Source: a virus
Lineage: Duplodnaviria; Heunggongvirae; Uroviricota; Caudoviricetes
Virus record (IMG/VR): IMGVR_UViG_3300031555_003801
Span: 1-64,000 of that record
Length of the DNA stretch: 64,000 nucleotides
Direction: 5' to 3' (one strand)
Part shown: one piece after another, positions 1 to 64,000 of the stretch
Layout: each line of letters opens with the position of its first letter
Position numbering within the stretch: the first letter of the stretch is position 1
The notes under the pieces: model-generated
Seen by the model: the letters and a program-made list of their open reading frames with translations, nothing else
Databases searched by the model: none
Told to the model about the DNA's origin: nothing
Program-made: the position numbers and the translations under genes

Positions 1-133
1 TTTTTAAAAACAGAAAATATTACTTTAGAAGAAATAGTAAATAAATATACTTTTAGTAAATATATTTATTATTTACCTTTAGATAATAATCAAAATAATG
101 ATTATAAAATTATAAAAAGGAAAATTAAAAAAT

Positions 134-943
134 ATGAATAATAAATATGCTTATGCAACAGCGATAACAAATGATAATTATATTCCTTGTATAATTTTAA
201 ATAAAAGAATAATGGATTATTTAAAATGTAAATATCCTTTTATTGTCTTAATAGCTGGAGAAGTTACAGAACAAGGAATTAAACAAATGAAAGATTTTGG
301 AATTATTGTTTAGAAAACTGAATTATTTTCTTTATATGATAGAAATTCAAATCATAAATATGCAAGTTTTCATTTTTCTCCGATATCTTTAATAGAATAT
401 GATTTATTAATGATATTTGAAGCTGATGTTGTTTTATTAAATAATATTGAAAATAAATTTGATTTTTATTATAATCAATTAACATTGGCATAGCATGATT
501 TTTTATTTCCTCCAAATAATTTATTAGAATATAATTGTAAAAAAAATAAAATATTTCAAGATTTTGAAACTTTTGTCTTTTTTTGCAAACCAAATATCAA
601 TAATTATAATAAAATTATACAATTACATAATTATAAAATAAATAATAAAACAAATATAATTTCAGATCATGATATTATGAGAGTTTTATTTTATCATAAT
701 ATAAATTATAAAATAAAAATTTTAAAAAGTTTACAATAGTTCCATTTTGTTGGCACTCCTAAAATTTGGAATTCTTTTAATCAAATAAAAATTATAAAAA
801 ATATTTTTTATAATTATAATTTGGAAATAGATTATATTTATAATTTTTTAATAAATAATATTACTAAAATAAAGCAATTATTTATTTATGATTATACCTC
901 TTTTATAAAAAATTTTTATTTATTGGGAGAAAAATATGAATAA
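134..943 (+). CDS. Glycosyltransferase family 8 (glycogenin/LPS glucosyltransferase-like) protein, read through 3 in-frame TAG codons (311, 491, 737)
   Basis: Manual translation: N-terminal AYATAITNDNYIPCIIL (GT8-like) and DxD-type motif IFEADVVLL. A continuous 269-codon frame exists only if TAG is sense. RBS-like AAGGAAA sits upstream. Confidence 0.55.
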
Positions 944-1712
944 TTATGCTTATTGTACTATAGTAACAGATAAAAAATATATTCCTTATATTATTAGAAC
1001 GTAGCAAAGATTAAAATATCTTCAATCAAAATATCCTTTTATTATTTTAATAACAGAAAATATTTATAATAAATATAAGAATATAATAGAAAAAAATAAT
1101 ATTATATATAAAATTATTGATTCTTTATCTTTTGAAATTGAAGATAAACATTATAAAGATACTTTAAATAAATTTCAGATTTTAAATTTAATAGAATATG
1201 AAATTGTTTTATTTCTAGATGCAGATATTATTATTTATAATAATATAGATAATGTTTTTAAAGAATATAATTTTTCAAAAAATAAACCTTTTTATTTATT
1301 TTGTAAAAATTTTAAACAAAAAATAATTCCAGGTGTTTATGGAGCTTATTTTTTCTGTCGACCCAATAAAGAACTTTATAATAAATATATATTAAACAAT
1401 AATATAATAAAAAATATAGAAAATGATTAGGCTTTTTTAAATATTTACTTTTATAACTGTTTATCAAATATAAAATCTGATGATACTATTATTCATAAAA
1501 ATTGTATTCATTTTGCAGGACAATTGAAATTAGCAGATTTATAGTTTTTTTCATTTTTTAAAAATTTTTTTATTGACTGGGAAGAAAAAACATTTAATTC
1601 TTTTTTAGATGATGAAAAAAATATTGATAATTTACAAAAATTAATAATTATTGCTGTACAAACTGAAAAAGAATTAAATAAAATAATAAAAAAAATAAAT
1701 TATAAATTTTAA
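936..1712 (+). CDS. GT8 glycosyltransferase paralog, 3 in-frame TAG codons (1002, 1428, 1542)
   Basis: Codon-by-codon translation from ATG 936 to TAA 1710-1712. Motifs AYCTIVTDKKYIPYII and LFLDADIIIY (DxD). It is a tandem paralog of 134..943 and overlaps its stop. Confidence 0.55.
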
Positions 1713-1837
1713 TTGATTTTTTAAAAAATATATGATATAATATATTATAATAAAAATTAAGAGAGGAAAATTTTAGAAGTTTTCCTCTCTTGGATATGTA
1801 TTTTTAATAAAAATTTTTATTTAAGAATTTTTATTAA

Positions 1838-1952
1838 AGGCACATACAGCAAATCCTCAATTGCGAGAATGGCTCAATGGTAGAGCATAAGTCTGATAAA
1901 CTTACGGTTATTGGTTCGAATCCAATTTTTTGCACAAAATTGAAAGGTGCCT
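1838..1952 (+). repeat. Hairpin-flanked element 'a': inverted repeat AGGCAC/GTGCCT with conserved ACAGCAAA just 3' of the left arm; encloses an intact tRNA-Ile
   Basis: ggcacat-ACAGCAAA at 1839-1853 and gtgcct at 1947-1952. Member of an 8-copy family (see findings). Confidence 0.5.
1863..1934 (+). tRNA. tRNA-Ile (anticodon GAT)
   Basis: Hand-folded cloverleaf. Acceptor gcgagaa/tttttgc (2 G-U). D arm gctc-aatggta-gagc. Anticodon arm taagt-ctGATaa-actta. T arm attgg-ttcgaat-ccaat. Confidence 0.65.
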
Positions 1953-1969
1953 AGAAAAAATATCATAAT

Positions 1970-1998
1970 TTGAAAAATTAAAAAAAATATGATATAAT
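1970..1998 (+). promoter_or_regulatory. sigma70-like promoter: TTGAAA-N17-TATAAT, extended -10 (TGaTATAAT)
   Basis: ttgaaa 1970-1975, 17-nt A-rich spacer ending atatga, tataat 1993-1998. Member of a recurrent promoter family. Confidence 0.6.
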
Positions 1999-2137
1999 AT
2001 TTATATAATAAAGGTTAAAAAACTTTTATTAAAAAATCCTATTTTATATAGGTTGGTGCGGTCGCATTTCCTTTCCGCCATAATGAACGGAAAACGCATA
2101 GGTTAAAAGGTTCCTATTCAAAAAAACCTATAAATAT

Positions 2138-2213
2138 GGGATTGTAGCTCTAGCGGGAGAGCGCCTGGCTTGCATCCAGGAGGTCGTGGGTTCAAATCCC
2201 ACCAGTTCCACCA
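2138..2213 (+). tRNA. tRNA-Ala (anticodon TGC), CCA encoded
   Basis: Acceptor gggattg/cagttcc. D arm gctc-tagcggga-gagc. Anticodon arm cctgg-ctTGCat-ccagg. T arm gtggg-ttcaaat-cccac. 3' acca. Confidence 0.75.
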
Positions 2214-2309
2214 GAAGCGTCGGTTAATGATATCTATGCCGAATAGCCAAAGAGAAGTTCTCAATACGGGTTGCAAACTGTTGCGATAAAATATTCTCCG
2301 CTTTGCCAT

Positions 2310-2384
2310 GTCTCCTTAGTTCAACGGACAGAATATTTGGCTACGAACCAGAAGATGAAGGTTCGATTCCTTTGGGGGATACCA
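2310..2384 (+). tRNA. tRNA-like, probable tRNA-Arg (anticodon ACG), irregular D arm
   Basis: Anticodon arm tttgg-ctACGaa-ccaga. T arm gaagg-ttcgatt-ccttt. CCA present. The acceptor needs 3 G-U pairs and the D arm is unclear. Confidence 0.35.
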
Positions 2385-2471
2385 CAATTATCTAAAAAAC
2401 TATATGAAGTCAAGTTTCAGTTTCTTCTTTCCTTTCTTATTTGGCTGTTTTAAAGACTTCTTAAAAATTTT

Positions 2472-2593
2472 GCTAGACACTTACAGCAAAACATATTGGG
2501 AACAATATATCGTGAGTTCGAGTCTCACTCCGTCCGCCATTAAATTGGACAGATCGCCTAGTTGGTAAGGCAATTATATTTTGAGTGTCTAGC
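2472..2593 (+). tRNA. Candidate circularly permuted tRNA-Pro (anticodon TGG): 3' half precedes 5' half, whole unit enclosed by 9-bp inverted repeat GCTAGACAC/GTGTCTAGC and preceded by ACAGCAAA
   Basis: 3' half: T arm gtgag-ttcgagt-ctcac (2512-2528), acceptor 3' strand tccgtcc + g + CCA (2529-2539). 7-nt linker ttaaatt. 5' half: acceptor 5' strand ggacaga (2547-2553, pairs with tccgtcc with 1 A-C), D arm gcct-agttggta-aggc, anticodon-stem strand attat. Both halves carry ATT at the junction; the joined loop would be aTTGGga. Confidence 0.45.
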
Positions 2594-2627
2594 AAAATTT
2601 TTAAGCAAAAGTAAAAAATCTTTTATT

Positions 2628-2655
2628 TGAAAATTTTATAAAAAAATGTTATAAT
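2628..2655 (+). promoter_or_regulatory. sigma70-like promoter TTGAAA-N17-TATAAT (extended -10 TGtTATAAT)
   Basis: ttgaaa 2627-2632, tataat 2650-2655. Confidence 0.6.
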
Positions 2656-2822
2656 ATATTATAATAAAAAATAAAAATTGGTAGTACCCAGAAAATTCCG
2701 GGCATTGGGAGATGGGTCTAAAGGAACAAGTGACCTTATGAAGCGTAGGAATTACCAATTTATATTAGGTGGGAACCAGCCTTGATCCTCTTAATTTAAG
2801 AGTCTAAAATGGTCTTTAATAT

Positions 2823-2894
2823 TGGGGCGTCGCCAAGTGGTAAGGCACAGGGTTTTGATCCCTGCATCCGTAGGTTCGAATCCTACCGCCTCAG
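2823..2894 (+). tRNA. tRNA-Gln (anticodon TTG)
   Basis: Acceptor tggggcg/cgcctca. D arm gcc-aagtggtaa-ggc. Anticodon arm caggg-ttTTGat-ccctg. T arm gtagg-ttcgaat-cctac. Confidence 0.7.
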
Positions 2895-2896
2895 CG

Positions 2897-2955
2897 GTAT
2901 CAAGAGATAAACCTTCACGTGGTGATACTGATTTCGACAGATTATCTCAAAAAAA
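2897..2955 (+). repeat. Copy 1 of a ~55-nt structured element (GAGATAA ... TTATCTC stem around ACCTTCACGTGGTGATACTGATTTCGACAGA), followed by an A-run
   Basis: Near-identical to 10812-10866 (1 substitution). A diverged third copy at 5044-5100 has compensatory stem changes. Each copy follows an RNA gene 3' end. Confidence 0.5.
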
Positions 2956-2979
2956 TAAATAAAAAGGAGCTATTTAATT

Positions 2980-3597
2980 ATGGCATACATTTATAAAATT
3001 ACTAATTAGATTAATCAAAAATCTTATATTGGAAAAACTTCTAAAATAAATCCACAAAGAAGATGGATGGAACATAAAGCAGATAGTAATAATCCTAATA
3101 GAAATCATAGAGCTTTATATAAAGCTATGAATAAATATGGAATAGATAATTTTATTTTTGAAATTATTGAAGAAACTAATTTGCCAGAAGAACGAGAAAT
3201 ATATTATATACAATATTATAATACTTATCATAATGGTTATAATGAAACTCTCGGCGGAGATGGTGGTAAATATTTAGATTTACCAGAACAAGAAATTTGT
3301 AAATTCTATTTAAAAAATAGAAATTTAAAAGATACCGCTGAGTTTTTTAATCATGATCAATTAACTATTAAACAAGTATTATATAAATATAATATAGAAA
3401 TTATTTCTTCTTATGAAGTTTTAAAAGAAAAAACTTCTAAACCAGTTGCGAAATTAGATAAAAATACAGAAGAAATAATTGAAATTTATCCATCAGTTAT
3501 TGAAGCAGAAAGACAAAATTCATGTCATTCACATATAAAAGATGTTTGTCATGGAAAAAGAAAAACTGCTGGCGGATTTAAATGGAAATTTATATAA
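2980..3597 (+). CDS. GIY-YIG homing endonuclease, 1 in-frame TAG (3007)
   Basis: MAYIYKITN*INQKSYIGKT...RRWMEH (GIY-YIG motifs) continuing into the ORF-track frame 3067..3597. RBS AAGGAG at 2965. Lies inside the tRNA array. Confidence 0.7.
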
Positions 3598-3598
3598 T

Positions 3599-3674
3599 GG
3601 GATTATAGCTCAAAAGTGAAGAGCGATGGTCGAAAGATTGGAGGTTGTGAGTTCAAATCTCACTAATCCCACCA
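3599..3674 (+). tRNA. tRNA-like gene with non-pairing anticodon stem (possible pseudo-tRNA)
   Basis: Acceptor gggatta/taatccc is perfect. D arm gctc-aaaagtgaa-gagc. T arm gtgag-ttcaaat-ctcac. CCA present. The region atggtcgaaagattgga does not form an anticodon stem. Confidence 0.35.
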
Positions 3675-3771
3675 ACGGGCAGAAGTGTAGCAAATATGTG
3701 GCTGCCAAGAGAAGAAAACAAACCACGATGTGCGGGCAGTTGGGGACCTAACCCTAGCTGTAATTTAATAA

Positions 3772-3836
3772 AAAGATGCTAACAGCGATCTTAATGCAAG
3801 CATGCAAATCCTTCCAAGATTTAATAATAGCATCTT
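3772..3836 (+). repeat. Hairpin-flanked element 'h': AAAGATGCTA / TAGCATCTT inverted repeat with ACAGCGA after the left arm
   Basis: Variant member of the ACAGCAAA hairpin family. Confidence 0.4.
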
Positions 3837-3864
3837 GTATTTTCTTCCAAAAGGAGGAAAAAAA

Positions 3865-4146
3865 ATGTAGAATGAGATTTTAAATTTCATTAAACGACGT
3901 TGGAGTATTGACGCAAATTGGACTAATGGAAATTGTTTATGGTTTGCCAAAATTCTTCAATTACGCTTTCCGCAAATTCAAATATATTACCTTCCAATTA
4001 TAGGTCATTTTATTGTTTCTGATGGAGAAAATTACTATGATTGGAATGGAATTTATCTTCCAGAAGAAGAACCAATTAATTGGGAGGAATTGCGGAAAAG
4101 CGATTTTTTATGGGCTGAACGATTGATAAGAGATTGTTGGCTCTGA
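3865..4146 (+). CDS. Small hypothetical protein (93 aa) whose second codon is TAG (ATG TAG AAT...)
   Basis: Strong RBS AAGGAGGA 3851-3858. Reading frame M*NEILNFIKRRWSIDANWTNGNCLWFAKILQ...RDCWL with stop TGA 4144-4146. Confidence 0.4.
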
Positions 4147-4149
4147 TAT

Positions 4150-4235
4150 AGGTGGGCGGCAGAGTTGGAGAGCTGCGCCGGACTGTAAATCCGGTGCCTC
4201 AGGCTGAGTGGGTTCGAATCCCACCCCACCTACCA
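4150..4235 (+). tRNA. tRNA-Tyr (anticodon GTA), class II (long variable arm)
   Basis: Acceptor aggtggg/cccacct. Anticodon arm ccgga-ctGTAaa-tccgg. Variable arm tgcctcaggctgag. T arm gtggg-ttcgaat-cccac. CCA present. Confidence 0.75.
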
Positions 4236-4374
4236 TATATGTCATTTGCGCAATGACCTCGTTGGGAGAAAGGTCCCTCACGTTCAATACGAGAAACATA
4301 GCGGCCTCTATACTTTTCGCTTATCCGTTCTCTTCGTATATGCAGAAAGGCTATAAAAAGTTGAACATAATATA

Positions 4375-4448
4375 CCCTTAGTAGTCTAGTGGTAGGACGA
4401 CAGATTGTGATTCTGTTTGCGGCAGTTCAATTCTGCCCTAGGGGACCA
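4375..4448 (+). tRNA. tRNA-His (anticodon GTG)
   Basis: Acceptor cccttag/ctagggg. D arm gtc-tagtggtag-gac. Anticodon arm acaga-ttGTGat-tctgt. T arm ggcag-ttcaatt-ctgcc. CCA present. Confidence 0.7.
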
Positions 4449-4453
4449 ATATG

Positions 4454-4533
4454 TAGGCACATGTACCAAGGCTGGCGACGGAGTCTCCAAAATTCCGTGT
4501 GGTGGGTTCGATTCCCAACTGTCTATGCCAAAA
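4454..4533 (+). tRNA. tRNA-like sequence (canonical T arm and 3' CCA, unresolved D/anticodon arms)
   Basis: T arm tggg-ttcgatt-ccca followed by tgtctat-g-cca. Possible acceptor partner gtaggca. The anticodon region cggagtctccaaaattccg has an over-long loop. Confidence 0.3.
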
Positions 4534-4549
4534 AATAAAAATCAAAAAT

Positions 4550-4578
4550 TTGATTTTTATAAAAAAATATTGTATAAT
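4550..4578 (+). promoter_or_regulatory. sigma70-like promoter TTGATT-N17-TATAAT
   Basis: ttgatt 4550-4555, tataat 4573-4578 (ttgTATAAT). Confidence 0.55.
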
Positions 4579-4725
4579 ATATATACAATAAAAAAATAAA
4601 TAAAAATACTGAAAAAACTTGGATCCCATAAGTTGATTTAGTAAAGTGAGGGAATGGGTATAGGCCTCCGCTTTTAAAATGGCATTGAAAAATATGTACT
4701 GCTAAATCTTAGGTATTTTTTATAT

Positions 4726-4800
4726 GGTTTATTAGTTCATCGGTTAGAATGCCGGTTTGTCAGGCCGGAGAGGCGGGTTCGATTCCCGCATAAACCGCCA
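4726..4800 (+). tRNA. tRNA-Asp (anticodon GTC)
   Basis: Acceptor ggtttat/ataaacc. Anticodon arm ccggt-ttGTCag-gccgg. T arm gcggg-ttcgatt-cccgc. CCA present. Confidence 0.75.
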
Positions 4801-5043
4801 ATTTGCCCAATTAAATCTTGTATGGAGATTATAGTGGCTTTGGTCGGCCTCGGACCTAAGTAATGGCGATGAGGATATTTTTGAGATTGATTGGTATGCT
4901 CTTCACAGGTTTAGAAGAAACTAAAGATTGCGTATTACCCCCGGACGGTTAAGATTTTCAGATAAGGGTTAAGTTAGGTAAGAAAATCAATTGCATGCAA
5001 GGGTTTCATCATTTCCCTCACTGCGGTGGAAAAATGATAAATG

Positions 5044-5100
5044 ACTCACTATGTAAAAGAACCTTCTCGTGGTGTGAGTTGATTTCGACAGATACTTTTA
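5044..5100 (+). repeat. Diverged copy 3 of the ~55-nt structured element: stem GTAAAAG/CTTTTAC around AACCTTCTCGTGGTGTGAGTTGATTTCGACAGATA
   Basis: Core conserved with copies at 2897 and 10812. The outer stem sequence is different but still complementary (covariation). Confidence 0.45.
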
Positions 5101-5706
5101 CAAAAAAATAAATGCTAAATAACTCAGTGCTAAACTGTATCTCGCAGATATGGCTGAGGTATGCGGAAAATGGTCGGCAGAAAACGAAGCAGGGATACCT
5201 GTTGATACTGGCCCGCTGGTTCTAAGGTGACGAAGTTCCAGAAGAGGAGAGAACTCCCAAACGAAACGCATAGCATTTCATATATCGCAAATAAAAGCAG
5301 TAAGCGAATGGGCGAGGCAATAGAAAGCTCTGTGAATAGCGGAGCCGAATCCAAGTTAGGGTTTAGCTGGTGACTGTATCAATCCTTGGAAATACCAACA
5401 ACTCGTTTGGCCGTGAAGCAGAGAAATCTGTGTATAACATTTGCGCGCAACGTCCGAGTAGGTCAAGGCTATATTGCAATTCAAATTTTTGAAAGTTCTT
5501 ATTTGTTGTAGAAGAATTAACAAGAAATTTACTGAATTGTGGCTGAAAGGTGTGGGTAATCAATCCCGCATAGGACATTGGCTTTTAAAGCTGGGTTAAA
5601 AAAGTCACTGGGGTAGCTCCCCTAGGCTCAGATTTAACTCCCTATTGGCTGAATATATTTGAAGATATGTGACGTAGAACGAAGGTTCATTTAGCATTTT
5701 TTTTAT

Positions 5707-5780
5707 GCGGTATTGGTGTAGAGGTAACATAAGAGCCTTCCAAGCTTGGGTCGCGGGTTCGATTCCCGCATACCGCTCCA
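5707..5780 (+). tRNA. tRNA-Gly (anticodon TCC)
   Basis: Acceptor gcggtat/ataccgc. Anticodon arm agagc-ctTCCaa-gcttg. T arm gcggg-ttcgatt-cccgc. CCA present. Confidence 0.65.
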
Positions 5781-5784
5781 TTAT

Positions 5785-5858
5785 GTGCTAGATTCTTTGC
5801 GGCGAGGAAGTGGTCTGCAAAACCATCAGAGTTGGTTCGACTCCAACCTAGCACTCCA
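5785..5858 (+). tRNA. tRNA-Cys (anticodon GCA)
   Basis: Acceptor gtgctag/ctagcac is perfect. Anticodon arm gtggt-ctGCAaa-accat. T arm gttgg-ttcgact-ccaac. CCA present. Confidence 0.7.
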
Positions 5859-5934
5859 AAAATAATTTGCCGGCATGGCGCAATGGTAGCGCAGGACATT
5901 TGTAATGTCAAGGCTGGGGGTTCAAGTCCCTCTG
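5859..5934 (+). tRNA. tRNA-Thr (anticodon TGT)
   Basis: Acceptor gccggca/tgccggc. D arm gcgc-aatggta-gcgc. Anticodon arm ggaca-ttTGTaa-tgtca. T arm ggggg-ttcaagt-ccctc. CCA present. Confidence 0.7.
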
Positions 5935-6087
5935 CCGGCTCCACTTCGCAGGATGATACTTGCGACAATAACTAATTAGATAACTTCTATCCTCTTTGGG
6001 AATGTTATTTGTGGATAGTCGTATAATAAACATTCCAATTATATAAAATGCCGAATTGGCCATCTGATTCGGCATTTATAAAAATGA

Positions 6088-6164
6088 TGCGGGGTAGACC
6101 AGTGGCTAAGTCGTTAGGCTCATAACCTAAAAATCGAGGGTTCGAGTCCCTCCCGCCGCAACCA
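6088..6164 (+). tRNA. tRNA-Met/fMet/Ile2-type (anticodon CAT)
   Basis: Anticodon arm ttagg-ctCATaa-cctaa is perfect. T arm gaggg-ttcgagt-ccctc. Acceptor tgcgggg/cgccgca has 1 mismatch. CCA present. Confidence 0.6.
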
Positions 6165-6180
6165 GTTAAAAAATCATAAT

Positions 6181-6209
6181 TTGAAAATTTAAAAAAATTA
6201 TGATATAAT
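6181..6209 (+). promoter_or_regulatory. sigma70-like promoter TTGAAA-N17-TATAAT
   Basis: ttgaaa 6181-6186, tataat 6204-6209 (tgaTATAAT). Lies upstream of hairpin element 'c'. Confidence 0.6.
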
Positions 6210-6263
6210 ATTTATATAATAAAAATTTTTAGGCATATACAGCAAATTGGTTTTTTCTTACAA

Positions 6264-6340
6264 ATAGTCTGCAAAACTAATGGTTGTTGGTTCGAGTCCA
6301 ACCTTGAGATTTTATCTCAAGTAGCTCAATTGGGAGAGCT
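6264..6340 (+). tRNA. Candidate circularly permuted tRNA-Cys (anticodon GCA): anticodon arm, T arm and acceptor 3' strand are followed by a 5-nt loop and then the acceptor 5' strand and D arm
   Basis: Anticodon arm atagt-ctGCAaa-actaa (6264-6280). T arm gttgg-ttcgagt-ccaac (6286-6302). Acceptor 3' cttgaga (6303-6309). Loop t+ttta. Acceptor 5' tctcaag (6315-6321) is the exact reverse complement. D arm gctc-aattggga-gagc (6324-6339). Leader ttctta (6255-6260) pairs with trailer taagaa (6344-6349), bringing positions 26/27 together. ACAGCAAA at 6239-6246. Confidence 0.5.
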
Positions 6341-6366
6341 TAATAAGAATATGTGTCTAGAATTAT

Positions 6367-6441
6367 TGGGGGGTGGCGCAATGGCGGCGCGGGTGGCTGT
6401 TAACCACAAGGCTGCGGGTTCGAGTCCCGCCCTCCCAGCCA
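6367..6441 (+). tRNA. tRNA-Asn (anticodon GTT)
   Basis: Acceptor tgggggg/cctccca (1 G-U). Anticodon loop ctGTTaa. T arm gcggg-ttcgagt-cccgc. CCA present. Confidence 0.7.
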
Positions 6442-6445
6442 TTAT

Positions 6446-6522
6446 GGTTCTATAGTGTAATAGGTAAACACATCAGGTTTTCAACCTGAAAAGTCTGGGT
6501 TCGATCCCCAGTAGAATCACCA
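6446..6522 (+). tRNA. tRNA-Glu (anticodon TTC)
   Basis: Acceptor ggttcta/tagaatc. D arm gtgt-aataggtaa-acac. Anticodon arm tcagg-ttTTCaa-cctga. T arm ctggg-ttcgatc-cccag. CCA present. Confidence 0.75.
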
Positions 6523-6789
6523 GGAAAACAATAATTAAAGAAATTGACAAAGGGAAGCCTTTTAAGAGAAAGTACCTGTACTATCTCGGATTAGCGGTTT
6601 ATTGTACCATAGTATACGGGTTTAGGTCGCCGCCATTGACGGGTCGCATAAGCGTCTATAAATAAAAGGTGTGCGTCTTGGTTTGGTAGTAAAATACGAT
6701 AGTCCATGTAGCGTAAGCGAAGTATAAACTACCACTATGAGTTGATAAATAATATGCTTGTTGTTTATCAGCTCTATTTTTTTCTCTTT

Positions 6790-6877
6790 GGAGGAGTACT
6801 CAAGTGGTTAAGAGGGCAGTTTGCTAAACTGTTAGGGTGTAACAGCCGCGTGGGTTCGAACCCCACCTCCTCCGCCA
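6790..6877 (+). tRNA. tRNA-Ser (anticodon GCT), class II
   Basis: Acceptor ggaggag/ctcctcc is perfect. Anticodon arm gcagt-ttGCTaa-actgt. Long variable arm. T arm gtggg-ttcgaac-cccac. CCA present. Confidence 0.75.
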
Positions 6878-6888
6878 AAAATCTTAAT

Positions 6889-6917
6889 TTGAAAAATTTA
6901 AAAAAATATGATATAAT
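6889..6917 (+). promoter_or_regulatory. sigma70-like promoter TTGAAA-N17-TATAAT
   Basis: ttgaaa 6889-6894, tataat 6912-6917. Immediately followed by hairpin element 'd'. Confidence 0.6.
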
Positions 6918-6926
6918 ATTTATATA

Positions 6927-7000
6927 AAGATGGTTACAGCAAATATTTTGATATAACACATTTAATTAGGGATTAAAAGCGTATTATAATAAACCATCTT
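6927..7000 (+). repeat. Hairpin-flanked element 'd': AAGATGGTT / AACCATCTT with ACAGCAAA (6936-6943)
   Basis: 9-bp inverted repeat. It starts about 10 nt downstream of the -10 element and ends 8 nt before the split tRNA. Confidence 0.5.
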
Positions 7001-7007
7001 GCATTAT

Positions 7008-7572
7008 GTCCCATTAGCTCAGTAGGCTAGAGCACGTGACTTTTTAGACTCATGTAGATTGACAATTACTCAAAGAGGTGAAAAAATATGTTGAGTAGTC
7101 ATTTTATAGGAGAAATTACAGAACAGCAAGTGGCAGTTGAATTCTTAAAATTAGGTATTTTAGTTTCGAAGCCATTAGTACAAAGTTCGAAGTATGATTT
7201 TATAGCGGATATAAATCATAAACTTTATAAAATTCAAGTAAAAACTGGAACTTATAAAGAAGATGCTTATTTAGAATTTGCTACAAGTACAAGTCATACA
7301 AATACTAAAGGAACATTAAATCTTTCTTATTCAGAAGATGATGTTGATTTCTTTGCTACAATGCATGAAGGACAATGTTATTTAGTTCCTTATCATCTTT
7401 GTGGTAAAAGAATCCAAAGAATAAGATTTGTTCCAACTAAAAATGGACAAACAAAAGGAATTTTGTTTGCGAAAGATTTTCATTTAGAGGATATAGTAAA
7501 AACTTTGTAATTGTCATTCTGAAGGACTAAAAAATCACGGTGTCCGCAGTTCGAGTCTGCGATGGGACACCA
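7008..7572 (+). tRNA. tRNA gene (probably tRNA-Lys TTT) split in the anticodon loop by a ~490-bp ORF-containing insertion (intron-like)
   Basis: 5' exon: acceptor gtcccat (7008-7014), D arm gctc-agtaggcta-gagc, anticodon-stem strand cgtga (7035-7039). 3' exon: tcacg (7535-7539, exact complement), variable gtgtc, T arm cgcag-ttcgagt-ctgcg, acceptor atgggac (exact complement) + a + CCA (7562-7572). The insertion's ends pair into an extended rod (tttttag/ctaaaaa and tgacaattac/gtaattgtca). Confidence 0.55.
7088..7510 (+). CDS. ORF inside the tRNA insertion: PD-(D/E)XK-like nuclease candidate (possible homing endonuclease)
   Basis: 140 aa. Motif YDFIADINHKLYKIQVKT resembles D...(E/Q)xK. RBS AAAGAGGTG upstream. 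A PD-(D/E)XK homing endonuclease in a tRNA-fMet group I intron (I-Ssp6803I) is a precedent. Confidence 0.45.
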   Translation: MLSSHFIGEITEQQVAVEFLKLGILVSKPLVQSSKYDFIADINHKLYKIQVKTGTYKEDAYLEFATSTSHTNTKGTLNLSYSEDDVDFFATMHEGQCYLVPYHLCGKRIQRIRFVPTKNGQTKGILFAKDFHLEDIVKTL

Positions 7573-7711
7573 TTTATTAGTCCACTATGTGGATCAACAG
7601 CGTTAACATGGATTTGTAAGTTAAACTACCACCGACGGAATTCTATGAATGAAGGTATGTGGCTTAGTGGCAAACGCTATATAAGAAGGCAAAGTAAACT
7701 TACTATAATAT

Positions 7712-7788
7712 GTCCCTGTAATCCAACAGGTAGAGATAGTGGACTTAAAATCCATCCAGTGTGAGTTCGAATCTCACCAGGGACACCA
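7712..7788 (+). tRNA. tRNA with anticodon TAA (Leu-type anticodon) but class I architecture (5-nt variable loop)
   Basis: Acceptor gtccctg/cagggac is perfect. Anticodon arm gtgga-ctTAAaa-tccat. T arm gtgag-ttcgaat-ctcac. Discriminator A. CCA present. Confidence 0.5.
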
Positions 7789-7793
7789 AATAT

Positions 7794-7870
7794 GTCCCAT
7801 TAGCCCAATTGGCAGAGGCGTCTGACTTAGGATCAGATCAGTGCAGGTTCGAATCCTGTGTGGGGCACCA
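7794..7870 (+). tRNA. tRNA with anticodon TAG (Leu CUN-type anticodon) but class I architecture
   Basis: Acceptor gtcccat/gtggggc (2 G-U). Anticodon arm tctga-ctTAGga-tcaga is perfect. T arm gcagg-ttcgaat-cctgt. CCA present. Confidence 0.55.
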
Positions 7871-7876
7871 TTTAAA

Positions 7877-7971
7877 AAGACGCTAGAATACAGCAATTAT
7901 TTTAGGTTAATAGAATTTTGTTGAAGAAGATTTTTAGATGGTTCGAATCCATCACAAGAACCTAGCGTCTT
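7877..7971 (+). repeat. Hairpin-flanked element 'g': AAGACGCTAG / CTAGCGTCTT (10 bp) with ACAGCAA; encloses an orphan tRNA 3' half (T arm gatgg-ttcgaat-ccatc + acaagaa)
   Basis: The inverted repeat, the motif and the T-arm-like segment are all visible in the sequence. No matching 5' half was found. Confidence 0.45.
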
Positions 7972-8098
7972 GTTTTGATTTATTCTGTTACTTAAATTGA
8001 GCGGATGTAGCCGAATTGGTATAGATACATGATTCTAGAGATTTGAATTATTTTACCTATAAATAATAATATTATTAGTTTAAAAGAATATAAATAAA

Positions 8099-8947
8099 AT
8101 GGAATTAATTGATTTTACAAAAGAGATAAATAATGCTTAGTTATTTGTAGGTTCTGGTAAAAAGAAAAAATTATTAATTAATTATAACAATGAATAGTAT
8201 ATAATTAAATTTGCTAAAAATATATGTACAAATAATCAAGGTATTATTACAAATTAGAGAGGCTTTTCAGAATATTTAGCTTGTCAAATTTATCAAAATG
8301 CAGAATTTTTTGTTTAGGAAACTTTATTAGGTTATTATAAAAATAAAAATAATATTTTAACTGCTTGTAAACTTGCAAATAATAAAATTACAGATTTTAG
8401 TTTTTTTATGGAAAAATATGATTATAAAGTAAGTAATAAATTAAATGATATTTTATTAGTTTGTAAATATATTAATATAGAAGAATACTTTTGGGATATG
8501 TTTATTATAGATGCTTTTATTGGTAATACAGATCGTAATACTGGTAATTGGGGATTATTTTATAATGAAAAATTAGATAAAATATTAAGCGTTCCTTTTA
8601 TTTTTGACTGTGAAAATAGTTTTTATCCCAATATGAATGATTATATTTTATAGAATTATTGTCAAAAAGAATTAAAAGAAATAGCTTATAATTATCCAGA
8701 ATCAAAAATAATTTATAATAATAAAAATATAAATTATTTTAATTTTATTTCTTCTTTAGAGAATGAAGATTGTAATGAAGCTTTAAAAAGAATTGTTCCT
8801 AAAATTGATATAGAAAAAATTATTTAGATTATAAATGATCTTCCACTTGAAAAAATATAGAAAAATTTTTTAATAACAATTCTTCAAAAAAGAAAAGAAT
8901 TATTAAATCTTGTTTTAATAAAACTTAATGAAAGAGAAAACCAATGA
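8099..8947 (+). CDS. HipA-like (HipA/CtkA kinase family, divergent catalytic motif) protein with 7 in-frame TAG codons
   Basis: VGSGKKKKL (P-loop-like) and FIIDAFIGNTDRNTGNWG (HipA C-terminal motif region, with D-R-N in place of D-x-H). Same frame as ORF-track fragment 8408..8653. Overlaps the E1 start (ATGA). Confidence 0.5.
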
Positions 8948-9675
8948 TTAGATATAAAGAAAATATTGATGAATTTAATTTAACAGAAAAAATTCAAAAT
9001 CAATTATTAACAAAAAATATTGCAGTAATTGGTTGTGGCGGACAAGGTGGATATACTTTAGAATTTCTTATTCGATTAGGAATTAAATCTATTATTTTTT
9101 GGGATGGAGATTATTTTGAAGAATCTAATCTTAATAGACAAATAGGCTGTTTAATTCCAACGTTACAAAAAAACAAAGCTTTATCTATGAAAGAAAGGCT
9201 TCAACAAATTAATCCAGAAGTAGAATTAATTTGTTGTGATTGGTATTTTGGAGATAAAGAAGATGATAAAGAGAAACTATCTAAAGTAGATTTTATTTTT
9301 GATGCTGCAGATTGTAATTATAATATTTTTAAATTAAGAACAATTTTAAGAGAAGTCATTATTGAATATAATATTCCTATTATTCGTTTCCCTATAAATA
9401 TATTAGGAGGTTATGTTCATATTGAAACTATGAAAGATTTAAGCCATTTTGATTTTATTACGCATAGATTAATTTATCAAAATAAAAATGAAAAAATTTT
9501 TCCAGAAGCAGTAAGTCAACCCGCTTATAAATGTGCAATTATTGCGGGCGAAGCTGTAAATCAAATGGTTCAATATTTTTCTAATTGTAGATATGCGGCT
9601 ATTGATACAACTTTAAATATTGATCTTTATCATCATAAATATGTTGAAGAAGATAGATTTGGAATTATTCCATAA
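8944..9675 (+). CDS. ThiF/MoeB/E1-like adenylyltransferase
   Basis: Rossmann motif IAVIGCGGQGGY. Signature FEESNLNRQ. 243 aa. Confidence 0.75.
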   Translation: MIRYKENIDEFNLTEKIQNQLLTKNIAVIGCGGQGGYTLEFLIRLGIKSIIFWDGDYFEESNLNRQIGCLIPTLQKNKALSMKERLQQINPEVELICCDWYFGDKEDDKEKLSKVDFIFDAADCNYNIFKLRTILREVIIEYNIPIIRFPINILGGYVHIETMKDLSHFDFITHRLIYQNKNEKIFPEAVSQPAYKCAIIAGEAVNQMVQYFSNCRYAAIDTTLNIDLYHHKYVEEDRFGIIP

Positions 9676-9678
9676 TTT

Positions 9679-9759
9679 GGGGACATAGCTCAGTTGGTGA
9701 GAGCGCAGAGCTTATACCTCTGGAATCTGTCGAAGGTTCAAGTCCTTCTGTCCCTACCA
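9679..9759 (+). tRNA. tRNA-Ile (anticodon TAT), 9-nt variable loop
   Basis: Acceptor ggggaca/tgtccct. D arm gctc-agttggtga-gagc. Anticodon arm cagag-ctTATac-ctctg. T arm gaagg-ttcaagt-ccttc. CCA present. Confidence 0.55.
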
Positions 9760-9766
9760 TTTTTAT

Positions 9767-9839
9767 TAGACACAAACAGCAAAATATTTTATGTCAAGCA
9801 AGGAACTTTTAATTCTTATAATAGCTAATAAAGTGTCTA
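9767..9839 (+). repeat. Hairpin-flanked element 'e': TAGACAC / GTGTCTA with ACAGCAAA (9776-9783)
   Basis: Inverted repeat enclosing ~57 nt with no tRNA. Lies between tRNA-Ile(TAT) and tRNA-Ile(GAT). Confidence 0.5.
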
Positions 9840-9846
9840 GAAAATA

Positions 9847-9923
9847 TTGAGAAGTAGCTCAGATGGTTAGAGCGCAGGTCTGATAAACCTGAGGTCGTGA
9901 GTTCAATTCTCACCTTCTCAACC
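9847..9923 (+). tRNA. tRNA-Ile (anticodon GAT), second copy
   Basis: Acceptor tgagaag/cttctca is perfect. D arm gctc-agatggtta-gagc. Anticodon arm caggt-ctGATaa-acctg. T arm gtgag-ttcaatt-ctcac. CCA present. Confidence 0.75.
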
Positions 9924-9932
9924 ATATTAATA

Positions 9933-10009
9933 TCTGGGTATAGCTCAGTTTGGCAGAGCGCCTGATTTGGGTTCAGGAGGCCGCAAGTTCGAATCTTGCT
10001 ACTCAGACC
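9933..10009 (+). tRNA. tRNA-Pro (anticodon TGG), canonical copy
   Basis: Acceptor ctgggta/tactcag. D arm gctc-agtttggca-gagc. Anticodon arm cctga-ttTGGgt-tcagg. T arm gcaag-ttcgaat-cttgc. CCA present. Confidence 0.75.
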
Positions 10010-10325
10010 AGTCCACCGTTTATGTTTTCCTTTCCTACTTTTGGAACATAAGAATAAGGTGGAGAAAGTAGGGCCGCTTAACCGGTTTATATTTATTAGT
10101 AGGCTGCAGAGCCATGTGTATATAGTATTTTTAAATCTCGCAAAAGTCTCACGATATGTTAAGATATCGCGCTGCTGTAATATGTGAATAATGTGAGTAC
10201 GCAATTTTATAAATGAGTATCGGCCTTGGTGTGGATGTTGATGGAGAGGCGACACGGAGCTCTACTTCGTATCTTTGGTGTCAGAGGTTAATTGTCTAAA
10301 ATCGAGAAAATTTATAAAATTATGT

Positions 10326-10420
10326 GGAGGCGTACCGAAGTGGCTATAACGGCGCAGACTTGAAATCTGTTGTGTCAGCTAGTACCTGACGCGGGGGTTC
10401 AAATCCTCCCGCCTCCGCCA
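10326..10420 (+). tRNA. tRNA-Ser (anticodon TGA), class II
   Basis: Acceptor ggaggcg/cgcctcc is perfect. Anticodon arm gcaga-ctTGAaa-tctgt. Long variable arm. T arm ggggg-ttcaaat-cctcc. CCA present. Confidence 0.75.
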
Positions 10421-10463
10421 ATAACAATGAAGAGTTAAAGGCCTGTAAGGACTTTAACTATTA

Positions 10464-10813
10464 CGGGGCTGAAAATGGTTTCGACAGGGTTGTGAAAAAT
10501 TTTAAATCCGCAGGTGTGATTTACCTTACAAATCAAACTTAAATATAAACGCAAAACCTTATAGATTAGCTGCCTAATTAATTGGTAGGCCTAAACGACA
10601 TGCTTGTTGTTCAGCTAAATGTCTGCGGCTCGAGGAATAGAACAATCACCCCAAAGTTTCTTAATTCTTTTTCAAAAATTAAGTGGTGGATACGATGTTT
10701 GTAAAGTGTCTTTACAAAACCCTGAGTTGGTTATCTCTAAAATAACCTATTGCGTAAGTATGATTTAAAATTAGTAACAGTTTTGGACGCGAGTTCGACT
10801 CTCGCCAGCTCCA
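10464..10813 (+). ncRNA. ssrA: tmRNA (ssrA-like transfer-messenger RNA)
   Basis: 5' end GGGGCTGAAAATGGTTTCGACAGGG (tmRNA tRNA-like domain). 3' end ggacgcgag-ttcgact-ctcgc-cagctcc-a (T arm + acceptor pairing with GGGGCTG). Internal tag-like reading frame GCA AAA CCT TAT AGA TTA GCT GCC TAA (…AKPYRLAA*) ending in the typical LAA + TAA. Confidence 0.65.
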
Positions 10814-10866
10814 GGCATCAAGAGATAAACCTTCACGTGGTGATGCTGATTTCGACAGATTATCTC
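10812..10866 (+). repeat. Copy 2 of the ~55-nt structured element (immediately 3' of the tmRNA)
   Basis: catcaagagataaaccttcacgtggtgatGctgatttcgacagattatctcaaaaa. One substitution relative to copy 1. Confidence 0.5.
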
Positions 10867-10898
10867 AAAAATTGTTCTCATTTTCTTTATTTCTATTA

Positions 10899-11052
10899 AG
10901 ACTCAATACAGCAAAATTATAAAACTTGTTTAGGCAATATATAAACTCTACAGAAAATGTGCTGGTGACACGCTTTCACTGTTGTTATTATTTGATAGTA
11001 AGAAAAACAGGGATAATAACGCTAATAAAAACTGTTAAATTCTTTTGAGTCT
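10899..11052 (+). repeat. Hairpin-flanked element 'f': AGACTCAA / TTGAGTCT enclosing ~140 nt, with ACAGCAAA at 10908-10915
   Basis: 8-bp inverted repeat. The insert has no ORF. The suppressor tRNA follows directly. Confidence 0.45.
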
Positions 11053-11061
11053 AGTATTAAA

Positions 11062-11151
11062 GCTCCGTAGTCTAATGGTAAAACGCCGGACTCTAAATCC
11101 GTTATACTCTCTGAAAGGGTAATCTGGGTTCGAATCCCAGCGGGGCCGCCA
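11062..11151 (+). tRNA. Amber suppressor tRNA (anticodon CTA, reads UAG), class II with long variable arm
   Basis: Anticodon arm (c)cgga-ctCTAaa-tccg(t) with U33 and A37. Variable stem tactct/agggta. T arm ctggg-ttcgaat-cccag. Acceptor agctccg/cggggcc (1 A-C at 1-72) + g + CCA. The D arm is irregular. Confidence 0.6.
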
Positions 11152-11160
11152 ATTTTTAAT

Positions 11161-11193
11161 AGCCAGTTTATATTTTTATAAACTGGCTTTTTG
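11161..11193 (+). terminator. Rho-independent terminator closing the tRNA array
   Basis: agccagtttata-ttttt-ataaactggct followed by tttt. Confidence 0.7.
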
Positions 11194-11201
11194 TTATTTA
11201 T

Positions 11202-11230
11202 TTGAAAAAAATTAAAAAATATGATATAAT
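11202..11230 (+). promoter_or_regulatory. sigma70-like promoter TTGAAA-N17-TATAAT
   Basis: ttgaaa 11202-11207, tataat 11225-11230 (tgaTATAAT). Confidence 0.6.
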
Positions 11231-11264
11231 AAACTATGATAAAAAATAAAAAAGGATAAAATAT

Positions 11265-12230
11265 ATGGAATTAATTGACTTTACGAAAGCAATAAATAAT
11301 GCTTAGTTATTTAAACCTACTGGTAACAATAAAAAAAAATTAAAAATTATTTATAATAATGAAGAATATATAATAAAAACTTCAAAATATACAATTGAAC
11401 AAGATAAAGAAAATAAATATAAAATGATTGAATTGTATAATACAATATCGGAATATTTAGGTTGTAAAATTTATGATAGTTTAAATATACCTGCACAAAA
11501 AACTTTATTAGGATATTATTAGTATAAAAATAAAAAACAAATGATAATTGCTTGTAAAAATTTTAATATTGATGATAGTTTTCTTCCTTTTGGTATATTC
11601 TTTAATAAAGAACGACAACAAGATAATAATAAATTGCAATCTTTAGAAATAAAAAATATTATAAAAAAAATTGAAGAACAAAATATTTATGATTCTCAAA
11701 AAATAAAAAAACGTTTTTGGGATATGTTTATTATTGATGCTTTTATTGATAATCCCGATAGAACTTCTGGAAACTGGGGTTTTATAAAAGATAAAAAAAC
11801 AAATACAATCATAAATTTTTGTCCAATTTTTGATTGTGAATAGAACATATTTTTAGAAATACTATTAAAAAATAAAAAACAATTATTAAATAATTAGAAT
11901 AAAATAAATTTTTTAGCTATATCGCCTTTTAAAAAATCTTATTTAATTTATGATAATAAAGTTATAAATTATTTTAATTTTATTTCCTCTTTAGAAAATG
12001 AAGATTGTAATGAAGCTTTAAAAAGAATTGTTCCTAAAATTGATATGGAAAAAATTATTTAGATTATAAATGATCTTCCACTTGAAGAATTCCAAAAAAA
12101 TAATTTAATAATAGTATTAAAAAAAAGAAAAGAATTATTATTAGATTTTCCTTTATTTCTCTTACAAAATATAGATAAAAGAGAAAAATACGAAAAAAAA
12201 ATAGAAAGGATAATATATGATAAATTATAA
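11265..12230 (+). CDS. HipA-like paralog with 5 in-frame TAG codons
   Basis: MELIDFTKAINNA*... FIIDAFIDNPDRTSGNWG. Same frame as ORF-track fragment 11541..11843. Its C-terminal ~125 bp is a near-exact direct repeat of the 3' end of 8099..8947. Stop TAA at 12228-12230 overlaps the ycaO start. Confidence 0.5.
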
Positions 12231-14007
12231 AAATCATTATAAAGAACGAAAACCAGAGGAAACAATAAAAATTATAGAAAACTTTTTTTTAAATCTCAAT
12301 ATGAAAATTAAAAGAAATGAAGTTATGATTAGTGAAATAAATACTTATTCAATACAAATAATATTATTTGATAAAAATGATTTTTTAATTTTATACGCTA
12401 ATGGTAAAGGTGAAACAGAAGAATTTGCAATTGCCTCTGCTTATGGCGAATTATATGAACGTTTCTGTAATATGAGATTTATTATGAAAGATGGTATTGC
12501 TCAAAATTTATTTTTACAAAAAAGAAAACAAAAATATAATTATTATTATCATCCAGAAGAAAAAGAATTTTCTTTAATAGAATTAATTAATGCCGATCAA
12601 AATTTTCATAATTTTTTCTTAGGAGATTTTTCTGAAAAAGATTCTGATATTATTAATTTTTATAATACACTTTTTAATAATAAATTTATTGCTGCGCCTT
12701 ATCAAGATTTATTAGATTCAAATAAACAATATTTTTATAACCCATATTTAATGACAGTGTTAAGAGGATCTGGCGGAATGGCTGCTGGAAATACATTAGA
12801 AGAAGCTTTAAATCAAGGCATTTCAGAACTTTACGAACATTATATTACAGATAAATTTCGTTATTTAAAAAAAGATTTTGATTTTCATTTTATAGATATT
12901 TCAACTATTAAAAACCAAAAATTAAAAGAAAAGATAAAATTATTAACAGATAATGAAAACTATGAATATTATTTAATTGATTTTTCTTATAATTTTAATG
13001 TACCTGTTTTATTATCTATTTTAATTGATAAAACTTTACAAAGATTTTTTATTAATTTTGGTTCTTTTCCTATTTTTGATATTGCTTTAGAAAGAACATT
13101 AACAGAATTATATCAAGGAGTTGTTTCTTTTAAAGAAGAAGAACAATCAAATAATATTATTGTTCCTTATAAAAGTGGAGTAACTATTATAGAAGCTTTA
13201 GACGCTACAGCAAATGTCACTAATTCTCTTTGTTTAAATGAAAGTTTTTTATTAAGTGAAAAAAAATTTTATTCCCCTAATTCAAAAATATTTTTATTTA
13301 ATCAGGATAAAAATTATTCAAATGAAGATATATTAAATTATTATAAAAAATTATCTTCTTATTTAAATATTAATTTTTGTTATTTAGATGTATCTCAATC
13401 TTCTGAAATGCATGCTATACAAATTTATAGTATAAATTTACCTCATTTCTCGTTACCTTTGGAAGCAAAAAAAATGCTTTACAAAAAACAACAATTAAAT
13501 GTTTATAAATTATTATCATATTTTATTCAGTTAGAAAATAAATGGCTAAATAATCATATATGGGATAATTTATTATGGGAAAAAATAATAATTTTATATA
13601 ATCAATTTACTATTGAAGATATTTTATTGTTTAATATTAGTGCCTCTATATTTTGTTTTAATTTTAGTAAAACTAATAATCTTTTATCATTAATTGAACA
13701 ATTTATAAAAATGGATTCAAATATTTATATGATTGAAGAACAAATTATTGCTATGTCTAATAAATCAATTCTTTCAGAAGATATTAAAAAATTCTTAACT
13801 CAATATAGGTATATTGTTAATAATGATTATCTTCCAAGTGAAAAAACTAAAATATTAAAAACTTTAATACCAGAATTTTCACAAGATGAAACATTATTTA
13901 AAAATATTATTACTCCAGAATATTTCTTACAAGTAATAATGGAAAAATTATATGAATATTATCATAGTGAAAAATATTCTGATTATCTTGATGCTTTAGT
14001 TGGATAA
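12217..14007 (+). CDS. YcaO-domain protein
   Basis: ANGKGETEEFAIASAYGELYERF matches the YcaO ATP-binding/cyclodehydratase signature. 596 aa. No TAG codons. Confidence 0.7.
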   Translation: MINYKNHYKERKPEETIKIIENFFLNLNMKIKRNEVMISEINTYSIQIILFDKNDFLILYANGKGETEEFAIASAYGELYERFCNMRFIMKDGIAQNLFLQKRKQKYNYYYHPEEKEFSLIELINADQNFHNFFLGDFSEKDSDIINFYNTLFNNKFIAAPYQDLLDSNKQYFYNPYLMTVLRGSGGMAAGNTLEEALNQGISELYEHYITDKFRYLKKDFDFHFIDISTIKNQKLKEKIKLLTDNENYEYYLIDFSYNFNVPVLLSILIDKTLQRFFINFGSFPIFDIALERTLTELYQGVVSFKEEEQSNNIIVPYKSGVTIIEALDATANVTNSLCLNESFLLSEKKFYSPNSKIFLFNQDKNYSNEDILNYYKKLSSYLNINFCYLDVSQSSEMHAIQIYSINLPHFSLPLEAKKMLYKKQQLNVYKLLSYFIQLENKWLNNHIWDNLLWEKIIILYNQFTIEDILLFNISASIFCFNFSKTNNLLSLIEQFIKMDSNIYMIEEQIIAMSNKSILSEDIKKFLTQYRYIVNNDYLPSEKTKILKTLIPEFSQDETLFKNIITPEYFLQVIMEKLYEYYHSEKYSDYLDALVG

Positions 14008-14017
14008 AATAAAATAA

Positions 14018-14047
14018 AAACGAGATTATTAAAAATAATCTCGTTTT
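14018..14047 (+). terminator. Rho-independent terminator
   Basis: aaacgagattatt-aaaaa-taatctcgttt + T-run. Confidence 0.7.
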
Positions 14048-14058
14048 ATATTTTTTAT

Positions 14059-14087
14059 TTGAAAATTTTCAAAAAAAATGTTATAAT
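14059..14087 (+). promoter_or_regulatory. sigma70-like promoter TTGAAA-N17-TATAAT
   Basis: ttgaaa 14059-14064, tataat 14082-14087 (tgtTATAAT). Confidence 0.6.
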
Positions 14088-14153
14088 ATATTATAAAGTT
14101 AAAAAATAATCCTCTTGTCCAAGAGGAAACAATGAGAAAAAGGAGTAAAGAGA

Positions 14154-15710
14154 ATGAATAAGTTTTTAAATGGATTAACTGATGCAACTAACTTCACTTA
14201 CACTGAAAATGGTGCTATTACCCATAAAACTACTAAGTCTGCTCTGTTAGATATGTTCGCACTTGGTGGAGCATATAGAACTAGAAGTGACGCAGAAGTA
14301 ATCACCTTATTTAAGAACGCATATGAGGAAAATCCTGTTTATGCGTTAAAGTGCCTGTTCTATCTGCGCGACGTGCGTGGCGGACAGGGTGAAAGAAGAT
14401 TTTTCAAAACTGCAATGAAGTGGTTTGCTAATGCTGATGTAGAAGCAGCAAGAAGAAATTTCAAGCATATTCCAGAGTTTGGTAGATGGGATGATTTATA
14501 TCTTTTCATTAATACGCCTCTTGAAAATGAAATGTTCCAGTTTATGAAGGAACAGTTAGCACTCGATATGCAGTGCAAAACACCTTCTCTGTTAGCAAAG
14601 TGGTTAAAGTCTGAAAATACATCTTCTATGGAATCCAGATATCTGGCTAAGAAGACTCGTCAGTATTTTGGCATGACCGCAAAGCAGTATAGAAAGACAT
14701 TATCTATCCTCCGTGAAAGAATTAATGTTCTTGAAAGATTAATGTCTGCAGGTAAGTGGGATGAAATCGAGTTCGATAAGATTCCTTCTAAGGCAGGTTT
14801 AATTTATAAGAATGCTTTTGCTAGACACGATATCGAAAGAATGAAGACTGAAAAGGCTGTAGTATCTTATGCGGATTTCGCTAAGGATGTAACTACAACT
14901 GTAAATGCTAAGGCATTATATCCATATGAAGTAGTAGCTAAGGCTATTGATTTAATGGGATATAATGGTGGTTGGTTCCGTAGCACTCATGATGTTCCAT
15001 TAGATAATACTGATAGACTTATGATTAATAAATATTGGAATAATCTCGCTGATTATATCCAGGGTGCTAATTTTAATGGAATTGCAGTGGTAGATACTTC
15101 TGGTTCTATGACTGGTTCTTTTGCTAGTGCACCAATTAATGTAGCTGTTTCTCTTGGCATGTATTGTGCTGAAAAAAATAATGGTCCATTCAAAGATCAC
15201 TTCATTACATTTGAATCTAATCCTCATTTAATTAAGGTTGAAGGCGTAGACTTTTGCGAAAAGGTTTATAATATTACTGGCGCAGACTGGGGTGGTTCTA
15301 CAAATATTGAAGCAGTGTTTGACTTATTATTAGATACTGCTATCAGAAATAATTGTTCTCAGGATGAAATTCCACAGAATGTAATTGTTATTTCTGATAT
15401 GGAGTTTAACTCTTGTGTAACTTTTAATAGCTTACTTGCAAGAAGATATTATAATGAACCTATGTTTAATACTGAAACTTTATTCGAAACCATGGAACGC
15501 AAATGGAATAGAGCAGGATATCAGATGCCTGCAATTACATTCTGGAATGTTCAGGCAAGACAGAATAATATTCCAATGAAGACTGAAGGTAGAGTAAATT
15601 ATGTATCTGGTATGTCTCCAGTAATCTATGAACAGGTTATGAAAGGTTTAAGTGCTTACGATCTGATGATGGATAAGTTAGATAATGAAAGATATAGCGT
15701 AATTTGCTAA
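14154..15710 (+). CDS. vWA (MIDAS) domain protein with large N-terminal helical domain (Ro60/TROVE-like architecture possible)
   Basis: MIDAS motif VVDTSGSMTG. 518 aa. Clearly higher GC and different codon usage than flanking phage genes. Confidence 0.55.
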   Translation: MNKFLNGLTDATNFTYTENGAITHKTTKSALLDMFALGGAYRTRSDAEVITLFKNAYEENPVYALKCLFYLRDVRGGQGERRFFKTAMKWFANADVEAARRNFKHIPEFGRWDDLYLFINTPLENEMFQFMKEQLALDMQCKTPSLLAKWLKSENTSSMESRYLAKKTRQYFGMTAKQYRKTLSILRERINVLERLMSAGKWDEIEFDKIPSKAGLIYKNAFARHDIERMKTEKAVVSYADFAKDVTTTVNAKALYPYEVVAKAIDLMGYNGGWFRSTHDVPLDNTDRLMINKYWNNLADYIQGANFNGIAVVDTSGSMTGSFASAPINVAVSLGMYCAEKNNGPFKDHFITFESNPHLIKVEGVDFCEKVYNITGADWGGSTNIEAVFDLLLDTAIRNNCSQDEIPQNVIVISDMEFNSCVTFNSLLARRYYNEPMFNTETLFETMERKWNRAGYQMPAITFWNVQARQNNIPMKTEGRVNYVSGMSPVIYEQVMKGLSAYDLMMDKLDNERYSVIC

Positions 15711-15723
15711 TTCAAAAAATAAA

Positions 15724-15756
15724 AGGCGGGGTAAAAATACTCCGCCTTTATTTTTT
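15724..15756 (+). terminator. Rho-independent terminator
   Basis: ggcggggtaaaaatactccgcc + ttta-ttttttt. Confidence 0.7.
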
Positions 15757-15947
15757 TCAAAAAATATGATATAATATTATATAATAAAAAATAAGGAGTG
15801 ATATCATGATTCATGTATTAGTGATAGCTTTCTTTTTAAGTTTCTTTATGGCTTGTGTTGTTGAAAATGATGAAATGCCAAAAGAAGAAAAATATCGCTG
15901 GTTCGCAGTTATAGTAGGATTAATAGTTTATGTTTATTTAACTGCAT

Positions 15948-16751
15948 TTGTTTTATAAGAAAGGATTTTTAATGAAATATTTTATTGATTTTGAAGCCAA
16001 TAGTCCGACGAATGAAATCATTGAAATAGGTTGCGTTTCTGAAAAAAATGATTGTTTTAAAATGTATGTTAAACCAACTACACCTATTGACCCATTTATT
16101 ACGGGATTAACGCATATTACAAATAAAATGGTAGAAGATTCTCCTTTAATTGATGAAGCAATTATGATTTTTTATAATTGGCTTATCAATACGCAGGAAC
16201 ATTTTTCTTGGAAAGATACTACTTTTTATTGCTATGGAAATGCGGATCATTCATTTATTCAGGCTTCAGCACAAACTTGCGAAACAACTGATTCTTATAT
16301 GATTCTTGCGGCTATGGCTATGTCTTTGAAAGATTTTACCAAGAAAGTAAATCATTTCTTTAAAGATAGTATTTCTTTAATCCAGGCATTAAATTATTTT
16401 AAAACCTCGGAAACAGCTTGGGAGCAGTGTCATGATGCTCTTGAGGATGCGCTAGCTTTAAAAGAATTATATAAAGTTTTACCAAAAAAATATTCATTAC
16501 CTTGTTCTCCATTTGTTATTAAAACAGAAATGGGTGTTAGAAGAAATAAAAAAGGTTATGGATATACTGATTATATTAGTTTAACAGAAGCTACTGAATG
16601 TGTTGTAAAAGAAATATTAACAACATCACCAAATTCTAATGTTAAATCTGAAAATATTAGAAAAAGAATTATTCATGCTATTAATAAGAAAAGTTCTTAT
16701 ATGGGATATAAATGGAAATATGTAAAGATTGAGAAAGGGGATGAAGAATAA
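15948..16751 (+). CDS. DEDDh-family 3'-5' exonuclease (DnaQ/RNase T-like)
   Basis: Exo I motif FIDFEANSP..EIIEIG. Exo III motif HDALEDALAL. The true start is probably the internal Met at MKYFIDFE. Confidence 0.65.
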   Translation: MFYKKGFLMKYFIDFEANSPTNEIIEIGCVSEKNDCFKMYVKPTTPIDPFITGLTHITNKMVEDSPLIDEAIMIFYNWLINTQEHFSWKDTTFYCYGNADHSFIQASAQTCETTDSYMILAAMAMSLKDFTKKVNHFFKDSISLIQALNYFKTSETAWEQCHDALEDALALKELYKVLPKKYSLPCSPFVIKTEMGVRRNKKGYGYTDYISLTEATECVVKEILTTSPNSNVKSENIRKRIIHAINKKSSYMGYKWKYVKIEKGDEE

Positions 16752-18169
16752 TGTATTAGGCATATGTAACTAAATTAAAAAATGTGCGGCCGCACCCTAA
16801 TGCTGATAGAATGCTTTTAGCAGACTGTTTCGGCAATACTGTTTGTGTAGGCCTTGACGCGCAAGAGGAAGATGTAATTCTCTATTTTCCAACAGATGGA
16901 CAATTATCTAAAGAATATGCGGAAATCAATAATCTTATAAGAATCAAGAATGAAGATGGAACATATTCCGGTGGATATTTAGACCCAGATAAAAGAAACA
17001 TCAAAGCAATTAAATTAAGAGGTGAAAAATCTGATGGTTTAGTAATGCCACTAGAATCCCTTTCTTCTTTTGGAGATATTTCTACTTTAAATATTGGAAA
17101 TACAATTAATGTCTTTAATGGACATGAAATTTGTAAAAAGTATATTCCAAGAGAAAATCCAATGAAGGTGCGCGCTGGCGGTAATAAGACCCGCAAGACC
17201 AAGCGCCTAATTGCTCCTTTATTCAAAGAACATGCTGATACTGAACAATTAGCATATAATCTTGATGCTTTCAAAGCGGGAGATGAAATTGAAATCACAT
17301 TAAAGATGCATGGAACTTCTCAAAGAACTGCTTACTTACCAAAATTAATTGGTTATAAAAGATCTATTTTAGATAGACTCTTAAAGAGAGAAGGAACTCC
17401 AATCTATGATTGGGGCTATGTGTCTGGAACTCGTAGAACTGTTGTAGATGATTTTGAAAATAGAACAACTTCTTTCTATGGTAGTGATGCATTTAGAGAA
17501 CCGCATGCAAAAATGTTTGAAGGAAAGCTTTATAAGGGTGAAACTGTTTATTATGAAGTTGTTGGTTTTACCGATAATGGAACTCCTATTATGGGTTCTT
17601 GTGATAATAGAAAAACTCAAGATAAAGAGTTTATTAAGAAATATGGTGAAGTGACTACTTTCTCTTATGGTTGTGACTGTGCGGAACAAGCATGGAGAGA
17701 AAATAGAGGACAAGATCCAGACAAACCTCAGTCTGACATTTATGTATATCGAATGACAATGACTAATGAAGATGGTTATGTAATGGAATTAACTCCTGAT
17801 TATATGAGATATAGATGCGAGCAGATGGGTGTAAAGACAGTGCCTGTTATGTGGAAAGGATACATTCCTTATACAGTAGATGACATTGATTCTACTATTC
17901 CTGGTCACAGAATTATACTTAGAGAAGGGGAAAATGCTGGAGACTGGGTTAAGAGTGTAGCAGAACAGTATTACGATGGACCTGACCCAATTGGTAGAAC
18001 CCATGTGCGGGAAGGTGTAGTTGTAAGAATTATAAATAGACCAAAATTTGCAGCATATAAGCATAAAAACTTTAGCTTCAAAGTTCTCGAAGGAATTGTC
18101 AAAGCGGATGCATTAATGCCAGATATGGAAGAAGCACAGGAGACTATTGATGAAAGTTCAGAGATTTGA
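16751..18169 (+). CDS. ATP-dependent RNA ligase (Rnl2/Rnl5-like, nucleotidyltransferase motif I KMHGTS) with N-terminal OB-like domain; codon 3 is TAG
   Basis: ATG TAT TAG at 16751-16759 joins onto ORF-track frame 16784..18169. LKMHGTSQR resembles the KxHG(T/S)N motif I of the Rnl2 family. GC-richer than the surroundings. Confidence 0.55.
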
Positions 18170-18554
18170 AAATGGTCGTAGCTTTCGGGAGGTTTATACT
18201 GAACCTTCCGAAGTTATAGAGTTTTTAGAATATAATATGAATTATCTTATTGATAAATGGAAAATAAAAAGTGAAAAACTTGAAGAAGAAAATCAATTAT
18301 TAAGAGATAATGAATATGTAAAAAAAGTGGAAGAAGAAAATGTAAAATTAAGAAAAAAGCTTAATACAGCATTTATAATTAGTTCCGCAAATAGAGAAAA
18401 AAATAAAAAATGGATTGATGAACACTTAAAACAAAAACATCCAGATAGAAAATGGCTTGATTATCATTATGAATTTTATCCCATTCCTCTTGGAGTTTTT
18501 GGAAGTTGTGTTTGTGATTATTGTAAAGAAAAAAATGATTTAGGCGAGGTATAA
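18147..18554 (+). CDS. Hypothetical protein
   Basis: ORF with coiled-coil-like middle. No recognisable motif. Confidence 0.35.
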   Translation: MMKVQRFENGRSFREVYTEPSEVIEFLEYNMNYLIDKWKIKSEKLEEENQLLRDNEYVKKVEEENVKLRKKLNTAFIISSANREKNKKWIDEHLKQKHPDRKWLDYHYEFYPIPLGVFGSCVCDYCKEKNDLGEV

Positions 18555-18768
18555 TTATTATGATGGGAATGACTAAGGAAAAAATTGTTGCTAGAATTGC
18601 AAAACTGAAGGCACAGGGTATTATTGAAAATGAAAGACTTATTAAGAAGTGGGAAAGAAAGCTGAGAAAGATCGATGGATAAGAAAGTTATTGTTGCCGG
18701 ATTGGTCGGTTCTGCGGTCGCATTAGCTGGGGCTGCAGTAATAATTAAATTATATTCTAATAAAGTAA

Positions 18769-19002
18769 ATGAGGTATTTGATGAAGTGTCCATTTAAAAA
18801 AGAAACACATACTTGTAGTTCTAATCCTATGTATCACGGCTATCCAGCAGATAAAGAAACATTTGAAGTTTTTACTGACTGTATTGGTGAAGAATGCGCG
18901 ATTTGGTCTGGCATAGATTGTAGTTTTAAACAAAAGAGAATTGATCCTTCACCCGAAAATATATTAGAAGCTTTGCAAATATTAAATCCTTATAATAGTT
19001 AG
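18769..19002 (+). CDS. Hypothetical small Cys-containing protein
   Basis: ORF track only. Confidence 0.3.
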   Translation: MRYLMKCPFKKETHTCSSNPMYHGYPADKETFEVFTDCIGEECAIWSGIDCSFKQKRIDPSPENILEALQILNPYNS

Positions 19003-19036
19003 GAAGATTGGCGTTTGCCGTGAAAAAATAATTTTT

Positions 19037-19063
19037 GATTTTTTTAAAAAAATATGTTATAAT
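19037..19063 (+). promoter_or_regulatory. sigma70-like promoter TTGATT-N17-TATAAT
   Basis: ttgatt 19035-19040, tataat 19058-19063 (tgtTATAAT). Confidence 0.55.
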
Positions 19064-19102
19064 TAAGTGTAAAATTAAATAAGAAAAAGGAGTTAAATTA
19101 TA

Positions 19103-20566
19103 ATGAAGAAATTTTTAACATTTGTTTTATGTTTCTGTATTATGTTTACATTCAGTGTCGGAGCTTCATTTGCGGCAGTGGTATCCACTACCTACAAGAG
19201 CGAAGTCGTTAAGAACGCTGTAGAAAGTGTATGCACTGTCGATTTAACAAAGTATTCCAAGAGTATGGAAGAAGTAATCGCAAATGAAATTGCGGAACTG
19301 CGCACTTTTGCTGCTGGTAAGGAATCTCTTGATGCAGAGGTTTTAAAAGCAATTGATGAATTAAAGGATTTTCTTGCTGATAATACTCTTGCGGCTCAGG
19401 AAGCTGAATTAAAGGAAATTAAGACTGATGCTATTATTAAGTTTGAAAATAAGGTTGATGCTTATGTAGCTTCTAAGGAATGGACAGAAGATCAGATTAA
19501 GCTTGGTGAAAAGACTGAATTTGAAGCTGATGTAAAGGCTTTTACTGATTGGTTTATTGGTAAGAGATTCTATCATCCTGGTAAGAATGTAATTAATAGT
19601 GGACATGAAACTGGTTCTACTGAATTAACATTTGCTTCTGCAAAGGCTGATATTGAATATTTAAATGGTAAAGTAATTGATGATGCTTGGTTCGCTCAGA
19701 TTGTTGGCATGCTTGATGAAGTAAAGAATGTTAAGTATGAAGCAGATAAGTATTATGCTGATCTTGCTCATTATAGTTCTGATACTTACTCTGCTGGAGC
19801 AATCGCAGCAGCTAAGGCTGAAACTTATGCTGGTATTGAACTTTTAGATATTACTGATGTTACAAAGTTTGTAGAACCAAAGACTATCGAACAGGAAAAG
19901 GCTGATAAGACAGAAGCTGATGCTAAGGCATTAGTAGATGCTAAGAAGGCTGCTATCTTCGCTATCACAGCTGGCGACTATTATGTAGGAAACTGGAGTG
20001 GTGAAGCTAAGGCATATGTTGCTGATATTCAGTCTAAATATACTGTATATATCAATGCTGCTACTACAATCGCAAAAGTTGATGCTTATAAGTATGAAGC
20101 AATGAGACTTATGGGCGGATATCAATCTGACGTACAGATTAAAGATGAAAACGATAAGTTAATTGGCGATTTAAACGATACTAAGGAAGAATTAGATAAG
20201 ACTAAAGAAGAATTAGAAGCTATTAAGAAAGAAATGGCTTTTGATAAAGCTATGGATAATTTATCTGTAAAGGCTAGAAGTGCAAAGACTTCTAAAGGTT
20301 ATATTAAAATAACTGCTGTGGCTGATACAGAAGAATTAGAAGAACTTGGTTATACTGTAAAGTATAAGTTCTATCGTGCTACTTCAAAGAATGGCGAATA
20401 TGTTGCTAAATTCACAAGCAAAGGAACATATACTAACACTGGCGGAACAAAAGGTAAGATGTATTACTACAGAGTAAAAGCTCTTGTTTATGATGCTGAT
20501 GGTCAGTTAGTAGCAGAAACAAAGATTAAAGATTGTAAGTATGCTTGCAGAAAGTTTGGTAAGTAA
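19103..20566 (+). CDS. Secreted protein with N-terminal signal peptide (hypothetical)
   Basis: MKKFLTFVLCFCIMFTFSVGASFAAV signal peptide. 487 aa. Markedly higher GC than the phage backbone. Strong RBS AAAGGAG. Confidence 0.5.
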   Translation: MKKFLTFVLCFCIMFTFSVGASFAAVVSTTYKSEVVKNAVESVCTVDLTKYSKSMEEVIANEIAELRTFAAGKESLDAEVLKAIDELKDFLADNTLAAQEAELKEIKTDAIIKFENKVDAYVASKEWTEDQIKLGEKTEFEADVKAFTDWFIGKRFYHPGKNVINSGHETGSTELTFASAKADIEYLNGKVIDDAWFAQIVGMLDEVKNVKYEADKYYADLAHYSSDTYSAGAIAAAKAETYAGIELLDITDVTKFVEPKTIEQEKADKTEADAKALVDAKKAAIFAITAGDYYVGNWSGEAKAYVADIQSKYTVYINAATTIAKVDAYKYEAMRLMGGYQSDVQIKDENDKLIGDLNDTKEELDKTKEELEAIKKEMAFDKAMDNLSVKARSAKTSKGYIKITAVADTEELEELGYTVKYKFYRATSKNGEYVAKFTSKGTYTNTGGTKGKMYYYRVKALVYDADGQLVAETKIKDCKYACRKFGK

Positions 20567-20577
20567 TTAATTTAGAA

Positions 20578-20610
20578 TGGGAGAGTTTAATTACTCTCCC
20601 TATTTTTTTT
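20578..20610 (+). terminator. Rho-independent terminator
   Basis: gggagagtttaattactctccc + tattttttttt. Confidence 0.7.
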
Positions 20611-20670
20611 AAGGAGAATTAATAGGCCAAATATATTTAATTTTGATAATTTCATTTTTATATAATAAAA

Positions 20671-20910
20671 ATGAAAGGAAAAATGATTATGGATATTTTT
20701 ACCTTAGCATATATGAAAAATATGATGAAAGGCTTACATACTGAAGATTGTGAAGGTATTCCTGGTAAATCTGCTTATGAAATTGCAGTTGAAAATGGAT
20801 TTGAAGGAACTGAACAAGATTGGTTAAATGCTATTTATATGAATCCTGAAGACCAATGGATTACATTAGATGATATATTGGCAGCTAAACAAAAAAGCGA
20901 GAACAATTAA
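20671..20910 (+). CDS. Hypothetical protein
   Basis: ORF with RBS AAAGGAAA. A terminator follows at 20896-20926. Confidence 0.35.
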   Translation: MKGKMIMDIFTLAYMKNMMKGLHTEDCEGIPGKSAYEIAVENGFEGTEQDWLNAIYMNPEDQWITLDDILAAKQKSENN

Positions 20911-20989
20911 GTTCTCGCTTTTTTGTTTTATATAAAAAAATATGATATAATATAATATAAAATAAAAATGAGTAAAAGGAGAAGAATAT

Positions 20990-22177
20990 ATGTCAAATTG
21001 TAATGAAAATAATTGTTCTTCTTTAAAAGAATTAATTACAAATTATAAATATAATAATTTATTACCAATTCATGGGATTTTATCTGTTACAAATAGATGT
21101 AATTTAAATTGTTCTTATTGTTTTCATAAACAAAATGAAATAGATATAAATTTTTATACTGCGGATATGGCTATAAAATATATTATTTCAAATGCGACTA
21201 TTCAAAAAGTAAAACCTAATATTAGCTTTTTTGGAGGAGAACCTTTATTATTATTTGATGAAATAATAAAACCATTAATTAATAAATATAAAGATTCTAT
21301 AAATTGGACTATTACAACAAATGGAACTTTATTAACAGAAAATATTATAGATTTTTTTACTGATAATAATGTTTCTATTTTATTATCTATGGATGGATGT
21401 AAAAAAGTTCAAGACAATCAAAGGCCTATGAAAAATGGAGAAAGTTGTTTTGATAAATTAAAAAATATCATTCCATATTTATTATTAAAGCAACCTAATA
21501 CTATTTTTAGGTCAACAATCTCAAGATATTCTTTAGATTTTTTAGAAGAAAATATTAATACGGCTAAAAATTTTGGTTTTAAATATATTACATTAGTGCC
21601 TAATTTATTTGAAGAATGGCAACCAGAAGATTTTTATAAGTGGGAACAATTTATAGATAATGAATCTATTAAAATTATGCAAAAAATTTCTTGGGAAGAA
21701 CCTTTTGATTACATATTAACAAATTTAAAAGATGGTATTCAAGGAATTTATAAATCTAATCAAAATAATTATTTAAAAAATCCTATTGATGCTTGTGGAA
21801 TGGGCTTTAAAGGTATTGGAATTTCTCCAAATGGAAAATTACATCCTTGTCAAGAAGAAAACGGTGTAGATGATATAAATATTATAGGTGATATTTATTA
21901 CGGAATTGATAAAAAATTACATGAACAATACTGTAAAGATATTTATAATAAATGGTTAGAATATATAGAAAAAATAGATAATATAATAGGAAGTTCTAAT
22001 TTTAAATTATTTTATGGAAATCATGTTTGTAATACAAGATTAAAAGATGGATTTGCTTTTAATAATACACAAACATATTATTTAAGAGCTTTACATAGAG
22101 CTTGTTCAAGATTATATTATAATTTTAATTTATCTTTAAATCCAAGAGCACAATATTTTTTAGGAGAAATTGAATGA
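20990..22177 (+). CDS. Radical SAM enzyme with C-terminal SPASM/twitch-like Cys cluster
   Basis: CNLNCSYC (CX3CX2C) near the N-terminus. C-terminal CGMGF...HPCQEENG cysteines. Confidence 0.8.
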   Translation: MSNCNENNCSSLKELITNYKYNNLLPIHGILSVTNRCNLNCSYCFHKQNEIDINFYTADMAIKYIISNATIQKVKPNISFFGGEPLLLFDEIIKPLINKYKDSINWTITTNGTLLTENIIDFFTDNNVSILLSMDGCKKVQDNQRPMKNGESCFDKLKNIIPYLLLKQPNTIFRSTISRYSLDFLEENINTAKNFGFKYITLVPNLFEEWQPEDFYKWEQFIDNESIKIMQKISWEEPFDYILTNLKDGIQGIYKSNQNNYLKNPIDACGMGFKGIGISPNGKLHPCQEENGVDDINIIGDIYYGIDKKLHEQYCKDIYNKWLEYIEKIDNIIGSSNFKLFYGNHVCNTRLKDGFAFNNTQTYYLRALHRACSRLYYNFNLSLNPRAQYFLGEIE

Positions 22178-23373
22178 TTACTTTAAACTTACATATAAAT
22201 TATAATTGTCCTTTATCTTGCCGATATTGTTGTCAAAGAAATGATATAGCTTTATTAGATTCTGAATTTACTGCTCAAGAAATGATTGATGTAGTACAAA
22301 ATTTTATGGATTCTAAAAATGTTGATAAATGTAAAATAAATATATCTGGAGGAGAACCTCTTTTAAAATATAAAGATATTCAACAATTAATGAAACATTT
22401 TCCAAATAATACTTATGAAATTTCTACTTCTGGATATTTATTAACTGCTGAAAAAGCTAAATTCTTTTCTTATTATGGAGTTAGTTATATTTTATCTGTT
22501 GATGGGGGAGAAAAAGTAACTAATTATTTAAGACCTCTAGCAAATGGAGAACAAGGATATTTTCAAAAATTAAAAGAAAATATACCACATATTTTATATT
22601 ATGCTCCAAGAACAAGAGCAAAATTAATTGTTCCTAAAAATTTAATTTCAGAAATTTTTAACACTTATTTAGAATTAGAAAGACTTGGTTTTCAAGAAAT
22701 TTTTATAACACCTAATGTATATGAAAATGAGGTTGATACACATCATCCAGAATTAGAGACAGGTCATTGGGAAGAAGAAGATTGGAATAAATTTAGAACT
22801 GAAATTTTTAAAATTATGAAAGAAATAGAATTAGGTATTTCTTTAAATCGAAAAAGATGTTTAATTACTAATATTATTACTATTTTAGTAAAAATGTTAA
22901 TTCCAGAAGAAGGAAAATTTAATAGTGCTAAATTAATTTGTGAAGTATTAGATTTTAAAGGCGGAACAAGTCCTGCTGGTGGGCAAGTTCCTATTTTAAA
23001 TACAGATATTTCTTTATGTATGAGAAATATAAATGAAGAAATTGATACTCAAGAAAAACTGTTAAATAAAATAAAACAAGATTATTTAGCTCTTAATGGC
23101 GTTTGCGAGCTAGATGAAAAATGTCCATATCAATCTACTTGTATGTATAGTGTTTGTTTATCTGAAAATTTAAAAAGTAAACATAAAAATATTTTTACTC
23201 CAACATTATTTCAGTGTAATACTCAAAAGATTTATCATGATGCAGCAATGTTATTTTTAAATCTTTTAAATGATAAAAATAATGAAGTTATAAAATATTA
23301 TTGGAATGAAATTTATTATAGAAAAGAGGTGTCTATGAATAATGCCTTATTATCCAGCTGGAACGGTGAATGA
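22174..23373 (+). CDS. Second radical SAM/SPASM-like enzyme
   Basis: CPLSCRYC (CX3CX2C). C-terminal CELDEKCPYQSTCMYSVC Cys cluster. Overlaps the upstream gene by 4 nt. Confidence 0.75.
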   Translation: MITLNLHINYNCPLSCRYCCQRNDIALLDSEFTAQEMIDVVQNFMDSKNVDKCKINISGGEPLLKYKDIQQLMKHFPNNTYEISTSGYLLTAEKAKFFSYYGVSYILSVDGGEKVTNYLRPLANGEQGYFQKLKENIPHILYYAPRTRAKLIVPKNLISEIFNTYLELERLGFQEIFITPNVYENEVDTHHPELETGHWEEEDWNKFRTEIFKIMKEIELGISLNRKRCLITNIITILVKMLIPEEGKFNSAKLICEVLDFKGGTSPAGGQVPILNTDISLCMRNINEEIDTQEKLLNKIKQDYLALNGVCELDEKCPYQSTCMYSVCLSENLKSKHKNIFTPTLFQCNTQKIYHDAAMLFLNLLNDKNNEVIKYYWNEIYYRKEVSMNNALLSSWNGE

Positions 23374-24028
23374 AGTTTGTGAAGCTTGTTATGCTTCTGA
23401 AAGTTCTTGCAAACCAGATTTTGGAAGTTCAACTGAATCCACCTACTGTGGAAATTGTAATGTTCAATGTAATACATCTCAAAGTTTTTGTTCTATTGGA
23501 ATTCAAAATATTTCTTCTCATGGAAATGTAGGTTCTTTTAGTGGCTTTGGTGCAACCAGTGATAATTTAATTTTTGAAAAATGGACAGCAAGTAAATGGA
23601 ATGAATTACAACAATTATATGAAATTGCTAATGGTTTAGGAATTAAACAAAATCAAGGAGCAAGTTTTTCATTTACAAGAGCCGCGGCAGATCCTTGTAA
23701 TAATACACATCCTGCGAATTCTTTAATTACTGCTGAAAAATATAATGAATTTTCTACTGCTGCAGAAAAATTTGGTTCTTATATTCCAACTGTTACTGGA
23801 GGACCTAGTGGTACAGTTATAACTGCTGGGCATTCTACAAATTTAGAAAATGGTTTTTCTAATGCTAAATTTAATACTTCTGTATGTGATATATGTAACG
23901 CAGGAACTGAACATAACTGTGGTTATAATTGTAGCTGTAATTATAATTGTGGTTATAACTGTAATTATAATTGCTGTAATCATAATTGTAATAAAAATGA
24001 AACAAGTGATGCTGGCGGTGCTAAATAA
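23342..24028 (+). CDS. Cysteine-rich protein with C-terminal tandem NCGYN/NCxYN repeats; candidate substrate of the adjacent rSAM enzymes
   Basis: N-terminal CEACYASESSCK...CGNCNVQCNTSQSFC. C-terminal NCGYNCSCNYNCGYNCNYNCCNHNCNKN, encoded by a ~15-bp tandem DNA repeat at 23917-23995. Overlaps the rSAM stop. A terminator follows at 24038. Confidence 0.55.
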   Translation: MPYYPAGTVNEVCEACYASESSCKPDFGSSTESTYCGNCNVQCNTSQSFCSIGIQNISSHGNVGSFSGFGATSDNLIFEKWTASKWNELQQLYEIANGLGIKQNQGASFSFTRAAADPCNNTHPANSLITAEKYNEFSTAAEKFGSYIPTVTGGPSGTVITAGHSTNLENGFSNAKFNTSVCDICNAGTEHNCGYNCSCNYNCGYNCNYNCCNHNCNKNETSDAGGAK

Positions 24029-24037
24029 AAATATTAA

Positions 24038-24070
24038 AGGTGAGATAAAAAATCTCACCTTTATTTTTTT
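24038..24070 (+). terminator. Rho-independent terminator
   Basis: aggtgagataaaaaatctcacct + ttatttttttt. Confidence 0.75.
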
Positions 24071-24130
24071 TAAAAAATATGTTATAATATATTATAATAA
24101 AAATTAAGAAATAAATAAGGAGTTGATACT

Positions 24131-24850
24131 ATGGCTACTTACATTTGCAGTGATTTACATGGCAATTATAATGTATGGTATGAAATCAAAAAATTCTTAA
24201 AAAAAGATGATAAATTAATTTGCCTTGGTGATGTAATTGATAGAGGTTCCGCAGGATATTCCATTTTAGTAGAAATGCTTGGAGATTCAAGAGTAGAATT
24301 ATTTATGGGTAATCATGAAGATATGATGATTCGTAGTTGTGATTTACATCTTAAAGGTGCTAATACAAATACTTCTTCCACTATGGCAAATTGGATTTAT
24401 GGCAATGGTGGAAATTGTACTTTTGAAGATTGGTGTCTCGATCCTGGTCGTATGGAAATATTAGAACAAATGCGCAATCTACCTTTAAAAAGATTACATA
24501 TTAATGAAAAAGGTTTAAAAATTATTTTATGTCATGCAGGTTGTTGTTCAGAAGATTTTTATAATGATAATATTGAAGATTTTGATTTGTTATGGGATCG
24601 AAATCATTTTCATTTTCCTTGGCCAAAAGATGAAGAATTTGAAGACTGGATGGTAGTTCATGGACATACTCCAATAGCAAAGATGATGAATTGGCCAGAT
24701 TATGTGCCGACCAAAGCTCTATGGTATGAAGGTGGGCATAAAATTGATATTGATTGTTTAACAGCATTTACCAATTTTACTATTCTTCTTAATATTGATA
24801 CTTTTGAAGAACATATTATTGGAGAACCTATTGAGGAGGTGCTTTGGTAA
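24131..24850 (+). CDS. Calcineurin-like metallophosphoesterase / Ser-Thr protein phosphatase (lambda PPase/ApaH-like)
   Basis: Motifs CSDLHGN, GDVIDRG, GNHE. Confidence 0.75.
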   Translation: MATYICSDLHGNYNVWYEIKKFLKKDDKLICLGDVIDRGSAGYSILVEMLGDSRVELFMGNHEDMMIRSCDLHLKGANTNTSSTMANWIYGNGGNCTFEDWCLDPGRMEILEQMRNLPLKRLHINEKGLKIILCHAGCCSEDFYNDNIEDFDLLWDRNHFHFPWPKDEEFEDWMVVHGHTPIAKMMNWPDYVPTKALWYEGGHKIDIDCLTAFTNFTILLNIDTFEEHIIGEPIEEVLW

Positions 24851-25140
24851 TGGCTGCTTATGAAATTCATGATTTTTATTGTATTAAATGCGGAAATAAA
24901 TCAATTCCATTATCTCGTAAAAGTGGGCATCAGCATGCAAGAGGTCATAGAAAGAAATTATATTGTCCGCATTGTAAATTAACTATTAACCATGTAGAAG
25001 TAAGGAATTATGATGAAAAAGAAGAATTTTTGGAAAAATTTAAAAATGGTGAATTCATTGCCGAAGTCGAAGAAAGCATTGAGAATTGTGAGAATTCATC
25101 CATGCGGGTATTGTTCGAATCCATATCTAGCAAGAGATAA
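24844..25140 (+). CDS. Hypothetical zinc-ribbon protein
   Basis: CIKCGN...CPHCK. Confidence 0.35.
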   Translation: MVMAAYEIHDFYCIKCGNKSIPLSRKSGHQHARGHRKKLYCPHCKLTINHVEVRNYDEKEEFLEKFKNGEFIAEVEESIENCENSSMRVLFESISSKR

Positions 25141-25164
25141 TTTTGCGAGTCAAAAATATGATGT

Positions 25165-25674
25165 TTGGTTTTGTCCAAAATGCGGAACGGGATGGGTGAT
25201 ATAATGGCAACAAGTTTAATTATGATGGTTGGCGCGCCTGGAAGTGGTAAAACTACTTGGATTAAAAATGCTAAAGAATTTAATTTAGAAGGAAATCATA
25301 TTTCTCGAGATGTAATTAGATTTTCTTTAGTAAAAGAAGACGAAGAATATTTTAGTCGAGAAAATGAAGTATTTGATAAATTTATTGAAGAAATTCAAAA
25401 GTCTATTGATGCGGGACAGCGCACTTATGTAGATGCTACTAATCTCAATGAAAGATCAAGAAATAAAGTTCTTGATAGATTAAATCTTGAAAATGTAGAT
25501 TTATATGCTTTAGTTTTTAATATTCCTCTTGAAGAATGTTTGCGACGCAATGCTCTGCGGACCGGACGTGAAGTAGTGCCAGAAAGCGCTCTGACGCGCA
25601 TGCATAAATCTATGACAAATCCGCGAGGAGACCAGAAATATAAATATAAGGAGGTATATGTAATTTATGCCTAA
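25165..25674 (+). CDS. Polynucleotide 5'-kinase (T4 Pnk kinase-domain-like P-loop kinase)
   Basis: MMVGAPGSGKTTW (Walker A), ISRDVIR, DATNLNERSR, FNIPLEECLRRNALR, all similar to the T4 Pnk kinase domain. The start is probably the ATG at 25204. Confidence 0.65.
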   Translation: MVLSKMRNGMGDIMATSLIMMVGAPGSGKTTWIKNAKEFNLEGNHISRDVIRFSLVKEDEEYFSRENEVFDKFIEEIQKSIDAGQRTYVDATNLNERSRNKVLDRLNLENVDLYALVFNIPLEECLRRNALRTGREVVPESALTRMHKSMTNPRGDQKYKYKEVYVIYA

Positions 25675-25909
25675 ATATTGCAAATATTGCGGAAAAGAAT
25701 TAGAGTTAGATTTTAATTTTGATCTTGGTTTTTCTTCTCCTAATAATACTTCCTATAAAGAATGTAATTGTGAAACTAAACAAAAAATTAAAAAATTAAA
25801 AGAAAAAATTCATGAACTTGAAATAAAAAAGAAAGCTTTGCATGAAGAACAATATCATTTAAAATGCGATTTAAATGATTTAGAATATAATGCTACAAAA
25901 TATATTTAA
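25667..25909 (+). CDS. Hypothetical protein (Cys pair + coiled coil)
   Basis: ORF track only. Confidence 0.3.
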   Translation: MPKYCKYCGKELELDFNFDLGFSSPNNTSYKECNCETKQKIKKLKEKIHELEIKKKALHEEQYHLKCDLNDLEYNATKYI

Positions 25910-25912
25910 GGA

Positions 25913-26536
25913 GTGATACTAATGGGGAAAATTTTCCTTACTAGTGACTGTCATTTCAACCATGTTAATATTATTAAATATGAGTCTGAAACACGCGGCA
26001 TGTTTGCTAGTCCCGCAGAAATGAATGAAAAAATTATTGAAAATTGGAATAGTGTAGTTAGTCCAGAAGACACAGTATATGTTTTAGGGGATTTATGTAT
26101 GGGAAAGCTAGATGATATTCCCTTAATTATTGAAAGACTAAATGGCACTATTGTTCTCGTTCGCGGTAACCACGATACAGAGAACAGATTACGTCTTTAT
26201 CGTTCTCTTGGAATTGAAGTAAAAGATATTGCTTACCTTGAATATAAAGGCAGATTTTTTGTAATGTGTCATTTCCCTATGACTAATCCAGAATTTATTA
26301 AATTAGTTACAAAAGATAATAGTGAAGTAGTTATGCTTTATGGACATATTCACTCTAATGCGCCAAAGGGTTATGTAGATGGAACTTATCATGTAGGTAT
26401 GGATACAAATGATTTAACCCCAATTTCAATTCATCAAATTTGGAAAGAATGTTGGCCAGAAAATATGAATGAACAAAATAAAGCATATAAAGCAAAGTAT
26501 GAATGTGGAGGTTGTCCAGAAGAAGATAATTGTTAG
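25913..26536 (+). CDS. Metallophosphoesterase (calcineurin-like; candidate 2',3'-cyclic phosphodiesterase/3'-phosphatase partner of the kinase)
   Basis: TSDCHFNH, GDLCMG, GNHD, GHIH motifs. Confidence 0.7.
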   Translation: MILMGKIFLTSDCHFNHVNIIKYESETRGMFASPAEMNEKIIENWNSVVSPEDTVYVLGDLCMGKLDDIPLIIERLNGTIVLVRGNHDTENRLRLYRSLGIEVKDIAYLEYKGRFFVMCHFPMTNPEFIKLVTKDNSEVVMLYGHIHSNAPKGYVDGTYHVGMDTNDLTPISIHQIWKECWPENMNEQNKAYKAKYECGGCPEEDNC

Positions 26537-26602
26537 TTCTTTTTTGATAAAGAACATTGTGGAGTTTTTAATTAAAATTTAATATATAAAAGGAGTTTTT
26601 TA

Positions 26603-27994
26603 ATGGAAAAAATTATTGGTATTCTTGCGGCCGGCGTTCCGGTATTAGCAGTTATCGTCCTCGTAGCTCTTGTAGTAGTCTTTGGTTATGTAAAGGCACC
26701 GCCTGATGTTGCCTACATTATTTCCGGAGTAAGAAAAAATCAACGAATCCTCGTTGGTAAGGCTGGCATTAAGATTCCATTCTTTGAAAGACTTGATAAG
26801 TTAGCTCTTGGCGCAATTCAGATTGATGTAAAGACTGGTTCTTCTGTTCCAACAGCAGAATATATCAATGTTAGAATTGACTCTACTGTATCTGTAAGAG
26901 TAAGCCAGGATCCAGCGCTGATGAAGATTGCAGCTCAGAACTTCTTGAATGTGCCACGTGAAGAAATTGCGCGTAAGGTAAATGATTTACTGGAAGGTAA
27001 TATCCGTGAAATCGCAGGTTCTATGAAGCTTACTGAAATGGTTAGCGATAGAAAGAAATTTAGCGAACAGGTTCAGGAAAATGCTGTTCCAGACTTACAG
27101 AGATTTGGTCTTGAATTAGTTTCTTTCAATGTTCAGAACTTCGTCGATGACAATGATGTGATTACTAACTTAGGTATTGACAATGTAGAACAGATTAGAA
27201 AGGCAGCTATGATTGCTAAGTCTAATGCACAGAGAGAAGTTGCTATCGCAGAAGCAGAAAATGCTAAGCAGGCAAATGATGCTAAGGTTAAGGCAGCCGA
27301 AGAAATTGCTGTAAGAAATAATGACCTGGCTATTAAGAAAGCTCAGCTTCAGAAGATTTCTGATACTGAACAGGCTCAGGCAGATGCAGCAGCTGGTATC
27401 GAAGCAGAAAATCAGCGTAAAGTAATGGAAGTTGCGGCAGCAAATGCTAACATTGCTAAGGCTGAAAGAGAAACTGAATTAAAGAGACAGCAGATTGAAT
27501 TAAAAGAAAGAGAACTGGATGCTCTGGTTCGTAAGCAGGCAGATGCTGAAAAGTATGCCGCTGAAAAGAAAGCAGAAGCAGAATTAATTACTCGTCAGAA
27601 GAAAGCAGAAGCTGAACGCTATGAAAAGGAACAGGAAGCAGAAGCTATGAAGGCTCAGGCTGATGCAGCTAAATATGCGGCAATGGCTGAAGCAGAAGGT
27701 ATTGCGGCCAAAGGTCGTGCGGAAGCAGAAGCTATTGAAAAGAAGGCAGAAGCTCAGAAGTTAATGGGTGAAGCATCTGTAGTAGATATGATTCTTCAGA
27801 CATTACCAGAAATGACTGCCGCAGCTGCTGCTCCACTTGCCAATGTAGATACTATGAACCTCTATGGTGAAGGTAATGGAGGTAAAGTTGTTGGCGATGT
27901 AATGAAGATTACTAATCAGGTAATGGAAGGTCTCGCTGCTAATGGTATCAATGTAATTGATATTATTAATAAAGCAATGGAACGCAATAGATAA
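26603..27994 (+). CDS. Flotillin/SPFH (band 7) family protein
   Basis: N-terminal TM segment, SPFH domain, long Ala/Glu/Lys-rich coiled coil (KAEAE repeats). GC-richer than the backbone. Confidence 0.8.
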   Translation: MEKIIGILAAGVPVLAVIVLVALVVVFGYVKAPPDVAYIISGVRKNQRILVGKAGIKIPFFERLDKLALGAIQIDVKTGSSVPTAEYINVRIDSTVSVRVSQDPALMKIAAQNFLNVPREEIARKVNDLLEGNIREIAGSMKLTEMVSDRKKFSEQVQENAVPDLQRFGLELVSFNVQNFVDDNDVITNLGIDNVEQIRKAAMIAKSNAQREVAIAEAENAKQANDAKVKAAEEIAVRNNDLAIKKAQLQKISDTEQAQADAAAGIEAENQRKVMEVAAANANIAKAERETELKRQQIELKERELDALVRKQADAEKYAAEKKAEAELITRQKKAEAERYEKEQEAEAMKAQADAAKYAAMAEAEGIAAKGRAEAEAIEKKAEAQKLMGEASVVDMILQTLPEMTAAAAAPLANVDTMNLYGEGNGGKVVGDVMKITNQVMEGLAANGINVIDIINKAMERNR

Positions 27995-28011
27995 TTAAAT
28001 CCTTTTGGACA

Positions 28012-28040
28012 AAACCGAGATATTATTATCTCGGTTTTTT
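28012..28040 (+). terminator. Rho-independent terminator
   Basis: aaaccgagata-ttatt-atctcggttt + tttt. Confidence 0.7.
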
Positions 28041-28083
28041 CGTATTTTTATGGAAATAAAAAAATTTTTAAAGGAGGAATATT

Positions 28084-28584
28084 ATGGGTCCTTTTATTTA
28101 TTCTAATAGCGGACATACCGCTTATGGAGTAAAAGAATATATTTGTGATACTAATGCAGATGTAGATTTACTTCCATTAGATGACACCCCAGGTAGTTCC
28201 GCACTTGTAATTGATTCCGGCGATTTATATATATTAAATAGTAAACATGAATGGAAATAGCAAGGTGGAGGATCTTCCTCTGGTGGCGGTGGAGATACAA
28301 CCGCACTCGAAAATAAAATAAAAGAACTTGAAAAGACTGTAGAAAGTCTCACACAACAAGTTTCTGAATTAACTACAATTAATTAGGAATTAACTCAAAA
28401 AGTGCAAGAGTTAGAAGATCAAATAGCTGAACTTGAAAAAGAAGAAGTTGTAGTTAATAAAGAGTCTGGTTCTATGGTTATTCCAGAAGAAGCAGCAGTT
28501 ATTAGTAGTGAAACAGGCACAGTAATTTTCGATGAAGAAGTTGCTGAAGTTAGAAAAGAAACAGGAACTTTAGTTCTTAAATAA
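28084..28584 (+). CDS. Tail-fibre-like protein (N-terminal globular segment, Gly/Ser linker, coiled coil), 2 in-frame TAG codons (28258, 28384)
   Basis: Codon-by-codon translation from ATG 28084 is continuous to the ORF-track frame 28402..28584 if TAG is sense. Confidence 0.5.
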
Positions 28585-28595
28585 GGAGGATAAAA

Positions 28596-29606
28596 ATGGT
28601 TAAATTATATAATGCTGAAATTGGAAATGAAATTTTCCCAATTAAAGACTATAATTTATATGAATTAGAATAGGCTGTAAATGCTGGAAAAGTAATTGGT
28701 ATTGCTGATGATGGTAGTTTAGTAGCTATTAATTTAGATAAATCTCCAATTGAAGTAGAAGGTAATGGCGTTGCTACTTTAGCAGAAGCTTTTGAATTAG
28801 GTGGAGAAGTTAAATTATTAGAAGATATAGTTATTACTGAACAAGTACATTGCGCAAAAGTTGTAGTATTAAATCTTAATGGTCATAATATTATTGCTGA
28901 TTTTGAATTAGCTAGTGGCGCACTTAATGTTGCTCATGGTGGAGAATTAACTATTAAAGGTATTGGTCATATTCATGCTCCTAAATGCTATGGCGCAGTT
29001 ACTATGACTCAAAAAGGTGATACTAATGATAGTCAAGTAGCTAAATTAGTAGTAGAAGATGGTTGCTTAAAAGGTCAATATTATGCTATTTGCGGAAATG
29101 GTAATCCTGGTAGAGGAAATACTAGTATTACTATTAATGGTGGTAAATTAGGTACTTTTGAAGAAACTGGTACTGCAATCTTTAATCCGCAAGAAAATAG
29201 TGAAGTTATTATCAATGGCGGAAAAATCATTGGTTCTACTGGAATTGAAATGCGTTCTGGTGATTTAGAAGTAAATGGTGGAGAAATTGTAGGTATTGGT
29301 GTTCCTTCTTCTTCCACTCCTAATGGTAGCGGTACTACTTCTGATGGTTGCGGAATTGCTGTTGCACAACATACTACAAATCATCCTATTAATGTAGTTG
29401 TAAATAAAGGTTTTATTAGAGGTTATAGTGCTTTATATCAAAGCAATCCTCAAAACACTGACCATACAATTGTTAATATGGTTGTAAATGGAGGAGTATT
29501 TAACACTATTAATAATGGTACTGTTTCTGTTTATAGTGAAAATAAAACTGGATTTATTAATGGCGGAGTATTTGCTCCTGCGGCTGATGAAGTTTACATG
29601 GCTTAA
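28596..29606 (+). CDS. Right-handed beta-helix (pectate-lyase-like) fibre/depolymerase-like protein, 1 in-frame TAG (28671)
   Basis: Repetitive GxNGGxI / NGGKI beta-helix repeats. Joins ORF-track frame 29004..29606. RBS AAGGAGGA. Confidence 0.55.
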
Positions 29607-29617
29607 TTTTATTTTTC

Positions 29618-29648
29618 GGGACTAACTTTTGTTAGTCCCAATTTTTTG
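29618..29648 (+). terminator. Rho-independent terminator
   Basis: gggactaac-ttttg-ttagtccc + aattttttg. Confidence 0.7.
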
Positions 29649-29767
29649 TTTCCCTGAACGGTCGAAGTTTGGACCAAAAATCGCATAGCAAATTTTTTCC
29701 ATAAAAACCTCCATATTTGTTTTTATATATTTTTTATGATATAATAAAAATAAAAAAGGAGTTTCCA

Positions 29768-30220
29768 ATGAAGAGAGAGCCTGAATTTATTTGGAATGAA
29801 CAAGCAGGTATTGCTACTTGCGTAATTGAAGACGCAAAGGGAAGAAATCATGTAGGTGTTGCTGCTTGTCATCCAAAAGACAGAGATATGATGACAGATA
29901 AAGTTGGTTGCGAAATTGCGCTCAGACGTGCGGAAATTGAAGCTCTTCGCTCATATATTAGAGATGAATTAAAACCAGGTCTTGACGCTTTAAATCAGCT
30001 TTATTTTTCTATTAAACATAGTAAGAAGTTTAGTCCTAAAGGATATGAGACTATTATGTTATATAGACAAATTAGACAAAAAGAAGAAGATATTGCTCTT
30101 GTAAAAAGTATTATTAGAGAAAGAAAATCTGATTTAAAAGCTTATATTGATGCAAAAGAACATTTTTATCAGATTACTCGCAAGGGTAGAGAACTTGCAG
30201 CTGAGGGCAATAATATTTAA
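29768..30220 (+). CDS. Hypothetical protein
   Basis: Start chosen at ATG 29768, which has RBS AAAGGAG and an upstream -10 TGATATAAT. The ORF-track start at 29717 would include the promoter. Confidence 0.4.
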   Translation: MKREPEFIWNEQAGIATCVIEDAKGRNHVGVAACHPKDRDMMTDKVGCEIALRRAEIEALRSYIRDELKPGLDALNQLYFSIKHSKKFSPKGYETIMLYRQIRQKEEDIALVKSIIRERKSDLKAYIDAKEHFYQITRKGRELAAEGNNI

Positions 30221-30300
30221 TTTTATTAAAAACATTTTTAATAAAATTAAGGAATATACAAATATATTCCAAAACTATTAGCAAAGAGGGAAGATACAGA

Positions 30301-31560
30301 ATGAAGATATACAAATTTTATGATACTTGCAGTCTATTAATCAAGGCAGATGCTTTATTTAAAGATGAACAAGATACCATAGTTATTTCTTCAATAAGCT
30401 TAGAAGAGTTAGAAAACATTAAAACCTCTGGCTCTAAGGATGAAGATACTAAGATGCGTGCTAGACATTTATTGCGCGTTCTTGATGAAAATCCTGACAA
30501 GTATGAAATTTGGATCTTTAAAGAACCAATGTTGAAGCCTATTGAGGAAAAGGGTTTTAGCATCTCAAATGATATGAGAATCCTTGCTAGCGCAATTGAT
30601 TATGATAATACTTGCCATCCAGATGAAACAGTATTTATAACCAATGATTTATTATTAAAACATATTGCTAATTTATTTTTTGGTGAAGATTCTGTTGGTA
30701 GTATAGAAGAAAATATTGATGATGGATATACTGGCTTCAAGGAAGTATATTTATCTAATGAAGAAATGGCCTAGTTTTATTAGAATATAAACTAGAATAT
30801 TTTTAATTTGCATATAAATTAGTATTTATTTATTTATAATCAATAGAAATAGCATGTAGATACTGTCTGCTGGGATGGTGAAACACATCGTAGTGTAATA
30901 TATCATTCATTTAAATCTGAATGGTTTGGTGAAGTCAAACCATATAAACATGATATTTATCAAGTCATTTTGGCAGATAGTTTATGTAATAATCAAATAA
31001 CCATGGTAAAGGGGCCTGCGGGCACAGGTAAAACATTCCTTTCTCTTGGTTATTTAATGCATTTATTAGAAAAAGGTAAAATTGATAAGATTATTGTTTT
31101 TTGTAATACCGTAGCTACCAAAAATTCTGCTAAGCTGGGGTATTATCCAGGAACTAGAAATGAAAAGCTTCTGGATTCACAAATTGGTAATCTACTAATT
31201 AGTAAGTTAGGAGACAGATATGCGGTTGAAGATTTAATTGAAACCGGAAAATTAGTTTTATTACCTTTATCTGATATTAGAGGCTATGATACTTCTGGAA
31301 TGAATGCAGGTATTTATATCTCAGAAGCGCAAAATATGGATATTTCATTAATGAAATTAACATTACAGAGAATCGGAGAAGATAGTGTTTGTATCATTGA
31401 TGGTGATTGTAAAACTTAGGTAGATGATATGAGTTTTGCGGGTCGCAATAATGGTATGCGTAGAGTTTCAAAAGTATTTAGAGGACAAGATGTGTATGGA
31501 GAAGTTGAACTTCAAATTATACATCGTTCAAAAATAGCACAAATTGCGGAGCAGTTATAA
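30301..31560 (+). CDS. PhoH-like protein (N-terminal PIN domain + PhoH P-loop ATPase) read through 8 in-frame TAG codons, 7 of them clustered in the interdomain linker
   Basis: PIN-like FYDTCSLL, SLEEL, ITNDLLL. ATPase motifs GPAGTGKT and IIDGDCKT*VDD...GEVELQIIHRSKIAQIAEQL. ORF-track pieces 30301..30774 and 30970..31419 are in the same frame and are joined by TAG-containing sequence. Confidence 0.65.
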
Positions 31561-31577
31561 AAACTGCTCCTTTTTTA
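31546..31577 (+). terminator. Rho-independent terminator
   Basis: gcggagcagtt-ataaaa-actgctcc + tttttt. Confidence 0.65.
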
Positions 31578-32342
31578 TTGAAAAGAAAGGGGTTGAATAT
31601 TTTGGCATCTAAAACTACAGCTAAGCAAGTCCTTGCCGCAGCAAAAGGTGAAATTAGAGAAAAGAAATATGGAAAGCCTAATAAGTATAGCAGATGGTAT
31701 TATGGGAATGAAACCAAAGCTGCTTGGTGCGGGATTTTTGTTAAATATGTAATTGAAAAATTATGTGGGGATAAAGAACTTCTTGCCGGATGTTCTAATT
31801 TCGCATATGTTCCTACCATTCATGAATGGGCAAAGAAAAAAGGTTATGTAAAATATTCTCCAGAACCAGGAGATTTAGTAATCTTTGACTGGAAATGCGG
31901 AAATGGTATTCCTGAAAGAGACCATGTAGGTTTCTGTGTAAAAGATAATAAAAATGGAACTATTACTACATATGAAGGAAATACTTCTTCTGTCTCTAAT
32001 GGTAATGGAGATTGCGTTCAATAGAGAATAAGAGATAAAAAATTTGTTCTTTGCTACATAAGACTTCCATATAAAAAATCTAAAACTACAGCAAAAAAGA
32101 AAACAAAATATACTGGTGAATTTCCTACTGCATTAGTAAGTGTTGAAAAAGGAACTAAAACTAATATTAAAAGATGGTAGAAATTCCTTAACTGGGCACT
32201 TGACGCGGGACTTACTGTTGATGGTATTTTCGGCACAATGTCTATGAAAGCTACAAAAGAGTTCCAAAGAACTGTTGGAATTGCGGACGATGGTATCGCT
32301 GGAACTAATACTATAACAAAGGCGAAAAAATATGAAAAATAA
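31578..32342 (+). CDS. Endolysin: CHAP-domain peptidase + C-terminal peptidoglycan-binding (PG_binding_1-like) domain, 2 in-frame TAG codons (32022, 32178)
   Basis: CHAP Cys/His motifs (AWCGIFV, HVGF). C-terminal LNWALDAGLTVDGIFGTMSMKATKEFQRTVGIADDGIAG reached only through the TAGs. Confidence 0.7.
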
Positions 32343-32415
32343 AAAAAAGCATCCTAAATTATAGCTTTTAAAAAATAGTTCTTGGAAGCAGTGGCCTGTA
32401 AGAAAATTTTCATTT

Positions 32416-32634
32416 ATGTATTGTTTAATTGCTAGTACAATTTTAATTGCTTGGACTGGTTTTTTAGCATATACAACAGATCATATTGATACCGCAATTT
32501 GGATTCAAGAATCTTTAAAACAATTTAGATTTATTATAGGAACAGGAACTCTTATTGTTCTTCTTCCTTTTGATGAATTAAAAAAAGTATTACTTTCTAA
32601 ATTTGCTGAAAATTTGGAAGAAGATTTAGAGTAA
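32416..32634 (+). CDS. Small membrane protein, holin candidate
   Basis: 72 aa, two hydrophobic segments, immediately downstream of the endolysin. A terminator follows at 32630-32659. Confidence 0.35.
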   Translation: MYCLIASTILIAWTGFLAYTTDHIDTAIWIQESLKQFRFIIGTGTLIVLLPFDELKKVLLSKFAENLEEDLE

Positions 32635-32723
32635 GGCTAGTCCTTACTCTTTTTTTTTGCCTTTTTTAAAAAAATATGTTATAATTATTATAGAATAAAA
32701 AGAATGATAAAAAGGAGGTTTCA

Positions 32724-34634
32724 ATGTCTAATACAGTTGATTATGGTGTAAAAGATATAAGAACCCTTGAAGGGATAGAAGCCATTAGACTTCGTCCGGG
32801 AATGTATATTGGTAGCACCGGTCCAGAGGGCGTGAAACATATTACATTAGAAATTATTTCTAATGCGATTGATGAATATCTTAATGGTCATTGTACTGAA
32901 TGTTATATTGAAGTATCAAAAGATGATGTAATTAAGATTTCTGATAATGGTCGAGGAGTTCCTTTTGGTCCAGCAGAAGATGGAACTGAAACATTGGAAA
33001 ATATTTTTACAAAATTACATACTGGTGCGAAGTTCGATAGTTCTGGTAAAACTGGATATAATACGTCTGGTGGTATGAATGGTGTTGGGGCCAAAGCAAC
33101 AAATGCTCTTTCAGAATTTTTTATTGTTTCTTCCAAAAGAGAAGATGTTTGCGCAACTATGTATTTTGAAGAAGGTATTAGAGTATCTTTTGATAAAAAG
33201 CCAGATCCGTTTGGTAATGGTAATACAGGTACAACAATAACATTTAAACCTGACGCAAAAATCTTTAAAGAAGGAATTACTTTAGATTATAACATATTAA
33301 AAAAGCAAATTCAAGAACTGGCATATTTATCCCCAGGTTTAACATTCCACTTATCTTACAAAGATAAAGGAGAAGAAATAATCTTATCTCAAAATGGTAT
33401 TAAAGATTATATGAATAATTTATGTAAAGAAAGAGAAACTATTACAGGAATTTTTTATACTGAATCCATTGAAGATAAGATTGGTGTTAAAATTGCGATG
33501 CAGTATAATAGTTTATATACTGATACATATAAATTATTTACTAACTCAATTCCAAATACTGGCGGAACACACTTAACTGGTTTTAGAACAGCCTTAACTC
33601 AAGCAGTAAATGAATATGCAAGAGATAATAAACTTTTAAAAGAAAAAGATACAAATATTACTGGCGAAGAATTAAAAGAAGGTTTAACTTTAATTTTATC
33701 TTTCATTATGCCAGATCCAGTATTCTCCGGACAAACAAAAGAAGTTTTAAGTTCAAGTGAAGCAAGAACTGCGGTTCAGAGATTAGTATCTAAGGAATTA
33801 AAAGTTTGGTTTAATAATAATCCAAAAGACATTAAGGCTATCATTGATAAGGCTATGCTTGCGCGCGCAGCTCGTGAAAAGGCAAAAAAGGCAAAGGAAA
33901 CTGTTCGTAAGCAAGATAAGGCAAAGAGAGCAGTATTACCTGGTACATTATCTGATGCGAACTCAAAGAATCGTAAAGAATGTGAAGTATTTATTGTAGA
34001 AGGTAAGTCCGCAAGTGGTACAGCAAAAGATGCAAGAGATCGAGGAACCCAGGCAATTCTTCCAGTAAGAGGTAAGATTTTAAATGTTCTTAAAGCAGAT
34101 CTTCATAAAGCGATGCAGAATCAAGAAATTAATGCGATGATTGATGCTTTTGGATTAGAAGTAAAAGATAATAAAATTATTGTTAATGAAGATAAATTAA
34201 GATATGGTAAAATTATTATTACAGCCGATGCGGATGTCGATGGTAGCCATATTAGAATCTTATTCTTAACTTTCATCTGGAAATTCTGTCCAGAATTACT
34301 AGAAAAAGGATATATTTATGCGGCAGTTCCTCCATTATATAAAGCAACAATGGGAACTAAAATTCAATATATTAAAGATGATGCTGCTTTAGAAGTATTT
34401 AGAGCGCAGACAAAGAAATCTTTTGAGTTAGGTCGTATGAAAGGTCTTGGTGAAATGGATGCTGATGAACTTGCTGAAACAGTTATGAATCCAGAATCAA
34501 GAACTTTAAAGCGTATTACAATGGAAGATGCTGCGGAAGTAGCAAAAACCTTTATGAACTTAATGGGTGAATCAGTAACACCAAGAAAGAAGTTTATTGA
34601 AGAAAATGCTTGGAGGGCAAATATTGATGTTTAA
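32724..34634 (+). CDS. Type IIA DNA topoisomerase, ATPase (GyrB/ParE-like) subunit
   Basis: GHKL ATPase and TOPRIM motifs (EGKSA, IITADADVDGSHI). 636 aa. Confidence 0.9.
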   Translation: MSNTVDYGVKDIRTLEGIEAIRLRPGMYIGSTGPEGVKHITLEIISNAIDEYLNGHCTECYIEVSKDDVIKISDNGRGVPFGPAEDGTETLENIFTKLHTGAKFDSSGKTGYNTSGGMNGVGAKATNALSEFFIVSSKREDVCATMYFEEGIRVSFDKKPDPFGNGNTGTTITFKPDAKIFKEGITLDYNILKKQIQELAYLSPGLTFHLSYKDKGEEIILSQNGIKDYMNNLCKERETITGIFYTESIEDKIGVKIAMQYNSLYTDTYKLFTNSIPNTGGTHLTGFRTALTQAVNEYARDNKLLKEKDTNITGEELKEGLTLILSFIMPDPVFSGQTKEVLSSSEARTAVQRLVSKELKVWFNNNPKDIKAIIDKAMLARAAREKAKKAKETVRKQDKAKRAVLPGTLSDANSKNRKECEVFIVEGKSASGTAKDARDRGTQAILPVRGKILNVLKADLHKAMQNQEINAMIDAFGLEVKDNKIIVNEDKLRYGKIIITADADVDGSHIRILFLTFIWKFCPELLEKGYIYAAVPPLYKATMGTKIQYIKDDAALEVFRAQTKKSFELGRMKGLGEMDADELAETVMNPESRTLKRITMEDAAEVAKTFMNLMGESVTPRKKFIEENAWRANIDV

Positions 34635-35211
34635 AAATTATTGGAAACACTTTAAATTAATTACTAAACATAAATATTATGTTTTTAAGAATTGTTGTTA
34701 TGCAGGTATTCTTTTACAGGGAATACTGCATGATTTATCTAAATATTCTCCAACTGAATTTTTAGAATCTGTAAAAAATTATTCTGGTAATCGTTCTCCA
34801 ATAGACAATTTAAAAGATAAAGGTGAAATTAGTATGGCATGGCTTCATCATAGAGGCCGCAATAAACATCATTGGGAATATTGGATTGATAATTTAGCTG
34901 ATGGTCCAGATGCTCTTCTCATGCCAGAAAAATATGCTATTGAAATGCTTTGCGATTTTTTAGGTGCTGGACAGGCATACATGGGAAAAAACTGGACTAT
35001 GAGTTCTCCTTATGAATGGTGGCAGACTAAAAAAGACCATTGCCTTATGCATCCAGCAACTAAAATGTTTATTGATAATATTTTCATTCTTATGAAAGAG
35101 AATGAATTTAAATATAAAAACTATTTAAATCCAAAAATTTTAAGAGATTCTTATAAGAGATGTATTAGTTATGCTGAACAAGCAGAAATTGGAAAATATT
35201 GGAGGGAATAA
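34597..35211 (+). CDS. Hypothetical protein with His-rich (HD-like) motifs
   Basis: GILHDLSKY...AWLHHRGRNKHHWEYW. Confidence 0.3.
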   Translation: MKKMLGGQILMFKNYWKHFKLITKHKYYVFKNCCYAGILLQGILHDLSKYSPTEFLESVKNYSGNRSPIDNLKDKGEISMAWLHHRGRNKHHWEYWIDNLADGPDALLMPEKYAIEMLCDFLGAGQAYMGKNWTMSSPYEWWQTKKDHCLMHPATKMFIDNIFILMKENEFKYKNYLNPKILRDSYKRCISYAEQAEIGKYWRE

Positions 35212-35883
35212 ATGATAACAATATATACTGATGGAGCATGTAGCGGAAATGGTAAAGAAAATTCTAAGGGCGGTTTTGGAGTAGTAGTTATCAAAGATGA
35301 TAAAATAATTGATGCTTATCAAGAATTTTCAGAAAATACAACCAATAATAGAGAAGAAATTAAAGCTATTCTTTGGGCTTTAAAAAATTATGGTTATCCA
35401 AAAGATGAATTTCAATATCCTCTCGTTTATTCTGACTCAATGTATTGTGTAAATACTTTTAATGAATGGATGTATAATTGGGCACGCAATGGCTGGATTA
35501 AATCAGATAAAAAGCCACCGGAAAACCTTGATTTAATTGAAGAATATTTTAATTCTGATAAAAAAATTGAATTGAAATATGTAAGAGGTCATGCAGGAAA
35601 TAAATACAATGAAATTGCTGATGGTTTAGCTACTGGAAGATATAAAATAAAAGATTTTGTCATAGAAGCTGAAACTACTGAAAAAAATGAAATATTAAAA
35701 CCTTTTGATATTTCAACATTTAAAGTAGAAGAAAATGATAATATTTTAGTTAAAATAGATCCAGATTTAGTAAAACTTGATGATACATCTTATATCCATA
35801 AATATCTATCTGAAGCTTTTCCAAATAATAATGTAATCACTATACTTAAAGGAATTGAAATTGAAATAGAAAAAAATATATGA
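35212..35883 (+). CDS. rnhA: Ribonuclease HI
   Basis: YTDGACSGNG, REEIKAILWAL, YSDSMY, HAGNKYNEIADGLA (DEDD catalytic motif set). Confidence 0.85.
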   Translation: MITIYTDGACSGNGKENSKGGFGVVVIKDDKIIDAYQEFSENTTNNREEIKAILWALKNYGYPKDEFQYPLVYSDSMYCVNTFNEWMYNWARNGWIKSDKKPPENLDLIEEYFNSDKKIELKYVRGHAGNKYNEIADGLATGRYKIKDFVIEAETTEKNEILKPFDISTFKVEENDNILVKIDPDLVKLDDTSYIHKYLSEAFPNNNVITILKGIEIEIEKNI

Positions 35884-35906
35884 TATAATAATAGGAGAAG
35901 ATAAAA

Positions 35907-36134
35907 ATGAGTGGTGTAATTGAAGTTGGAAGATGTAAAATTTGTGGTTCAGAAGATGTTCCTTTAACTAGAAAATATTATTATTATAGTATTCAATGTG
36001 AGTGTTGTGGTTGCAAACATGAAGGTAAAGATGTTCATTTTGAATATGTAGCACATTGTAAAGATTGCGAACCGCATCCTCCAAGAGAAATTAAAGTTTT
36101 ATTAAATGGAAGGAAATATTTAATTAATGAGTAA
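35907..36134 (+). CDS. Hypothetical zinc-ribbon protein
   Basis: CKICGS...CECCGC...CKDC. Confidence 0.35.
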   Translation: MSGVIEVGRCKICGSEDVPLTRKYYYYSIQCECCGCKHEGKDVHFEYVAHCKDCEPHPPREIKVLLNGRKYLINE

Positions 36135-38505
36135 TATTATAGAAACGCCTATTATTGCGGAAGTAGAACAAAGTTTTTTAGATTATGGTTTAAGTGTAAT
36201 TACAGATAGAGCACTTCCTTCCACAGAAGATGGTTTAAAGCCAGTAGCAAGAAGAATCCTTTGGGATATGTTCGATAAAGGTTGGAAGAATGATAAAAAG
36301 TTTGTAAAATGCGCGCAGCCGGTCGGTGATACCATGGGTCGTTTCCATCCGCATGGAGATAGTTCTATCTATGGAGCATTAGTATGGTTATCGCAACCTT
36401 GGAATATGAGATATCCATTAATTTCATTCCATGGAAATAACGGTAGTAGAGATGGTGATGAACCTGCGTCAATGCGTTATACAGAATGTAAATTATCTAA
36501 AATTGGAGAAGAAATGTTAGCTGATATCAAGAAAGATACTATTGATTGGCAGTTAGCATATACAGACGATGAAGAAGAACCAGTTTATCTTCCAGCATAT
36601 TTTCCAAATCTTTTAGTTAATGGTACTTCTGGAATCGCGGTAGCAATGGCTTGCTCATTTGCTCCACATAACTTAAATGAAATTATGGAAGCAGCAAAGC
36701 ATATTTTACAGAATCCAGATTGTAAAGTCAATGATTTATTAGAATATGTAAAAGGTCCAGATTTTCCAACAGGTGGAACAATTATCAATAAAGATGAACT
36801 TCCAACTGCGTATTTGACAGGTAAGGGGCGCGCACGAATTAGAGGTGAATATACTATTGAAACCAAAGCCGGCAAAGATAGTATTGTATTTACATCTATT
36901 CCATATAAAGTATCAAAAGAAAAGTTAATTGTTGAAATTGATAAATTATGTGAAGAAGGAAAAATTGATGGTGTAGTTTCAATTAGAGACGAAAGTAATC
37001 ATCAAGGTGTGCGTTTTGTAATTGAATTAGCAAAAGGCGTAAGTTCTGAACCAATAATTGCGAAAATCTTTAAAAATACTGATTTAGAAACTACTTATAG
37101 CATTAATCAAGTAGCATTGGTTAATAAGAAACCAAGATTACTTAATTTAAAGCAATTAATTGAAATATATAATGAACATCAGAAAGATGTTTTAATTAGA
37201 AAAACTAATTTTGAATTAAAGAAAGCAAAAGCAAGACTTCATATTTTAGATGGTTTATTAATAGCATTAAATAATATTGATGATGTTATTGTGATGATTA
37301 AGAGTAGCGGAAGTGCGGCTGAAGCTAAGGAAAGATTAATGGCAGCATATAATCTTACTGAAATGCAAGCTAAAGCTATTCTTGATATGAAATTAAGTAA
37401 ATTAGCAAAATTAGAAAAAAAAGAAATTGAAAATGAAAAGAATAGTTTAGAAAATGAAATTAAGAAATTAAATACTATTCTTGAAAATCCAATTCCAGAA
37501 TTAATTAATATTTATAATAATTTAGTAAATAAATATGGTGATGAAAGACGTTCTACAATTATTCAGGTTGCGGCAGCAACAAAGGAAGAAAAAGAAATTG
37601 AATTTGTAGAACCAGAAAAATGTGTTGTAGTAATGACTGAAAGTGGTCTTATTAAGAGAATTCCATCAAGTAGTTTCCGCACTCAGCGTAGAAATACAAA
37701 GGGTGTAAAAACGCAGGACGATATTACTAGTATGGTAATTAGAACAAACACAATTGATAATTTAATGATTTTCACTAACAAAGGTCGCATGTATCGTTTA
37801 TTAGTAAATGATATTCCTATTGGAACAAATGTTTCACAGGGTCAGTCTATTAAGTCATTAATTGCAATGGAAACTGATGAAGAACCTACAACAATGTATT
37901 CTATTTATAGAGATACTGATGCTAAATATGTTTTATTTATTACAAAGAATGGTGTAGTAAAGAAAACAACATTAGAAGAATATACTAAAACTAAAAAGAA
38001 AACAGGTATTGCCGCAATCAATATCAAAGAAGGCGATGAATTAATATCTGTATGTTTAGTAAAAGATGAAGAATTAGTATTATTAACTCAAAATGGTATG
38101 GGTATTAGATTTAATTCTACAGAAGTTTCTGCGAGTGGTAGAACTACTGCGGGAGTAAAAGGTATTACATTAAAAGAAAATGATTATGTAGTTGCCGGAA
38201 TGCCTATTAGAAATAGTTCTGATGATATAGCAATTTTTGCGGAAAATGGTTTAGCAAAAAAGATTTTAATTAATGAACTTCCTCTCCAAAAGAGAGCAGG
38301 TAAAGGATTAATTTGTTATAAACCAACTGAAATAACTGGTAATGTTGTTTGTGGAGCATTAGTATCTGCAGAAGATGATATACTTATTTGCGGAAATAAT
38401 ACAAATTTATGTATTTCGGCAAGTGAGATACCTGAACTTAATAGAGGTTCTGTTGGAAATCAAATGATTAAAGGTAGTAAAATTATTAATGTTAGTAAGG
38501 TATAA
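36127..38505 (+). CDS. Type IIA DNA topoisomerase, breakage-reunion (GyrA/ParC-like) subunit
   Basis: GyrA N-terminal motifs (ITDRALP, RRILWDM, active-site region RYTEC). 792 aa. Confidence 0.9.
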   Translation: MSNIIETPIIAEVEQSFLDYGLSVITDRALPSTEDGLKPVARRILWDMFDKGWKNDKKFVKCAQPVGDTMGRFHPHGDSSIYGALVWLSQPWNMRYPLISFHGNNGSRDGDEPASMRYTECKLSKIGEEMLADIKKDTIDWQLAYTDDEEEPVYLPAYFPNLLVNGTSGIAVAMACSFAPHNLNEIMEAAKHILQNPDCKVNDLLEYVKGPDFPTGGTIINKDELPTAYLTGKGRARIRGEYTIETKAGKDSIVFTSIPYKVSKEKLIVEIDKLCEEGKIDGVVSIRDESNHQGVRFVIELAKGVSSEPIIAKIFKNTDLETTYSINQVALVNKKPRLLNLKQLIEIYNEHQKDVLIRKTNFELKKAKARLHILDGLLIALNNIDDVIVMIKSSGSAAEAKERLMAAYNLTEMQAKAILDMKLSKLAKLEKKEIENEKNSLENEIKKLNTILENPIPELINIYNNLVNKYGDERRSTIIQVAAATKEEKEIEFVEPEKCVVVMTESGLIKRIPSSSFRTQRRNTKGVKTQDDITSMVIRTNTIDNLMIFTNKGRMYRLLVNDIPIGTNVSQGQSIKSLIAMETDEEPTTMYSIYRDTDAKYVLFITKNGVVKKTTLEEYTKTKKKTGIAAINIKEGDELISVCLVKDEELVLLTQNGMGIRFNSTEVSASGRTTAGVKGITLKENDYVVAGMPIRNSSDDIAIFAENGLAKKILINELPLQKRAGKGLICYKPTEITGNVVCGALVSAEDDILICGNNTNLCISASEIPELNRGSVGNQMIKGSKIINVSKV

Positions 38506-38510
38506 TAAAT

Positions 38511-38547
38511 GGGGAGATTAATAAATCTCCCCTTTGTTTTTTTATAA
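38511..38547 (+). terminator. Rho-independent terminator
   Basis: ggggagatt-aataa-atctcccc + tttgttttttt. Confidence 0.75.
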
Positions 38548-38793
38548 AAATTATGATATAATAAATTATAATAATATACAAAAGAGGAGAAATGATAAAT
38601 ATGATTACAAAAGATATGAAAATTGAAGATATCATTGAAATTAATTCTAATGCTCCTGCTATTCTTATGTCAGAAGGAATGCATTGTCTTGGTTGTGTGA
38701 TGGCACATACTGAAAATCTAGCAGAAGCCGCAGAAGTACATGGAATTGATATTGATGAATTAGTAAATAAATTAAATGAAATGGAGTAATTAA

Positions 38794-39417
38794 ATGAAAG
38801 ATATTAAAATTACTGATTTAGTAAAAAGTTTAATTGAATCTGATAAAGACCAGTATGATTTTGGTGATATTACTGATTTAAGTAATGCTCTTAATAGACA
38901 ATTAAATGTTGGAGAAATTGATGGTAATGTTGGTGATGCCATTGATAGTTATATTAGGTTTTTCAATAGACAAGATGAACAAGATGGTATTCCAGTAGAA
39001 GAAAGAGTGCCTATCAAGATTTATATTGATTCCCCAGGGGGAGATTTAATTGCGACATTTACAATGATTAATTCAATTAGAATGTCTAAGACTCCTGTTT
39101 GGACTATTAATATTGGAGCAGCATATTCTGGTGGTTTCTTTACATTTATTGCGGGACATAAGAGATTTGCATATCCTTTATCATCTTTTCTTTTCCATGA
39201 AGGTTCTACTGGAACTTCTGGTGATGCTGGTAAGTTTAGAAACTTCGCTGATTTCTATAAAAAGGAATTAGATAATTTAAAGAAAGTTGTTTTAGAATAT
39301 ACTGATATTACCGAAGAAGATTACGAAAAACATATTAATGATGACTGGTGGTTTACTGCCAAAGAAGCATTAGAATATGGTATTTGTGATGAAATTACGA
39401 AGGAACTGATTTATTAA
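38794..39417 (+). CDS. ClpP-family serine protease (possibly prohead/scaffold protease)
   Basis: IDSPGGDL...YSGGFFTFIAGHKR...FHEG Ser/His catalytic motifs. Confidence 0.65.
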   Translation: MKDIKITDLVKSLIESDKDQYDFGDITDLSNALNRQLNVGEIDGNVGDAIDSYIRFFNRQDEQDGIPVEERVPIKIYIDSPGGDLIATFTMINSIRMSKTPVWTINIGAAYSGGFFTFIAGHKRFAYPLSSFLFHEGSTGTSGDAGKFRNFADFYKKELDNLKKVVLEYTDITEEDYEKHINDDWWFTAKEALEYGICDEITKELIY

Positions 39418-39594
39418 TGTATATTAGTAGAGAAAGATTAAAAGAATTATTAGTATCTGATTTAAAAATTAAAGCTTTATCAGAATTTTTAAGAGAACAT
39501 AGTCCTGAAACTTTTTTAGCTGTAAGTGTAGCTCATTATAATATAAAAAATAAAACAAAATTTAAAAATTTTGAAGAATTAGCAGAATATTTAA

Positions 39595-41553
39595 TTGATA
39601 ATGATAAATACCATGGATAAATTAGAATTATTAAACATAGCAACAGATGCATATAATAAAGGACAACCATTTATGTCCGATAAAGAATGGGATGACTTAT
39701 ATTTTGAGCTTGGTGAACAGGCTCAAAATATAAGATATGAAGTAGTTAGTGAGCTTCAGAAAGTTGAGCATGAATATCCGATGTTATCTCTTGATAAGAC
39801 TAAAAATGAAGATGATATTTTTAGTTTTATTAAACAGAGAGATATTGTTATTATGGGTAAAATGGATGGTTTAACTTGCGCGTTGACCTATCTCGATGGA
39901 GAATTAGTGCGAGCTGAAACTCGCGGCAATGGAATGATTGGTGAAGATATTACTCATAATGCAATGGTTATTCCATCTATTCCAAAGAAAATTGAATATA
40001 AGGATAAATTAACTGTATTTGGTGAAATTATTTGTAAATATGATGATTTTGAAATATTTAATAATTCTTATAAAAACCCTCGTAATTTTGCGGCAGGTAG
40101 TATTAGATTATTAGATGCTAATGAATGTGCTAAAAGAAAATTAACTTTTATTGCTTGGGATGCTATTGCACCAGCAGATGAATGTAATAGTTTAGCAGAT
40201 TTATTTTATATTTTACATAAAAATTCATTTATAATTGTTCCATATTCTTATATTCCTTATAATCCTCCAAAAGGTCCTTTTGAGGAAGAATTAGAATATC
40301 CTGCTTTTATTAGATGGAATTTAAATGGTGTTCAAGAATTATGTCAAGAATTATCATATCCAATAGATGGATTAGTCATTAAATATGATAATATTATGTT
40401 AGGTCAAACACTTGGCCGCACAGAACATCATTTTAATAATGCATTAGCTTTTAAATTTTATGATGAAACATATGAAACTGAATTATTAGATATTGAATGG
40501 TCTATGGGCCGCACAGGAGTTCTTACCCCAATCGCAATATTTAAACCAGTTGAAATTGATGGTTCAACAGTAGAAAGAGCAAGTCTTCATAATTTAAGCA
40601 TTATGGATGAAATCTTTGGTTCTCCTGGACCTTTTGAATATCAAAAAATTTCAGTATTTAAAGCGAATATGATAATTCCGCAAATTGAAAAAGCATTTGA
40701 TACAGACAGAGGCACTCTATTTTATATGGCTCAAAGATTTATTGATCCGCCTGAAATTTGTCCTATTTGTGGAGGTCCAACAGAAGAAGTTCAATCAAAT
40801 GATACAAAACAATTAGTTTGCACAAATCCTACTTGTCAAGGTAAATTAATTAATAGAATTGACCATTTTGCAAGTAAGAAAGGTCTTGATATTAAAGGTC
40901 TTTCAAAGAAAACTATTGAAAAATTAATTGATGAATGCGATGTATCTTCTATTACTGATTTATATAATATTGAAAAGTGGTCTAAAAAATTATATAAATT
41001 AAACGGTTTTGGTGAAAAATCAGTAAACAATTTAATTGAATCTATTAATCAATCCAGACTTTGTAATTTACAAGCATTTATTTGTTCTCTTGGTATTCCA
41101 TTAGTAGGCTCAACTGTAAGTAAATTATTATCTGAAAAATTCAATGATTATCATGATTTTAGAATGGCTGTTATGAATAATTATAAATTCTTTAATATTC
41201 CTACTATTGGGCCAGAAATTCATAATGCTATTATGAAATTTGATTATTCAGAAGCGGATAAATTAGCAGAAGAAATTTTTATTATAACTAATCCAAAAGA
41301 AGAGAAAAAAGAAGATATATTTGCGGGAAAGACATTTGTTATTACCGGCAAATTAAAAACATATAAAAATAGAGCTGAGTTAGAATCAATTATTAAACAA
41401 TATGGTGGTAAAGTTTCTTCATCAGTAAGTAAAAATACTTCATATTTAATTAATAATGATATAAATAGTACATCATCAAAGAATGAAAGTGCGAAAAAAC
41501 TCGGTATAGAGATTATCACAGAAGAAAATTTTAAAAATTTTCTTGACTTATAA
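39595..41553 (+). CDS. ligA: NAD-dependent DNA ligase
   Basis: KMDGL (KxDG), Zn-finger CPICGG...CTNPTC, HhH and C-terminal BRCT-like region. 652 aa. Confidence 0.9.
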   Translation: MIMINTMDKLELLNIATDAYNKGQPFMSDKEWDDLYFELGEQAQNIRYEVVSELQKVEHEYPMLSLDKTKNEDDIFSFIKQRDIVIMGKMDGLTCALTYLDGELVRAETRGNGMIGEDITHNAMVIPSIPKKIEYKDKLTVFGEIICKYDDFEIFNNSYKNPRNFAAGSIRLLDANECAKRKLTFIAWDAIAPADECNSLADLFYILHKNSFIIVPYSYIPYNPPKGPFEEELEYPAFIRWNLNGVQELCQELSYPIDGLVIKYDNIMLGQTLGRTEHHFNNALAFKFYDETYETELLDIEWSMGRTGVLTPIAIFKPVEIDGSTVERASLHNLSIMDEIFGSPGPFEYQKISVFKANMIIPQIEKAFDTDRGTLFYMAQRFIDPPEICPICGGPTEEVQSNDTKQLVCTNPTCQGKLINRIDHFASKKGLDIKGLSKKTIEKLIDECDVSSITDLYNIEKWSKKLYKLNGFGEKSVNNLIESINQSRLCNLQAFICSLGIPLVGSTVSKLLSEKFNDYHDFRMAVMNNYKFFNIPTIGPEIHNAIMKFDYSEADKLAEEIFIITNPKEEKKEDIFAGKTFVITGKLKTYKNRAELESIIKQYGGKVSSSVSKNTSYLINNDINSTSSKNESAKKLGIEIITEENFKNFLDL

Positions 41554-41878
41554 AAAAAAATTTAGTATAATATATGTGTAAAATAAATAAAGGAAAAATT
41601 TATGGATAGAAAAAATCGTAGAGAAATCGCTCGTGAAATCGCGAAGTGCGAACTTATCATTCAAAAGAGTAATAATGATTTAAATAAGAATAAAGCAATG
41701 AATAGAATTGAAACACTGACTATGAGAATTACAAATTTAGAAGATATGCTTGCGATCGACGACATGGTACAGAAGATTTTAGAACAAAAAATTTTGACTT
41801 AAAAAAATTTTTCTGATATAATATTTACATAAAATAAAAAAATAAAAAAAAATATAATTTTAAAGGAGAAAAATACAA

Positions 41879-42148
41879 ATGGCAATGAAAGAAAATTCCA
41901 AGAAAGTTTTAAATTATTTAAAGGGTATCAATGGCGCTCAGGTTACAGCTGCTGATGTAGCAGAAGCACTTGGTTTAGAAAAGAGAAGCGTAGACGGTAT
42001 CTTTACATCCGCTATCCAGAGAAAGGGTCTTGGCGTAAGAACTCCTGCTGAAATCGAACTTGAAGATGGTTCCCACAAGGCTGTTAAGTTCTTATCTTTA
42101 ACTGATGCTGGTATGGCATTTGATCCAGACGCAGAAGACGCTGAATAA
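41879..42148 (+). CDS. Hypothetical protein (GC-rich, possibly DNA-binding)
   Basis: ORF with bacterial-like codon usage. Confidence 0.35.
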   Translation: MAMKENSKKVLNYLKGINGAQVTAADVAEALGLEKRSVDGIFTSAIQRKGLGVRTPAEIELEDGSHKAVKFLSLTDAGMAFDPDAEDAE

Positions 42149-42169
42149 TTATTGAATTAAATAGAATAT

Positions 42170-42201
42170 GGGGTAGATAAAAATTCTACCCCAATTTTTT
42201 T
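42170..42201 (+). terminator. Rho-independent terminator
   Basis: ggggtagat-aaaaat-tctacccc + aattttttt. Confidence 0.7.
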
Positions 42202-42209
42202 AAGTAATT

Positions 42210-43160
42210 ATGGATATAATAATATATAGTTTAATTGGTGTCTTAACTGGTGGTATTATAATTTATTTTATAATGCGATCAAAAGTAAAACAAAGAGTTT
42301 TTTTAGATACCGAATTAGAAAAAGAAAATAGTAAATTAAGACAAGAATATGAATTTCTACGTGATGAATATGTCAGAATAAAAGCATAGAGAGAATCTAT
42401 TATAGAAAATTTAGGCATGTTAGAAAAGTAGGCAAGGCAATCTGCTGAAGTTTTTTATCAAAAGAATATGGAGATTGCATAGCAAAATCTTGAAGCATCA
42501 TTAGAAAAGTTTAGTCAAGAAATCCAATAGTCAAAAGATTAGTATGAAGCAGAATATTTAGCAATTATAAAAGATTTAGCAGATAAAGCATAGCTAAAAA
42601 CAGAAGAAGTTAATAAACTTATATCTGATTTAGATAATGAACTAAATGAAAAACAATCTATTGTTAATGCAGCTGTTGAAGCAAGTAAACGAGCAAAAGA
42701 AATGGAAGAATCTAAAGATTTTTATCGTTTATAGCTATCAGATACTGATGTTGATGAAATTGCGCGACTTCGCTCAGTAGTTCCTTATTTGCGAAATGCT
42801 GAACCAATTAATAAAGTTATTTGGAAAGTTTATTATGAAAAACCATATACTGATTTAATTGGTAGAGTTATTGGTTCTGGCGTTCACACCGGCATTTATA
42901 AAATTACTAATATGGAAAATAATATGTGCTATGTTGGTCAAGCCGCTAACTTATCAGAGCGTTGGAGACAACATATTAAGCGTGGTGTCGGCGCAGAAGC
43001 TCCAACCCGCAATAAACTCTACCCAGCTATGGAAGAATTTGGGGTAGAGAATTTTACATTTGAAGTAATTGAAGAGTGCGATAGAGCTAAACTTGATGCG
43101 CAAGAAGATTATTGGCAAGAATATTTTAAAGCAAAAGAATTTGGTTATAGTATAAAATAA
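42210..43160 (+). CDS. Membrane-anchored coiled-coil protein with C-terminal GIY-YIG nuclease domain, 7 in-frame TAG codons
   Basis: N-terminal hydrophobic segment. Coiled coil KA*RESIIENL...EIA*QNLEASLEKFSQEIQ*SKD*YEAEY. C-terminal GIYKITNMENNMCYVGQAANLSERWRQH. The ORF track shows only the last 123 codons (42789..43160). Confidence 0.6.
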
Positions 43161-43170
43161 GGAGAAATAA

Positions 43171-43845
43171 ATGGGTAGAGTAATTATTCAGCCTCATACT
43201 ACAAAAAATCCAATTACTTTAATTGGTGAAGAAGCAGGTATTTGCTATGGCACAGATACAACAGATCCAGTGAAGAATTATAAACGTGGTAAAAGATGTA
43301 TTGAAGATGGTCATGGCAGAGTATTAGAATTTCCGCAAGTATACATGATTCTTGATGGTTATTCTGCAAGAGTAATGAGAGAATATTATACACATATTGG
43401 AGGCGCTCCTACAAGACTTCAAGCCTCTACAAGATATATTGGATATAGTGATTTTGATTATATCATCCCTCCAAATATTGAAAAAGACCCAATAGCAAAA
43501 GAAATTTATGATGATTGTATGCATCATATTGCTATTGCAAGAGTACGTTTAGCAACTGAATGTGGCATTGATAAGGAAGATTCCGCAAATCTTCTTCCTC
43601 TTGGAATGGAGAGTAAAGTAGTTGTAAGGACTAATGCTCGTCAATTAATTGATATGGATGGTACAAGAGAATGCACTCGTGCTTATTGGGAAATTAGAAA
43701 TATTATGAAAGATATTAAAGCAGCACTTTCTGAATATTCAGAAGAGTGGAAATATCTAATTGATACTCAATTTAAAGTAAAATGTGATATTGTTGGTTAT
43801 TGTTTAGAAACAGAGTGTTGTGGAAGACATGAAAAGAAAAATTAA
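43171..43845 (+). CDS. thyX: Flavin-dependent thymidylate synthase ThyX-like
   Basis: TH...QASTRY and RxxRExxTH-type motifs. 224 aa. Confidence 0.55.
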   Translation: MGRVIIQPHTTKNPITLIGEEAGICYGTDTTDPVKNYKRGKRCIEDGHGRVLEFPQVYMILDGYSARVMREYYTHIGGAPTRLQASTRYIGYSDFDYIIPPNIEKDPIAKEIYDDCMHHIAIARVRLATECGIDKEDSANLLPLGMESKVVVRTNARQLIDMDGTRECTRAYWEIRNIMKDIKAALSEYSEEWKYLIDTQFKVKCDIVGYCLETECCGRHEKKN

Positions 43846-44233
43846 AATATTTACTCCAAATGAAAATGGAAAATTTGAATTTACAAAACAAGAATTAGAA
43901 GAACTAATAAATGAAGCATATGAAGAAGGTTGTTCCGATGGGTAGGGAACATCACTATATTGGCCTCCTGGAACAAGACATATTGAAAAAGATATAACTT
44001 GGGATTGGCATGATGGTCCTACTTGTACAAATGAATTATGGCCTGCAGAAAAATCTATCTCTATTTCTTATGAAGGAGAAGTACCAAAAGGACAATTATA
44101 TGGATGCGATGATAATCGTGCGGAATTAATTAATTCTAATTGTATAGATAATTGTATAAAAGATTATACTACATTGTGTGATAATTTAGAAAAATCTGTT
44201 TCATCAAATAGAATGATTTATGCTCATTTATAA
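43829..44233 (+). CDS. Hypothetical Cys-rich protein, 1 in-frame TAG (43943)
   Basis: MKRKIKIFTPNENGKFEFTKQ...CSDG*GTSLYWPPG...; the frame is continuous only with TAG as sense. Confidence 0.35.
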
Positions 44234-44242
44234 TTTACAAAT

Positions 44243-44270
44243 TGACTTTTTTAATAAAAAATGTTATAAT
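44243..44270 (+). promoter_or_regulatory. sigma70-like promoter TTGACT-N16-TATAAT
   Basis: ttgact 44243-44248, tataat 44265-44270 (tgtTATAAT). Confidence 0.6.
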
Positions 44271-44305
44271 ATTTATATAAAATTAAAAAAGGAGTTTGTA
44301 AAAGG

Positions 44306-44653
44306 ATGTCAAAAAAGCAAGAATTTATTAATTATGTTGAAGATTTAATGAATGGTGAAAAGCCGGAAATGACAGAAAATGTAAAGTTGTATTGGGAAGC
44401 GTTTAAAGGAAAAGAAGAAGTTGATAAGCCTCTTTTTACAGACAACGGAAAGCTGATTCTTCAGTGCATGAAGGACCACACTGAAACGCCAATGTGGAAG
44501 TCAAGAGATATCGCAGAAGTGTTATTTATTTCTTCCAGAGCAGTATCCGGAGCTATGAGAAAGTTAGTTTCTGATGGATATGTTGAAAAGGTTGGTCAGG
44601 ACCCAACTATATACACTTTAACAGACAAAGGCACAAAAATTGAAATTGTTTAA
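44306..44653 (+). CDS. Hypothetical winged-helix (MarR-like) DNA-binding protein
   Basis: DIAEVLFISSRAVSGAMRKLVSDGYVEKV helix-turn-helix. Confidence 0.4.
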   Translation: MSKKQEFINYVEDLMNGEKPEMTENVKLYWEAFKGKEEVDKPLFTDNGKLILQCMKDHTETPMWKSRDIAEVLFISSRAVSGAMRKLVSDGYVEKVGQDPTIYTLTDKGTKIEIV

Positions 44654-44674
44654 TTTTAAGGAGAATTATAATTT

Positions 44675-45619
44675 ATGAAAAAGATGACAAATGAAACTCA
44701 TATTGAAGGTAGAATTTATGAACATGACCTTGCGTTAAAGGTATCTGGTCCAAATTCTCAGACACCAGGAACACAATTTATTGGTGGTTCTGTGAGCATT
44801 GCAACAGATGAAGAATGTTTAAATGTAGTTCAGGTTTATTTTACATATGTAACAGCAACTACAAAGAAAGGTTCTACTAATGCTACTTTCACTACTTTAA
44901 AGAACATCATTGATGGTGTATTTAAGACAGTAATGAAGGACGGTAAAGATAATGCTACAAAGGTAAGAATTGATTCTGCTGTTGGTTTAAATGATTTCTA
45001 TGTAGAAGATAGAAATAATCCAGGCCAGTTAGAATTAGTTAGTGCAAAGAGAAATATTGGTGGTTTTGTTCACGTAGCAGATGCATTAGCAGAAGATGAA
45101 AATATTAGAAACACTTTTAAGTGTGATATGTTAATTACAAATGTAACAAGAAAAGAAGCTGATGAAGAACGTAATCTTCCAGAAAAGGCAATTATAAAGG
45201 GTTATGTATTTGATTTCGCTGGTTCTTTACTTCCAATTGAATTTAGTGCTACAAATCCAAATGCAATTAATTATTTTGAAGGACTTGAAGCAAGTCCATC
45301 TAACCCTATTTTCACAAAGGTTTGGGGTCGTCAGATTTCTGAAACTATTATTCGTGAAATTAGAGAAGAATCTGCATTTGGTGATGCAAGTGTAAGAGAA
45401 GTTAAGAGCACTCGTAAGGACTTTGTAATTACTGGCGCACAAACAGAACCATATATTTGGGATGATGAATCCACAATGACTGTTGCTGAATTAAAGGAAA
45501 AGATTGCAGCTCGTGAAACACATCTAGCGACTGTAAAACAGAAATATCTTGAATATAAGGCATCTCAAAAGGCTCCTGTAGCAGCAGCAGCTCCTGCAAC
45601 TGGCGGTTTCAGTTTCTAA
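44675..45619 (+). CDS. Hypothetical protein (possible ssDNA-binding/recombination partner of the downstream AAA_24 ATPase)
   Basis: 314 aa, GC-richer, Ala-rich C-terminal tail. Confidence 0.4.
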   Translation: MKKMTNETHIEGRIYEHDLALKVSGPNSQTPGTQFIGGSVSIATDEECLNVVQVYFTYVTATTKKGSTNATFTTLKNIIDGVFKTVMKDGKDNATKVRIDSAVGLNDFYVEDRNNPGQLELVSAKRNIGGFVHVADALAEDENIRNTFKCDMLITNVTRKEADEERNLPEKAIIKGYVFDFAGSLLPIEFSATNPNAINYFEGLEASPSNPIFTKVWGRQISETIIREIREESAFGDASVREVKSTRKDFVITGAQTEPYIWDDESTMTVAELKEKIAARETHLATVKQKYLEYKASQKAPVAAAAPATGGFSF

Positions 45620-45671
45620 TTGAAACCCCAGTTCATAGATATATTTTAAAAAATAAGGAGAATAAAAAATA

Positions 45672-46652
45672 ATGGCAATTGATTTATTAGCAATTAAACC
45701 TCATAAAGTAAGTAAAGATTTAAGTGGATATATTACATATATCTATGGAGCACCAAAGACAGGAAAAACTACATTAGCATCTTAGATGGAAGGTGCTCTG
45801 CTTCTCGCATTTGAACCAGGTTATCATGCTCTTCCAGGTGTAATGGCACAGGATATTACATCTTGGACTGAAATGAAGCAGGTTTATAGAGAATTAAAGA
45901 AGCCAGAAGTAAAAGCGAACTTTAAGTCAATTATTATTGATACCATTGATATCGCAGCTGATTTTTGCAAGAAATATATTTGTAGTCAAAATGATATTGA
46001 AGATCTTGGAGATATGGGTTATGGTAAAGGTTGGACTAAATTTAAAGATGAATTTAATAATATCTTTAGAGGATTAACTCAACTTGGTTATGCTGTATTC
46101 TTTATCGGTCATGATAAGACAGAAAGCATTGATAATCCAGATGGAACTAAAACATATAAGATTAGACCTGCTTTAAGTAATTCTACAAAAACAGTAATTG
46201 CAGGTATGGCTGATATTTATGGCTATGCACATCAGAAGTATGCTGGTGAAATGTCTGTTTTAACTTTAAGAGATCCTTCTAATTTAATTGAATGTGGTGG
46301 AAGATTTAAGTATCTTGCAAATGAAATTCCTATGAATTATAAGAATTTAGTAAATGCTCTTCATGAAGCAATCGAAAAAGAAGCTGCTGAAAATGGCGGA
46401 AAGTTTGTAACAGAAGAAAGAATTGTTGCTCCTGTTGAAAAGACTTATGATTTTGATGCTTTAAAGGCTGAATTTGAAGGTCTTGTAGGTCAGTTAATGA
46501 ATAAGAATCAAACTTACTATGCTCCAAAGATTATGGAAATCGTAGAAAAGTATCTTGGTAAGGGCAAAAAAGTAGCAGATGCTACACCTTCCCATGCTGA
46601 ATTCTTACATTTAATTGTAACTGATATTAAAGAAGATTTAATGACTGAATAA
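45672..46652 (+). CDS. AAA_24/Sak4-like RecA-fold ATPase, 1 in-frame TAG (45783) directly after the Walker A motif
   Basis: YIYGAPKTGKTTLAS*MEGALLLAFEPG. Joins ORF-track frame 45786..46652. RBS AAGGAGAA. Confidence 0.65.
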
Positions 46653-46658
46653 TATAAA

Positions 46659-46697
46659 CAACTCTGGATGAAATATTCCAGAGTTGATTTTTTTTTG
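46659..46697 (+). terminator. Rho-independent terminator
   Basis: caactctggat-gaaat-attccagagttg + atttttttttg. Confidence 0.75.
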
Positions 46698-46726
46698 AAA
46701 ATATGATATAATATTTATATAAACTA

Positions 46727-47266
46727 TTGAAAGGAGTATTTATTTATATGGCACATAATGTAAAGTGTCCGATTTGTGGAAAAACATTTGACCGAGATAA
46801 AGTACCTTTTGTTCAGGTTTCTCCTCGCAGATATGCCCATAAAGAATGCTCTATGTCTGAGGATGAACGCAAAACACAAGAAATAAAAGATAAAGAAGAA
46901 TTAGATAATTATATAATGTCTTTATTTAAAATGACTTATGTAGATGCGAGAATCCAAAAGCAAATCAAAAAGTATGTAGATGAAAATAATTATACATATT
47001 CTGGCATAAAAAAAGCTTTGGTTTATTTTTTTGAAATAAAAGGCAATTCTGTTGAAAAAGCAAATGGTGGAATAGGTATAGTTCCTTATGTTTATCAGCA
47101 AGCATATAATTATTATTATTCATTGTGGTTGGCTCAACAAAAAAATGAAGATAAAGTAGTTGAGGAATATGTTCCAATAGTAAAAGAAATAATTATTCCA
47201 GTGCCTGAACGTAAAGTACGGAAAAGGCCATTATTTTCATTTTTAGACGAGGAAGGTGAAATATGA
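46727..47266 (+). CDS. Hypothetical zinc-ribbon protein (possible helicase loader)
   Basis: CPICGKTF...HKEC. Directly upstream of and overlapping dnaB. Confidence 0.4.
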   Translation: MKGVFIYMAHNVKCPICGKTFDRDKVPFVQVSPRRYAHKECSMSEDERKTQEIKDKEELDNYIMSLFKMTYVDARIQKQIKKYVDENNYTYSGIKKALVYFFEIKGNSVEKANGGIGIVPYVYQQAYNYYYSLWLAQQKNEDKVVEEYVPIVKEIIIPVPERKVRKRPLFSFLDEEGEI

Positions 47267-48792
47267 GTTCTAAATATGTCGATGTTGCGGCAACAATGCA
47301 AGTTGTAGGTTGTGTATTTAATAATCCACAATTATTAGATATTTCAGATAGATATATTATAACAGATGAAGATTTCGCAAATGAGTTTCATAAAATTGTT
47401 TTTGGTGCAATTTATAAATTACATGAATTAGGTGCGCAAGAAATTACATTAGAAAGTATTTCAGATTTTCTTGCGGCTCGACCAAAAAGTGAAGCGGTTT
47501 TTAAAACTCAAAAAGGTGAAGAATGGCTAATTAAAGTTGCAGAAAATAGTATTCCTTCTGCATTTGATTATTATTATCAAAGATTAAAAAAGTTTTCATT
47601 ATTGAGGGCTTATGATAATTGCGGAATGGATGTTTCTGATATATATGATCCAGATAATTTTCTTGATATGAAGAAAAAACAACTTCAAGAAGAAATATTG
47701 GATAATTCAACCTTAGAACAAATTGCAGATAAGATTGATGAAAAAATTGATGCAATTAGAATGCAGTATGTTGATGATTCTTTTGGAGAGGCTTTTCAAG
47801 CTGGTGAAGGAATTGAAGATTTAATTGATAGATTTAAAGAGCATCCGGAAGTTGGTGTTCCATTATATGGACCATTAATTAATACAGTTACAAGAGGAGC
47901 GAGATTGAAAAAGTTTTATCTGCGGTCTGCAGCCACAGGTATTGGAAAAACTCGTTCTATGATTGCGGATGCTTGTTATATCGCTTGTGAAAAACTTTAC
48001 GATGAAACATTCGGATGGATTGGAACTGGACTTGCTCAGCCAGTATTATTTATTACAACTGAGCAGGAATTAGAAGAAATCCAAACAATGATGTTGGCAT
48101 TTTTATCGGGTGTAAATGAAGACCATATTCTTAATGGTGAATATGAACCAGGTGAAGAAGACCGCGTACGTCAAGCCGCAGTTTTAATTAAAAACGCACC
48201 TTTATATGTAGAAGAACTTCCAGATTTTTCATTAAAAGATGTTGAAGATAAAATTAAGAAGAATATTAGAGAACATGATGTAAAATATGTGTTCCATGAT
48301 TATATACATACAAGTTTAAAAATATTAGAAGAAATCACTCGTAGAAGTGGTGGTGTAAAATTAAGAGAAGATAATATTTTATTTATGTTATCAACTCGAT
48401 TAAAAGATATTTGTAATAAGTATGGAATTTTTATTATGTCTGCGACACAGTTAAATGGCGATTATAAAGACGCAAAAGTTCCTGACCAGAATTTACTTCG
48501 TGGCGCAAAAGCGATTGCGGATAAAATTGACTATGGCGCAATTTTAATGGGTGTTACTGATGAAGATTTAGTAGCATTAGATAAAATACTTTGTGCAAAT
48601 ATTTTTGAAAGACCAACAATTAAAATGTCAGTCTATAAAAATCGTAGAGGAAGATATAAAGGAGTTTATCTCTGGTGTAAAGCAGATTTAGGTTCTTGTA
48701 GAATTAAACCGATGTTTTGCACAGGTTATGATTATGAAATGATTAATATAGATGATATTAGAATTAAAATAGAGGAGCCATCAGCGTTTTGA
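47263..48792 (+). CDS. dnaB: DnaB-like replicative DNA helicase
   Basis: N-terminal DnaB domain. RecA-fold with Walker A SAATGIGKTRS. 509 aa. Confidence 0.8.
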   Translation: MSSKYVDVAATMQVVGCVFNNPQLLDISDRYIITDEDFANEFHKIVFGAIYKLHELGAQEITLESISDFLAARPKSEAVFKTQKGEEWLIKVAENSIPSAFDYYYQRLKKFSLLRAYDNCGMDVSDIYDPDNFLDMKKKQLQEEILDNSTLEQIADKIDEKIDAIRMQYVDDSFGEAFQAGEGIEDLIDRFKEHPEVGVPLYGPLINTVTRGARLKKFYLRSAATGIGKTRSMIADACYIACEKLYDETFGWIGTGLAQPVLFITTEQELEEIQTMMLAFLSGVNEDHILNGEYEPGEEDRVRQAAVLIKNAPLYVEELPDFSLKDVEDKIKKNIREHDVKYVFHDYIHTSLKILEEITRRSGGVKLREDNILFMLSTRLKDICNKYGIFIMSATQLNGDYKDAKVPDQNLLRGAKAIADKIDYGAILMGVTDEDLVALDKILCANIFERPTIKMSVYKNRRGRYKGVYLWCKADLGSCRIKPMFCTGYDYEMINIDDIRIKIEEPSAF

Positions 48793-49901
48793 TAGTTTAT
48801 AATAAAAGTGAAATTAGAGAAAACTTAACAATAGATAATATATTTGATTTATTAGAAGAGTTCGGTGGAGAACCAGAACATGTTTCCACTGGTTTAGTTT
48901 CACGAACAATTTGTCATAATAATATAAATGATGATGCTTCTCGAAAATTATATTATTATGAAAATACTGGTTTATTTAGATGTTATACTGGCGGATGCGA
49001 AGAGCCAATCTTTGATATATTTGAATTAGTTATTAAAGTAATGTCAATTCAAAAAAATGAAGATTTTGATTTAAATGACGCAGTCCGTTGGGTAGCATCA
49101 AAGTTTCATATTTCTGGTCGTGAAGAAGATGCTCCAGAAGATGAAGGATTAGATGATTGGAAATATTTAGCAAACTATAATCGTATTCAAGATATAGAAG
49201 TTAAAACTAATAATATTATTTTAAAAGAATATGATGATAGTATTTTAAAGAATTTTAATTATAAAGTGCGGATTGAGCCTTGGTTAAAAGAAGATATAAC
49301 TCAAGAAGCACTCACTAATTCTACTATTGGATTTTATCCTGGTGGAGACCAAATTACAATTCCTCATTTTGACCAAAACGGCAGATTTATTGGTTTGCGT
49401 GGTAGAGCATTATGTAAAGATGAAGCAGAAAAATATGGAAAATATAGACCATTAAAAATAAATAATATTTTATACAATCATCCTCTTGGAATGAATTTAT
49501 ATAATTTAAATAATTCCAAAAAAGCCATTTCGATCCTCGAAAAAGCGATTGTGTTTGAGGGCGAGAAATCAGTCCTCAAATATCAATCGTATTTCGGATT
49601 AGAGAATGATATATCAGTTGCTTGTTGCGGAAGTAATTTATCTGCTTATCAAGTTCAACTATTAATTGAAGCTGGAGCAAAAGAAATTATTGTTGCTTTT
49701 GATAGACAGTTTCAAGAAATTGGAGATAAAGAATTTTATCATTTAAAAAAGAATTTGATGAAATTACATAATAAGTATCACAGCGAAGTGATAATTAGTT
49801 TTATTTTTGATAAGAATATTATCACAGATTATAAAGCAAGTCCAATTGATGAAAGCAAAGAAAAGTTTATACAATTATTTAAGGAAAGGATAGTATTATA
49901 A
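48789..49901 (+). CDS. DNA primase (zinc-binding + TOPRIM)
   Basis: Zn-ribbon CHNN...CYTGGC. TOPRIM-like IVFEGEKSVL. Overlaps dnaB and the next gene. Confidence 0.65.
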   Translation: MIVYNKSEIRENLTIDNIFDLLEEFGGEPEHVSTGLVSRTICHNNINDDASRKLYYYENTGLFRCYTGGCEEPIFDIFELVIKVMSIQKNEDFDLNDAVRWVASKFHISGREEDAPEDEGLDDWKYLANYNRIQDIEVKTNNIILKEYDDSILKNFNYKVRIEPWLKEDITQEALTNSTIGFYPGGDQITIPHFDQNGRFIGLRGRALCKDEAEKYGKYRPLKINNILYNHPLGMNLYNLNNSKKAISILEKAIVFEGEKSVLKYQSYFGLENDISVACCGSNLSAYQVQLLIEAGAKEIIVAFDRQFQEIGDKEFYHLKKNLMKLHNKYHSEVIISFIFDKNIITDYKASPIDESKEKFIQLFKERIVL

Positions 49902-50692
49902 TGTTTGAAAAAGTAAATCCATCACATCCAGATAAAGTAGCAGATAGAATTGCGGGCGCATTAGTAGATTTAGCATATAGTGAGCAAGAAAATCCAAAAG
50001 TAGCAATTGAAGTATTAATCGGACATAATGAATGTTATATTACAGGTGAATCTAGTTATTTGTTTGCAATAACAGAAGTCAATGAAATTGTTAAAAGAAT
50101 TGATCCATCAATTCAATCTCTTACATTAACAGTTGCGCCACAGGATGTGCATTTAGCAAAGAACCAAGAAGAGGCTATTAGATGTGGTGATAATGGTATT
50201 TTTAAAGGAATGCCAGTAACATCAGAGCAGGCTACATTAGCGACAATCGCAAGAGATATCTATAGTAATTTCCCAACAGATGGAAAGTATATCCTTGATG
50301 AAAAGCATGATAAATTAATTATTTGTCAAAGCAATGCAAATACAGAAAATCTACGTGTAATGTATGAAAATGCAATCATCAATCCACTTGGTGATTGGAC
50401 TGGTGGAACTGGGGTTGATGCTGGTGCTACCAATAGAAAATTAGGCTCTGATATGGCGGATAGTGTAACTGGTGGAGGACTTCATGGTAAAGACCTTTCA
50501 AAAGCTGATGTATCTGTTAATATTTATGCTTGGTTAAAAGCTCAGCAGACCGGCGAACCGCAAGCATTTTGTTGCGCAATTGGTGATGAAGAAATTGATG
50601 GAGTTCCATATTCTGAAATTGTTGAAATCGCAAGAGAATATATTAATTCTTGTGGCGGTTTTGAAAAGTTTGCTGAATGGGGTTTAATTTAA
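49901..50692 (+). CDS. S-adenosylmethionine synthetase (MetK)-like protein, short form
   Basis: N-terminal SHPDKVADRIAGALVD ~ MetK GHPDKxCDQISDAVLD. GGGLHGKDLSKADVS ~ MetK GGGAFSGKDPTKVDRS. Only 263 aa. Confidence 0.5.
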   Translation: MFEKVNPSHPDKVADRIAGALVDLAYSEQENPKVAIEVLIGHNECYITGESSYLFAITEVNEIVKRIDPSIQSLTLTVAPQDVHLAKNQEEAIRCGDNGIFKGMPVTSEQATLATIARDIYSNFPTDGKYILDEKHDKLIICQSNANTENLRVMYENAIINPLGDWTGGTGVDAGATNRKLGSDMADSVTGGGLHGKDLSKADVSVNIYAWLKAQQTGEPQAFCCAIGDEEIDGVPYSEIVEIAREYINSCGGFEKFAEWGLI

Positions 50693-51058
50693 AATGTATG
50701 GATTAGTAATAGGTAAAAATTTTACTGTGGCAGAAAAAATATTAAAAAGTATTATTCTGCACTATGAACAAAATCATGTATTTACTTCTTTTATAAGAAA
50801 AGATCAAGTTCGTTTTGAAAATAATCAATTGTGGGTGGCTGTTGGTGAAAGCCACCCTGCCAAAATTAGAGGATATAAACCAAAAGTTATTTATCTTGAT
50901 TCTAGGGTTAAGGATGCTGAAATATTAAATAATATTCAGTATTTAAAAATGACAATTCCTAATTTAAAGATAGTAGTATGGTGAAAGGTGGTTAATTTAT
51001 TTGAAACGAAAATTAAATAAATAGATGGTGATTGATATGAAAGGAGGTTAACATTCTT

Positions 51059-52813
51059 ATGGAGTATCAATTAATTAAATCCCCTCTTAAATATGGTTCA
51101 TAGCTGTCCATAATTGAAGAGTTATTGACAAACAGAGGAATAAACCTAGAAAATATTAATCACTATTTAAACACTACTGATGGAGATATTTTAAACCCAT
51201 CAATAATTGCTAATGTGCGGGAAGGCGCTAAAATGCTAATTTCGCACATTCACAAAGGAGACAAAGTTCTCATTCAAATAGACTCTGATGCTGATGGTTT
51301 TACATCTTCCGCATTATTAATTAACTATTTGAATTGTCTATTTCCTGCCTTTGTGAGAAATAATATATCTTATAGATTACATACAGGAAAACAGCACGGC
51401 ATTGTCCTGGACACAATTCCCGATGATGTTAAATTAGTTATTGCTCCAGATTCATCTAGTAATGACTACGAAGTTCATGAGGCGCTTGCGCTTCGTGGAG
51501 TTGATGTGCTGGTAATAGACCACCATGACGCAGAGAAAGTATCAGAATATGCTTGTGTCATAAACAACCAATTATGTGATTACCCTACTAAATCTTTATC
51601 TGGTGTAGGTATGGTATATAAATTCTGTGCTTACTTAGACCAACTTTTAAAGGATAATAAAGCAGAGCAATTCCTTGATTTGGTTGCTGTTGGCATGGTG
51701 GCTGACATGATGGATTTACGAGATTTTGAAACAAGACATTTGGTCGTAAGTGGCTTAAATAAAATTCGCAATCCTTACCTAAAAGGTATGATTAACACAA
51801 ATGAATATTCTATTTCAAGAGGTGGAGGTCTAAATCCTTTTACGGTAGCTTTTTATATTGCGCCATATATTAACGCAACCATTCGCGTCGGCACACAAGA
51901 TGAAAAGCTCATGCTATTCGAATCTATGCTTGACTATCGGGGATATGAACAAATCCCTTCGACCAAACGAGGATGTAAGGGTCAAGTAGAGACAAGAGTA
52001 GAACAGGCTTGTCGCAATTGCACTAACATCAAGAAGAGACAAACAAACGCAAGAGATTCAAGTCTGAATATAATTGAACAAACAATAAAAGAAAGAAATC
52101 TATTAGACCATAAATTATTAGTTATTCAAGTTCAAGATGTAGATACTAATTTAACAGGTTTAATTGCTAATGAATTAGCTTCAAAATATCAAAGACCTAC
52201 TTTATTATTAAATAAAAAAGTAAATGAAGAAGGCGTGATATCTTGGGAAGGCTCTGGCAGAAATTATAGTAATTCTCCAATAGAAAGTTTTAGAGAATTA
52301 CTATTAGAAACTGGTTTTGCTATGTATAGTGAAGGACATGCTTCTGCTTTTGGCTTCGGAGTTTTAGATTCTAATTTTGATGAATTTATATCATATACAG
52401 ATAATTTATTAGCAGATTTCGACTTTTCCCCATGTTATACAGTAGATAAGATTTATCATTATGGTAATTTTAATCCTAATGATATTTTAAAAGTTGCTGA
52501 ATTAAAACCAATATGGGGCCAAGGGTTGGAAGAACCTCTCATTGTATTAGAACAATTAGATTTAAAAAATTGTAAAATTGATTTAATGTCAAGAGATAAA
52601 AATCCAACCTTAAAGATAACCTTGCCGCAAGGCTTGAGTTTGATTAAGTTCGGGTCGTCTGAAGAAGAATATGATAATATCATTAATTCTGATTTTAATT
52701 GTGTAAATATGAACATCGTTGGTAAATGCGATAAAAACGAATGGGGGGGCAGAATAACGCCTCAAATTAGTATAGAAGATTACGAAATTGTAGCAAAAAA
52801 ATATATCTTCTAA
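51059..52813 (+). CDS. recJ: RecJ-like DHH/DHHA1 phosphoesterase (ssDNA exonuclease), 1 in-frame TAG (51101)
   Basis: DSDADGFTS and DHH motifs. N-terminus MEYQLIKSPLKYGS*LSIIEELLTNRGI from ATG 51059 (RBS AAGGAGG) is in frame with ORF-track 51125..52813. Confidence 0.75.
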
Positions 52814-52858
52814 ATATTGCACAGTCGGCCTAATATAAAATATTAGGAGGATTTAAAT

Positions 52859-53683
52859 ATGAAAAAGATTATTGCTATTTTTATGGTTTTAGTATTTATG
52901 TTTAGCGTTATTGGAGTAGCATATGCCGCTGAATCCATAGAAATAGAAGAACCAACTACAACTTCGGAAGATAACATCCCTTCTGAAACTCTTATGACTG
53001 TTAATTCTTTAATTTCTTCCATAGAAAGAGATAAAACTAAGGATATGGATGAATTAGAAGAATTAATTGATGAATGCGCGGCTCGCATGGATGCCGCAAA
53101 ACAAATGAAAGAATCTGCTGAGGATCTTGGATATCATGATGAACATGCAGTAATATTACTTGCTGAACAAGAATATGAAAATGCAAAAGCAGATAAGAAA
53201 TTTTATAAAGATACTTTAAAGAAACAAGAAGAAAAGTATTGGAATAAAAAAAGAAATCAATATCCTGTGGCAACAGAAATCTGGCTATATCTTAAAGATG
53301 AAGGTTATAATGATTATGTGTGCGCTGGCATTTTAGGAAATTTAATGGCAGAAGTAGGAGGACAAACTCTTAACATTAATCCGTTGAGAAATAGTGGCAA
53401 TGGATATTATGGAATGTGCCAATGGAGCAAAAAATATTATCCAAAAGTCGTAGGGGAAGACTTAAATGGCCAACTAGAATTTTTAAATAGTAATATTAAA
53501 ACTATTATTAATAAATATGGAAAAAATTATAAATCAGATTTTAATTATTCCAAATTTAAAAAATTAAAAAATGAAAAAGAAGCTGCGAAAGCATTTGCGG
53601 CTTGCTATGAACGTTGCGCAAGCTATACTTATTCTCAAAGAATGAAGAACGCAACAGTTGCTTATGAATATTTCGTAAGATAA
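52859..53683 (+). CDS. Secreted lysozyme-like (SLT/GH23-like) protein
   Basis: Signal peptide MKKIIAIFMVLVFMFSVIGVAYA. CAGILGNLMAEVGG...GMCQW resembles transglycosylase catalytic motifs. RBS AGGAGG. Confidence 0.45.
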   Translation: MKKIIAIFMVLVFMFSVIGVAYAAESIEIEEPTTTSEDNIPSETLMTVNSLISSIERDKTKDMDELEELIDECAARMDAAKQMKESAEDLGYHDEHAVILLAEQEYENAKADKKFYKDTLKKQEEKYWNKKRNQYPVATEIWLYLKDEGYNDYVCAGILGNLMAEVGGQTLNINPLRNSGNGYYGMCQWSKKYYPKVVGEDLNGQLEFLNSNIKTIINKYGKNYKSDFNYSKFKKLKNEKEAAKAFAACYERCASYTYSQRMKNATVAYEYFVR

Positions 53684-53690
53684 TTTTAAA

Positions 53691-53722
53691 GGGTTATGTA
53701 GAAATACATAACCCTATTTTTT
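53691..53722 (+). terminator. Rho-independent terminator
   Basis: gggttatgta-gaaa-tacataaccc + tattttttg. Confidence 0.75.
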
Positions 53723-53820
53723 GTTTCTATAAACTAGTTGCTTGCGCCGGCCTCAATCACAAAATCCGCAAACCCAAATTAAAACCACTCTTCAAAATTT
53801 TTAGACCAAATATTCAAAAC

Positions 53821-53849
53821 TTGATTTTTAATATAAAATATGATATAAT
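53821..53849 (+). promoter_or_regulatory. sigma70-like promoter TTGATT-N17-TATAAT
   Basis: ttgatt 53821-53826, tataat 53844-53849 (tgaTATAAT). Confidence 0.6.
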
Positions 53850-54172
53850 ATTATATATAAGTAAAAGAGGAGGAATTAAATGAAAGATAATTGGTGTCAA
53901 TATTTAGGAAAAGAAGGAAAAGATTGTATTGAGTTATTTGATAAATTAGATTTTTCTAAATTTTTGCAAGATGATGATGTTGCAGATATAAAAGATATAA
54001 TTGATGATATTGAGATATATTACGGAACTGATTTTGAAGATATTACTGGTGGTTTATTATTTAATCTATTTAATACATTAGAAATTATAGAATATTTAGA
54101 AGATAGATATGAAATTCGTTTTATTGAACATGTAACATATTTAAAAGTTGGAACAGGAGAAAAGAAAAATAA

Positions 54173-55333
54173 ATGATTCTTACTTATAAACAAGAAGAAG
54201 GATTAAAAATAGCAATTCAAAGATATAAAGATAGAGAACGATATACTGTAATTAGTGGATATGCTGGAAGTGGTAAATCAACCCTTGTAAAATTTATTAT
54301 CTCTGCTCTTGGCCTTTATAATGAAGATGTGGCATATATAGCATATACGGGTAAAGCAGCACTTGTTCTTAAAGAAAAAGGTTGTCCTAATGCTACAACT
54401 GCACATAAATTATTATATCAATCTTTCCCAAGAAAAGATGGCACATTTTATCATAAGCCTCGTCGCCCACTAGAATATCCTTATAAATTAATTATAGTGG
54501 ATGAAGTATCAATGCTTCCAAAAGAAATGTGGGATTTATTATTATCTCATAGAGTTCATGTAATAGCACTTGGAGATCCTGGACAGCTTCCTCCAATAGG
54601 AGAAGATAATGAAATTTTGGCTCAACCTCATATTTTTCTTGATGAAATCATGAGACAAGCACAAGAAAGTGAAATTATTAGATTAACTATGGATGTGCGG
54701 GCCGGCAAGTCTTTAAGTCTCTATAAGGGTAATGAAGTTCAAATTATTGATAAAAAAGAATTAGTAAGTGGAATGTTTACATGGGCAGATCAAATTTTAG
54801 TAGCAAAGAATGATACTCGCTTTAAAATAAATCAATTGATGAGAAGTTATTTGCATAATGTTTGGGATAGCACATATCCCGTTGAAGGAGACAAAGTAAT
54901 TTGTTTGCGCAATTATTGGGAAGAACCGAATATATCTGGTGATGTACTAGTTAATGGTACTATTGGATATATAACTAATTTAGAAAAACCAAATAGAGTT
55001 CATCCCCTTTTTATTGGTCATGTAGTAAATGCAAAATTTACACCAGATTATGGTGAATCATCTTTTGAAAATACTTTGATAGATAATAAATTATTAACAA
55101 CTGGTAATTCAATTATTAATAATAATAATTTTAATATATTTAAAAATGTTCCTAATAAGCCTAAGCATTTTGATTATGGTTATGCGATTACTTGTCATAA
55201 GGCACAAGGTAGTGAATATAATAAAGTATTAGTATTAGAAGAATGGTTAAAAGGTGGCGATCATGCTCGTTGGCTTTATACAGCGGCAACTCGCGCAAAA
55301 GAAAAATTAGTAATAGTAAAGGATTATAAATAA
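54173..55333 (+). CDS. SF1 DNA helicase (Dda/RecD-like)
   Basis: Walker A GYAGSGKST. Motif II IIVDEVSML. 386 aa. Confidence 0.8.
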   Translation: MILTYKQEEGLKIAIQRYKDRERYTVISGYAGSGKSTLVKFIISALGLYNEDVAYIAYTGKAALVLKEKGCPNATTAHKLLYQSFPRKDGTFYHKPRRPLEYPYKLIIVDEVSMLPKEMWDLLLSHRVHVIALGDPGQLPPIGEDNEILAQPHIFLDEIMRQAQESEIIRLTMDVRAGKSLSLYKGNEVQIIDKKELVSGMFTWADQILVAKNDTRFKINQLMRSYLHNVWDSTYPVEGDKVICLRNYWEEPNISGDVLVNGTIGYITNLEKPNRVHPLFIGHVVNAKFTPDYGESSFENTLIDNKLLTTGNSIINNNNFNIFKNVPNKPKHFDYGYAITCHKAQGSEYNKVLVLEEWLKGGDHARWLYTAATRAKEKLVIVKDYK

Positions 55334-55962
55334 TGGGACAATATACAACAAAAGGTTTATATAATGGATATGATAAAAAGCATAAAGAAAGAGATAAAAC
55401 TGACTATTATGCTACTCCAACTGTAGAAGTAAAAAATATTTTAGAAACATTAGGAATTAATTTTGATGGTTTAACAATTCTTGAACCATGTGCTGGCGGA
55501 GGACATATGTTAAAAGGCATTAAAGAATATGCTCCAAATGCTACTATTTATGCTACTGATTTTACAAAACATCCAAGAATTGAAGATTTTGAAATTTTAA
55601 CTGGTGAAGAATATGATTTTCTTGCTGATAATTATAATTTACCAGATGAAAATATTGATTGGATAATTATGAATCCTCCGTATTCTACAATTGAACCATT
55701 TACTATTAGAGCATTAGAAATTGCCGAAAAAGGCATAATTATGTTAGCAAGATTACAATTCCTTGAAGGTTCTGGTAGATATGAAACAATTTTAAAAGAC
55801 AATCCTCCAACTGATGTATATGTATATGTTGATAGAATTCAATGTTGGAAGAATGGAGATAAACCAGATGGCTCTTCTGCACAAGCATATGCTTGGTTTG
55901 TTTGGAATAAAACATTAGATAAAAAAGAAACAAAAGTAAATTGGATTAGGAGAGCTAAATGA
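55333..55962 (+). CDS. N6-adenine DNA methyltransferase
   Basis: Motif I LEPCAGGGHM. Motif IV IIMNPPYS. Confidence 0.7.
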   Translation: MGQYTTKGLYNGYDKKHKERDKTDYYATPTVEVKNILETLGINFDGLTILEPCAGGGHMLKGIKEYAPNATIYATDFTKHPRIEDFEILTGEEYDFLADNYNLPDENIDWIIMNPPYSTIEPFTIRALEIAEKGIIMLARLQFLEGSGRYETILKDNPPTDVYVYVDRIQCWKNGDKPDGSSAQAYAWFVWNKTLDKKETKVNWIRRAK

Positions 55963-56561
55963 AAAATATAGTAACTATTGATTTTGATATTATAATGGCT
56001 CCTTGTATTGATTTATATAATCATTTGGTCCCAAGAGTTCCATGGTTTGAATTACGACATATTCCACAATTAAATTTATTAACAGCAGATATGTTTTATT
56101 ATCAACGTTTAACAGAATATTTAATTTCTTTATTACCACATTTAAGATTTGATCAGATTCATTTTGTTTATGAACATCAAACAGCAACTTTTAAAATGCC
56201 TGGTGATGAAAAATTAACTATTTATAATATAGATCATCATCATGATTGTGGATATCATGATGAACAAGAGCCTATTTCAGAACAAGATTTAACATGTGCA
56301 AATTGGGTTAGAAAAATTAAAGATTTTGATTTATTAGAAAGGTATATTTGGATCAAAAATGTTAATTCTGATTTAAAACCAGAAGATTTTGATATGGAAG
56401 AAAATTTTATGGGAAGTTATAATTTAGAACAAATTCCTATTCCAGACCAATTAATTTTAGTTTTATCTCCTCAATGGGTTCCGGAAGATTTTTATCCATT
56501 ATTTAAATTATGGCAATCAATTGTAACAGATTATTATAAGCAACCTGCAATTATAGAATAA
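55959..56561 (+). CDS. Hypothetical protein
   Basis: ORF overlapping the MTase stop. His-rich DHHHDCGYHD segment. Confidence 0.35.
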   Translation: MKNIVTIDFDIIMAPCIDLYNHLVPRVPWFELRHIPQLNLLTADMFYYQRLTEYLISLLPHLRFDQIHFVYEHQTATFKMPGDEKLTIYNIDHHHDCGYHDEQEPISEQDLTCANWVRKIKDFDLLERYIWIKNVNSDLKPEDFDMEENFMGSYNLEQIPIPDQLILVLSPQWVPEDFYPLFKLWQSIVTDYYKQPAIIE

Positions 56562-56821
56562 GGAGAAAATAGTTATGAATATGGATATGACAGTAAATCT
56601 TAAAAATGTAAAAGAATTTATAGAATCTCAAAAATTTACTCAATTTTTATTAAGTAATACAACTGATTTTTCAACAGCAGCTTTTATTCTTCAAACACTT
56701 TTAGATAAAGTGAAAGAACTTGACGCTGAATAAAAAATATGGTATAATAATATAAATATATAAAAGATGAAAGGAATAAGTTCAATGCGAAAGTATTTCG
56801 GGATTCATAAAAAGGTGTCAA

Positions 56822-59800
56822 ATGAGAAAATATTTTAATTGTCATAATCATACTGAATATTCTAATATTAGATTATTAGATTCGATTAATCGACCAAAAG
56901 ATTTAATCAAAAAAGCAATTGAATTAGGTTTAAGCGGTATTGCTATTACAGACCACGAATGTCTTGCTGCACATCCAATAGTGAACAGATTAGCAGAAGA
57001 TTATCCAGATTTTAAAATTGCGTTAGGCAATGAAATTTATTTAACAAATACAAGAGAATCTGGACAAAAATATTATCACTTTATTCTTATTGCAAAAGAT
57101 GAAATTGGTTATCGCGCAATAAAAGAATTAAGTTCGATAGCTTGGTATAACTCTTATTCTGATAGAGGTATGGAAAGAGTTCCATTATTAAAATCAGAAT
57201 TAAAAGAAGTTATGTCCAAGTATAAGGGTCATGTTATAGCGACTACCGCTTGTTTAGGTGGAGAACTTTCTACAAATGCTCTAGGTATGAGCATGTCAGA
57301 GGAAGTTAATGATATGACTTCAGCAAAAATATTTTATGACAATATTCTTAAATTTATGGAATATTGTTTAGATGTTTTTGGTGAAGATTTTTATATTGAG
57401 TGCGCACCATCGACAGATAAAGACCAAATTCAAGTTAATAAAAAACTTTATCGAATTGCGCAAGTATATAATGTAAAAATGGTAGTTGGTACAGATGCGC
57501 ATTATCTCACAGCCGCAGATAGACCAGTTCATAAAGCATACCTTAATTCAAAAAATGGAGATAGAGAAGTAGATAGTTTCTATGAATTTTCTCGTCTCAT
57601 GGATAGTGATGAAATAAATAAATTATTATCTCTTTGTTTTTCAGAAGAAACAATAGATTGGATTTTAGATAATACATTAGAAATTGAAAATAAAATTCAA
57701 AAATATTCTTTATTTCATAAACAAAATATTCCAACAGTAGAAGTTAAGAATTATCCTCCTTTAGAAGTAGAATCTGATTTTACTGGCAGATATAAGCCTG
57801 AATGGAATTTTCCTCATTTAGATGAAATGTTAAGTTCAGATGATATTCAGAATAGATATTGGGTAAATCAATGTCTTGAAAAATTATCTAAATTAAATAA
57901 ATATAACACACAATATTTATCTCAATTAGAAGAAGAAGCAAGAGTAAAATCTATTATTTCTGAAAAGTTAGAAACTAATATGTTTAGATATCCAAACACT
58001 CTTCAGCATTATATTGATATGATTTGGGAGTGCGGATCAATGGTAGGTGCAGGACGTGGTTCATCTTGTGCAGCACTTAATCATTATTTAATGGGTATTA
58101 CACAATTAGACCCGATTGAATGGAATCTTCCATTCTTCAGATATTTAAATGAAGAACGTATTGAACTTGGTGATATTGATATAGATATTTGTCCATCAAA
58201 AAGACCTCTTATTCTTCAAAAGATTAAAGAAGAAAGAAGTCAAATGTTTGATAAGAATATTGATGAATGGGCAAAGAGTAATCTTGGATGTACATTAATT
58301 GCGACTTTTGGAACTGAAAAAACAAAGTCCGCAATTCAAACAGCATGTCGAGGTTATAGAAGTGAAGATTATCCAGATGGTATTGATGTTGATGAAGCAT
58401 TATATATGTCATCATTGATTCCAGAAGAAAGAGGATTTTTATGGTCTATTAAAGAAGTTGTTTATGGTGATGAAGAAAAAGGAAGAAAACCAGTAACATC
58501 ATTTTTAAGAGAAGTAAATAATTATCCTGGACTTTTGGATATTATCATGGCGATTGAAGGTCTTGTCAACCATAGAGGAAGTCATGCATCTGGTGTAATT
58601 TTATTTGAAGGAGATCCATTTGAGCATTGTGCTTTTATGAAAACTCCAAAAGGTGAAATAACTACACAGTTTGACTTACATGATTGCGAATATATGGGAT
58701 TAACAAAATATGACTTTCTGGTAACAGAAGTTCAAGATAAGTTAGTTCAAGCGATTAAATTAATGCAAGAAGATGAAGTTATTGAATCTGAATTAAGTTT
58801 AAGAGAAGTTTATGATAAATATTTTCATCCAAATGTTTTGCCATTAAATGATAATAGAATTTGGAAAGCATTAAGTGATGTATCAGTTATTAATACATTC
58901 CAGTTTGACTCATTAGAAGGATCAAAGACAGCAAAGAAAATTCAACCAAAAAATATTTTGGAAATGACTGCGGCCAATGGCCTAATGCGATTAATGGGTG
59001 AAGAAGGTGAAGAACGTCCAATTGATAAATATATTCGTCAGAAAAATAATATTCAATTATGGTATGATGAAATGACAAAATATGGTTTATCAGAAGAAGA
59101 ACAGAGTTGGCTTGAACCATATTTTAAAGCAGACTATGGAGTTCCACCTGACCAAGAAAGTTTAATGTTAATGTTAATGGATAAAAATCTTTGCGGATTT
59201 ACCTTAGGTGAAGCGAATGCTGCAAGAAAAATTGTAGGTAAAAAGCAAATGTCAAAGATTCCAGAACTTCGAGAAAAAGTATTAACTAATGCAACTTCAA
59301 AAGCATTAGGTAGATATATCTGGAAGTATGGCGCTGGTCCGCAGATGGGTTATTCATTCTCTCGAATTCATGCATTAGCTTATTCATTTATTGGTGTTCA
59401 AACATTATTTATTGCAACTAATTGGAATCCTATCTATTGGAATACAGCTTGTTTAATTGTAAACAGTGGTTCATTAGAAGATAATAGCGAAGAAGAATTA
59501 GTTGATATTTATGAACCAGAAGCTTCTGATTTAGCTGATGGAATTACATTTGTAGATTTACCAGATAAAAGCGCCAAGATTCGCAAAACCGCCTCTACTG
59601 ATTATGGTAAGATGGCTAAGGCAATGGGCGATATTATGAGTGCTGGTATTAAATTAAGTTTAGTAGATATTAATAAATCTGACTTTGGATTTAAACCAGA
59701 TGTAGAAAATAATCAAATTCTTTTTGGAATGAAAGGTTTATTGAATGTAAGTGATGATACTGTTAGAGCTATTATAGCAAATAGACCTTATGAATCTCCT

Positions 59801-60796
59801 AGAGATTTCTTAAATAAAGTAAAACCAAATAAACAAGCAATGATTTCACTTATTAAAGGCGGAGCATTTGATTCTATGATGGATAGAAAAAGATGTATGG
59901 TTTGGTACATTTGGGAAACTTGTGACAAAAAGAAAAGAATAACACTACAAAATATGGGAGGATTAATTAAACATAATTTACTTCCAAAAGATACAGAAGA
60001 AAGAATTTTTGCATTTAAGATTTATGAATTTAATCGTTATTTAAAAGCAATGTGCGCGAAAGACGCAACTCATTATACGTTAGATGAACGCGCAATTGAT
60101 TTCTTAATTTCTTCTGGATATGAAGCATTAATTGAAGAAGATTTTAAATTAAATCTTAAAAACTGGGAAAAGAAATATCAAGCTTGGATGGATGTTTTTA
60201 GAGATTGGATCGCTAAAGATAAAGAGAAGATTTTAAATGATTTAAATAATTCTATCTTTAAAGAAGATTGGGATAAATATGCTAGTGGAACTATCTCTGC
60301 ATGGGAAATGGAAGTATTATGCTTCTATTATCATGAACATGAATTAGCTCACGTAGATAAAGAAAGATATGGTTTTGTTGATTTCTTTGAATTACCAACT
60401 GAACCAGTTGTTGAAAAAACATATCCTCGTGGTGGTAAAACAATTAATATTTTTAAATTAGATAAAATTTGCGGAACTTGTATCGCAAAGAATAAAACAA
60501 AGAGTACAGTTACATTATTAACTACAACAGGTGTAGTTAATGTTAAATTTAGAAAAGAATATTTCACATTATTTGATAAACAGATTTCAGAAAAAGGTGC
60601 AGATGGTGTGAAACATGTAGTTGAGAAATCTTGGTTTAATAGAGGAAATATGATTGTTGTTCAAGGAATAAGACAGGGCGATGATTTTATTACGAAAAAA
60701 TATGCAACCTCTAATGGACATCAGCTTTATAAAATTGACTCAATTACAGCTAACAACGAATTAGTTCTAAAAACAGAAAGGTACATGGGAGAATAA
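56822..60796 (+). CDS. dnaE: DNA polymerase III alpha subunit (DnaE-type, PHP + polymerase core + OB)
   Basis: PHP domain motifs (CHNHTEYS, ITDHE). 1324 aa. No in-frame TAG. Confidence 0.9.
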   Translation: MRKYFNCHNHTEYSNIRLLDSINRPKDLIKKAIELGLSGIAITDHECLAAHPIVNRLAEDYPDFKIALGNEIYLTNTRESGQKYYHFILIAKDEIGYRAIKELSSIAWYNSYSDRGMERVPLLKSELKEVMSKYKGHVIATTACLGGELSTNALGMSMSEEVNDMTSAKIFYDNILKFMEYCLDVFGEDFYIECAPSTDKDQIQVNKKLYRIAQVYNVKMVVGTDAHYLTAADRPVHKAYLNSKNGDREVDSFYEFSRLMDSDEINKLLSLCFSEETIDWILDNTLEIENKIQKYSLFHKQNIPTVEVKNYPPLEVESDFTGRYKPEWNFPHLDEMLSSDDIQNRYWVNQCLEKLSKLNKYNTQYLSQLEEEARVKSIISEKLETNMFRYPNTLQHYIDMIWECGSMVGAGRGSSCAALNHYLMGITQLDPIEWNLPFFRYLNEERIELGDIDIDICPSKRPLILQKIKEERSQMFDKNIDEWAKSNLGCTLIATFGTEKTKSAIQTACRGYRSEDYPDGIDVDEALYMSSLIPEERGFLWSIKEVVYGDEEKGRKPVTSFLREVNNYPGLLDIIMAIEGLVNHRGSHASGVILFEGDPFEHCAFMKTPKGEITTQFDLHDCEYMGLTKYDFLVTEVQDKLVQAIKLMQEDEVIESELSLREVYDKYFHPNVLPLNDNRIWKALSDVSVINTFQFDSLEGSKTAKKIQPKNILEMTAANGLMRLMGEEGEERPIDKYIRQKNNIQLWYDEMTKYGLSEEEQSWLEPYFKADYGVPPDQESLMLMLMDKNLCGFTLGEANAARKIVGKKQMSKIPELREKVLTNATSKALGRYIWKYGAGPQMGYSFSRIHALAYSFIGVQTLFIATNWNPIYWNTACLIVNSGSLEDNSEEELVDIYEPEASDLADGITFVDLPDKSAKIRKTASTDYGKMAKAMGDIMSAGIKLSLVDINKSDFGFKPDVENNQILFGMKGLLNVSDDTVRAIIANRPYESPRDFLNKVKPNKQAMISLIKGGAFDSMMDRKRCMVWYIWETCDKKKRITLQNMGGLIKHNLLPKDTEERIFAFKIYEFNRYLKAMCAKDATHYTLDERAIDFLISSGYEALIEEDFKLNLKNWEKKYQAWMDVFRDWIAKDKEKILNDLNNSIFKEDWDKYASGTISAWEMEVLCFYYHEHELAHVDKERYGFVDFFELPTEPVVEKTYPRGGKTINIFKLDKICGTCIAKNKTKSTVTLLTTTGVVNVKFRKEYFTLFDKQISEKGADGVKHVVEKSWFNRGNMIVVQGIRQGDDFITKKYATSNGHQLYKIDSITANNELVLKTERYMGE

Positions 60797-61350
60797 TGTA
60801 CAATATTATTGCTATTATGGGTAAAGCAGGTAGTGGTAAGGATACTATTTTAAAATAGGTCCTTGCCGCAAGACCTCTTGAATTAAATGAAATTATTCAA
60901 TCAACAACACGACCAATGCGAGAGGGAGAGACAGAGGGCGTTAATTATTATTTTTTAACAGAAGAACAATTTGCTTATAAAGTATTAAGTTATGAAATGC
61001 TTGAAGCAAGTCTTCATAATTGGTATTATGGTACAACCTATGAGGCATTGAGAAGTGATGTTACTAATGTTGGGGTTTTTAATCCTGAAGCATTGAATTA
61101 TATTTATAATAATAAAAATATAAATTTAAGAGTATTTTATATTCATACAGATGATAAAATAAGATTATTAAGACAATTAAATAGAGAACAAAATCCAGAT
61201 GTAAATGAAATTGTTCGCCGATATGGAACAGATGCAAGAGATTTTAATCCGGGTGATTTTGATTTTAAATATACTTTATTAATAAATAATGAAGAAGAAG
61301 ACTTACAAAAATGTGTAGATCGTATTATAGAAGCTATTGGGCAATTTTAA
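60796..61350 (+). CDS. Guanylate kinase-like nucleoside monophosphate kinase, 1 in-frame TAG (60856)
   Basis: MYNIIAIMGKAGSGKDTILK*VLAARPLELNEIIQSTTRPMREGE (P-loop + S-TTR-R-GE motif) from ATG 60796, in frame with ORF-track 60916..61350. Confidence 0.6.
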
Positions 61351-61415
61351 TTAATTTTGTAGCCGCAACACACAAATAAATATACGACTACAAAATATAG
61401 AAGGAGGTTATAATC

Positions 61416-62672
61416 TTGATCAATATAAGAAAACGAAATGGAGAATTAGTTCCTTTTAATAAACAAAAAATTGTCGATGCTATCAACGGCGCACTTGTTG
61501 AAGTTGATGGTCTTCTTTATGAAGAAGATACTGCTAATAGTATTGCAGAAGATGTATATCGTGAAGCAATTAAAAGAGAATTAACAGTAGAAGACATTCA
61601 AGATTTAGTAGAACATTATTTAATGACTTCGGAGCGTAAAGATGTTGCGAAGGCATATATTAGATTTAGATATAAAAAAGAAGTTGCTAGAAATTATAGC
61701 AATGATTTTATTGAAGCAATTAAAGAAAAACTTCGTGCAGAAGATGTTCAAAATCAAAATGCAAATGTTGATGAACATTCATTTGGTGGTAGAACAGGAG
61801 AAGCATCTGGGGTTGTTACTAAAAGACTTGCTTTAGATTTTTTAATCTCTCCAAAAGCAAGAGCAAATCATGAGAATAATATGATTTATATTCATGATTT
61901 AGACAGTTATTTTGTAGGTTCTCATAATTGTTTATCTGTTCCTTTTGACCATTTATTAGCAAATGGTTTTAATACAAGACAAACTGATGTGCGGCCAGCA
62001 GGTTCTGTAAATACAGCATTCCAGTTAGTTGCTGTAATTTTCCAATTACAATCATTACAGCAATTTGGTGGTGTATCTGCAACTCATTTAGACTGGACAA
62101 TGGTTCCTTATGTTAGAAAGAGCTTTGCAAAACATTATAAAGATGGATTAAAATATCTTGCTGATTGGGAAGGTATTGATTATTCCATTGAAAATATGTT
62201 AAAAAACGCAGTAGATTATTCTATTGATGAATTAGATTATAGTGCTTATTGTGATAAAGCATATGAATATGCTATTGATCAAACAAGAAAAGAAGTTCAT
62301 CAAGCAGTAGAGGGTTTATATCATAATTTAAATACATTACAATCTCGTTCTGGTAATCAATTACCATTTACAAGTATTAATTATGGAACTTGTACTCTTT
62401 CAGAAGGAAGAATGGTAATTGAAGAATTATTAAAGGTATCTATTGAAGGCTTAGGTGCTTTACATAAAACATCTATTTTCCCTTGTGGAATTTTCCAATT
62501 AGGAAAAGGTATTAATAGAGAACCTGGTGATCCTAACTATGATTTATATCAGTTAGCATTAGAATCTACTTCAAAAAGATTATATCCTAATTATGCTAAT
62601 ATTGATTGGTCTGGTAATGCAGGATATGACCCTAATGATCCTAAGACTTATTTCTCAACGATGGGTAAGTGA
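61416..62672 (+). CDS. nrdD: Anaerobic ribonucleoside-triphosphate reductase NrdD, exon 1
   Basis: ATP-cone INIRKRNGELVPFNKQKIVDAI and class III RNR core. The ORF stops at 62672 but NrdD sequence resumes about 0.9 kb downstream. Confidence 0.75.
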   Translation: MINIRKRNGELVPFNKQKIVDAINGALVEVDGLLYEEDTANSIAEDVYREAIKRELTVEDIQDLVEHYLMTSERKDVAKAYIRFRYKKEVARNYSNDFIEAIKEKLRAEDVQNQNANVDEHSFGGRTGEASGVVTKRLALDFLISPKARANHENNMIYIHDLDSYFVGSHNCLSVPFDHLLANGFNTRQTDVRPAGSVNTAFQLVAVIFQLQSLQQFGGVSATHLDWTMVPYVRKSFAKHYKDGLKYLADWEGIDYSIENMLKNAVDYSIDELDYSAYCDKAYEYAIDQTRKEVHQAVEGLYHNLNTLQSRSGNQLPFTSINYGTCTLSEGRMVIEELLKVSIEGLGALHKTSIFPCGIFQLGKGINREPGDPNYDLYQLALESTSKRLYPNYANIDWSGNAGYDPNDPKTYFSTMGK

Positions 62673-63557
62673 AAATGCAGCTCATCTAAAATCTTTTGAA
62701 CCTCGCCCGAGGGTGTTTCTTAAAGAGGCTAACGGTTAGGTCTTATTAAAAATAGTTCATTTAATAAGATGAGACCGTGCTAAGATTCATCATAATATTC
62801 ATCATAAGGTGGTGAATATAATGGAAATATATAAAATTACAAATAAAATAAATGGTAAAGTTTATATAGGCCAAACAATTCGTCCTGTTTAGTATCGTTT
62901 TCATAGACACATAAATGATGCAATGCGAAATATTATTGATACACATTTCGCAAGAGCAATTAGAAAATATGGTCCAGATCAATGGCTTCTTGAAGTTATT
63001 GATAACGCGGAAACACAGGAAGAATTAAATCAAAAAGAACAATATTGGATTCAATATTATAATTCTGTTGAAGAAGGATATAATGAAACCGACGCAATCA
63101 ATAAATGTGGCGGAAATACATATCGTTCTAAAACAGAAGAAGAAATGGAAGTTATTAAAGAAAAAATTCGTCAAACAAAAATAGGTAATAAAAATCCTAT
63201 GGCTAAAAAAATTAAACGAATTAATATTCAAACTAGTGAAATTGACATCTTTGAAACGATTATTAATTGTGCTAAGGCTTGTGGAATTAATAATGGAAAA
63301 ACTTCTATTACAACAAGATTAAATGGACAAATTAAAAGTCCATTTAAAGGAAAATGGCTATTTGAATATTATGATGAATAAAGTGTATCGACTATCCCTG
63401 ATGAATGTAAGGGAGTAGGATGTGAGATAGGCGCACATTCGAAGCGGAAGACAACCTCACTTTTGTGAGATGAAGATATAGTCAGCGCCAATGGTGACAT
63501 TGGATAAACGTGTGTAGAACCGCAAATGGCTGGGATATTAATGGACTCGGCCAACAG
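62673..63557 (+). mobile_element. Group I intron in nrdD carrying a GIY-YIG homing endonuclease ORF (boundaries approximate)
   Basis: Intron-like 5' segment contains ACCGTGCTAAGAT (P7-like CCGTGCTAA element of phage group IA introns). It interrupts a conserved gene, as in the T4 nrdD intron. Confidence 0.55.
62821..63381 (+). CDS. Intron-encoded GIY-YIG homing endonuclease, 1 in-frame TAG (62890)
   Basis: MEIYKITNKINGKVYIGQTIRPV*YRFHRH...YNETD (GIY-YIG). Joins ORF-track 62923..63381. Confidence 0.7.
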
Positions 63558-64000
63558 AAAGATGGAAGAGGAAATATTTGTCCTGTTACAATTATTTTAC
63601 CAACACTAGCAATGGAAGCTGTAGAACTAGCAGATAATTTTAGCGAAGATAGTTGGAGCACTGAATTAGAATTAAATATTTTCTTTGATATGCTTGAAGC
63701 AAAGATTGATGAAGCAAAGGATATGTTAATCGAAAGATTTGAATGGATTGCTTCACAGTCACCTAAAGCTGCAAAGTTTATGTATGAAAATGGTTTAATG
63801 GCAGGATATGTTCCAGAAGAAGGAATTAGAAGTGCCCTTAAACATGGTACACTAGCAATCGGTCAATTAGGTCTTGCGGAAACACTTCAAATCTTAATCG
63901 GCACAGACCATACAACTGAAAAAGGTATGGCGTTAGCAAAAAGAATTGAACAAATGTTCAAAGATAAATGTGCGAAATTCAAGGAAGAATATAAATTAAA
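63558..64000 (+). CDS. nrdD: NrdD exon 2 (partial, runs off the window; 5' boundary approximate)
   Basis: ...KDGRGNICPVTIILPTLAMEA... matches the conserved GRxNxGVVTxNLP region of class III RNR, followed by further NrdD-like sequence to position 64000. Confidence 0.6.

Follow-up and report, generated by a model that had tools for sequence, protein, structure and literature searches.

A complete tmRNA gene beside an amber suppressor tRNA gene in a large gut phage predicted to read TAG as glutamine

Introduction

tmRNA is a bacterial RNA that frees stalled ribosomes. Phage tmRNAs as such are already known: they have been described in the mycobacteriophages Bxz1, Catera and Wildcat (PMC1475703), in huge phages (PMC7162821) and in phage G (PMC12484599). 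A variant on this theme is the mycobacteriophage DS6A, which is cited in PMC11915505 as encoding a tmRNA-like RNA that has no coding sequence and inhibits the host tmRNA.

Here we describe a tmRNA gene in a 64-kb window (the whole stretch of DNA that was analysed) of a 188-kb phage-like contig. The original prediction for this locus called a phage-encoded tmRNA inside a tRNA array and suggested, from its presence alongside stop-codon recoding, that it manages ribosome stalling or read-through products during infection. Our analysis favors, with a probability of about 0.8, a functional one-piece ssrA gene of a tailed phage of ~190 kb that probably infects Bacillota and reads TAG as Gln.

Results

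A full-length tmRNA gene in a tRNA array

ARAGORN and the Rfam tmRNA model agreed on a single interval of the window:

10465..10813, + strand, one-piece tmRNA gene, 349 nt, complete (ARAGORN and Rfam RF00023)

The RF00023 score of this interval was 102.6 bits, twice the gathering score of 47 (E 5.7e-39), and the alignment spanned model positions 1-374 of 374, the full length of the model; posterior probability was low across the middle domain, averaging 0.52. ARAGORN reported a tmRNA with the tag AKPYRLAA* at the same coordinates on the same strand. These results confirm that 10465-10813 is a tmRNA. Its predicted end at 10813 was correct, and the true start lies one base later than the 10464 first given. 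The gene is AU-rich (37% G+C), starts with GGGGCTGAAAATGGTTTCGACAGGG and finishes with GGACGCGAGTTCGACTCTCGCCAGCTCCA; the discriminator A at 10813 marks its 3' limit, and GGC comes next. With tRNA genes on both sides, its predicted location inside a tRNA array also held. The same gene occupies the same position in the tRNA arrays of two related phage contigs (L008:1145-1502 and L171:1045-1394), and these three homologues were compared throughout.

The tRNA-like domain and the connector helix P2 were assigned as follows:

10465..10485, + strand, 5' half of the tRNA-like domain, with acceptor strand GGGGCUG and D-loop analogue AAAAUGGUUUCGAC, read from the sequence
10485..10511, + strand, 5' strands of connector helix P2: P2a at gene positions 21-29, P2b at 34-44 and P2c at 45-47
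10752..10813, + strand, 3' strands of P2c, P2b and P2a, T arm, acceptor 3' strand CAGCUCC and discriminator A

The 7-bp acceptor stem (P1) joins GGGGCUG with CAGCUCC through the pairs GC GC GU GC CG UA GC, which are the same in all three homologues. It contains the alanine identity pair G3:U70, formed by G3 and U346 of the gene, and the discriminator is A. Together with a T arm of the form GCGAG-UUCGACU-CUCGC (5-bp stem, 7-nt loop), a GG-type D-loop analogue and the lack of an anticodon arm, this stem bears out the prediction that the 5' end and the T arm/acceptor sequence reproduce the tRNA-like domain of SsrA. P2a, P2b and P2c comprise 23 pairs, 22 of them invariant and one broken in L008, and P2a holds four G-U pairs in a row; P2 showed no covariation, so its support consists of conservation and the match to the model. 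The three homologues do not differ at gene positions 284-349. CCA is uncoded in the window copy and in the L171 copy (CTCCA followed by GGC), the L008 copy does encode it (CTCCACCA), and most tRNA genes of the window's array end in CCA, unlike its tmRNA. Post-transcriptional addition of CCA is common.

The tag is encoded in a short internal frame:

10551..10577, + strand, tag reading frame with GCA resume codon, AKPYRLAA and TAA (ARAGORN and sequence)

Its codons (GCA AAA CCT TAT AGA TTA GCT GCC TAA) include no in-frame TAG, and the motif UAAAC directly 5' of the resume codon places U at -5 and A at -4. The ARAGORN tag and the sequence thus concur with the internal frame ending in AKPYRLAA-TAA that had been proposed. 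The accompanying remark that the stop is TAA and not TAG was true yet uninformative, because most tmRNAs close the tag with UAA. In E. coli, a C-terminal LAA is the determinant for ClpX. In both L008 and L171 the tag reads AKSYRLAA; the tag frames differ by one non-synonymous change and by two synonymous ones, of which one has its compensation in helix P5.

Pseudoknots and compensatory changes in the middle domain

The elements placed between the two halves of the tRNA-like domain were:

10512..10535, + strand, pseudoknot PK1: AGGU/ACCU (gene positions 48-51/59-62) and UGAUUU/AAAUCA (53-58/66-71)
10566..10594, + strand, helix P5: gene positions 102-110/120-130 (RNAalifold)
10597..10646, + strand, pseudoknot PK2: stem 1 at gene positions 133-140/149-159, stem 2 at 142-148/176-182
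10653..10683, + strand, pseudoknot PK3: AAAG/CUUU (gene positions 189-192/203-206) and CUUAAUU/AAUUAAG (196-202/213-219)
10698..10718, + strand, hairpin Hb: gene positions 234-241/247-254, between PK3 and PK4
10724..10747, + strand, candidate pseudoknot PK4: GAG/CUC (gene positions 260-262/271-273) and GGUUAU/AUAACC (265-270/278-283)

PK1, with stems of 4 and 6 bp, sits upstream of the tag frame, and L008 has C-G instead of U-A at its pair 58:66. The loop of P5 opens with the UAA stop; in the helix, L171 carries U-A in place of C-G at 110:120, and pair 108:122 changes from G-U to G-C. For PK2, a hand count gave compensatory pairs in both stems (133:159, 140:149, 142:182 and 147:177); the stem 1 changes were also found by a tool count, and stem 2, which the MAFFT alignment places out of register, was counted by hand. 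In PK3, pair 200:215 of stem 2 changes from A-U to G-C in L008, and stem 1 is kept without covariation. L171 shows A-U for U-A at pair 234:254 of Hb, with one pair of the hairpin broken. PK4 stem 1 reads AAAGG/CCUUU in L008, a different sequence with the pairing preserved, and the tool count gave one both-sided change in this element. We regard PK3 stem 1 and PK4 as weakly supported; PK4 is the weakest of the four pseudoknots, and PK4 and Hb are the least certain elements of the structure.

The hand-built model of 97 pairs placed standard pairs in 97.6% of cells across the three homologues, versus only 29%-53% in controls whose 3' partners were slid by 1-3 columns. Both-sided changes occurred at seven pairs, a number reached in 0 of 500 shuffles, and were absent from the slid controls; a register-corrected hand count gave 8 compensatory pairs out of 94, and all but four helix substitutions among the three homologues preserve pairing. 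The model was drawn partly from the three sequences used to test it, and with three homologues the covariation rests on few sequences. RNAalifold run on two sequences had already given P5, PK2 stem 2, PK3 stem 2, Hb and PK4 stem 2, and the third homologue, obtained after that prediction, then contributed compensatory changes to P5, PK2 and Hb. The pseudoknot architecture had been put forward as something to check, and a pseudoknot-rich middle domain with compensatory changes is indeed present. By these comparative measures, the tmRNA architecture is intact.

Conservation of the tmRNA and searches for relatives

Among the three phage contigs the tmRNA is 86%-92% identical, versus 54%-63% for the spacer just downstream; the upstream spacer is unconserved and the neighbouring YcaO protein is just 41% identical. 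This pattern argues clearly for purifying selection on the gene. It also bears on the idea that a host ssrA was caught together with the tRNA genes and is now a passenger, decaying and functionless for the phage. Such an origin would fit the lack of a tmRNA in most relatives examined, the mosaic nature of the array, whose RNA content varies among relatives (ROOL, RNase P RNA or tmRNA), and the lack of an encoded CCA in two of the three copies. It is nevertheless unlikely, since the tmRNA forms a conserved island between diverged spacers, its helix substitutions largely keep pairing, with 7-8 of them compensatory, and none of the three copies has a disrupted tRNA-like domain or tag frame. We rejected a decaying pseudogene on these grounds.

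No match was found among GenBank phages, either by blastn of the tmRNA or by megablast with 24 kb of the window. IMG/VR pattern scans with the 5' end and with the back-translated tag gave no matches, a scan anchored on YcaO gave no relatives, and the exact 3'-end scan returned one sequence, an unrelated permuted tmRNA (L001). Among GTDB species representatives, two strict patterns, one for the 5' end and one for both ends combined, gave 0 matches, so that no donor lineage was found; the phage therefore did not capture its tmRNA recently from a lineage that has been sequenced, which again speaks against a passenger gene. A metagenome scan with tRNA-like-domain motifs yielded at least 120 bacterial-type tmRNAs; apart from its tRNA-like domain and tag region, the phage tmRNA resembled none of the matches listed, and its own source contig was not among them.

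The same data weigh on a further origin, in which the sequence would be an ssrA-derived part of attP that rebuilds the host gene after integration. tmRNA genes are frequent integration sites (PMC11915505), and of 119 IMG/VR loci bearing the 3' signature of a tmRNA, 37 lacked a full tmRNA call, as 3' fragments would. Against this, the tmRNA gene is complete and has a 5' end, a tag and pseudoknots of its own; the searches of the window yielded no integrase family, and no bacterial species representative matched the patterns from the gene's ends. This origin is therefore extremely unlikely, and an attP fragment was rejected on these grounds.

Phage context, host and tag

All genes of the window lie on one strand. 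They include the PHROG families topoisomerase II, ligase, DnaB, RecJ and DNA polymerase, as well as a phage tail lysozyme domain, a Sak4-like protein, homing endonucleases and a Clp-protease-family protein (38794-39417) that scored best against head-maturation protease families. The DNA polymerase is nearest to those of Enterococcus and Bacillus SPbeta-type phages (~40% identity). A neighbouring DUF2828 protein is encoded by 36 IMG/VR viral contigs at 47%-66% identity; for the closer of these relatives, six of seven contigs stop short of the upstream region where a tmRNA would lie. Homologous contigs cluster at 100-220 kb. The PHROG families, the tail lysozyme, the viral DUF2828 relatives and the phage-like polymerase uphold the claim that the tmRNA is phage-encoded. 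NCBI places the contig under a 'Firmicutes bacterium' MAG, and the phage host is probably a member of Bacillota.

That MAG assignment of the proteins, the lack of capsid, portal and terminase genes in the 64-kb window and the fact that translation genes can occur on large plasmids (PMC7162821) would suit a piece of a small genome, bacterial or plasmid, with its own ssrA. This origin is very unlikely given the single-strand gene layout, the in-frame TAG codons and CUA tRNA described below, the tail lysozyme, head-maturation protease, Sak4 and homing endonuclease genes, the 36 viral relatives and the size cluster of homologous contigs, the phage-type polymerase, and a window in which no rRNA or ribosomal protein genes were found. 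A bacterial chromosome was rejected on the phage-specific families, the viral relatives and the same lack of rRNA and ribosomal protein genes in the window.

Neither tblastn (best E 0.4) nor Pfam scans of ~30 ORFs, which covered all but about a dozen of the ORFs of at least 100 aa, detected SmpB in the 64-kb window. The function of the tmRNA would thus depend on its compatibility with host SmpB. One way to read such a relationship is competition: the phage tmRNA would take SmpB from the host tmRNA and add a different, short basic tag. The fate of tagged proteins would then change, as when the tag evades host adaptors or sends proteins to a phage ClpP-family protease. The 8-residue tag AKPYRLAA carries a net charge of +2, versus mostly acidic or neutral tags of 9-15 residues among the bacterial matches listed (for example, ANDNFELAAA and ANDNLAYAA); the window does encode a Clp-protease-family protein, and the DS6A RNA without a coding sequence is cited as a phage inhibitor of host tmRNA (PMC11915505). 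We consider competition or re-targeting improbable all the same, as the C-terminal LAA is kept, RLAA endings and 7- to 8-residue tags are also seen among bacterial and other viral tmRNAs, and the Clp-family protein best matches head-maturation proteases.

TAG recoding and the neighbouring suppressor tRNA

The immediate neighbours of the tmRNA in the array are:

10326..10420, + strand, tRNA-Ser(UGA), ending 44 nt 5' of the tmRNA (ARAGORN)
11061..11151, + strand, amber suppressor tRNA with anticodon CUA, 91 nt, 247 nt 3' of the tmRNA (ARAGORN, Rfam)
11161..11198, + strand, intrinsic terminator, a 12-bp stem followed by TTTTTGTTATT

ARAGORN called 20 tRNA genes upstream of the tmRNA, between 1863 and 10420, and tRNA-Ser(UGA) adjoins the tmRNA in L008 and L171 too. 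A promoter scan found a weak promoter-like site at 10292-10320 (9/12 match); the terminator closes the stretch of tRNA-Ser, tmRNA and suppressor tRNA, and downstream of it lies a promoter at 11202-11230 (11/12 match). ARAGORN labelled the suppressor 'tRNA-Pyl (cta)', and the Rfam tRNA model scored it at 51.2 bits. It has a long variable arm, a G73 discriminator and an unpaired position 1:72; we take the last two to be Gln-type identity features. No theta or HDV-like ribozyme was found beside it at E values up to 1.

In-frame TAG codons, 1-7 per gene, occur in ~16 credible genes of the window, and two paralogues have a TAG at an identical position. When TAG was read through, stop-free frames of 100 codons or more grew in total length from 17,511 to 21,780 aa; a TGA control rose further (to 23,119 aa), so that summed frame length alone does not discriminate. 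At the one site examined by alignment, the TAG of a PhoH-like gene falls in the motif GD..Q.D and aligns with Gln in two homologues (L156, 60% identical, and L013). In-frame TAGs in otherwise intact genes and the PhoH alignment indicate that the recoding is real, with TAG predicted to be read as Gln (genetic code 15). The tmRNA, its phage origin and the recoded genome named in the original prediction therefore all stood; its functional tie between tmRNA and recoding is one that we, too, can only infer.

A CUA suppressor tRNA lies next to the tmRNA in all three genomes that carry the tmRNA, and in the window the two share, together with tRNA-Ser, a stretch with one strong terminator. Suppressor tRNAs are cited as raising SsrA tagging (Ueda et al. 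2002, cited in PMC3985003), and in recoded E. coli tmRNA resolves ribosomes stalled at UAG (PMC6207430). From these points one may tentatively picture a code-switch cassette, in which the tmRNA is co-expressed with the CUA tRNA to offset the unwanted consequences of amber suppression: a ribosome that runs past a host or early-phage UAG to the mRNA 3' end would be rescued, and the extended protein degraded. Such a cassette would be a specialisation of the main explanation and not its competitor. We treat it as possible and no stronger, since no tmRNA lies within ~10 kb of the anchor gene at 39 related loci, of which at least 19 have a CUA tRNA, and only 1 of 82 sampled viral-contig tmRNA loci in IMG/VR has a suppressor tRNA nearby. 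Moreover, the suppressor of L171 is a different tRNA (74 nt, 53% identical) with a GIY-YIG gene between it and the tmRNA, and adjacency may only reflect a shared location in the tRNA array. A role specific to the aftermath of amber suppression is plausible but not general. More doubtful is the fuller proposal that tRNA-Ser(UGA), tmRNA, tRNA-Sup(CUA) and terminator form a co-regulated unit for the code switch in which the tmRNA adds a short basic tag to read-through products; that tag may be tuned to the phage Clp-family protease or may evade host adaptors.

Discussion

Most likely, the tmRNA serves in ordinary trans-translation with host SmpB, AlaRS and EF-Tu. We infer the expression and charging of the tmRNA, its use of host SmpB and its benefit to the phage, and the course of events could be as follows. 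The gene would be transcribed together with the last tRNAs of the array; RNase P would form the 5' end by cleavage at G10465, trimming would set the 3' end at A10813, and a CCA-adding enzyme would append CCA. Host AlaRS would alanylate the RNA via the G3:U70 pair, and host SmpB and EF-Tu would bring it to ribosomes that have stalled at the 3' end of an mRNA that is broken or lacks a stop codon. Translation would restart on GCA, append (A)AKPYRLAA and terminate at UAA; the ribosome would be freed, and the C-terminal LAA would mark the product for ClpXP-type proteolysis. For the phage, the added rescue capacity may keep ribosomes available during an infection in which host mRNAs would be degraded and amber suppression would push ribosomes past host TAG stops.

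The locus adds a well-supported tmRNA lineage, so far phage-only, that is represented in three genomes and has compensatory changes in PK1-PK3 and P5. It also offers a concrete case of a tmRNA and an amber suppressor tRNA adjacent to each other in a TAG-recoded phage, and turns the idea that a virus must have ribosome-rescue capacity to switch codes into a specific one that can be tested. If the tmRNA does serve the code switch together with the CUA tRNA, ribosome rescue would be integral to the way a virus imposes a new code on a standard-code cell. If only the ordinary function holds, this would be another large phage importing host translation parts, a result still useful for annotation and host prediction.

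In comparison with bacterial SsrA (10Sa RNA, RF00023), the phage tmRNA shares the tRNA-like domain with G3:U70, A discriminator and T arm, a long P2, PK1 before a GCA resume codon, a tag ending in LAA, a UAA presented by P5, three further pseudoknot-type elements and a length of ~350 nt. It differs in its location in a tRNA array, its AU-richness, its basic 8-codon tag and its uncoded CCA, and its middle domain has no detectable similarity to those of the at least 120 bacterial tmRNAs listed that share the tRNA-like-domain motifs. Fragments of the ssrA 3' end in the attachment sites of prophages and genomic islands likewise carry T-arm and acceptor sequence; unlike them, the gene here is complete, divergent and without an adjacent integrase. 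The DS6A RNA is also phage-encoded and tmRNA-derived, but it has no tag frame, whereas resume codon, tag and stop are conserved here. Closest are the reported phage tmRNAs, with which this one has in common a full gene, a large phage, many tRNA genes and a presumed ribosome-rescue role in infection. Some huge phages encode SmpB, and none was found in the 64-kb window here; what sets this tmRNA apart from the reported phage tmRNAs is Bacillota as the likely host phylum, a TAG-recoded genome, and an amber suppressor tRNA alongside.

A tmRNA gene inside the phage tRNA array

ARAGORN and the Rfam tmRNA model RF00023 both call a tmRNA at the place where the original prediction had put one, 10464-10813, and ARAGORN gives it the tag AKPYRLAA, followed by TAA; the end of the gene is as predicted and the start lies one base later, at 10465. 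The RF00023 match runs end to end (model positions 1-374) and scores 102.6 bits, the gathering score being 47; its E value is 5.7e-39 over the 64-kb window and 2.4e-40 in a local search at the locus. Neither a sub-threshold model score nor a missing pseudoknot domain was found. The ORF listing of the window contains no ORF of at least 80 aa overlapping the gene. ARAGORN places 20 tRNA genes 5' of it, between 1863 and 10420 and all on the + strand, and a CUA tRNA downstream, so the predicted setting within a tRNA array also holds. By every membership test applied at the sequence level this is a one-piece tmRNA, and we regard the annotation as solid. The features are as follows (gene positions are counted from 10465).

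10465-10813, +, tmRNA gene, tag AKPYRLAA* (ARAGORN)
11061-11151, +, tRNA with anticodon CUA, downstream of the tmRNA (ARAGORN)
10551-10577, +, tag frame GCA AAA CCU UAU AGA UUA GCU GCC UAA
Gene 21-47 paired with 288-321, P2 connector, leading to the pseudoknot ring
Gene 48-71, pseudoknot PK1
Gene 133-182, pseudoknot PK2
Gene 189-219, pseudoknot PK3
Gene 234-254, hairpin Hb
Gene 260-283, candidate pseudoknot PK4

The acceptor stem, GGGGCUG/CAGCUCC, includes a G3:U70 pair and has an A discriminator after it; the T arm reads GCGAG-UUCGACU-CUCGC, and the D arm is replaced by the D-loop analogue AAAAUGGUUUCGAC. The 3' end (...CTCCA, then GGC) has no encoded CCA, what looks like CCA consisting of the last acceptor-strand bases and the discriminator; CCA is encoded at the ends of most tRNA genes in the array. 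Upstream of the resume codon the sequence reads ...AUAUAAAC, with U at -5 and A at -4, reportedly the same bases that Williams et al. described for E. coli in 1999. The loop of helix P5 begins with the three bases of the tag's UAA stop.

The array holds other stable RNAs. A full-length ROOL RNA (RF03087; 337 bits, threshold 99) lies at 5099-5707 (+), directly 5' of tRNA-Gly, and ROOL also occurs in two related phage loci (L011:14966-15558 and L139:1704-2291). Full-length class A bacterial RNase P RNAs are found in the arrays of two loci of the same YcaO-bearing family, L009:4414-4754 (+) and L011:12721-13046 (+), scoring 268 and 266 bits (threshold 100); none was found in the window. RAGATH-33 is present at L139:3523-3635 and skipping-rope at L011:15563-15632. 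A further tRNA at 3599-3671 (+), called by Rfam with 46.9 bits, is absent from the ARAGORN calls. The array looks like a toolbox of host-type stable RNAs whose contents vary: tRNAs and suppressor tRNA, ROOL, RNase P RNA, tmRNA.

Conservation of the tmRNA structure

By walking out from the neighbouring proteins, we found two homologues on Logan contigs. L008 (8 kb) encodes a YcaO protein 41% identical to that of the window and a tmRNA with the tag AKSYRLAA in the same place: two tRNA-Ile genes, tRNA-Pro and tRNA-Ser(UGA) precede it, and a 91-nt CUA tRNA follows. L171 (11.9 kb) encodes a DUF2828 protein 88% identical to that of the window and carries a tmRNA copy directly 3' of tRNA-Ser(UGA). 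Among the three contigs the tmRNA is 86-92% identical, whereas the spacer just downstream is 54-63% identical; the upstream spacers (44, 349 and 11 nt) are unrelated. From gene position 284 to 349 the three copies do not differ. The tag frames differ by one non-synonymous (Pro/Ser) and two synonymous changes, one of the latter (GCC to GCU) being compensated across P5.

A hand-built model of 97 pairs, partly derived from the same three sequences on which it is scored, has standard pairs in 97.6% of cells, compared with 29-53% when the 3' partners were slid by 1-3 columns. Two-sided changes occurred in 7 of its pairs and in none of the slid controls, and at least 7 were reached in 0 of 500 shuffles. 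A hand count of 94 pairs, with the register corrected around two indels and three pairs of PK4 stem 1 left out, gave 81 invariant, 8 compensatory and 1 one-sided, with 4 broken in one sequence. The compensatory changes lie in PK1 stem 2 (58:66), P5 (110:120), PK2 stem 1 (133:159 and 140:149), PK2 stem 2 (142:182 and 147:177), PK3 stem 2 (200:215) and Hb (234:254). RNAalifold on two sequences had predicted several of these helices before the third was retrieved, and the third added further compensatory changes, in P5, PK2 and Hb. PK4 stem 1 is GAG/CUC in two of the sequences, and the third has AAAGG/CCUUU. The comparison covers three sequences in all; PK3 stem 1 and PK4 are its weak elements. 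The parts that define a working tmRNA (alanine identity pair, T arm, PK1, resume context, LAA-ending tag and UAA in P5) are intact and conserved.

The 315-nt spacer between tRNA-Pro and tRNA-Ser, at 10011-10325 (+), is 82-92% identical among these three phage contigs, far above the spacers flanking the tmRNA. RNAalifold gave it 80 pairs, 4 of them compensatory, with a folding energy no better than shuffled (z = 0.25). It may represent an RNA not yet annotated or a conserved element of another kind.

A recoded genome, probably of a large tailed phage

The window comes from a contig of 188,133 bp (JGI 3300029305 Ga0307249_10001222) with identical copies in several other samples. In NCBI the proteins of this contig carry the locus tag E7167_ and are assigned to a 'Firmicutes bacterium' MAG; most likely it is a phage genome binned with bacterial contigs. 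Its G+C content in the window is 30%, and all credible genes are on one strand. They encode type II topoisomerase subunits, NAD-dependent ligase, DnaB-like helicase, RecJ, a PolIII-alpha-type polymerase, RNase H, ThyX, anaerobic ribonucleotide reductase and a UvrD-type helicase, together with phage-specific families (phage tail lysozyme domain, Clp-family or head-maturation protease, Sak4-like annealing protein, GIY-YIG homing endonucleases). The DUF2828 protein has at least 36 relatives on IMG/VR viral contigs (47-66% identity), YcaO homologues occur on many contigs of this phage family, 100-220 kb long, and the polymerase is closest to those of Enterococcus phages and Bacillus SPbeta-type phages (~40% identity). 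No capsid, portal or terminase genes were found in the 64-kb window, so the assignment rests on the gene families, the IMG/VR relatives and the polymerase affinity; these point to a large tailed phage, probably of a Bacillota host.

Several neighbourhoods were also recorded. A cluster next to the array (14154-18169 and 24131-26575, +), possibly for RNA repair or processing, includes a DUF2828/DUF7788 protein that PHROG labels 'RNA-binding protein' and that matches 7,979 database proteins at E < 1e-40. Its other members are an exonuclease of RNase T type, an RNA ligase, an AAA_33 kinase, a metallophosphatase (24131-24850, +) and an ORF (25922-26575, +) that by eye resembles a second one. Genes around the array at 8944-9675, 12217-14007, 20990-23373 and 23342-24028 (+) are reminiscent of a RiPP-type (peptide-modification) cluster. 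They encode a ThiF-family protein, a member of the YcaO cyclodehydratase family, two radical SAM proteins and a protein of 228 aa whose C-terminus is rich in Cys and Asn (…CGYNCSCNYNCGYNCNYNCCNHNCN…). The Clp-protease-family protein at 38794-39417 (+; Pfam CLP_protease, 91 bits), whose best PHROG matches are head-maturation proteases, is encoded between topoisomerase and ligase genes, outside any structural module.

In-frame codons mark TAG as recoded in this genome, in line with the original prediction. The strongest evidence is their pattern: about 16 credible genes carry 1-7 in-frame TAG codons each. One TAG in the PhoH-like gene occupies the Gln position of the GD..Q.D motif, where the two aligned homologues have Q, and the array supplies a CUA tRNA. 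Stop-free frames of at least 100 codons sum to 17,511 aa, to 21,780 with TAG read through and to 23,119 with TGA read through; because TGA lengthens them more, this sum alone does not single out TAG. The 91-nt CUA tRNA has a G73 discriminator, an unpaired 1:72 position (A1/C72 mismatch) and an unusual variable arm of ~21 nt, and we take G73 and the unpaired 1:72 to be tRNA-Gln identity features. L008 carries an identical copy, and L171 an unrelated 74-nt CUA tRNA instead. No theta or HDV-like ribozyme was detected beside the window CUA tRNA. Standard-code gene calls split or truncate the TAG-containing genes of the contig. Two paralogues with near-identical N- and C-terminal stretches, at 8099-8947 and 11265-12230 (+), have 7 and 5 in-frame TAGs with one position in common and lie on either side of the final part of the array, where the tmRNA is; the 11265-12230 gene, the only copy scanned, matched no Pfam family.

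Proposed function and its relation to recoding

A weak promoter-like site lies at 10292-10320. The suppressor tRNA is followed directly by a strong intrinsic terminator (11161-11198), and the next gene has a near-consensus promoter at 11202-11230. From the upstream site and the terminator we infer that tRNA-Ser(UGA), tmRNA and suppressor tRNA are probably transcribed together. For SmpB, tblastn of the window with two SmpB query sequences gave a best E of 0.4, and Pfam scans of about 30 ORFs gave no match. The tmRNA would therefore rely on host SmpB, and likewise on host AlaRS, EF-Tu, RNase P and CCA-adding enzyme, unless some are encoded elsewhere on the contig. The best explanation, to which we give a probability of about 0.8, is that this phage copy would perform ordinary trans-translation and add ribosome-rescue capacity during infection.

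A specialised form of this reading, in which the tmRNA is co-expressed with the CUA tRNA to counter side effects of amber suppression, is well grounded as an idea but seems doubtful to us. In each of the three genomes with this tmRNA a CUA tRNA adjoins it; nonsense suppressor tRNAs lead to read-through and, in the end, to SsrA tagging (Ueda et al. 2002, cited in PMC3985003), and in recoded E. coli ribosomes stalled at UAG are resolved by tmRNA (PMC6207430). However, in L171 a homing-endonuclease gene separates the tmRNA from its suppressor, the different 74-nt tRNA. Moreover, 39 relatives (3 more distant YcaO-bearing loci and 36 from IMG/VR) have no tmRNA within about 10 kb of the YcaO or DUF2828 anchor gene, as Rfam confirmed in 7 of them, yet at least 19 have a CUA tRNA. 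Among the matches listed, 82 of 119 IMG/VR loci with the tmRNA 3' signature gave a full tmRNA call, and of these 82 a suppressor tRNA lay near one and three or more tRNAs near 7. These samples span about 5-10 kb around each anchor, among the matches listed; they argue against a general rule joining tmRNA and CUA tRNA, not against a tie in the window phage. The recoding link of the original prediction stands as a hypothesis for this phage. The single listed locus with a CUA tRNA nearby, L273 from IMG/VR (tag AANDAVWALAA), may be a second, independent tmRNA beside an amber suppressor.

Comparison with known tmRNAs

In a search for a donor, the 5'-end pattern and the both-ends pattern matched 0 of 185,579 species representatives. 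Among the matches listed, 120 metagenomic tmRNAs, picked by the same tRNA-like-domain motifs and spacing, showed no resemblance beyond that domain and ~50 nt around the tag. Their tags are longer and acidic or neutral (ANDNFELAAA, ANDNLAYAA, ADNKLAYAA and others), whereas AKPYRLAA is short and basic. Since RLAA-ending tags and tags of 7-8 residues occur in other tmRNAs, it is unusual, not unique. Phage tmRNAs in general are already well documented: they occur in mycobacteriophages Bxz1, Catera and Wildcat (PMC1475703), in huge phages, some also encoding SmpB (PMC7162821), and in phage G (PMC12484599), and the tmRNA database holds viral entries and a DS6A form without coding sequence (PMC11915505). 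The interest of the window tmRNA is modest and lies in its place beside an amber suppressor in a recoded phage.

Follow-up and report, generated by a model that had tools for sequence, protein, structure and literature searches.

A long-armed phage amber suppressor tRNA and a candidate glutamine identity signal in its extra arm

Which amino acid does a phage amber suppressor insert when its CUA anticodon is combined with a long extra arm, and by what features would a synthetase recognize it? The question is raised by one gene in the window, the whole 64,000-nucleotide stretch of phage DNA analysed here. An earlier note had read the long arm as the architecture of Ser, Leu and Tyr tRNAs, had set the molecule apart from tRNA-Gln, and had regarded the inserted amino acid as open. 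The charging of suppressor tRNAs from recoding phages by standard-code hosts is an acknowledged question; phage synthetases are rarely found, and host GlnRS and TrpRS have been assumed to be co-opted (Borges et al.). In the window we found neither a phage-encoded GlnRS nor a release factor nor YqeY, all of which were sought, and no PylRS or other aminoacyl-tRNA synthetase is encoded there.

The tRNA gene and its fold

On the + strand, ARAGORN called a tRNA at 11061-11151, anticodon CTA, and labelled it 'Pyl' because of the anticodon alone. The Rfam tRNA model (RF00005) matched the span 11061-11148 at 51.2 bits (gathering score 29), with 18 nt of the variable region aligned as an insertion. The tRNA described in the earlier note is therefore real, although it starts at 11061, one base before the 11062 given there. 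An identical sequence is present in an independent assembly (L038). ARAGORN and Rfam found no second CUA tRNA in the 64 kb window, in agreement with the note's statement that it is the sole one. The parts of the gene and its downstream flank are:

11061..11151, + strand: amber suppressor tRNA gene, anticodon CUA, 91 nt including the CCA encoded at 11149-11151 (ARAGORN, Rfam, covariation, L038 copy)
11061..11067, + strand: 5′ strand of the acceptor stem, AGCTCCG, A1 mismatched with C72 (read from the sequence)
11070..11084, + strand: D arm, stem GTCT/AAAC with a C12·A23 mismatch and a 7-nt loop AATGGTA, class I-like (sequence, Rfam, family)
11086..11102, + strand: anticodon arm CCGGA-CTCTAAA-TCCGT (sequence, ARAGORN, family)
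11103..11123, + strand: variable region of 21 nt, with a hairpin at 11105-11121 of 6 pairs and loop CTGAA (sequence, Rfam)
11110..11114, + strand: U-C-U-G-A in the extra-arm loop, CUG itself at 11111-11113, the proposed 'identity anticodon' (motif counts)
11124..11140, + strand: T arm CTGGG-TTCGAAT-CCCAG, canonical (sequence, Rfam, family)
11141..11148, + strand: 3′ strand of the acceptor stem (11141-11147) and discriminator G73 (11148) (read from the sequence)
11161..11198, + strand: intrinsic-terminator-like hairpin of 12 pairs, then a T run, just 3′ of the tRNA
11202..11230, + strand: sigma-70-like promoter TTGAAA-17-TATAAT with extended -10 (consensus match only)

The letters of the extra-arm hairpin, TACTCT / CTGAA / AGGGTA at 11105-11121, are those given earlier, and the description of the anticodon loop and T arm as canonical also holds. 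The anticodon loop CTCTAAA occupies 11091-11097, with the decoding anticodon CUA at 11093-11095 and the A36-A37-A38 context present. Single-sequence folding gave no signal (z = -0.77; cloverleaf -24.9 versus MFE -25.5 kcal/mol); the signal comes from covariation alone. Among 15 distinct homologues, pairing holds in 91.6% of cells and compensatory changes are seen at 16 of the 27 pairs, a combination matched by none of 500 shuffles. Covariation is found in all five helices, and two of the pairs lie in the extra-arm helix; together with the 21-nt variable region and the Rfam insertion, this bears out the long arm as genuine. Pair 31-39 is A-U in the window copy and U-A in 14 relatives, a compensatory change, and a C27·U43 mismatch is invariant in the family.

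Several features separate this tRNA from other long-armed or amber-decoding classes. By stem and loop lengths its D arm, the part that sets arm orientation in class II tRNAs, is not of the class II kind: it has a 4-position stem and a 7-nt loop, whereas that of the window tRNA-Ser has a 3-pair stem and a loop of 10-11 nt. A tRNA-Pyl would be marked by a 3-nt variable loop, a small D loop and a pyl system; here the variable arm is 21 nt long and the window encodes no PylRS. Allo-tRNAs and tRNA-Sec-like tRNAs (Mukai et al., PMC5389517) are also long-armed, come from metagenomes and phages, carry G73 and include some nonsense suppressors. These, however, have a 12-pair acceptor/T branch split 8/4 or 9/3 and a predicted Ser identity, whereas the split of the window tRNA is 7/5 and its family has a weak 1-72 pair and a Gln motif in the arm.

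UAG is read as glutamine in the phage and its relatives

In-frame TAG codons occur in at least nine genes of the window. The sigma-70-like promoter behind the tRNA precedes the next gene, which needs UAG read-through; that gene and the others most useful for comparison are:

8099..8947, + strand: paralogous HipA/CtkA-like kinase gene, 7 in-frame TAG
11265..12230, + strand: HipA/CtkA-like kinase gene, 5 in-frame TAG (11304, 11520, 11841, 11895, 12060), a client of the suppressor
30301..31560, + strand: PIN-PhoH ATPase gene, 7 in-frame TAG
31602..32342, + strand: CHAP + PG_binding_1 endolysin gene (start approximate), TAG at 32022 and 32178
42210..43160, + strand: coiled-coil + GIY-YIG protein gene, 7 in-frame TAG, the coiled-coil TAG positions of the earlier note

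TAG 31417 falls on the invariant Q of the PhoH GDxxQxD motif (PDB 3b85 alignment; Q in 120/120 homologues), and the codon there is CAA or CAG in relatives L039, L040, L207, L209 and L210. TAG 32178 is the conserved Q of PG_binding_1, present in 61 of 72 diverse representatives and encoded by CAA or CAG in L039 and L040. Among HipA/CtkA-like columns under TAG, Q is found in 120/120 homologues at 8315, 115/120 at 8858 and 77/120 at 8195. Since proteins P0001, P0121 and P0122 were called with code 15, Q at their TAG positions is not independent evidence; for these and related proteins, DNA was compared instead of translations. A further TAG-containing gene, GT8-like and glycosyltransferase-like, returned two matches in the homologue search and a PDB alignment too weak to use. 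Distant GIY-YIG/coiled-coil homologues that adjoin suppressor tRNAs of phAss-like phages contain TAGs as well.

Codon exchange was followed in five related code-15 contigs. The 53 codon partners of TAG encode Q (19), E (9), D (5), K (4), I (4), R (3), S (3), Y (2), T (2), F (1) and N (1), with no L or W. Gln was the top-scoring amino acid in both the codon swaps and the HipA columns, with Ser 4.1 lower on the latter; in the swap data Ser, Tyr, Leu and Trp scored 38, 56, 68 and 81 natural-log units below it. At the level of sequence, these comparisons show that TAG stands for Gln in the phage and its relatives (genetic code 15), and TAG in the window is therefore to be translated as Gln, table 15. 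Alignment with conserved Gln and exchange with CAA and CAG settle the choice of amino acid that had been left open, and the idea that Leu would fit the TAG positions fails on the codon counts. The window tRNA almost certainly reads UAG as Gln, and we infer that this tRNA in particular is charged with Gln. A class I tRNA(CUA) lying beyond the window, such as phAss-1 and several other contigs carry, could by itself explain the assignment; within the window there is no such separate gene, the find that had been named earlier as fatal to a class II reading.

These data also bear on a supD-like reading, in which SerRS recognizes a long arm and G73 whatever the anticodon and UAG becomes Ser at least in part. 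The two features usually taken as SerRS determinants (PMC5389517; PMC9976931) are both present, as 21 nt of variable region and G73 at 11148. S is found in 116/120 homologues at one HipA column under TAG and prevails at two columns of the PhoH linker. Such a suppressor would nonetheless have to be reconciled with TAGs at invariant Gln positions, with Ser codons at 3 of 53 TAG partners and a score 38 log units under Gln, with a class I-like D arm, and with the lack in the whole family of the G1-C72 pair that phage tRNA-Ser possess. We consider it very improbable.

Acceptor end and origin of the tRNA body

The acceptor end gives a second view of identity. Pair 1-72 is U-A in 6 family members, A-U in 2, A·C in 6 and U·U in 1, and never G-C; the A-C pair mentioned in the earlier note is seen as the A1·C72 mismatch of the window copy. 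G73 occurs in 14 of the 16 long-arm members parsed. In its acceptor end the family agrees with Gln and Trp tRNAs from the same phage pools and not with those for Ser, Leu or Tyr: the phage's own tRNA-Ser have G1-C72, which is absolutely conserved in bacterial tRNA-Ser (as G2-C71 is also conserved), and the Leu and Tyr tRNAs have A73, which is required for both identities (PMC9976931). The classical suppressors supD (Ser), supP (Leu) and supF (Tyr) have a long extra arm and CUA in common with the window tRNA but differ from it in G1-C72 (Ser, Leu), in A73 (Leu, Tyr) and in their class II D arms, and the amino acids that they insert are excluded here by the comparative data. The architecture is thus not the Ser/Leu/Tyr one proposed earlier.

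A supP- or supF-like suppressor inserting Leu or Tyr would account for the long arm, and for an anticodon arm that is near-identical to that of the window tRNA-Tyr(GUA). We find it hardly credible, given G73 where A73 is needed (PMC9976931), Leu at 0 and Tyr at 2 of 53 TAG partners with scores of -68 and -56 log units, and the lack of any conserved L or Y column under TAG save one mixed Q/L column. An origin of the gene from tRNA-Tyr, to which the common anticodon stem had pointed, was ruled out by G73, the D arm and the codon data.

We compared the tRNA with the identity set of E. coli GlnRS (PMC9976931). A1·C72, G73, G2-C71, G10-C25 and U35 are found; at the positions of G3-C70, G36 and U38 the window tRNA has C3-G70, A36 and A38. 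G3-C70 is present in family members L016, L019 and L024, and the sole equivalent of G36 in the window tRNA is in the extra-arm loop, UCUGA, at 11110-11114. Phage tRNA(CUA) have been described as substrates of E. coli GlnRS (PMC12636597). As recounted in PMC9976931, Rogers and Söll gave a long-armed amber tRNA-Ser a Gln identity by altering 1-72 and 3-70; that this converted supD is accepted by GlnRS shows that a long arm is no bar to glutaminylation. The converted supD is like the window tRNA in its long arm, CUA anticodon and weakened first pair; it was, however, engineered from a true class II tRNA, and its arm has no anticodon-like motif.

The body of the tRNA has another affinity. Over the 5′ 43 nt, mean identity is 70% to class I tRNA(CUA), 68% to tRNA-Trp and 56% to tRNA-Gln, and tRNA-Gln and tRNA-Ser are among the least similar isotypes. 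The top match of the window tRNA is E. coli trpT (71%; up to 88% for several family members), a likeness that comes partly from common anticodon-loop flanks. Judged by these identities, the tRNA did not arise from tRNA-Gln; its body is like that of tRNA-Trp, in the manner of su+7. The earlier verdict of 'not tRNA-Gln-like' is therefore right for the body, which is closest to Trp and class I CUA tRNAs, but wrong for the extra-arm loop, which equals a Gln anticodon loop.

E. coli su+7 (supU; tRNA-Trp with CCA changed to CUA) is glutaminylated because U35 and its acceptor end satisfy GlnRS (PMC9976931). It is alike in its CUA anticodon, D arm, A15-U48, weak 1-72 pair, G73 and anticodon arm, CCGGU-CUCNAAA-ACCG. 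It has a normal 5-nt variable loop, whereas the long-arm family has a hairpin arm of 21-23 nt with UYUGA, and the window copy departs further in its A1·C72 mismatch and flipped 31-39 pair. The class I tRNA(CUA) of code-15 phages (crAss-like, Lak, phAss-1) are also phage-encoded, also have CUA, convert TAG to Gln for a subset of genes, and end in a Gln-type acceptor too (U1·C72 and G73 in the phAss-1 short form). They differ in being 71-78 nt long with no extra arm and, at about 85% of the phage CUA tRNAs sampled, show that the arm can be dispensed with.

The window tRNA might accordingly be a Gln-inserting, su+7-like suppressor whose long arm is no identity element. The arm would then be an insertion of structural value, an anti-determinant (against TrpRS, say, in view of the Trp-like body), a shield from nucleases that target tRNA or a handle for a phage factor, with UYUGA kept for that role or by descent. 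All of the Gln evidence fits this equally well, the body is Trp-like, and most sampled phage amber suppressors do without the arm. The window also encodes an RNA ligase, a kinase and phosphatases, which suggest tRNA-damage pressure. In the standard L-shape, moreover, the variable arm points away from the anticodon site of GlnRS, a geometric objection to the enzyme reading it. We rate an arm of this kind as unlikely, though a serious contender, on account of the loop sequences described below.

The extra-arm loop and the glutamine anticodon loop

UCUGA in the extra arm equals U33-C34-U35-G36-A37 of tRNA-Gln(CUG); the full anticodon loops are UUCUGAU in E. coli glnX and UUUUGAU in the window tRNA-Gln(UUG). 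Among 29 distinct long-arm phage tRNA(CUA), YUGA is present in 26 and UYUGA in 21. YUGA was found in 0/16 long-arm tRNA(UCA) and in 9/117 Ser, Leu and Tyr arms, and UYUGA in 3/117 of the latter. The loops of the long-arm opal suppressors, tRNA(UCA), carry UCCAA, the Trp anticodon loop, in 13 of 16 cases (0/29 for CUA; 0/117 for Ser/Leu/Tyr arms), and all four long-arm tRNA-Ile(UAU) carry GAU(A/U)A. Fisher p-values for these motifs overstate independence because the sequences within each set are related (single linkage at 75% identity gives 5 CUA and 7 UCA clusters), and part of the conservation could come from descent. Within the sequences compared, the motif is conserved in tRNA(CUA), and its place is taken by the Trp anticodon loop in long-arm tRNA(UCA) and by that of Ile in long-arm tRNA-Ile(UAU).

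The finer pattern of variation has the same character. The position of the motif equivalent to 34 varies between C and U only, and CUG and UUG are both Gln anticodons. Arm stems diverge and covary across members, and the loop motif is constant. The arm loop of L012, UUUUGAU, is exactly that of the window tRNA-Gln(UUG), and a second long-arm group has a 7-nt arm loop, UUCUGAG, against UUCUGAU in E. coli tRNA-Gln; most members of the window subfamily have an arm loop of 5 nt, not 7. Lambda boxB, the UGAA tetraloop and the CUGA box of K-turns were also compared, and none fits all members. A su+7-like suppressor with an arm kept for other purposes leaves unexplained both the C/U-only variation at '34' and the correspondence of the loop to Gln in CUA, Trp in UCA and Ile in UAU tRNAs.

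We therefore favor, with a probability of roughly 0.6, a functional Gln-decoding amber suppressor with a Trp-like body and an arm that is not of the Ser/Leu/Tyr type but displays a Gln anticodon signal. Such a tRNA would serve the phage genes with in-frame TAG. Its acceptor end would supply features for Gln charging (weak or mismatched 1-72, G73, G2-C71, G10, U35), and its extra arm would present the cognate Gln anticodon signal, G36 above all, that was lost from the decoding anticodon CUA. The arm would be read by the Gln-charging machinery, either GlnRS or a non-discriminating GluRS with GatCAB, and recognition by the synthetase would thus be uncoupled from decoding on the ribosome. GlnRS, TrpRS and IleRS are strongly anticodon-dependent, so a changed anticodon normally cripples charging. 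The copy in the arm may let the charging enzyme recognize the tRNA despite its changed working anticodon, and it would be a simple, natural answer to how such suppressors are charged in standard-code hosts. We infer that synthetases which depend on the anticodon use the arm as an auxiliary 'identity anticodon', an arrangement of which we found no description in the literature searched, whose coverage was incomplete.

A related possibility is a two-headed tRNA whose two hairpins are interchangeable as anticodon arm: with the second stacked, both the synthetase and CAG codons would meet an ordinary tRNA-Gln(CUG), and with the first stacked, the molecule would read UAG. Some arms do have a full 7-nt anticodon-type loop on a stem of 5-7 pairs, as in L443 (CGGGGU-CUCCAAA-ACCUCG), or a loop of this type as in L254, L261 and L276 (GCC-UUCUGAG-GGC). 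The hairpins of L443 look like a tandem duplication, and a looser junction could result from the invariant C27·U43 mismatch. In most members, however, the linkers are those of a normal class II layout, the D stem being followed by a single nucleotide and the T stem preceded by 1-3, and the arm loop of the window subfamily is 5 nt. Such switching strikes us as quite improbable.

An identity anticodon need not be confined to glutamine. Tentatively, and at somewhat less than even odds, we suggest a general phage device for tRNAs whose decoding anticodon is poorly read by the synthetase: a hairpin at the variable position carries the loop of the cognate sense anticodon and splits charging from decoding. 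Its cases would be a YUG arm loop for Gln in tRNAs that read UAG through CUA, the window tRNA among them, a CCA loop for Trp in those that read UGA through UCA, and a GAU loop for Ile in those that read AUA through UAU; its readers would be the anticodon-dependent class I enzymes GlnRS, TrpRS and IleRS. If true, this would add a new kind of element to those that specify tRNA identity, and a long variable arm would no longer be the preserve of Leu, Ser, Tyr and Sec. It would also make the amino acid of a recoded stop predictable from sequence alone, and would show a way to design efficient suppressor tRNAs for genetic code expansion and tRNA therapeutics. Synthetase-binding mRNA elements (PMC6542539, PMC9976931) likewise use an anticodon-like hairpin loop as a recognition signal away from decoding; those elements regulate synthetase expression, whereas here the mimic would sit inside the charged tRNA, and the likeness is conceptual only.

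Searches with a wildcard-anticodon pattern, GGWCTNNNAAAWCCGTTAT, returned no family member with another anticodon among the IMG/VR matches and, among the matches listed for bacterial genome contigs, chance matches only; a Dehalobacter match is mentioned in the phAss-1 paper. In a search of cultured phages (INPHARED), the long-arm family was found in phAss-1 only. In phAss-1 the long-arm gene has a class I tRNA(CUA) as its neighbour, and at least 10 other IMG/VR contigs show such a pair.

The long-arm suppressor and its phage relatives

In the opening 11.2 kb of the window ARAGORN placed 21 tRNAs and one tmRNA, and the final tRNA of this array (11061–11151, + strand) carries the anticodon CTA; the tag "Pyl" that the program gives it is merely anticodon-based. 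The gene scores 51.2 bits against the Rfam tRNA model (gathering score 29), in an alignment that matches all four standard arms and treats 18 nt of the variable region as an insertion.

Suppressor tRNA gene (parts read from the sequence) and its 3′ flank
acceptor stem, AGCUCCG / CGGGGCC, with an A1·C72 mismatch
11070–11084, +, D arm, GUCU-AAUGGUA-AAAC
11086–11102, +, anticodon arm, CCGGA-CUCUAAA-UCCGU
11103–11123, +, variable region, UA-UACUCU-CUGAA-AGGGUA-AU
11124–11140, +, T arm, CUGGG-UUCGAAU-CCCAG
11148, +, discriminator G73
11149–11151, +, encoded 3′ CCA
11161–11188, terminator-like hairpin directly after the suppressor
11202–11230, promoter-like site ahead of the gene 3′ of the suppressor

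The UAG-reading anticodon lies in an A36-A37-A38 context and the tRNA is structurally sound, its cloverleaf falling within 0.6 kcal/mol of the MFE; single-sequence folding was uninformative (z = −0.77). The identical 91 nt recur in L038, an independent metagenome assembly. An earlier note had described a long extra arm on the only CTA-anticodon tRNA found, and it was exact except for a start set one base late: searches across the 64-kb window, ARAGORN and Rfam among them, returned no second CUA tRNA.

A pattern of 18 nt that covers the anticodon arm and runs into the variable region matched 36 IMG/VR contigs, 25 of which hold a homologous tRNA(CUA) of 87–94 nt. The phage phAss-1 (OQ749652), listed as "Caudoviricetes code 15 clade", has an 88-nt homologue annotated tRNA-Sup-CTA that adjoins a 72-nt one. 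In an alignment of 15 distinct long-arm family sequences, 91.6% of cells are paired in a five-helix structure, with both-sided changes in 16 of 27 pairs, two of them in the extra-arm helix; in 500 shuffles these values were never attained, and every slid control was far lower. The C27·U43 mismatch is invariant in these sequences. Long-arm and class I tRNA(CUA) genes are often directly adjacent within one phage, as in the side-by-side pair of phAss-1 (5914–6082), and contigs L003, L013, L017, L020, L026, L027, L028, L030, L254 and L304 carry both forms.

Other elements share the array. A full-length ROOL RNA lies inside it (5099–5707; RF03087, 337 bits), and the phage-encoded tmRNA (10465–10813; Rfam 102.6 bits; ARAGORN tag peptide AKPYRLAA*) lies about 250 nt upstream of the suppressor. 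Directly after tRNA-His is a degenerate tRNA-like element (4453–4530) with a CUCCAAA loop (Trp, CCA), G73 and CCA; its D region is irregular, ARAGORN missed it, and its 30 bits against Rfam tRNA-Sec are below threshold. Rfam alone found a tRNA at 3599–3671 (46.9 bits); its acceptor stem and its D and T arms are good, and its anticodon region lacks a regular 5-pair stem with a 7-nt loop. Sub-threshold matches to YrlA, a Y RNA-like family (2488–2594 and 6264–6363; 25–35 bits), consist of a hairpin resembling a T arm and then a segment resembling a D arm; together with a DUF2828/DUF7788 protein (ORF 14136–15710) they could represent a Ro/Y-RNA-type module.

TAG as a glutamine codon

The window, part of a large phage, is 30% G+C with every gene on the + strand; its products include gyrase, Pol III alpha, DnaB, NAD ligase and comparable proteins. 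The standard code leaves most genes intact, and at least nine require TAG read-through. Several of the TAG positions align with conserved glutamines.

TAG codons and the aligned residue
31417, PIN-PhoH gene, GDxxQxD motif: Q in PDB 3b85 and 120/120 homologues
8315, HipA/CtkA-like paralogue: Q in 120/120 homologues, mostly bacterial
8858, HipA/CtkA-like paralogue: Q in 115/120 homologues
8195, HipA/CtkA-like paralogue: Q in 77/120 homologues
32178, endolysin, PG_binding_1: Q in 61/72 representatives at ≤50% identity

The remaining HipA columns at TAG hold mainly K, S, N or T, or mixed E/K/R/Q. Because the closest database proteins are themselves translated with code 15, codons were also compared in the DNA of relatives (contigs L039, L040, L207, L209 and L210), scoring TAG in one genome against a sense codon in another. 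The partners were Gln 19 times (CAA 14, CAG 5), Glu 9, Asp 5, Lys 4, Ile 4, Arg 3, Ser 3, Tyr 2, Thr 2, Phe 1, Asn 1, and Leu and Trp 0. Under a BLOSUM62 substitution model Gln ranked first in each of the two data sets; in the swap comparison the deficits relative to Gln were 38 (Ser), 56 (Tyr), 68 (Leu) and 81 (Trp) natural-log units, figures that overstate independence while leaving the ranking unambiguous. TAG is thus a sense codon for glutamine in this phage, in accord with published work on such phages. The earlier note had left the inserted amino acid open and thought that Leu would also suit the many coiled-coil TAG positions; neither view survives the alignment with conserved Gln, the exchange with CAA and CAG, and the deficit of Leu in the swap comparison.

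One metallophosphatase ORF (25910–26536) "ends" at TAG 26534, a codon kept as TAG in L039 and L040, and 13 additional sense codons then precede a TAA. This TAG is either a programmed C-terminal extension upon suppressor expression or a stop early in infection.

Acceptor end and body

The earlier note had assigned the tRNA to the Ser/Leu/Tyr architecture. Leu and Tyr identity require A73, and G1-C72 and G2-C71 are absolutely conserved in bacterial tRNA-Ser (PMC9976931). In the long-arm family G73 is nearly invariant, and pair 1-72 is U-A in 6 sequences, A-U in 2, A·C in 6, U·U in 1 and G-C in none (n=15).

Acceptor ends of tRNAs from the same phage pools (pair 1-72; position 73)
Ser: G-C; G
Leu: G-C; A
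Tyr: A-U; A
Gln: U-A or A-U; G
Trp: A-U; G

By acceptor end, the long-arm suppressors fall with the Gln and Trp tRNAs. Their D arm is class I-like, with a 4-position stem and a 7-nt loop, which speaks further against the Ser/Leu/Tyr assignment. A comparison of the 5′ 43 nt places the family closest to class I tRNA(CUA) and tRNA-Trp, and E. coli trpT is the top match of the window copy (71%; 88% for one family member). tRNA-Ser and tRNA-Gln are among the least similar, so the suggestion that the suppressor did not derive from tRNA-Gln holds. In its apparently Trp-like body the family resembles su+7, a tRNA-Trp amber suppressor charged with Gln by GlnRS.

A serine suppressor read by SerRS is the serious rival, since a long arm and G73 are usually taken as SerRS determinants (PMC5389517); the missing G1-C72 and the comparative TAG data oppose it. 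An amber tRNA-Ser, long arm included, acquired Gln identity through changes at 1-72 and 3-70 (PMC9976931), so a long arm does not preclude glutaminylation.

The two tRNA-Leu genes of the window (UAA, 7712–7788; UAG, 7794–7870) are merely 77 nt long, with a 5-nt variable loop and A73, whereas bacterial tRNA-Leu normally has a long variable arm; they are the mirror image of the long-arm suppressor. Similar short Leu tRNAs occur in another phage contig, L024.

The extra-arm loop and its possible role

A scan constrained only in the anticodon and T loops gave at least 94 phage tRNA(CUA), about 15% of the matches listed being at least 84 nt, several of these long-arm tRNAs with quite different stems. 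An equivalent scan for long-arm tRNA(UCA) served as the decisive cross-check and yielded 22 distinct sequences, six of them ordinary selC-like.

Motifs in the extra-arm loop (n; YUGA; UYUGA; UCCAA)
Long-arm tRNA(CUA), distinct, among the matches listed: 29; 26; 21; 0
Long-arm tRNA(UCA), not selC-like: 16; 0; 0; 13
selC-like tRNA(UCA): 6; 1; 0; 0
Ser, Leu and Tyr tRNAs, same loci: 117; 9; 3; 0

U-Y-U-G-A corresponds to U33-Y34-U35-G36-A37 of tRNA-Gln, and among the matches listed the "34" position is only C or U, giving the Gln anticodons CUG and UUG. One long-arm group has the 7-nt loop UUCUGAG (UUCUGAU in E. coli tRNA-Gln), the loop UUUUGAU of contig L012 is identical to that of the window's tRNA-Gln(UUG), and the window suppressor has UCUGA at 11110–11114. 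The extra-arm loop copies the Gln anticodon loop, and the scarcity of these motifs in Ser/Leu/Tyr arms sets it apart from an arm of that type.

Trp is the amino acid given to TGA in code-4 phages, and UCCAA is the tRNA-Trp anticodon loop. In the long-arm tRNA(UCA) that are not selC-like the loop is often CUCCAAA, many having a Trp-type A1-U72/G73 end, as does L443 (arm CGGGGU-CUCCAAA-ACCUCG). Opal examples of 88–100 nt, among contigs L329–L448, are L443 13002–13098, L389 639–734, L405 5162–5254 and L421 57–149. All four long-arm tRNA-Ile(UAU) in the data (L291 5404–5498; L296 5378–5469, −; L244 8274–8365, −; L009 7718–7813) share the arm loop N-N-G-A-U-(A/U)-A, as in the anticodon loop of the major tRNA-Ile(GAU). 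Fisher tests on the motifs gave p values of 1e-6 to 1e-15 on related sequences, which among the matches listed form 19 CUA and 13 UCA clusters at 85% identity and 5 and 7 at 75%; it is the matching motif in three separate anticodon/amino-acid systems that carries the real weight. The window's own tRNA-Ile(UAU) (9679–9759, 81 nt) has a 9–10 nt variable region without GAU(A/U)A. Two loops do not fit the expected amino acid: CUGAUCA in a 92-nt tRNA-Trp(CCA) of L362, and CUGAAAG in a 99-nt tRNA(UCA) of L391 (8313–8411, beginning GGAGA).

GlnRS, TrpRS and IleRS all belong to class I and rely heavily on the anticodon, and an arm found in the Gln, Trp and Ile systems fits this reliance. The extra arm would supply anticodon determinants, above all G36, that are absent from the decoding CUA. 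In the standard L-shape the variable arm is directed away from the anticodon-binding domain; access to its loop might involve a different binding mode or, in a "two-headed" variant, hairpins that swap roles. The host would charge the suppressor through GlnRS or, where GlnRS is missing, through ND-GluRS and GatCAB, routes that both read the first base pair (PMC9976931). Most phage amber suppressors among the matches listed are class I; the arm is thus dispensable, and would therefore serve as an enhancer or as a specificity device. Insertion of Gln at UAG is highly probable, and an identity function for the arm is an even bet. For the combined reading, that the suppressor decodes UAG as Gln and its arm presents a Gln anticodon signal to the charging machinery, we estimate a probability of roughly 0.6.

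The variable arm of phage suppressors is not mentioned in the Borges preprint, the phAss-1, Peters et al. and zeta-crAss papers, or a 2025 screen that covered 213 suppressor tRNAs of phages, and the literature searched, with incomplete coverage, yielded nothing relevant on tRNAs with a second, dual, extra or mimic anticodon. The gene is a code-15 suppressor tRNA of apparently new architecture, and its extra arm is possibly a new type of identity element.

YqeY was not found in the window; L209, a related 179-kb code-15 contig, encodes a free-standing YqeY of the GatB C-terminal-like, tRNA-Gln-binding type (3425–3871) and a Thg1-like enzyme (4892–5674). Four genes of the window, for an RNA ligase, an AAA_33 kinase and a pair of metallophosphatases (16760–18169, 24119–24850, 25162–25674 and 25910–26536), look like an RNA/tRNA repair set, which suggests that the phage is exposed to tRNA-cleaving defences. 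Genes near the tRNA array encode a YcaO cyclodehydratase, a ThiF-like protein and two radical SAM proteins (12214–14007, 8932–9675, 20972–23373). In L038, the same phage assembled from another sample, the HipA-like gene 3′ of the tRNA (1895–2812) joins an N-terminal part matching window copy 11265–12230 to a C-terminal part matching 8099–8947, through either paralogue recombination or assembly collapse. Finally, the anaerobic ribonucleotide reductase gene nrdD (61401–64000) breaks off at position 262 of the 562-position model and continues from about 63498, with a GIY-YIG endonuclease ORF (62773–63381) in the gap, and the interruption looks like an intron or homing-endonuclease insertion.

Follow-up and report, generated by a model that had tools for sequence, protein, structure and literature searches.

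Introduction

Radical SAM enzymes with a SPASM domain (rSAM/SPASM) have so far been described as maturases of bacterial peptide natural products and of a few bacterial enzymes, namely sulfatases and QHNDH. In the ranthipeptide/SCIFF systems (PapB-PapA, freyrasin; CteB-CteA), the gene of a Cys-rich substrate of about 45 aa adjoins that of an rSAM enzyme whose C-terminal domain is SPASM-type. In PapB substrates, CX3D motifs recur and are joined by thioethers at the Asp β-carbon. The SCIFF maturase bears an N-terminal RRE-like domain and adjoins a peptide with six Cys in 45 residues. QhpD, also a SPASM enzyme, matures the γ-subunit of quinohemoprotein amine dehydrogenase: it installs several Cys-to-Asp/Glu thioethers in the QhpC polypeptide, which stays a functional protein. 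As acceptor residues, NxxcB, PapB and QhpD use Asn, Asp and Glu. The anaerobic sulfatase maturase (anSME) oxidizes Cys to formylglycine, and a three-residue cyclophane is an aromatic-to-Cβ crosslink. Among SPASM enzymes, sequence similarity is an unreliable predictor of chemistry.

Further systems, described in silico, match an uncharacterized SPASM maturase to a short bacterial peptide with regularly spaced Cys (TIGR04115, NF038107, TIGR04068). Two rSAM enzymes acting on one product have precedents in RumMC1/RumMC2 of ruminococcin C (PMC8188230) and in TrnC/TrnD of thuricin CD (PMC12093266), where the paralogous pairs modify Cys-containing substrates. The clusters concerned make small secreted bacteriocins and encode leaders, transporters and immunity genes.

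Here, we analyze a three-gene unit from a large gut phage, located in a 64,000-nt window (positions 1 to 64,000 of IMG/VR record IMGVR_UViG_3300031555_003801, Caudoviricetes). It comprises two radical SAM enzymes followed by a 228-aa Cys-repeat protein. A first-pass annotation had read it as an rSAM/SPASM RiPP-like or protein-maturation cassette and knew of no phage precedent. Our literature search agrees, having returned no description of a conserved, phage-borne pairing of rSAM enzyme and substrate in which the target is the size of a protein. Judged from sequence comparison, the chance is somewhat better than even that the unit encodes a Cys-repeat protein together with its dedicated radical SAM maturases, an enzyme-substrate pair that probably performs thioether stapling.

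Results

Layout of the cassette and its expression signals

The A-type enzyme rSAM1 (395 aa, 20990..22177, + strand, as for all cassette features below; ORF, Pfam, NCBIfam and PDB match) overlaps the B-type radical SAM/SPASM enzyme rSAM2 (399 aa, 22174..23373; ORF, Pfam, alignment and fold search) by 4 nt, the ATGA at 22174-22177, matching the earlier description of two overlapping proteins of about 395 aa. A ribosome-binding site, AAAGGAG (20975..20981), lies 8 nt 5' of the rSAM1 ATG. The ORF of the Cys-repeat protein, the presumed substrate (23342..24028; 28 homologues, profile search and alignment), overlaps rSAM2 by 32 nt, again as first annotated, and has its own ribosome-binding site, AAAGAGG (23323..23329). 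The position of this site within the 3' end of rSAM2 suggests translational coupling.

A hairpin read directly from the sequence (GCGAGAAC-AATTAA-GTTCTCGC plus a T-run, 20897..20924; absent from the list of the terminator scan) ends the preceding 79-aa ORF and thereby sets the cassette apart from what lies upstream. It is followed by a promoter-like site (20927..20960) composed of TTTATA, an 18-nt spacer and TATAAT with a TG extension, a 10/12 hexamer match. Within this site, at 20939-20960, lies an exact copy of the 22-nt motif AATATGWTATAATATAWTATAA. The window contains 13 copies of this motif where 0.13 would be expected, and all but one are on the + strand; another exact copy stands at the head of the next unit, at 24076-24097. 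A generic sigma-70 scan performed at chance level (36 sites vs 31 expected), and it is the recurring motif that bears out the promoter proposed previously. Downstream, an intrinsic terminator with a 12-bp stem, a 5-nt loop and a T-run (24035..24063), also anticipated, ends the cassette; the terminator scan of the region gave 3 sites against 0.4 expected. The three genes are best read as one transcription unit, bounded by a promoter motif and a terminator of its own. Between the flanking terminators we found neither a protease nor a transporter or immunity gene. The phage also encodes an anaerobic ribonucleotide reductase.

Architecture and class of the two enzymes

Both enzymes are radical SAM superfamily members according to Pfam (Radical_SAM, PF04055; gathering cut-off 29.5), with 60.1 bits for rSAM1 and 37.4 bits for rSAM2. 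The CX3CX2C motif, C37/C41/C44 in rSAM1 and C12/C16/C19 in rSAM2, is invariant among their homologues. The first-pass annotation was right to assign this motif to both enzymes; of the C-terminal auxiliary Cys that it added, rSAM2 alone has a full set. Seven auxiliary Cys are conserved in rSAM2 (C256, C282, C311, C317, C323, C328 and C348; family alignment A2), with a spacing, CX25C ... CX5CX5CX4C ... C, that is non-canonical relative to the seven-Cys SPASM pattern (CX9-15GX4C ... CX2CX5CX3C ... C). The A-type enzyme fails this pattern of two auxiliary [4Fe-4S] clusters: it keeps C269 and C287 (CX12GX4C) and C347, and lacks the CX2CX5CX3C block, three leading Cys and the distal Cys being missing. 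The second-cluster ligands are also gone in 12 other aligned close-clade rSAM1 homologues (at least 47 % identical), and more distant A-type enzymes retain them. Because these ligands are absent, we describe rSAM1 as Twitch-like. The Pfam SPASM model (PF13186), proposed earlier as a check, matches neither enzyme.

We then compared the enzymes with curated NCBIfam families, keeping in mind that both score far below every family cut-off. The top match of rSAM1 is PapB (NF047865; 150.6 bits, rSAM2 72.4, cut-off 340). The ScfB-related model (119.4 bits), a nif11 model, the SCIFF maturase (TIGR03974; 113.9 bits, rSAM2 52, cut-off 425), QhpD (TIGR03906; 105 bits, rSAM2 37.2, cut-off 453) and CcpM (TIGR04068; 101.6 bits, cut-off 500) are the other top models of rSAM1, and all six target Cys-rich peptides or proteins. 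The repeat-Cys families resemble the locus in gene content, and here too the scores stay far below the cut-offs, as seen for the CXXX-repeat peptide maturase (TIGR04115; rSAM1 69.4 and rSAM2 36.8 bits vs 350) and the Cys-every-fifth enzyme CefB (NF038107; 70.7 bits vs 600). RumMC-type models gave 67.6 bits (cut-off 720). The anaerobic sulfatase maturase model (TIGR03942) is lower-scoring, with 72 bits for rSAM1 and 50.2 bits for rSAM2, far below its cut-off of 349, so that the classification as sulfatase maturases or cofactor enzymes, which the first-pass annotation had named as part of what would refute its reading, is not borne out.

Structural comparison points the same way. The top PDB match of rSAM1 is CteB (5wgg, E 6.7e-23), residues 31-316 aligning with CteB 101-393. 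As the alignment begins at CteB residue 101, the N-terminal domain of CteB (its first ~100 residues, the RRE-like domain) has no counterpart, and rSAM1 contains no RRE-sized N-terminal domain in this alignment. CteB is also the nearest solved structure for rSAM2, whose AlphaFold2 model (mean pLDDT 86.4) retrieved full-length Foldseek matches to CteB, ChlB, anSME, the cyclopropylglycine synthase TigE, the Lys-Trp cyclase SuiB and SkfB, with a TM-score normalized to the target of 0.66-0.70 for anSME; the epimerase EpeE is listed as well. NCBIfam, the PDB search and the fold search thus support placing both enzymes closest to peptide- or protein-modifying SPASM enzymes with Cys-rich substrates (PapB, SCIFF/CteB, QhpD, CcpM) rather than cofactor enzymes, which is the cassette class first suggested.

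Two of these relatives act on full-length proteins. Like rSAM2, whose fold it matches, anSME is an RRE-less SPASM enzyme of ~370-400 aa, and it modifies a Cys in its target; however, no sulfatase occurs among the neighboring ORFs examined, and no C/S-x-P/A-x-R motif was seen in the 228-aa protein. QhpD resembles rSAM1 by its HMM match and in that the modified polypeptide remains a protein, whereas qhpA/qhpB genes, a CTQ context and a periplasmic signal are all missing among the examined ORFs and the substrate is unrelated.

The Cys-repeat protein

The 228-aa protein contains 18 Cys (7.9 %; the corresponding value for the window's remaining large ORFs is 1.66 %, binomial P = 7e-8). They are concentrated at both ends, as had been noticed: all but one fall within residues 13-50 or 182-216. 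In the N-terminal Cys-rich region (residues 13-50, 23378..23491; alignment A1), Cys occupy positions 13, 16, 23, 36, 39, 43 and 50; the region ends in a conserved Q-x-[FY]-C and has an AlphaFold2 pLDDT below 50. The Cys-poor helical core (residues ~53-181, 23498..23884) holds three similar helix units (WTAxKWNxL, SLITAxKYN and xVIxxxHS); according to AlphaFold2 and the alignment it is a confidently folded, conserved domain, and it found no match in the fold search. The C-terminal tail (residues 182-216, 23885..23989; alignment and tail analysis) consists of an invariant C-D-I-C-N, a 7-residue linker and (C-x-[YHK]-N) repeats, and five of its nine Cys-Cys spacings are CXXX. It includes the terminal sequence reported at the outset, NCGYNCSCNYNCGYNCNYNCCNHNCNKN. 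AlphaFold2 assigned no structure to the Cys tails, which are predicted to be disordered without a ligand. The DNA repeat encoding the tail (23913..23992; Tandem Repeats Finder) has a 12-bp unit in 4.5 copies and a 30-bp super-period in two, correcting the ~15-bp unit given earlier; one 12-bp unit corresponds to one C-x-x-N unit.

The protein has no match in Pfam, NCBIfam, PHROG or PADLOC. We found 28 homologues, and a profile search of 1.84 billion representatives delineated a family of 115 unannotated clusters, in which the window protein is the top match (E 1.6e-83) and has all invariant columns. The family is defined in alignment A1 by a Cys-rich N-terminus ending in Q-x-[FY]-C, a Cys-free core of three helix units, C-D-[IV]-C-N and a tail of Cys repeats. 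Cys makes up 25.6 % of the tails and 0.6 % of the core. It is mostly followed by N (26.5 %), S (16 %), D (13 %) or Q (8 %), and its spacing in the tails varies widely (CxC, CxxC, CxxxC).

These tails recall ranthipeptide/SCIFF substrates, in which Cys also lie 1-3 residues apart and are flanked by Asn or Asp, and the enzymes strengthen the likeness, PapB being the top HMM match and CteB the top solved-structure match. The differences are nonetheless substantial. The window substrate is a 228-aa protein with two Cys tails around a folded core instead of a ~45-aa peptide, and its C-x-[YHK]-N repeats carry Asn, not Asp, at +3. The system is phage-encoded and has two paralogous enzymes, one of them without the second auxiliary cluster, and the scores lie far below the cut-offs (150.6 vs 340; 113.9 vs 425).

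Tail composition also bears on the chemistry. The protein might be a substrate for a modification other than a thioether, such as a cyclophane on Y/H-N-C units, formylglycine, epimerization or another Cys-derived heterocycle. Tyr or His stands two residues after Cys in every repeat of the window's clade, cyclophane-forming maturase models also match rSAM1 (YhhB 82, FxsB 53, AmcB 50 and GrrM/OscB 47 bits), as does the anSME model (72), and anSME, TigE, SuiB and EpeE appear beside CteB in the fold search. Yet Cys is the sole feature common to all family tails, aromatics being missing from CxC and most CxxC tails; the thioether families score highest (PapB 150.6, ScfB-related 119.4, SCIFF 113.9, QhpD 105, CcpM 101.6); and no CxPxR sulfatase motif was seen in the 228-aa protein. 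We consider such a chemistry quite unlikely.

Conservation of the cassette in other phages

Homologous cassettes, which the first-pass annotation had suggested looking for, recur in many related phages. The phage context is supported by PHROG matches, by IMG/VR contigs and by the complete genome of phage Phass-1, which carries the cassette when TAG is read as Gln; in-frame TAG codons lie within the cassette of recoded relatives. At every one of the 13 loci with upstream DNA (the window, L001, L002, Phass-1 (L004), L006, L007/L009, L008, L011/L012, L013, L014, L016, L017 and L018), an A-type rSAM gene lies within two genes directly upstream of the family member, a count from related phages whose observations are not phylogenetically independent. 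Identity of the Cys protein across these loci falls to about 20-30 %. At all nine loci with a B-type enzyme, a linker of 6-9 residues leads into the CxC/CxxxC repeats of the tail; the four A-only loci encode CxxC tails. The best reading is that A-type rSAM1 is the universal partner of the family, and that rSAM2 is a paralogous second maturase that goes with proteins whose C-terminal tail is of the CxC or CxxxC type.

In Phass-1 (Phassvirus) relatives the cassette forms a hypervariable island: its A-type enzymes are 34-52 %, B-type enzymes 54 % and Cys proteins 30-55 % identical between neighbors that are 93-99 % identical. Cassette modules are exchanged whole among these relatives.

The linkage data also bear on whether the Cys-rich protein is a substrate at all. 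It could instead be a metal or Fe-S partner (a metallothionein-like store, an Fe-S donor or an electron carrier) of enzymes that modify a nucleic acid, a small molecule or a host protein. S/N/G/D-rich tails with CxC and CxxC are metallothionein-like in composition, 25.6 % Cys is in keeping with this, the tails are predicted to be disordered without ligand, the enzymes lack an RRE, and radical SAM enzymes require Fe-S assembly and a reductant; the anaerobic ribonucleotide reductase of the phage would fit as well. The resemblance is compositional only, since the 228-aa protein gave no metallothionein signature, and no ferredoxin model either, in Pfam or NCBIfam. Moreover, the unconserved Cys spacing speaks against a defined cluster site, the nearest enzyme relatives all modify peptides or proteins, enzyme and protein are swapped together as a module, and the enzyme set is tracked by tail type. 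Taken together, this makes a metal partner unlikely.

A classical secreted RiPP was weighed too, in which an oversized leader is removed by a host or phage protease to free a C-terminal core of ~35 residues that acts like a bacteriocin at lysis. In relatives the cassette adjoins lysis genes, and its hypervariability is a frequent trait of toxin loci. A 346-kb contig of bacterial appearance, with sortases and pilins, has an A-like rSAM upstream of a 111-aa peptide ending ACDVCNSSCNTCNSCNSCN..., which resembles a leader plus core but has no significant HMM similarity to the Cys-repeat family. The unit, however, contains no protease, transporter or immunity gene, the N-terminal region is Cys-rich and conserved too, and the core is confidently folded and conserved, unlike a disposable leader. 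This possibility is very unlikely.

In the distant relative P0107, the helix-plus-Cys-repeat module immediately precedes a Peptidase_S74 tail-fiber chaperone domain. P0107 is surrounded by nine rSAM genes and adjoins a 1383-aa protein that reads as fiber-like, and PHROG family phrog_26958 has the module in common with it. In this the family resembles phage tail-fiber proteins that end in a Peptidase_S74 intramolecular chaperone, although the link is a single distant homologue. In the window protein itself an S74 domain is missing, and neither PHROG nor the fold search connected it with fibers.

Discussion

Operon anatomy, enzyme class, linkage, the tracking of tail type by enzyme set, composition, whole-module exchange, P0107 and the precedents for two rSAM enzymes on one product all argue for an enzyme-substrate pair. 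Since the unit recurs in many related phages, its product is probably a viral protein matured by enzymes and so far undescribed. Against this reading stand the poor guide that similarity among SPASM enzymes offers to chemistry, the enzyme scores far below family cut-offs, the lack of an RRE, leader, protease or exporter, unlike classical RiPP clusters, the variable Cys spacing with its metallothionein-like composition, the loss of an auxiliary cluster in rSAM1 and the tails that are unstructured in AlphaFold2.

We propose that each enzyme would hold a [4Fe-4S] cluster through CX3CX2C and cleave SAM, the resulting 5'-deoxyadenosyl radical taking a hydrogen from a Cys-adjacent residue, in the family most often Asn, Ser, Asp or Gln. 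With the Cys thiolate bound to an auxiliary cluster, an intramolecular Cys-S-to-carbon thioether could then form. Repeated along the N- and C-terminal tails, this reaction could turn disordered segments into compact, redox-insensitive and protease-resistant knots. Because the enzymes lack an RRE domain, we suggest the Cys-poor helical core as the docking handle; it would probably be the functional body as well. As the locus lies outside the general RiPP cluster definition (a precursor with leader and core, recognition of the leader, commonly through an RRE, release by proteolysis, and export or immunity), with no RRE-sized domain in either enzyme, and the unit contains no protease or exporter, the product is proposed to stay a protein; in view of the missing leader-cleavage and export functions, protein maturation fits better than classical RiPP, the other half of the first-pass reading.

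Most likely, the product would be made late, be released or virion-associated, and take part in an arms race between host and phage or between phages. A bolder version, which we hold to be unlikely, is that this would be the first case of a virus using radical SAM chemistry to modify an extracellular or virion protein of its own, with thioether staples as a redox-proof replacement for disulfides in phages of strict anaerobes. A small fiber- or adhesin-like protein, diversifying fast in an arms race with the host, would have its Cys-repeat tails stiffened by the staples. The S74 fusion amid nine rSAM genes, the proximity of lysis genes, the in-frame TAG codons and the 30-55 % cassette identity between 93-99 % identical neighbors are compatible with this version.

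If the enzyme-substrate reading is true, these phages would encode a new class of viral post-translational modification, with RRE-independent, protein-docking maturases whose tolerance of repeat substrates (CxC, CxxC and CxxxC) would be useful for peptide stapling. It would also explain the hypervariable island of an amber-recoded gut phage group and flag ~115 unannotated protein clusters for functional study.

Operon structure and transcriptional signals

The three plus-strand ORFs of the first-pass annotation are present as described: rSAM1 (20990–22177, 395 aa), rSAM2 (22174–23373, 399 aa) and the Cys-rich protein (23342–24028, 228 aa). The two radical SAM genes overlap in an ATGA (22174–22177), and the first 32 nt of the Cys-rich ORF overlap the end of rSAM2. 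Two plus-strand signals were read directly from the sequence, a ribosome-binding-type site, AAAGAGG, ahead of the Cys-rich ORF (23323–23329) and a hairpin with T-run that closes the preceding 79-aa ORF (20897–20924). Upstream of rSAM1, a promoter scan placed a promoter-like site on the plus strand (20927–20956); the generic scan gave no excess over chance (36 found vs 31 expected). This site includes a 22-nt stretch that matches the motif AATATGWTATAATATAWTATAA exactly; the window has 13 copies of that motif where 0.13 are expected, 12 of them on the plus strand. Extended −10 promoter-like copies start at 1729, 2643, 14075, 15763, 20939, 24076, 38550 and 53837 on the plus strand. All copies checked stand ahead of transcription units, and one plus-strand copy lies directly 3′ of the cassette terminator, a 12-bp stem found by terminator scan (24035–24063, plus strand). 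Because the motif-bearing promoter-like site and its own terminator bound it, the cassette is a discrete transcription unit, and its promoter type is that of the window's tRNA and RNA-repair units.

The intergenic stretches that carry AATATGWTATAATATAWTATAA have weak DNA matches to Lak and Enterococcus phages. The 79-aa ORF (20671–20910), a stand-alone unit between two terminators, contains the motif GKSAYEIAVENGFEGTEQDWLNAI, which matches stretches inside tail-fibre, tail-sheath and tail-protein PHROGs (E of about 1e-7). The 487-aa protein immediately upstream of the cassette (19103–20566) matches no family and seems to start with a signal peptide; the relative L018 has a 35 %-identical homologue in this same place (7294–8712), although the block as a whole lies elsewhere in its genome.

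Enzyme class of rSAM1 and rSAM2

Both enzymes score above the Pfam Radical_SAM threshold, and neither belongs to a curated NCBIfam family. rSAM1 reached 150.6 bits against the PapB ranthipeptide maturase (cut-off 340), 119.4 against the ScfB-related family (855), 116.5 against the nif11-peptide maturase (518.7), 113.9 against the SCIFF maturase (425), 105 against QhpD (453), 101.6 against CcpM (500) and 72 against anSME (349), and rSAM2 gave a similar list with lower scores. By sequence, the nearest solved structure is the thioether-forming CteB (E 6.7e-23 for rSAM1, 1.2e-7 for rSAM2). Both alignments begin at CteB residues 99–101; the RRE-like N-terminal domain of CteB therefore has no counterpart in rSAM1 or rSAM2, and neither enzyme carries an RRE-sized domain.

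Only 32 homologues of rSAM2 were detectable. In their alignment C12, C16 and C19 are invariant and seven auxiliary cysteines are conserved (C256, C282, C311, C317, C323, C328 and C348), a putative SPASM pattern in which the spacing is CX5CX5CX4C. The whole length of the AlphaFold2 rSAM2 model (pLDDT 86.4) can be superposed on CteB, ChlB, anSME, TigE, SuiB and SkfB. The rSAM1 family is larger (790 homologues at E <= 1e-10), and the 120 homologues listed bore no source name other than 'radical SAM protein'. The window protein and 12 other aligned close-clade homologues (identity 47 % or more) lack the first three cysteines of CX2CX5CX3C and the distal cysteine, and keep C269, C287 and C347; more distant orthologues keep the full auxiliary set. 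Judged from this alignment, the close clade has cleanly lost the second auxiliary cluster, which leaves it Twitch-like. The earlier assignment of C-terminal auxiliary Cys clusters to both enzymes therefore stands for rSAM2, with its seven cysteines, and not for the second cluster of rSAM1. The same loss is seen in the L006/L007 lineage, relatives of phage Phass-1. Co-evolution of the loss with the CxYN tail was considered and rejected, as L006 and L007 lack those ligands yet have CxC tails.

A short Cys knuckle often opens the rSAM1-like (A-type) enzymes. It takes the form C4-X4-C9 in residues 1–15 of the window's rSAM1 (20990–21034), CQDCNNC in L002, CTQCTSEC in L008 and CDDKKCNSC in L014, is missing from the A-type enzymes of Phass-1 and L001, and may be an extra metal site. 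PADLOC pVip matches of the enzymes span the shared radical SAM core only and were therefore not taken as a defence function.

The Cys-rich protein and its family

The Cys-rich protein contains 18 cysteines (7.9 %, against 1.66 % in other large ORFs; P = 7e-8), 17 of them within residues 13–50 and 182–216. The DNA repeat encoding its tail, first put at about 15 bp, has a 12-bp unit present in 4.5 copies with a 30-bp super-period. Searches of Pfam, NCBIfam, PHROGs and PADLOC returned no match. A word-indexed search found 28 homologues, and a family profile matched 115 clusters among 1.84 billion representatives, 54 of them at E <= 1e-10. When the cassette or the Cys-rich protein was compared with GenBank phages by DNA search and tblastn, short intergenic matches were all that came up, or none. 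One peptide pattern of the family, run against 185,579 species-representative genomes, gave no confirmed homologue.

Family architecture is constant: an N-terminal Cys-rich stretch closes with Q-x-[FY]-C, a core of ~130 residues (0.6 % Cys) has three helix units that resemble one another, and an invariant C-D-[IV]-C-N leads into the Cys tail. The tails are 25.6 % Cys with spacings of 1–3 residues, and the residue following Cys is N in 26.5 %, S in 16 %, D in 13 % and Q in 8 % of cases. A protein of this composition might be a metal- or Fe-S-binding partner of the enzymes, which remains a rival to its being their substrate. As a substrate, the protein would present its folded core as a docking element, replacing the leader/RRE interaction.

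A distant member, P0107, is related to the family with an hhalign probability of 96 %; in it, a Peptidase_S74 tail-fibre chaperone domain (24.9 bits vs a cut-off of 22) follows straight after the helix-plus-Cys-repeat module. In its metagenomic locus, L010 (1–16861), nine radical SAM genes, a GT2 glycosyltransferase and a UDP-glucose dehydrogenase lie around the 286-aa Cys-repeat protein with the Peptidase_S74 end, whose neighbour is a 1383-aa fibre-like protein. On a bacterial-looking 346-kb contig with sortase and pilin genes (L015, 5001–6808), a 36 %-identical A-like radical SAM gene is followed by a 111-aa peptide that ends in ACDVCN(SxxC)n, ACDVCNSSCNTCNSCNSCN. This pair may represent a bacterial counterpart of the system with a leader-plus-core substrate. 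The peptide has the look of a minimal precursor, but its HMM similarity to the Cys-repeat family was not significant, and we keep it as a motif-level lead only.

Linkage to the enzymes across loci

With orthology assigned by BLAST, an A-type gene is among the two genes that immediately precede the family member in each locus that includes DNA on that side, namely the window, L001, L002, L006, L007/L009, L008, L011/L012, L013, L014, L016, L017 (a 132.6-kb contig from an NCBI assembly) and L018. The same linkage occurs in the complete published genome of Phass-1 (OQ749652, 'code 15 clade'), where the cassette becomes visible only once TAG is translated as Gln. The first-pass annotation had suggested looking for homologous cassettes in other phages, and they exist, one of them in this complete genome.

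Tail type follows the enzyme set. All nine loci with rSAM2-like (B-type) genes encode tails with a 6–9-residue linker and then CxC repeats, CxxxC taking the place of CxC in the B-type loci of the window's clade, and the four A-only loci encode CxxC tails; because the loci are phylogenetically related, these linkage and tail-type counts overstate independence. The rSAM1-type maturases, together with the rSAM2-type where present, would modify the Cys-rich tails of the adjoining protein.

Some relatives have extra, more divergent radical SAM genes after the Cys-rich gene: two in L002 (10677–12834), one with seven TAG codons in L007/L009 (8711–9571) and one in L017 (8538–9428). Fecal contigs labelled 'Bacteriophage sp.' match rSAM1 at 25–29 %; the one inspected, L005, has no Cys-repeat protein adjoining its radical SAM gene and was rejected as the same system.

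Cassette exchange and clues to its role

Phass-1 shares 90–97 % identity in the flanking DNA with L006 and L007, two relatives from IMG/VR, and 93–99 % identity in the PhoH, SLT-like, amidase-like, GyrB and GyrA proteins. Across the cassette (L004, the Phass-1 locus, 3470–6727; L006, 5558–10220; L007, 5799–10112), DNA similarity is absent or patchy, the proteins are 30–55 % identical, and even the enzyme set differs. The cassette is a hypervariable island in these phages. A divergent cassette between near-identical flanks means that enzyme and substrate modules have been exchanged whole, in a manner that would resemble arms-race loci. Hypervariability does not extend to the window's own lineage, in which the cassette is 70–86 % identical to that of L018, similar to its neighbours.

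The surroundings of the cassette offer clues to its role. Lysis genes lie beside it in relatives: L001/L002 have SLT and lysozyme there, L004/L006/L007 an amidase-like gene (read from the sequence), and L017 a holin directly upstream. Recoded relatives have in-frame TAG codons in the cassette genes (11 and 6 in L008; 10, 1 and 3 in Phass-1) and none in gyrB/gyrA. In models of recoded phages, in-frame TAG codons go with late expression, and this distribution points to late expression of the cassette in these relatives. The window cassette instead sits among RNA-repair genes, with a common promoter motif, and contains no TAG codon. A gyrase-directed toxin, considered because the cassette abuts gyrB/gyrA in eight loci, was dropped as unsupported: the neighbourhood is simply syntenic, and the adjacency does not hold in L013, L014, L016 and L017 or in the window, where the genes are 8.7 kb from the cassette.

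Genome context

All large ORFs of the window lie on one strand, at ~30 % GC; GC falls to 16.6 % at 1–2000 and 19.9 % at 12001–14000, against about 30 % elsewhere. The interval 1863–11151 has an array of 20 tRNA genes, together with a tmRNA (10465–10813, tag AKPYRLAA) and a CUA-anticodon amber-suppressor tRNA (11061–11151, labelled tRNA-Pyl by ARAGORN). The ORFs at 30214–31557, 42204–43157, 8084–8944 and 11250–12227 are whole only with TAG as an amino acid; reading TAG as Gln yields two proteins with seven in-frame TAG codons each, one of GIY-YIG type and the other a PIN-PhoH protein (Pfam PIN_4 and PhoH). The phage therefore appears to be amber-recoded (code 15-like). Among the PHROG matches are RNA ligase, polynucleotide kinase, topoisomerase II subunits, NAD ligase, DnaB-like helicase, primase, RecJ-like exonuclease, Dda-like helicase, DnaE-type polymerase and NrdD. 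Window proteins are identical to entries deposited as 'MAG: Firmicutes bacterium' from a 188-kb contig; judged by its genes, the window belongs to a large amber-recoded phage.

The TAG-containing ORFs 8084–8944 and 11250–12227 are paralogues on either side of part of the tRNA array, with a near-identical C-terminal sequence, INYFNFISSLENEDCNEALKRIVPKID, in common. The former has no Pfam match, and the FWDMFIIDAFIxNxDR motif may resemble HipA-type kinases. Genes of RNA-repair or counter-defence type surround the cassette (12217–18169 and 24131–26536), among them a DUF2828/TROVE-like 'RNA-binding protein' (14154–15710), an RNA ligase (16784–18169), a polynucleotide-kinase-like P-loop protein (25165–25674) and two metallophosphatases. 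L014, L016 and L018 likewise have a DUF2828 gene close to the cassette, and L014 has a Gad1-family gene there too.

Discussion

The sequences show the operon structure, the enzyme class, the lack of an RRE-sized domain, the auxiliary-Cys patterns, the linkage throughout the family, the match of tail type to enzyme set and the modular exchange; substrate relation, chemistry and role are inferred from them. The best-supported reading of the cassette is an enzyme–substrate module, with the Cys-rich protein as presumed substrate. Thioether formation on the Cys-rich tails is the most likely chemistry and would join Cys to carbon as in ranthipeptides, SCIFF and QhpC; a different radical chemistry on the same substrate remains an alternative. 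The cassette works most like ranthipeptide/SCIFF or QhpD–QhpC maturation, but its enzymes fell outside every curated maturase family they were tested against. Unlike those systems, it has a protein-sized substrate with two tails, uses paired paralogous enzymes of which one is Twitch-like, resides in phages, and lacks an RRE, a protease or an exporter. A cleaved bacteriocin-like RiPP also remains a rival to the enzyme–substrate module proposed here. We found no description of the cassette in the literature; the text of the Phass-1 paper omits it and never mentions radical SAM. As an enzyme–substrate module, the cassette system is directly testable.
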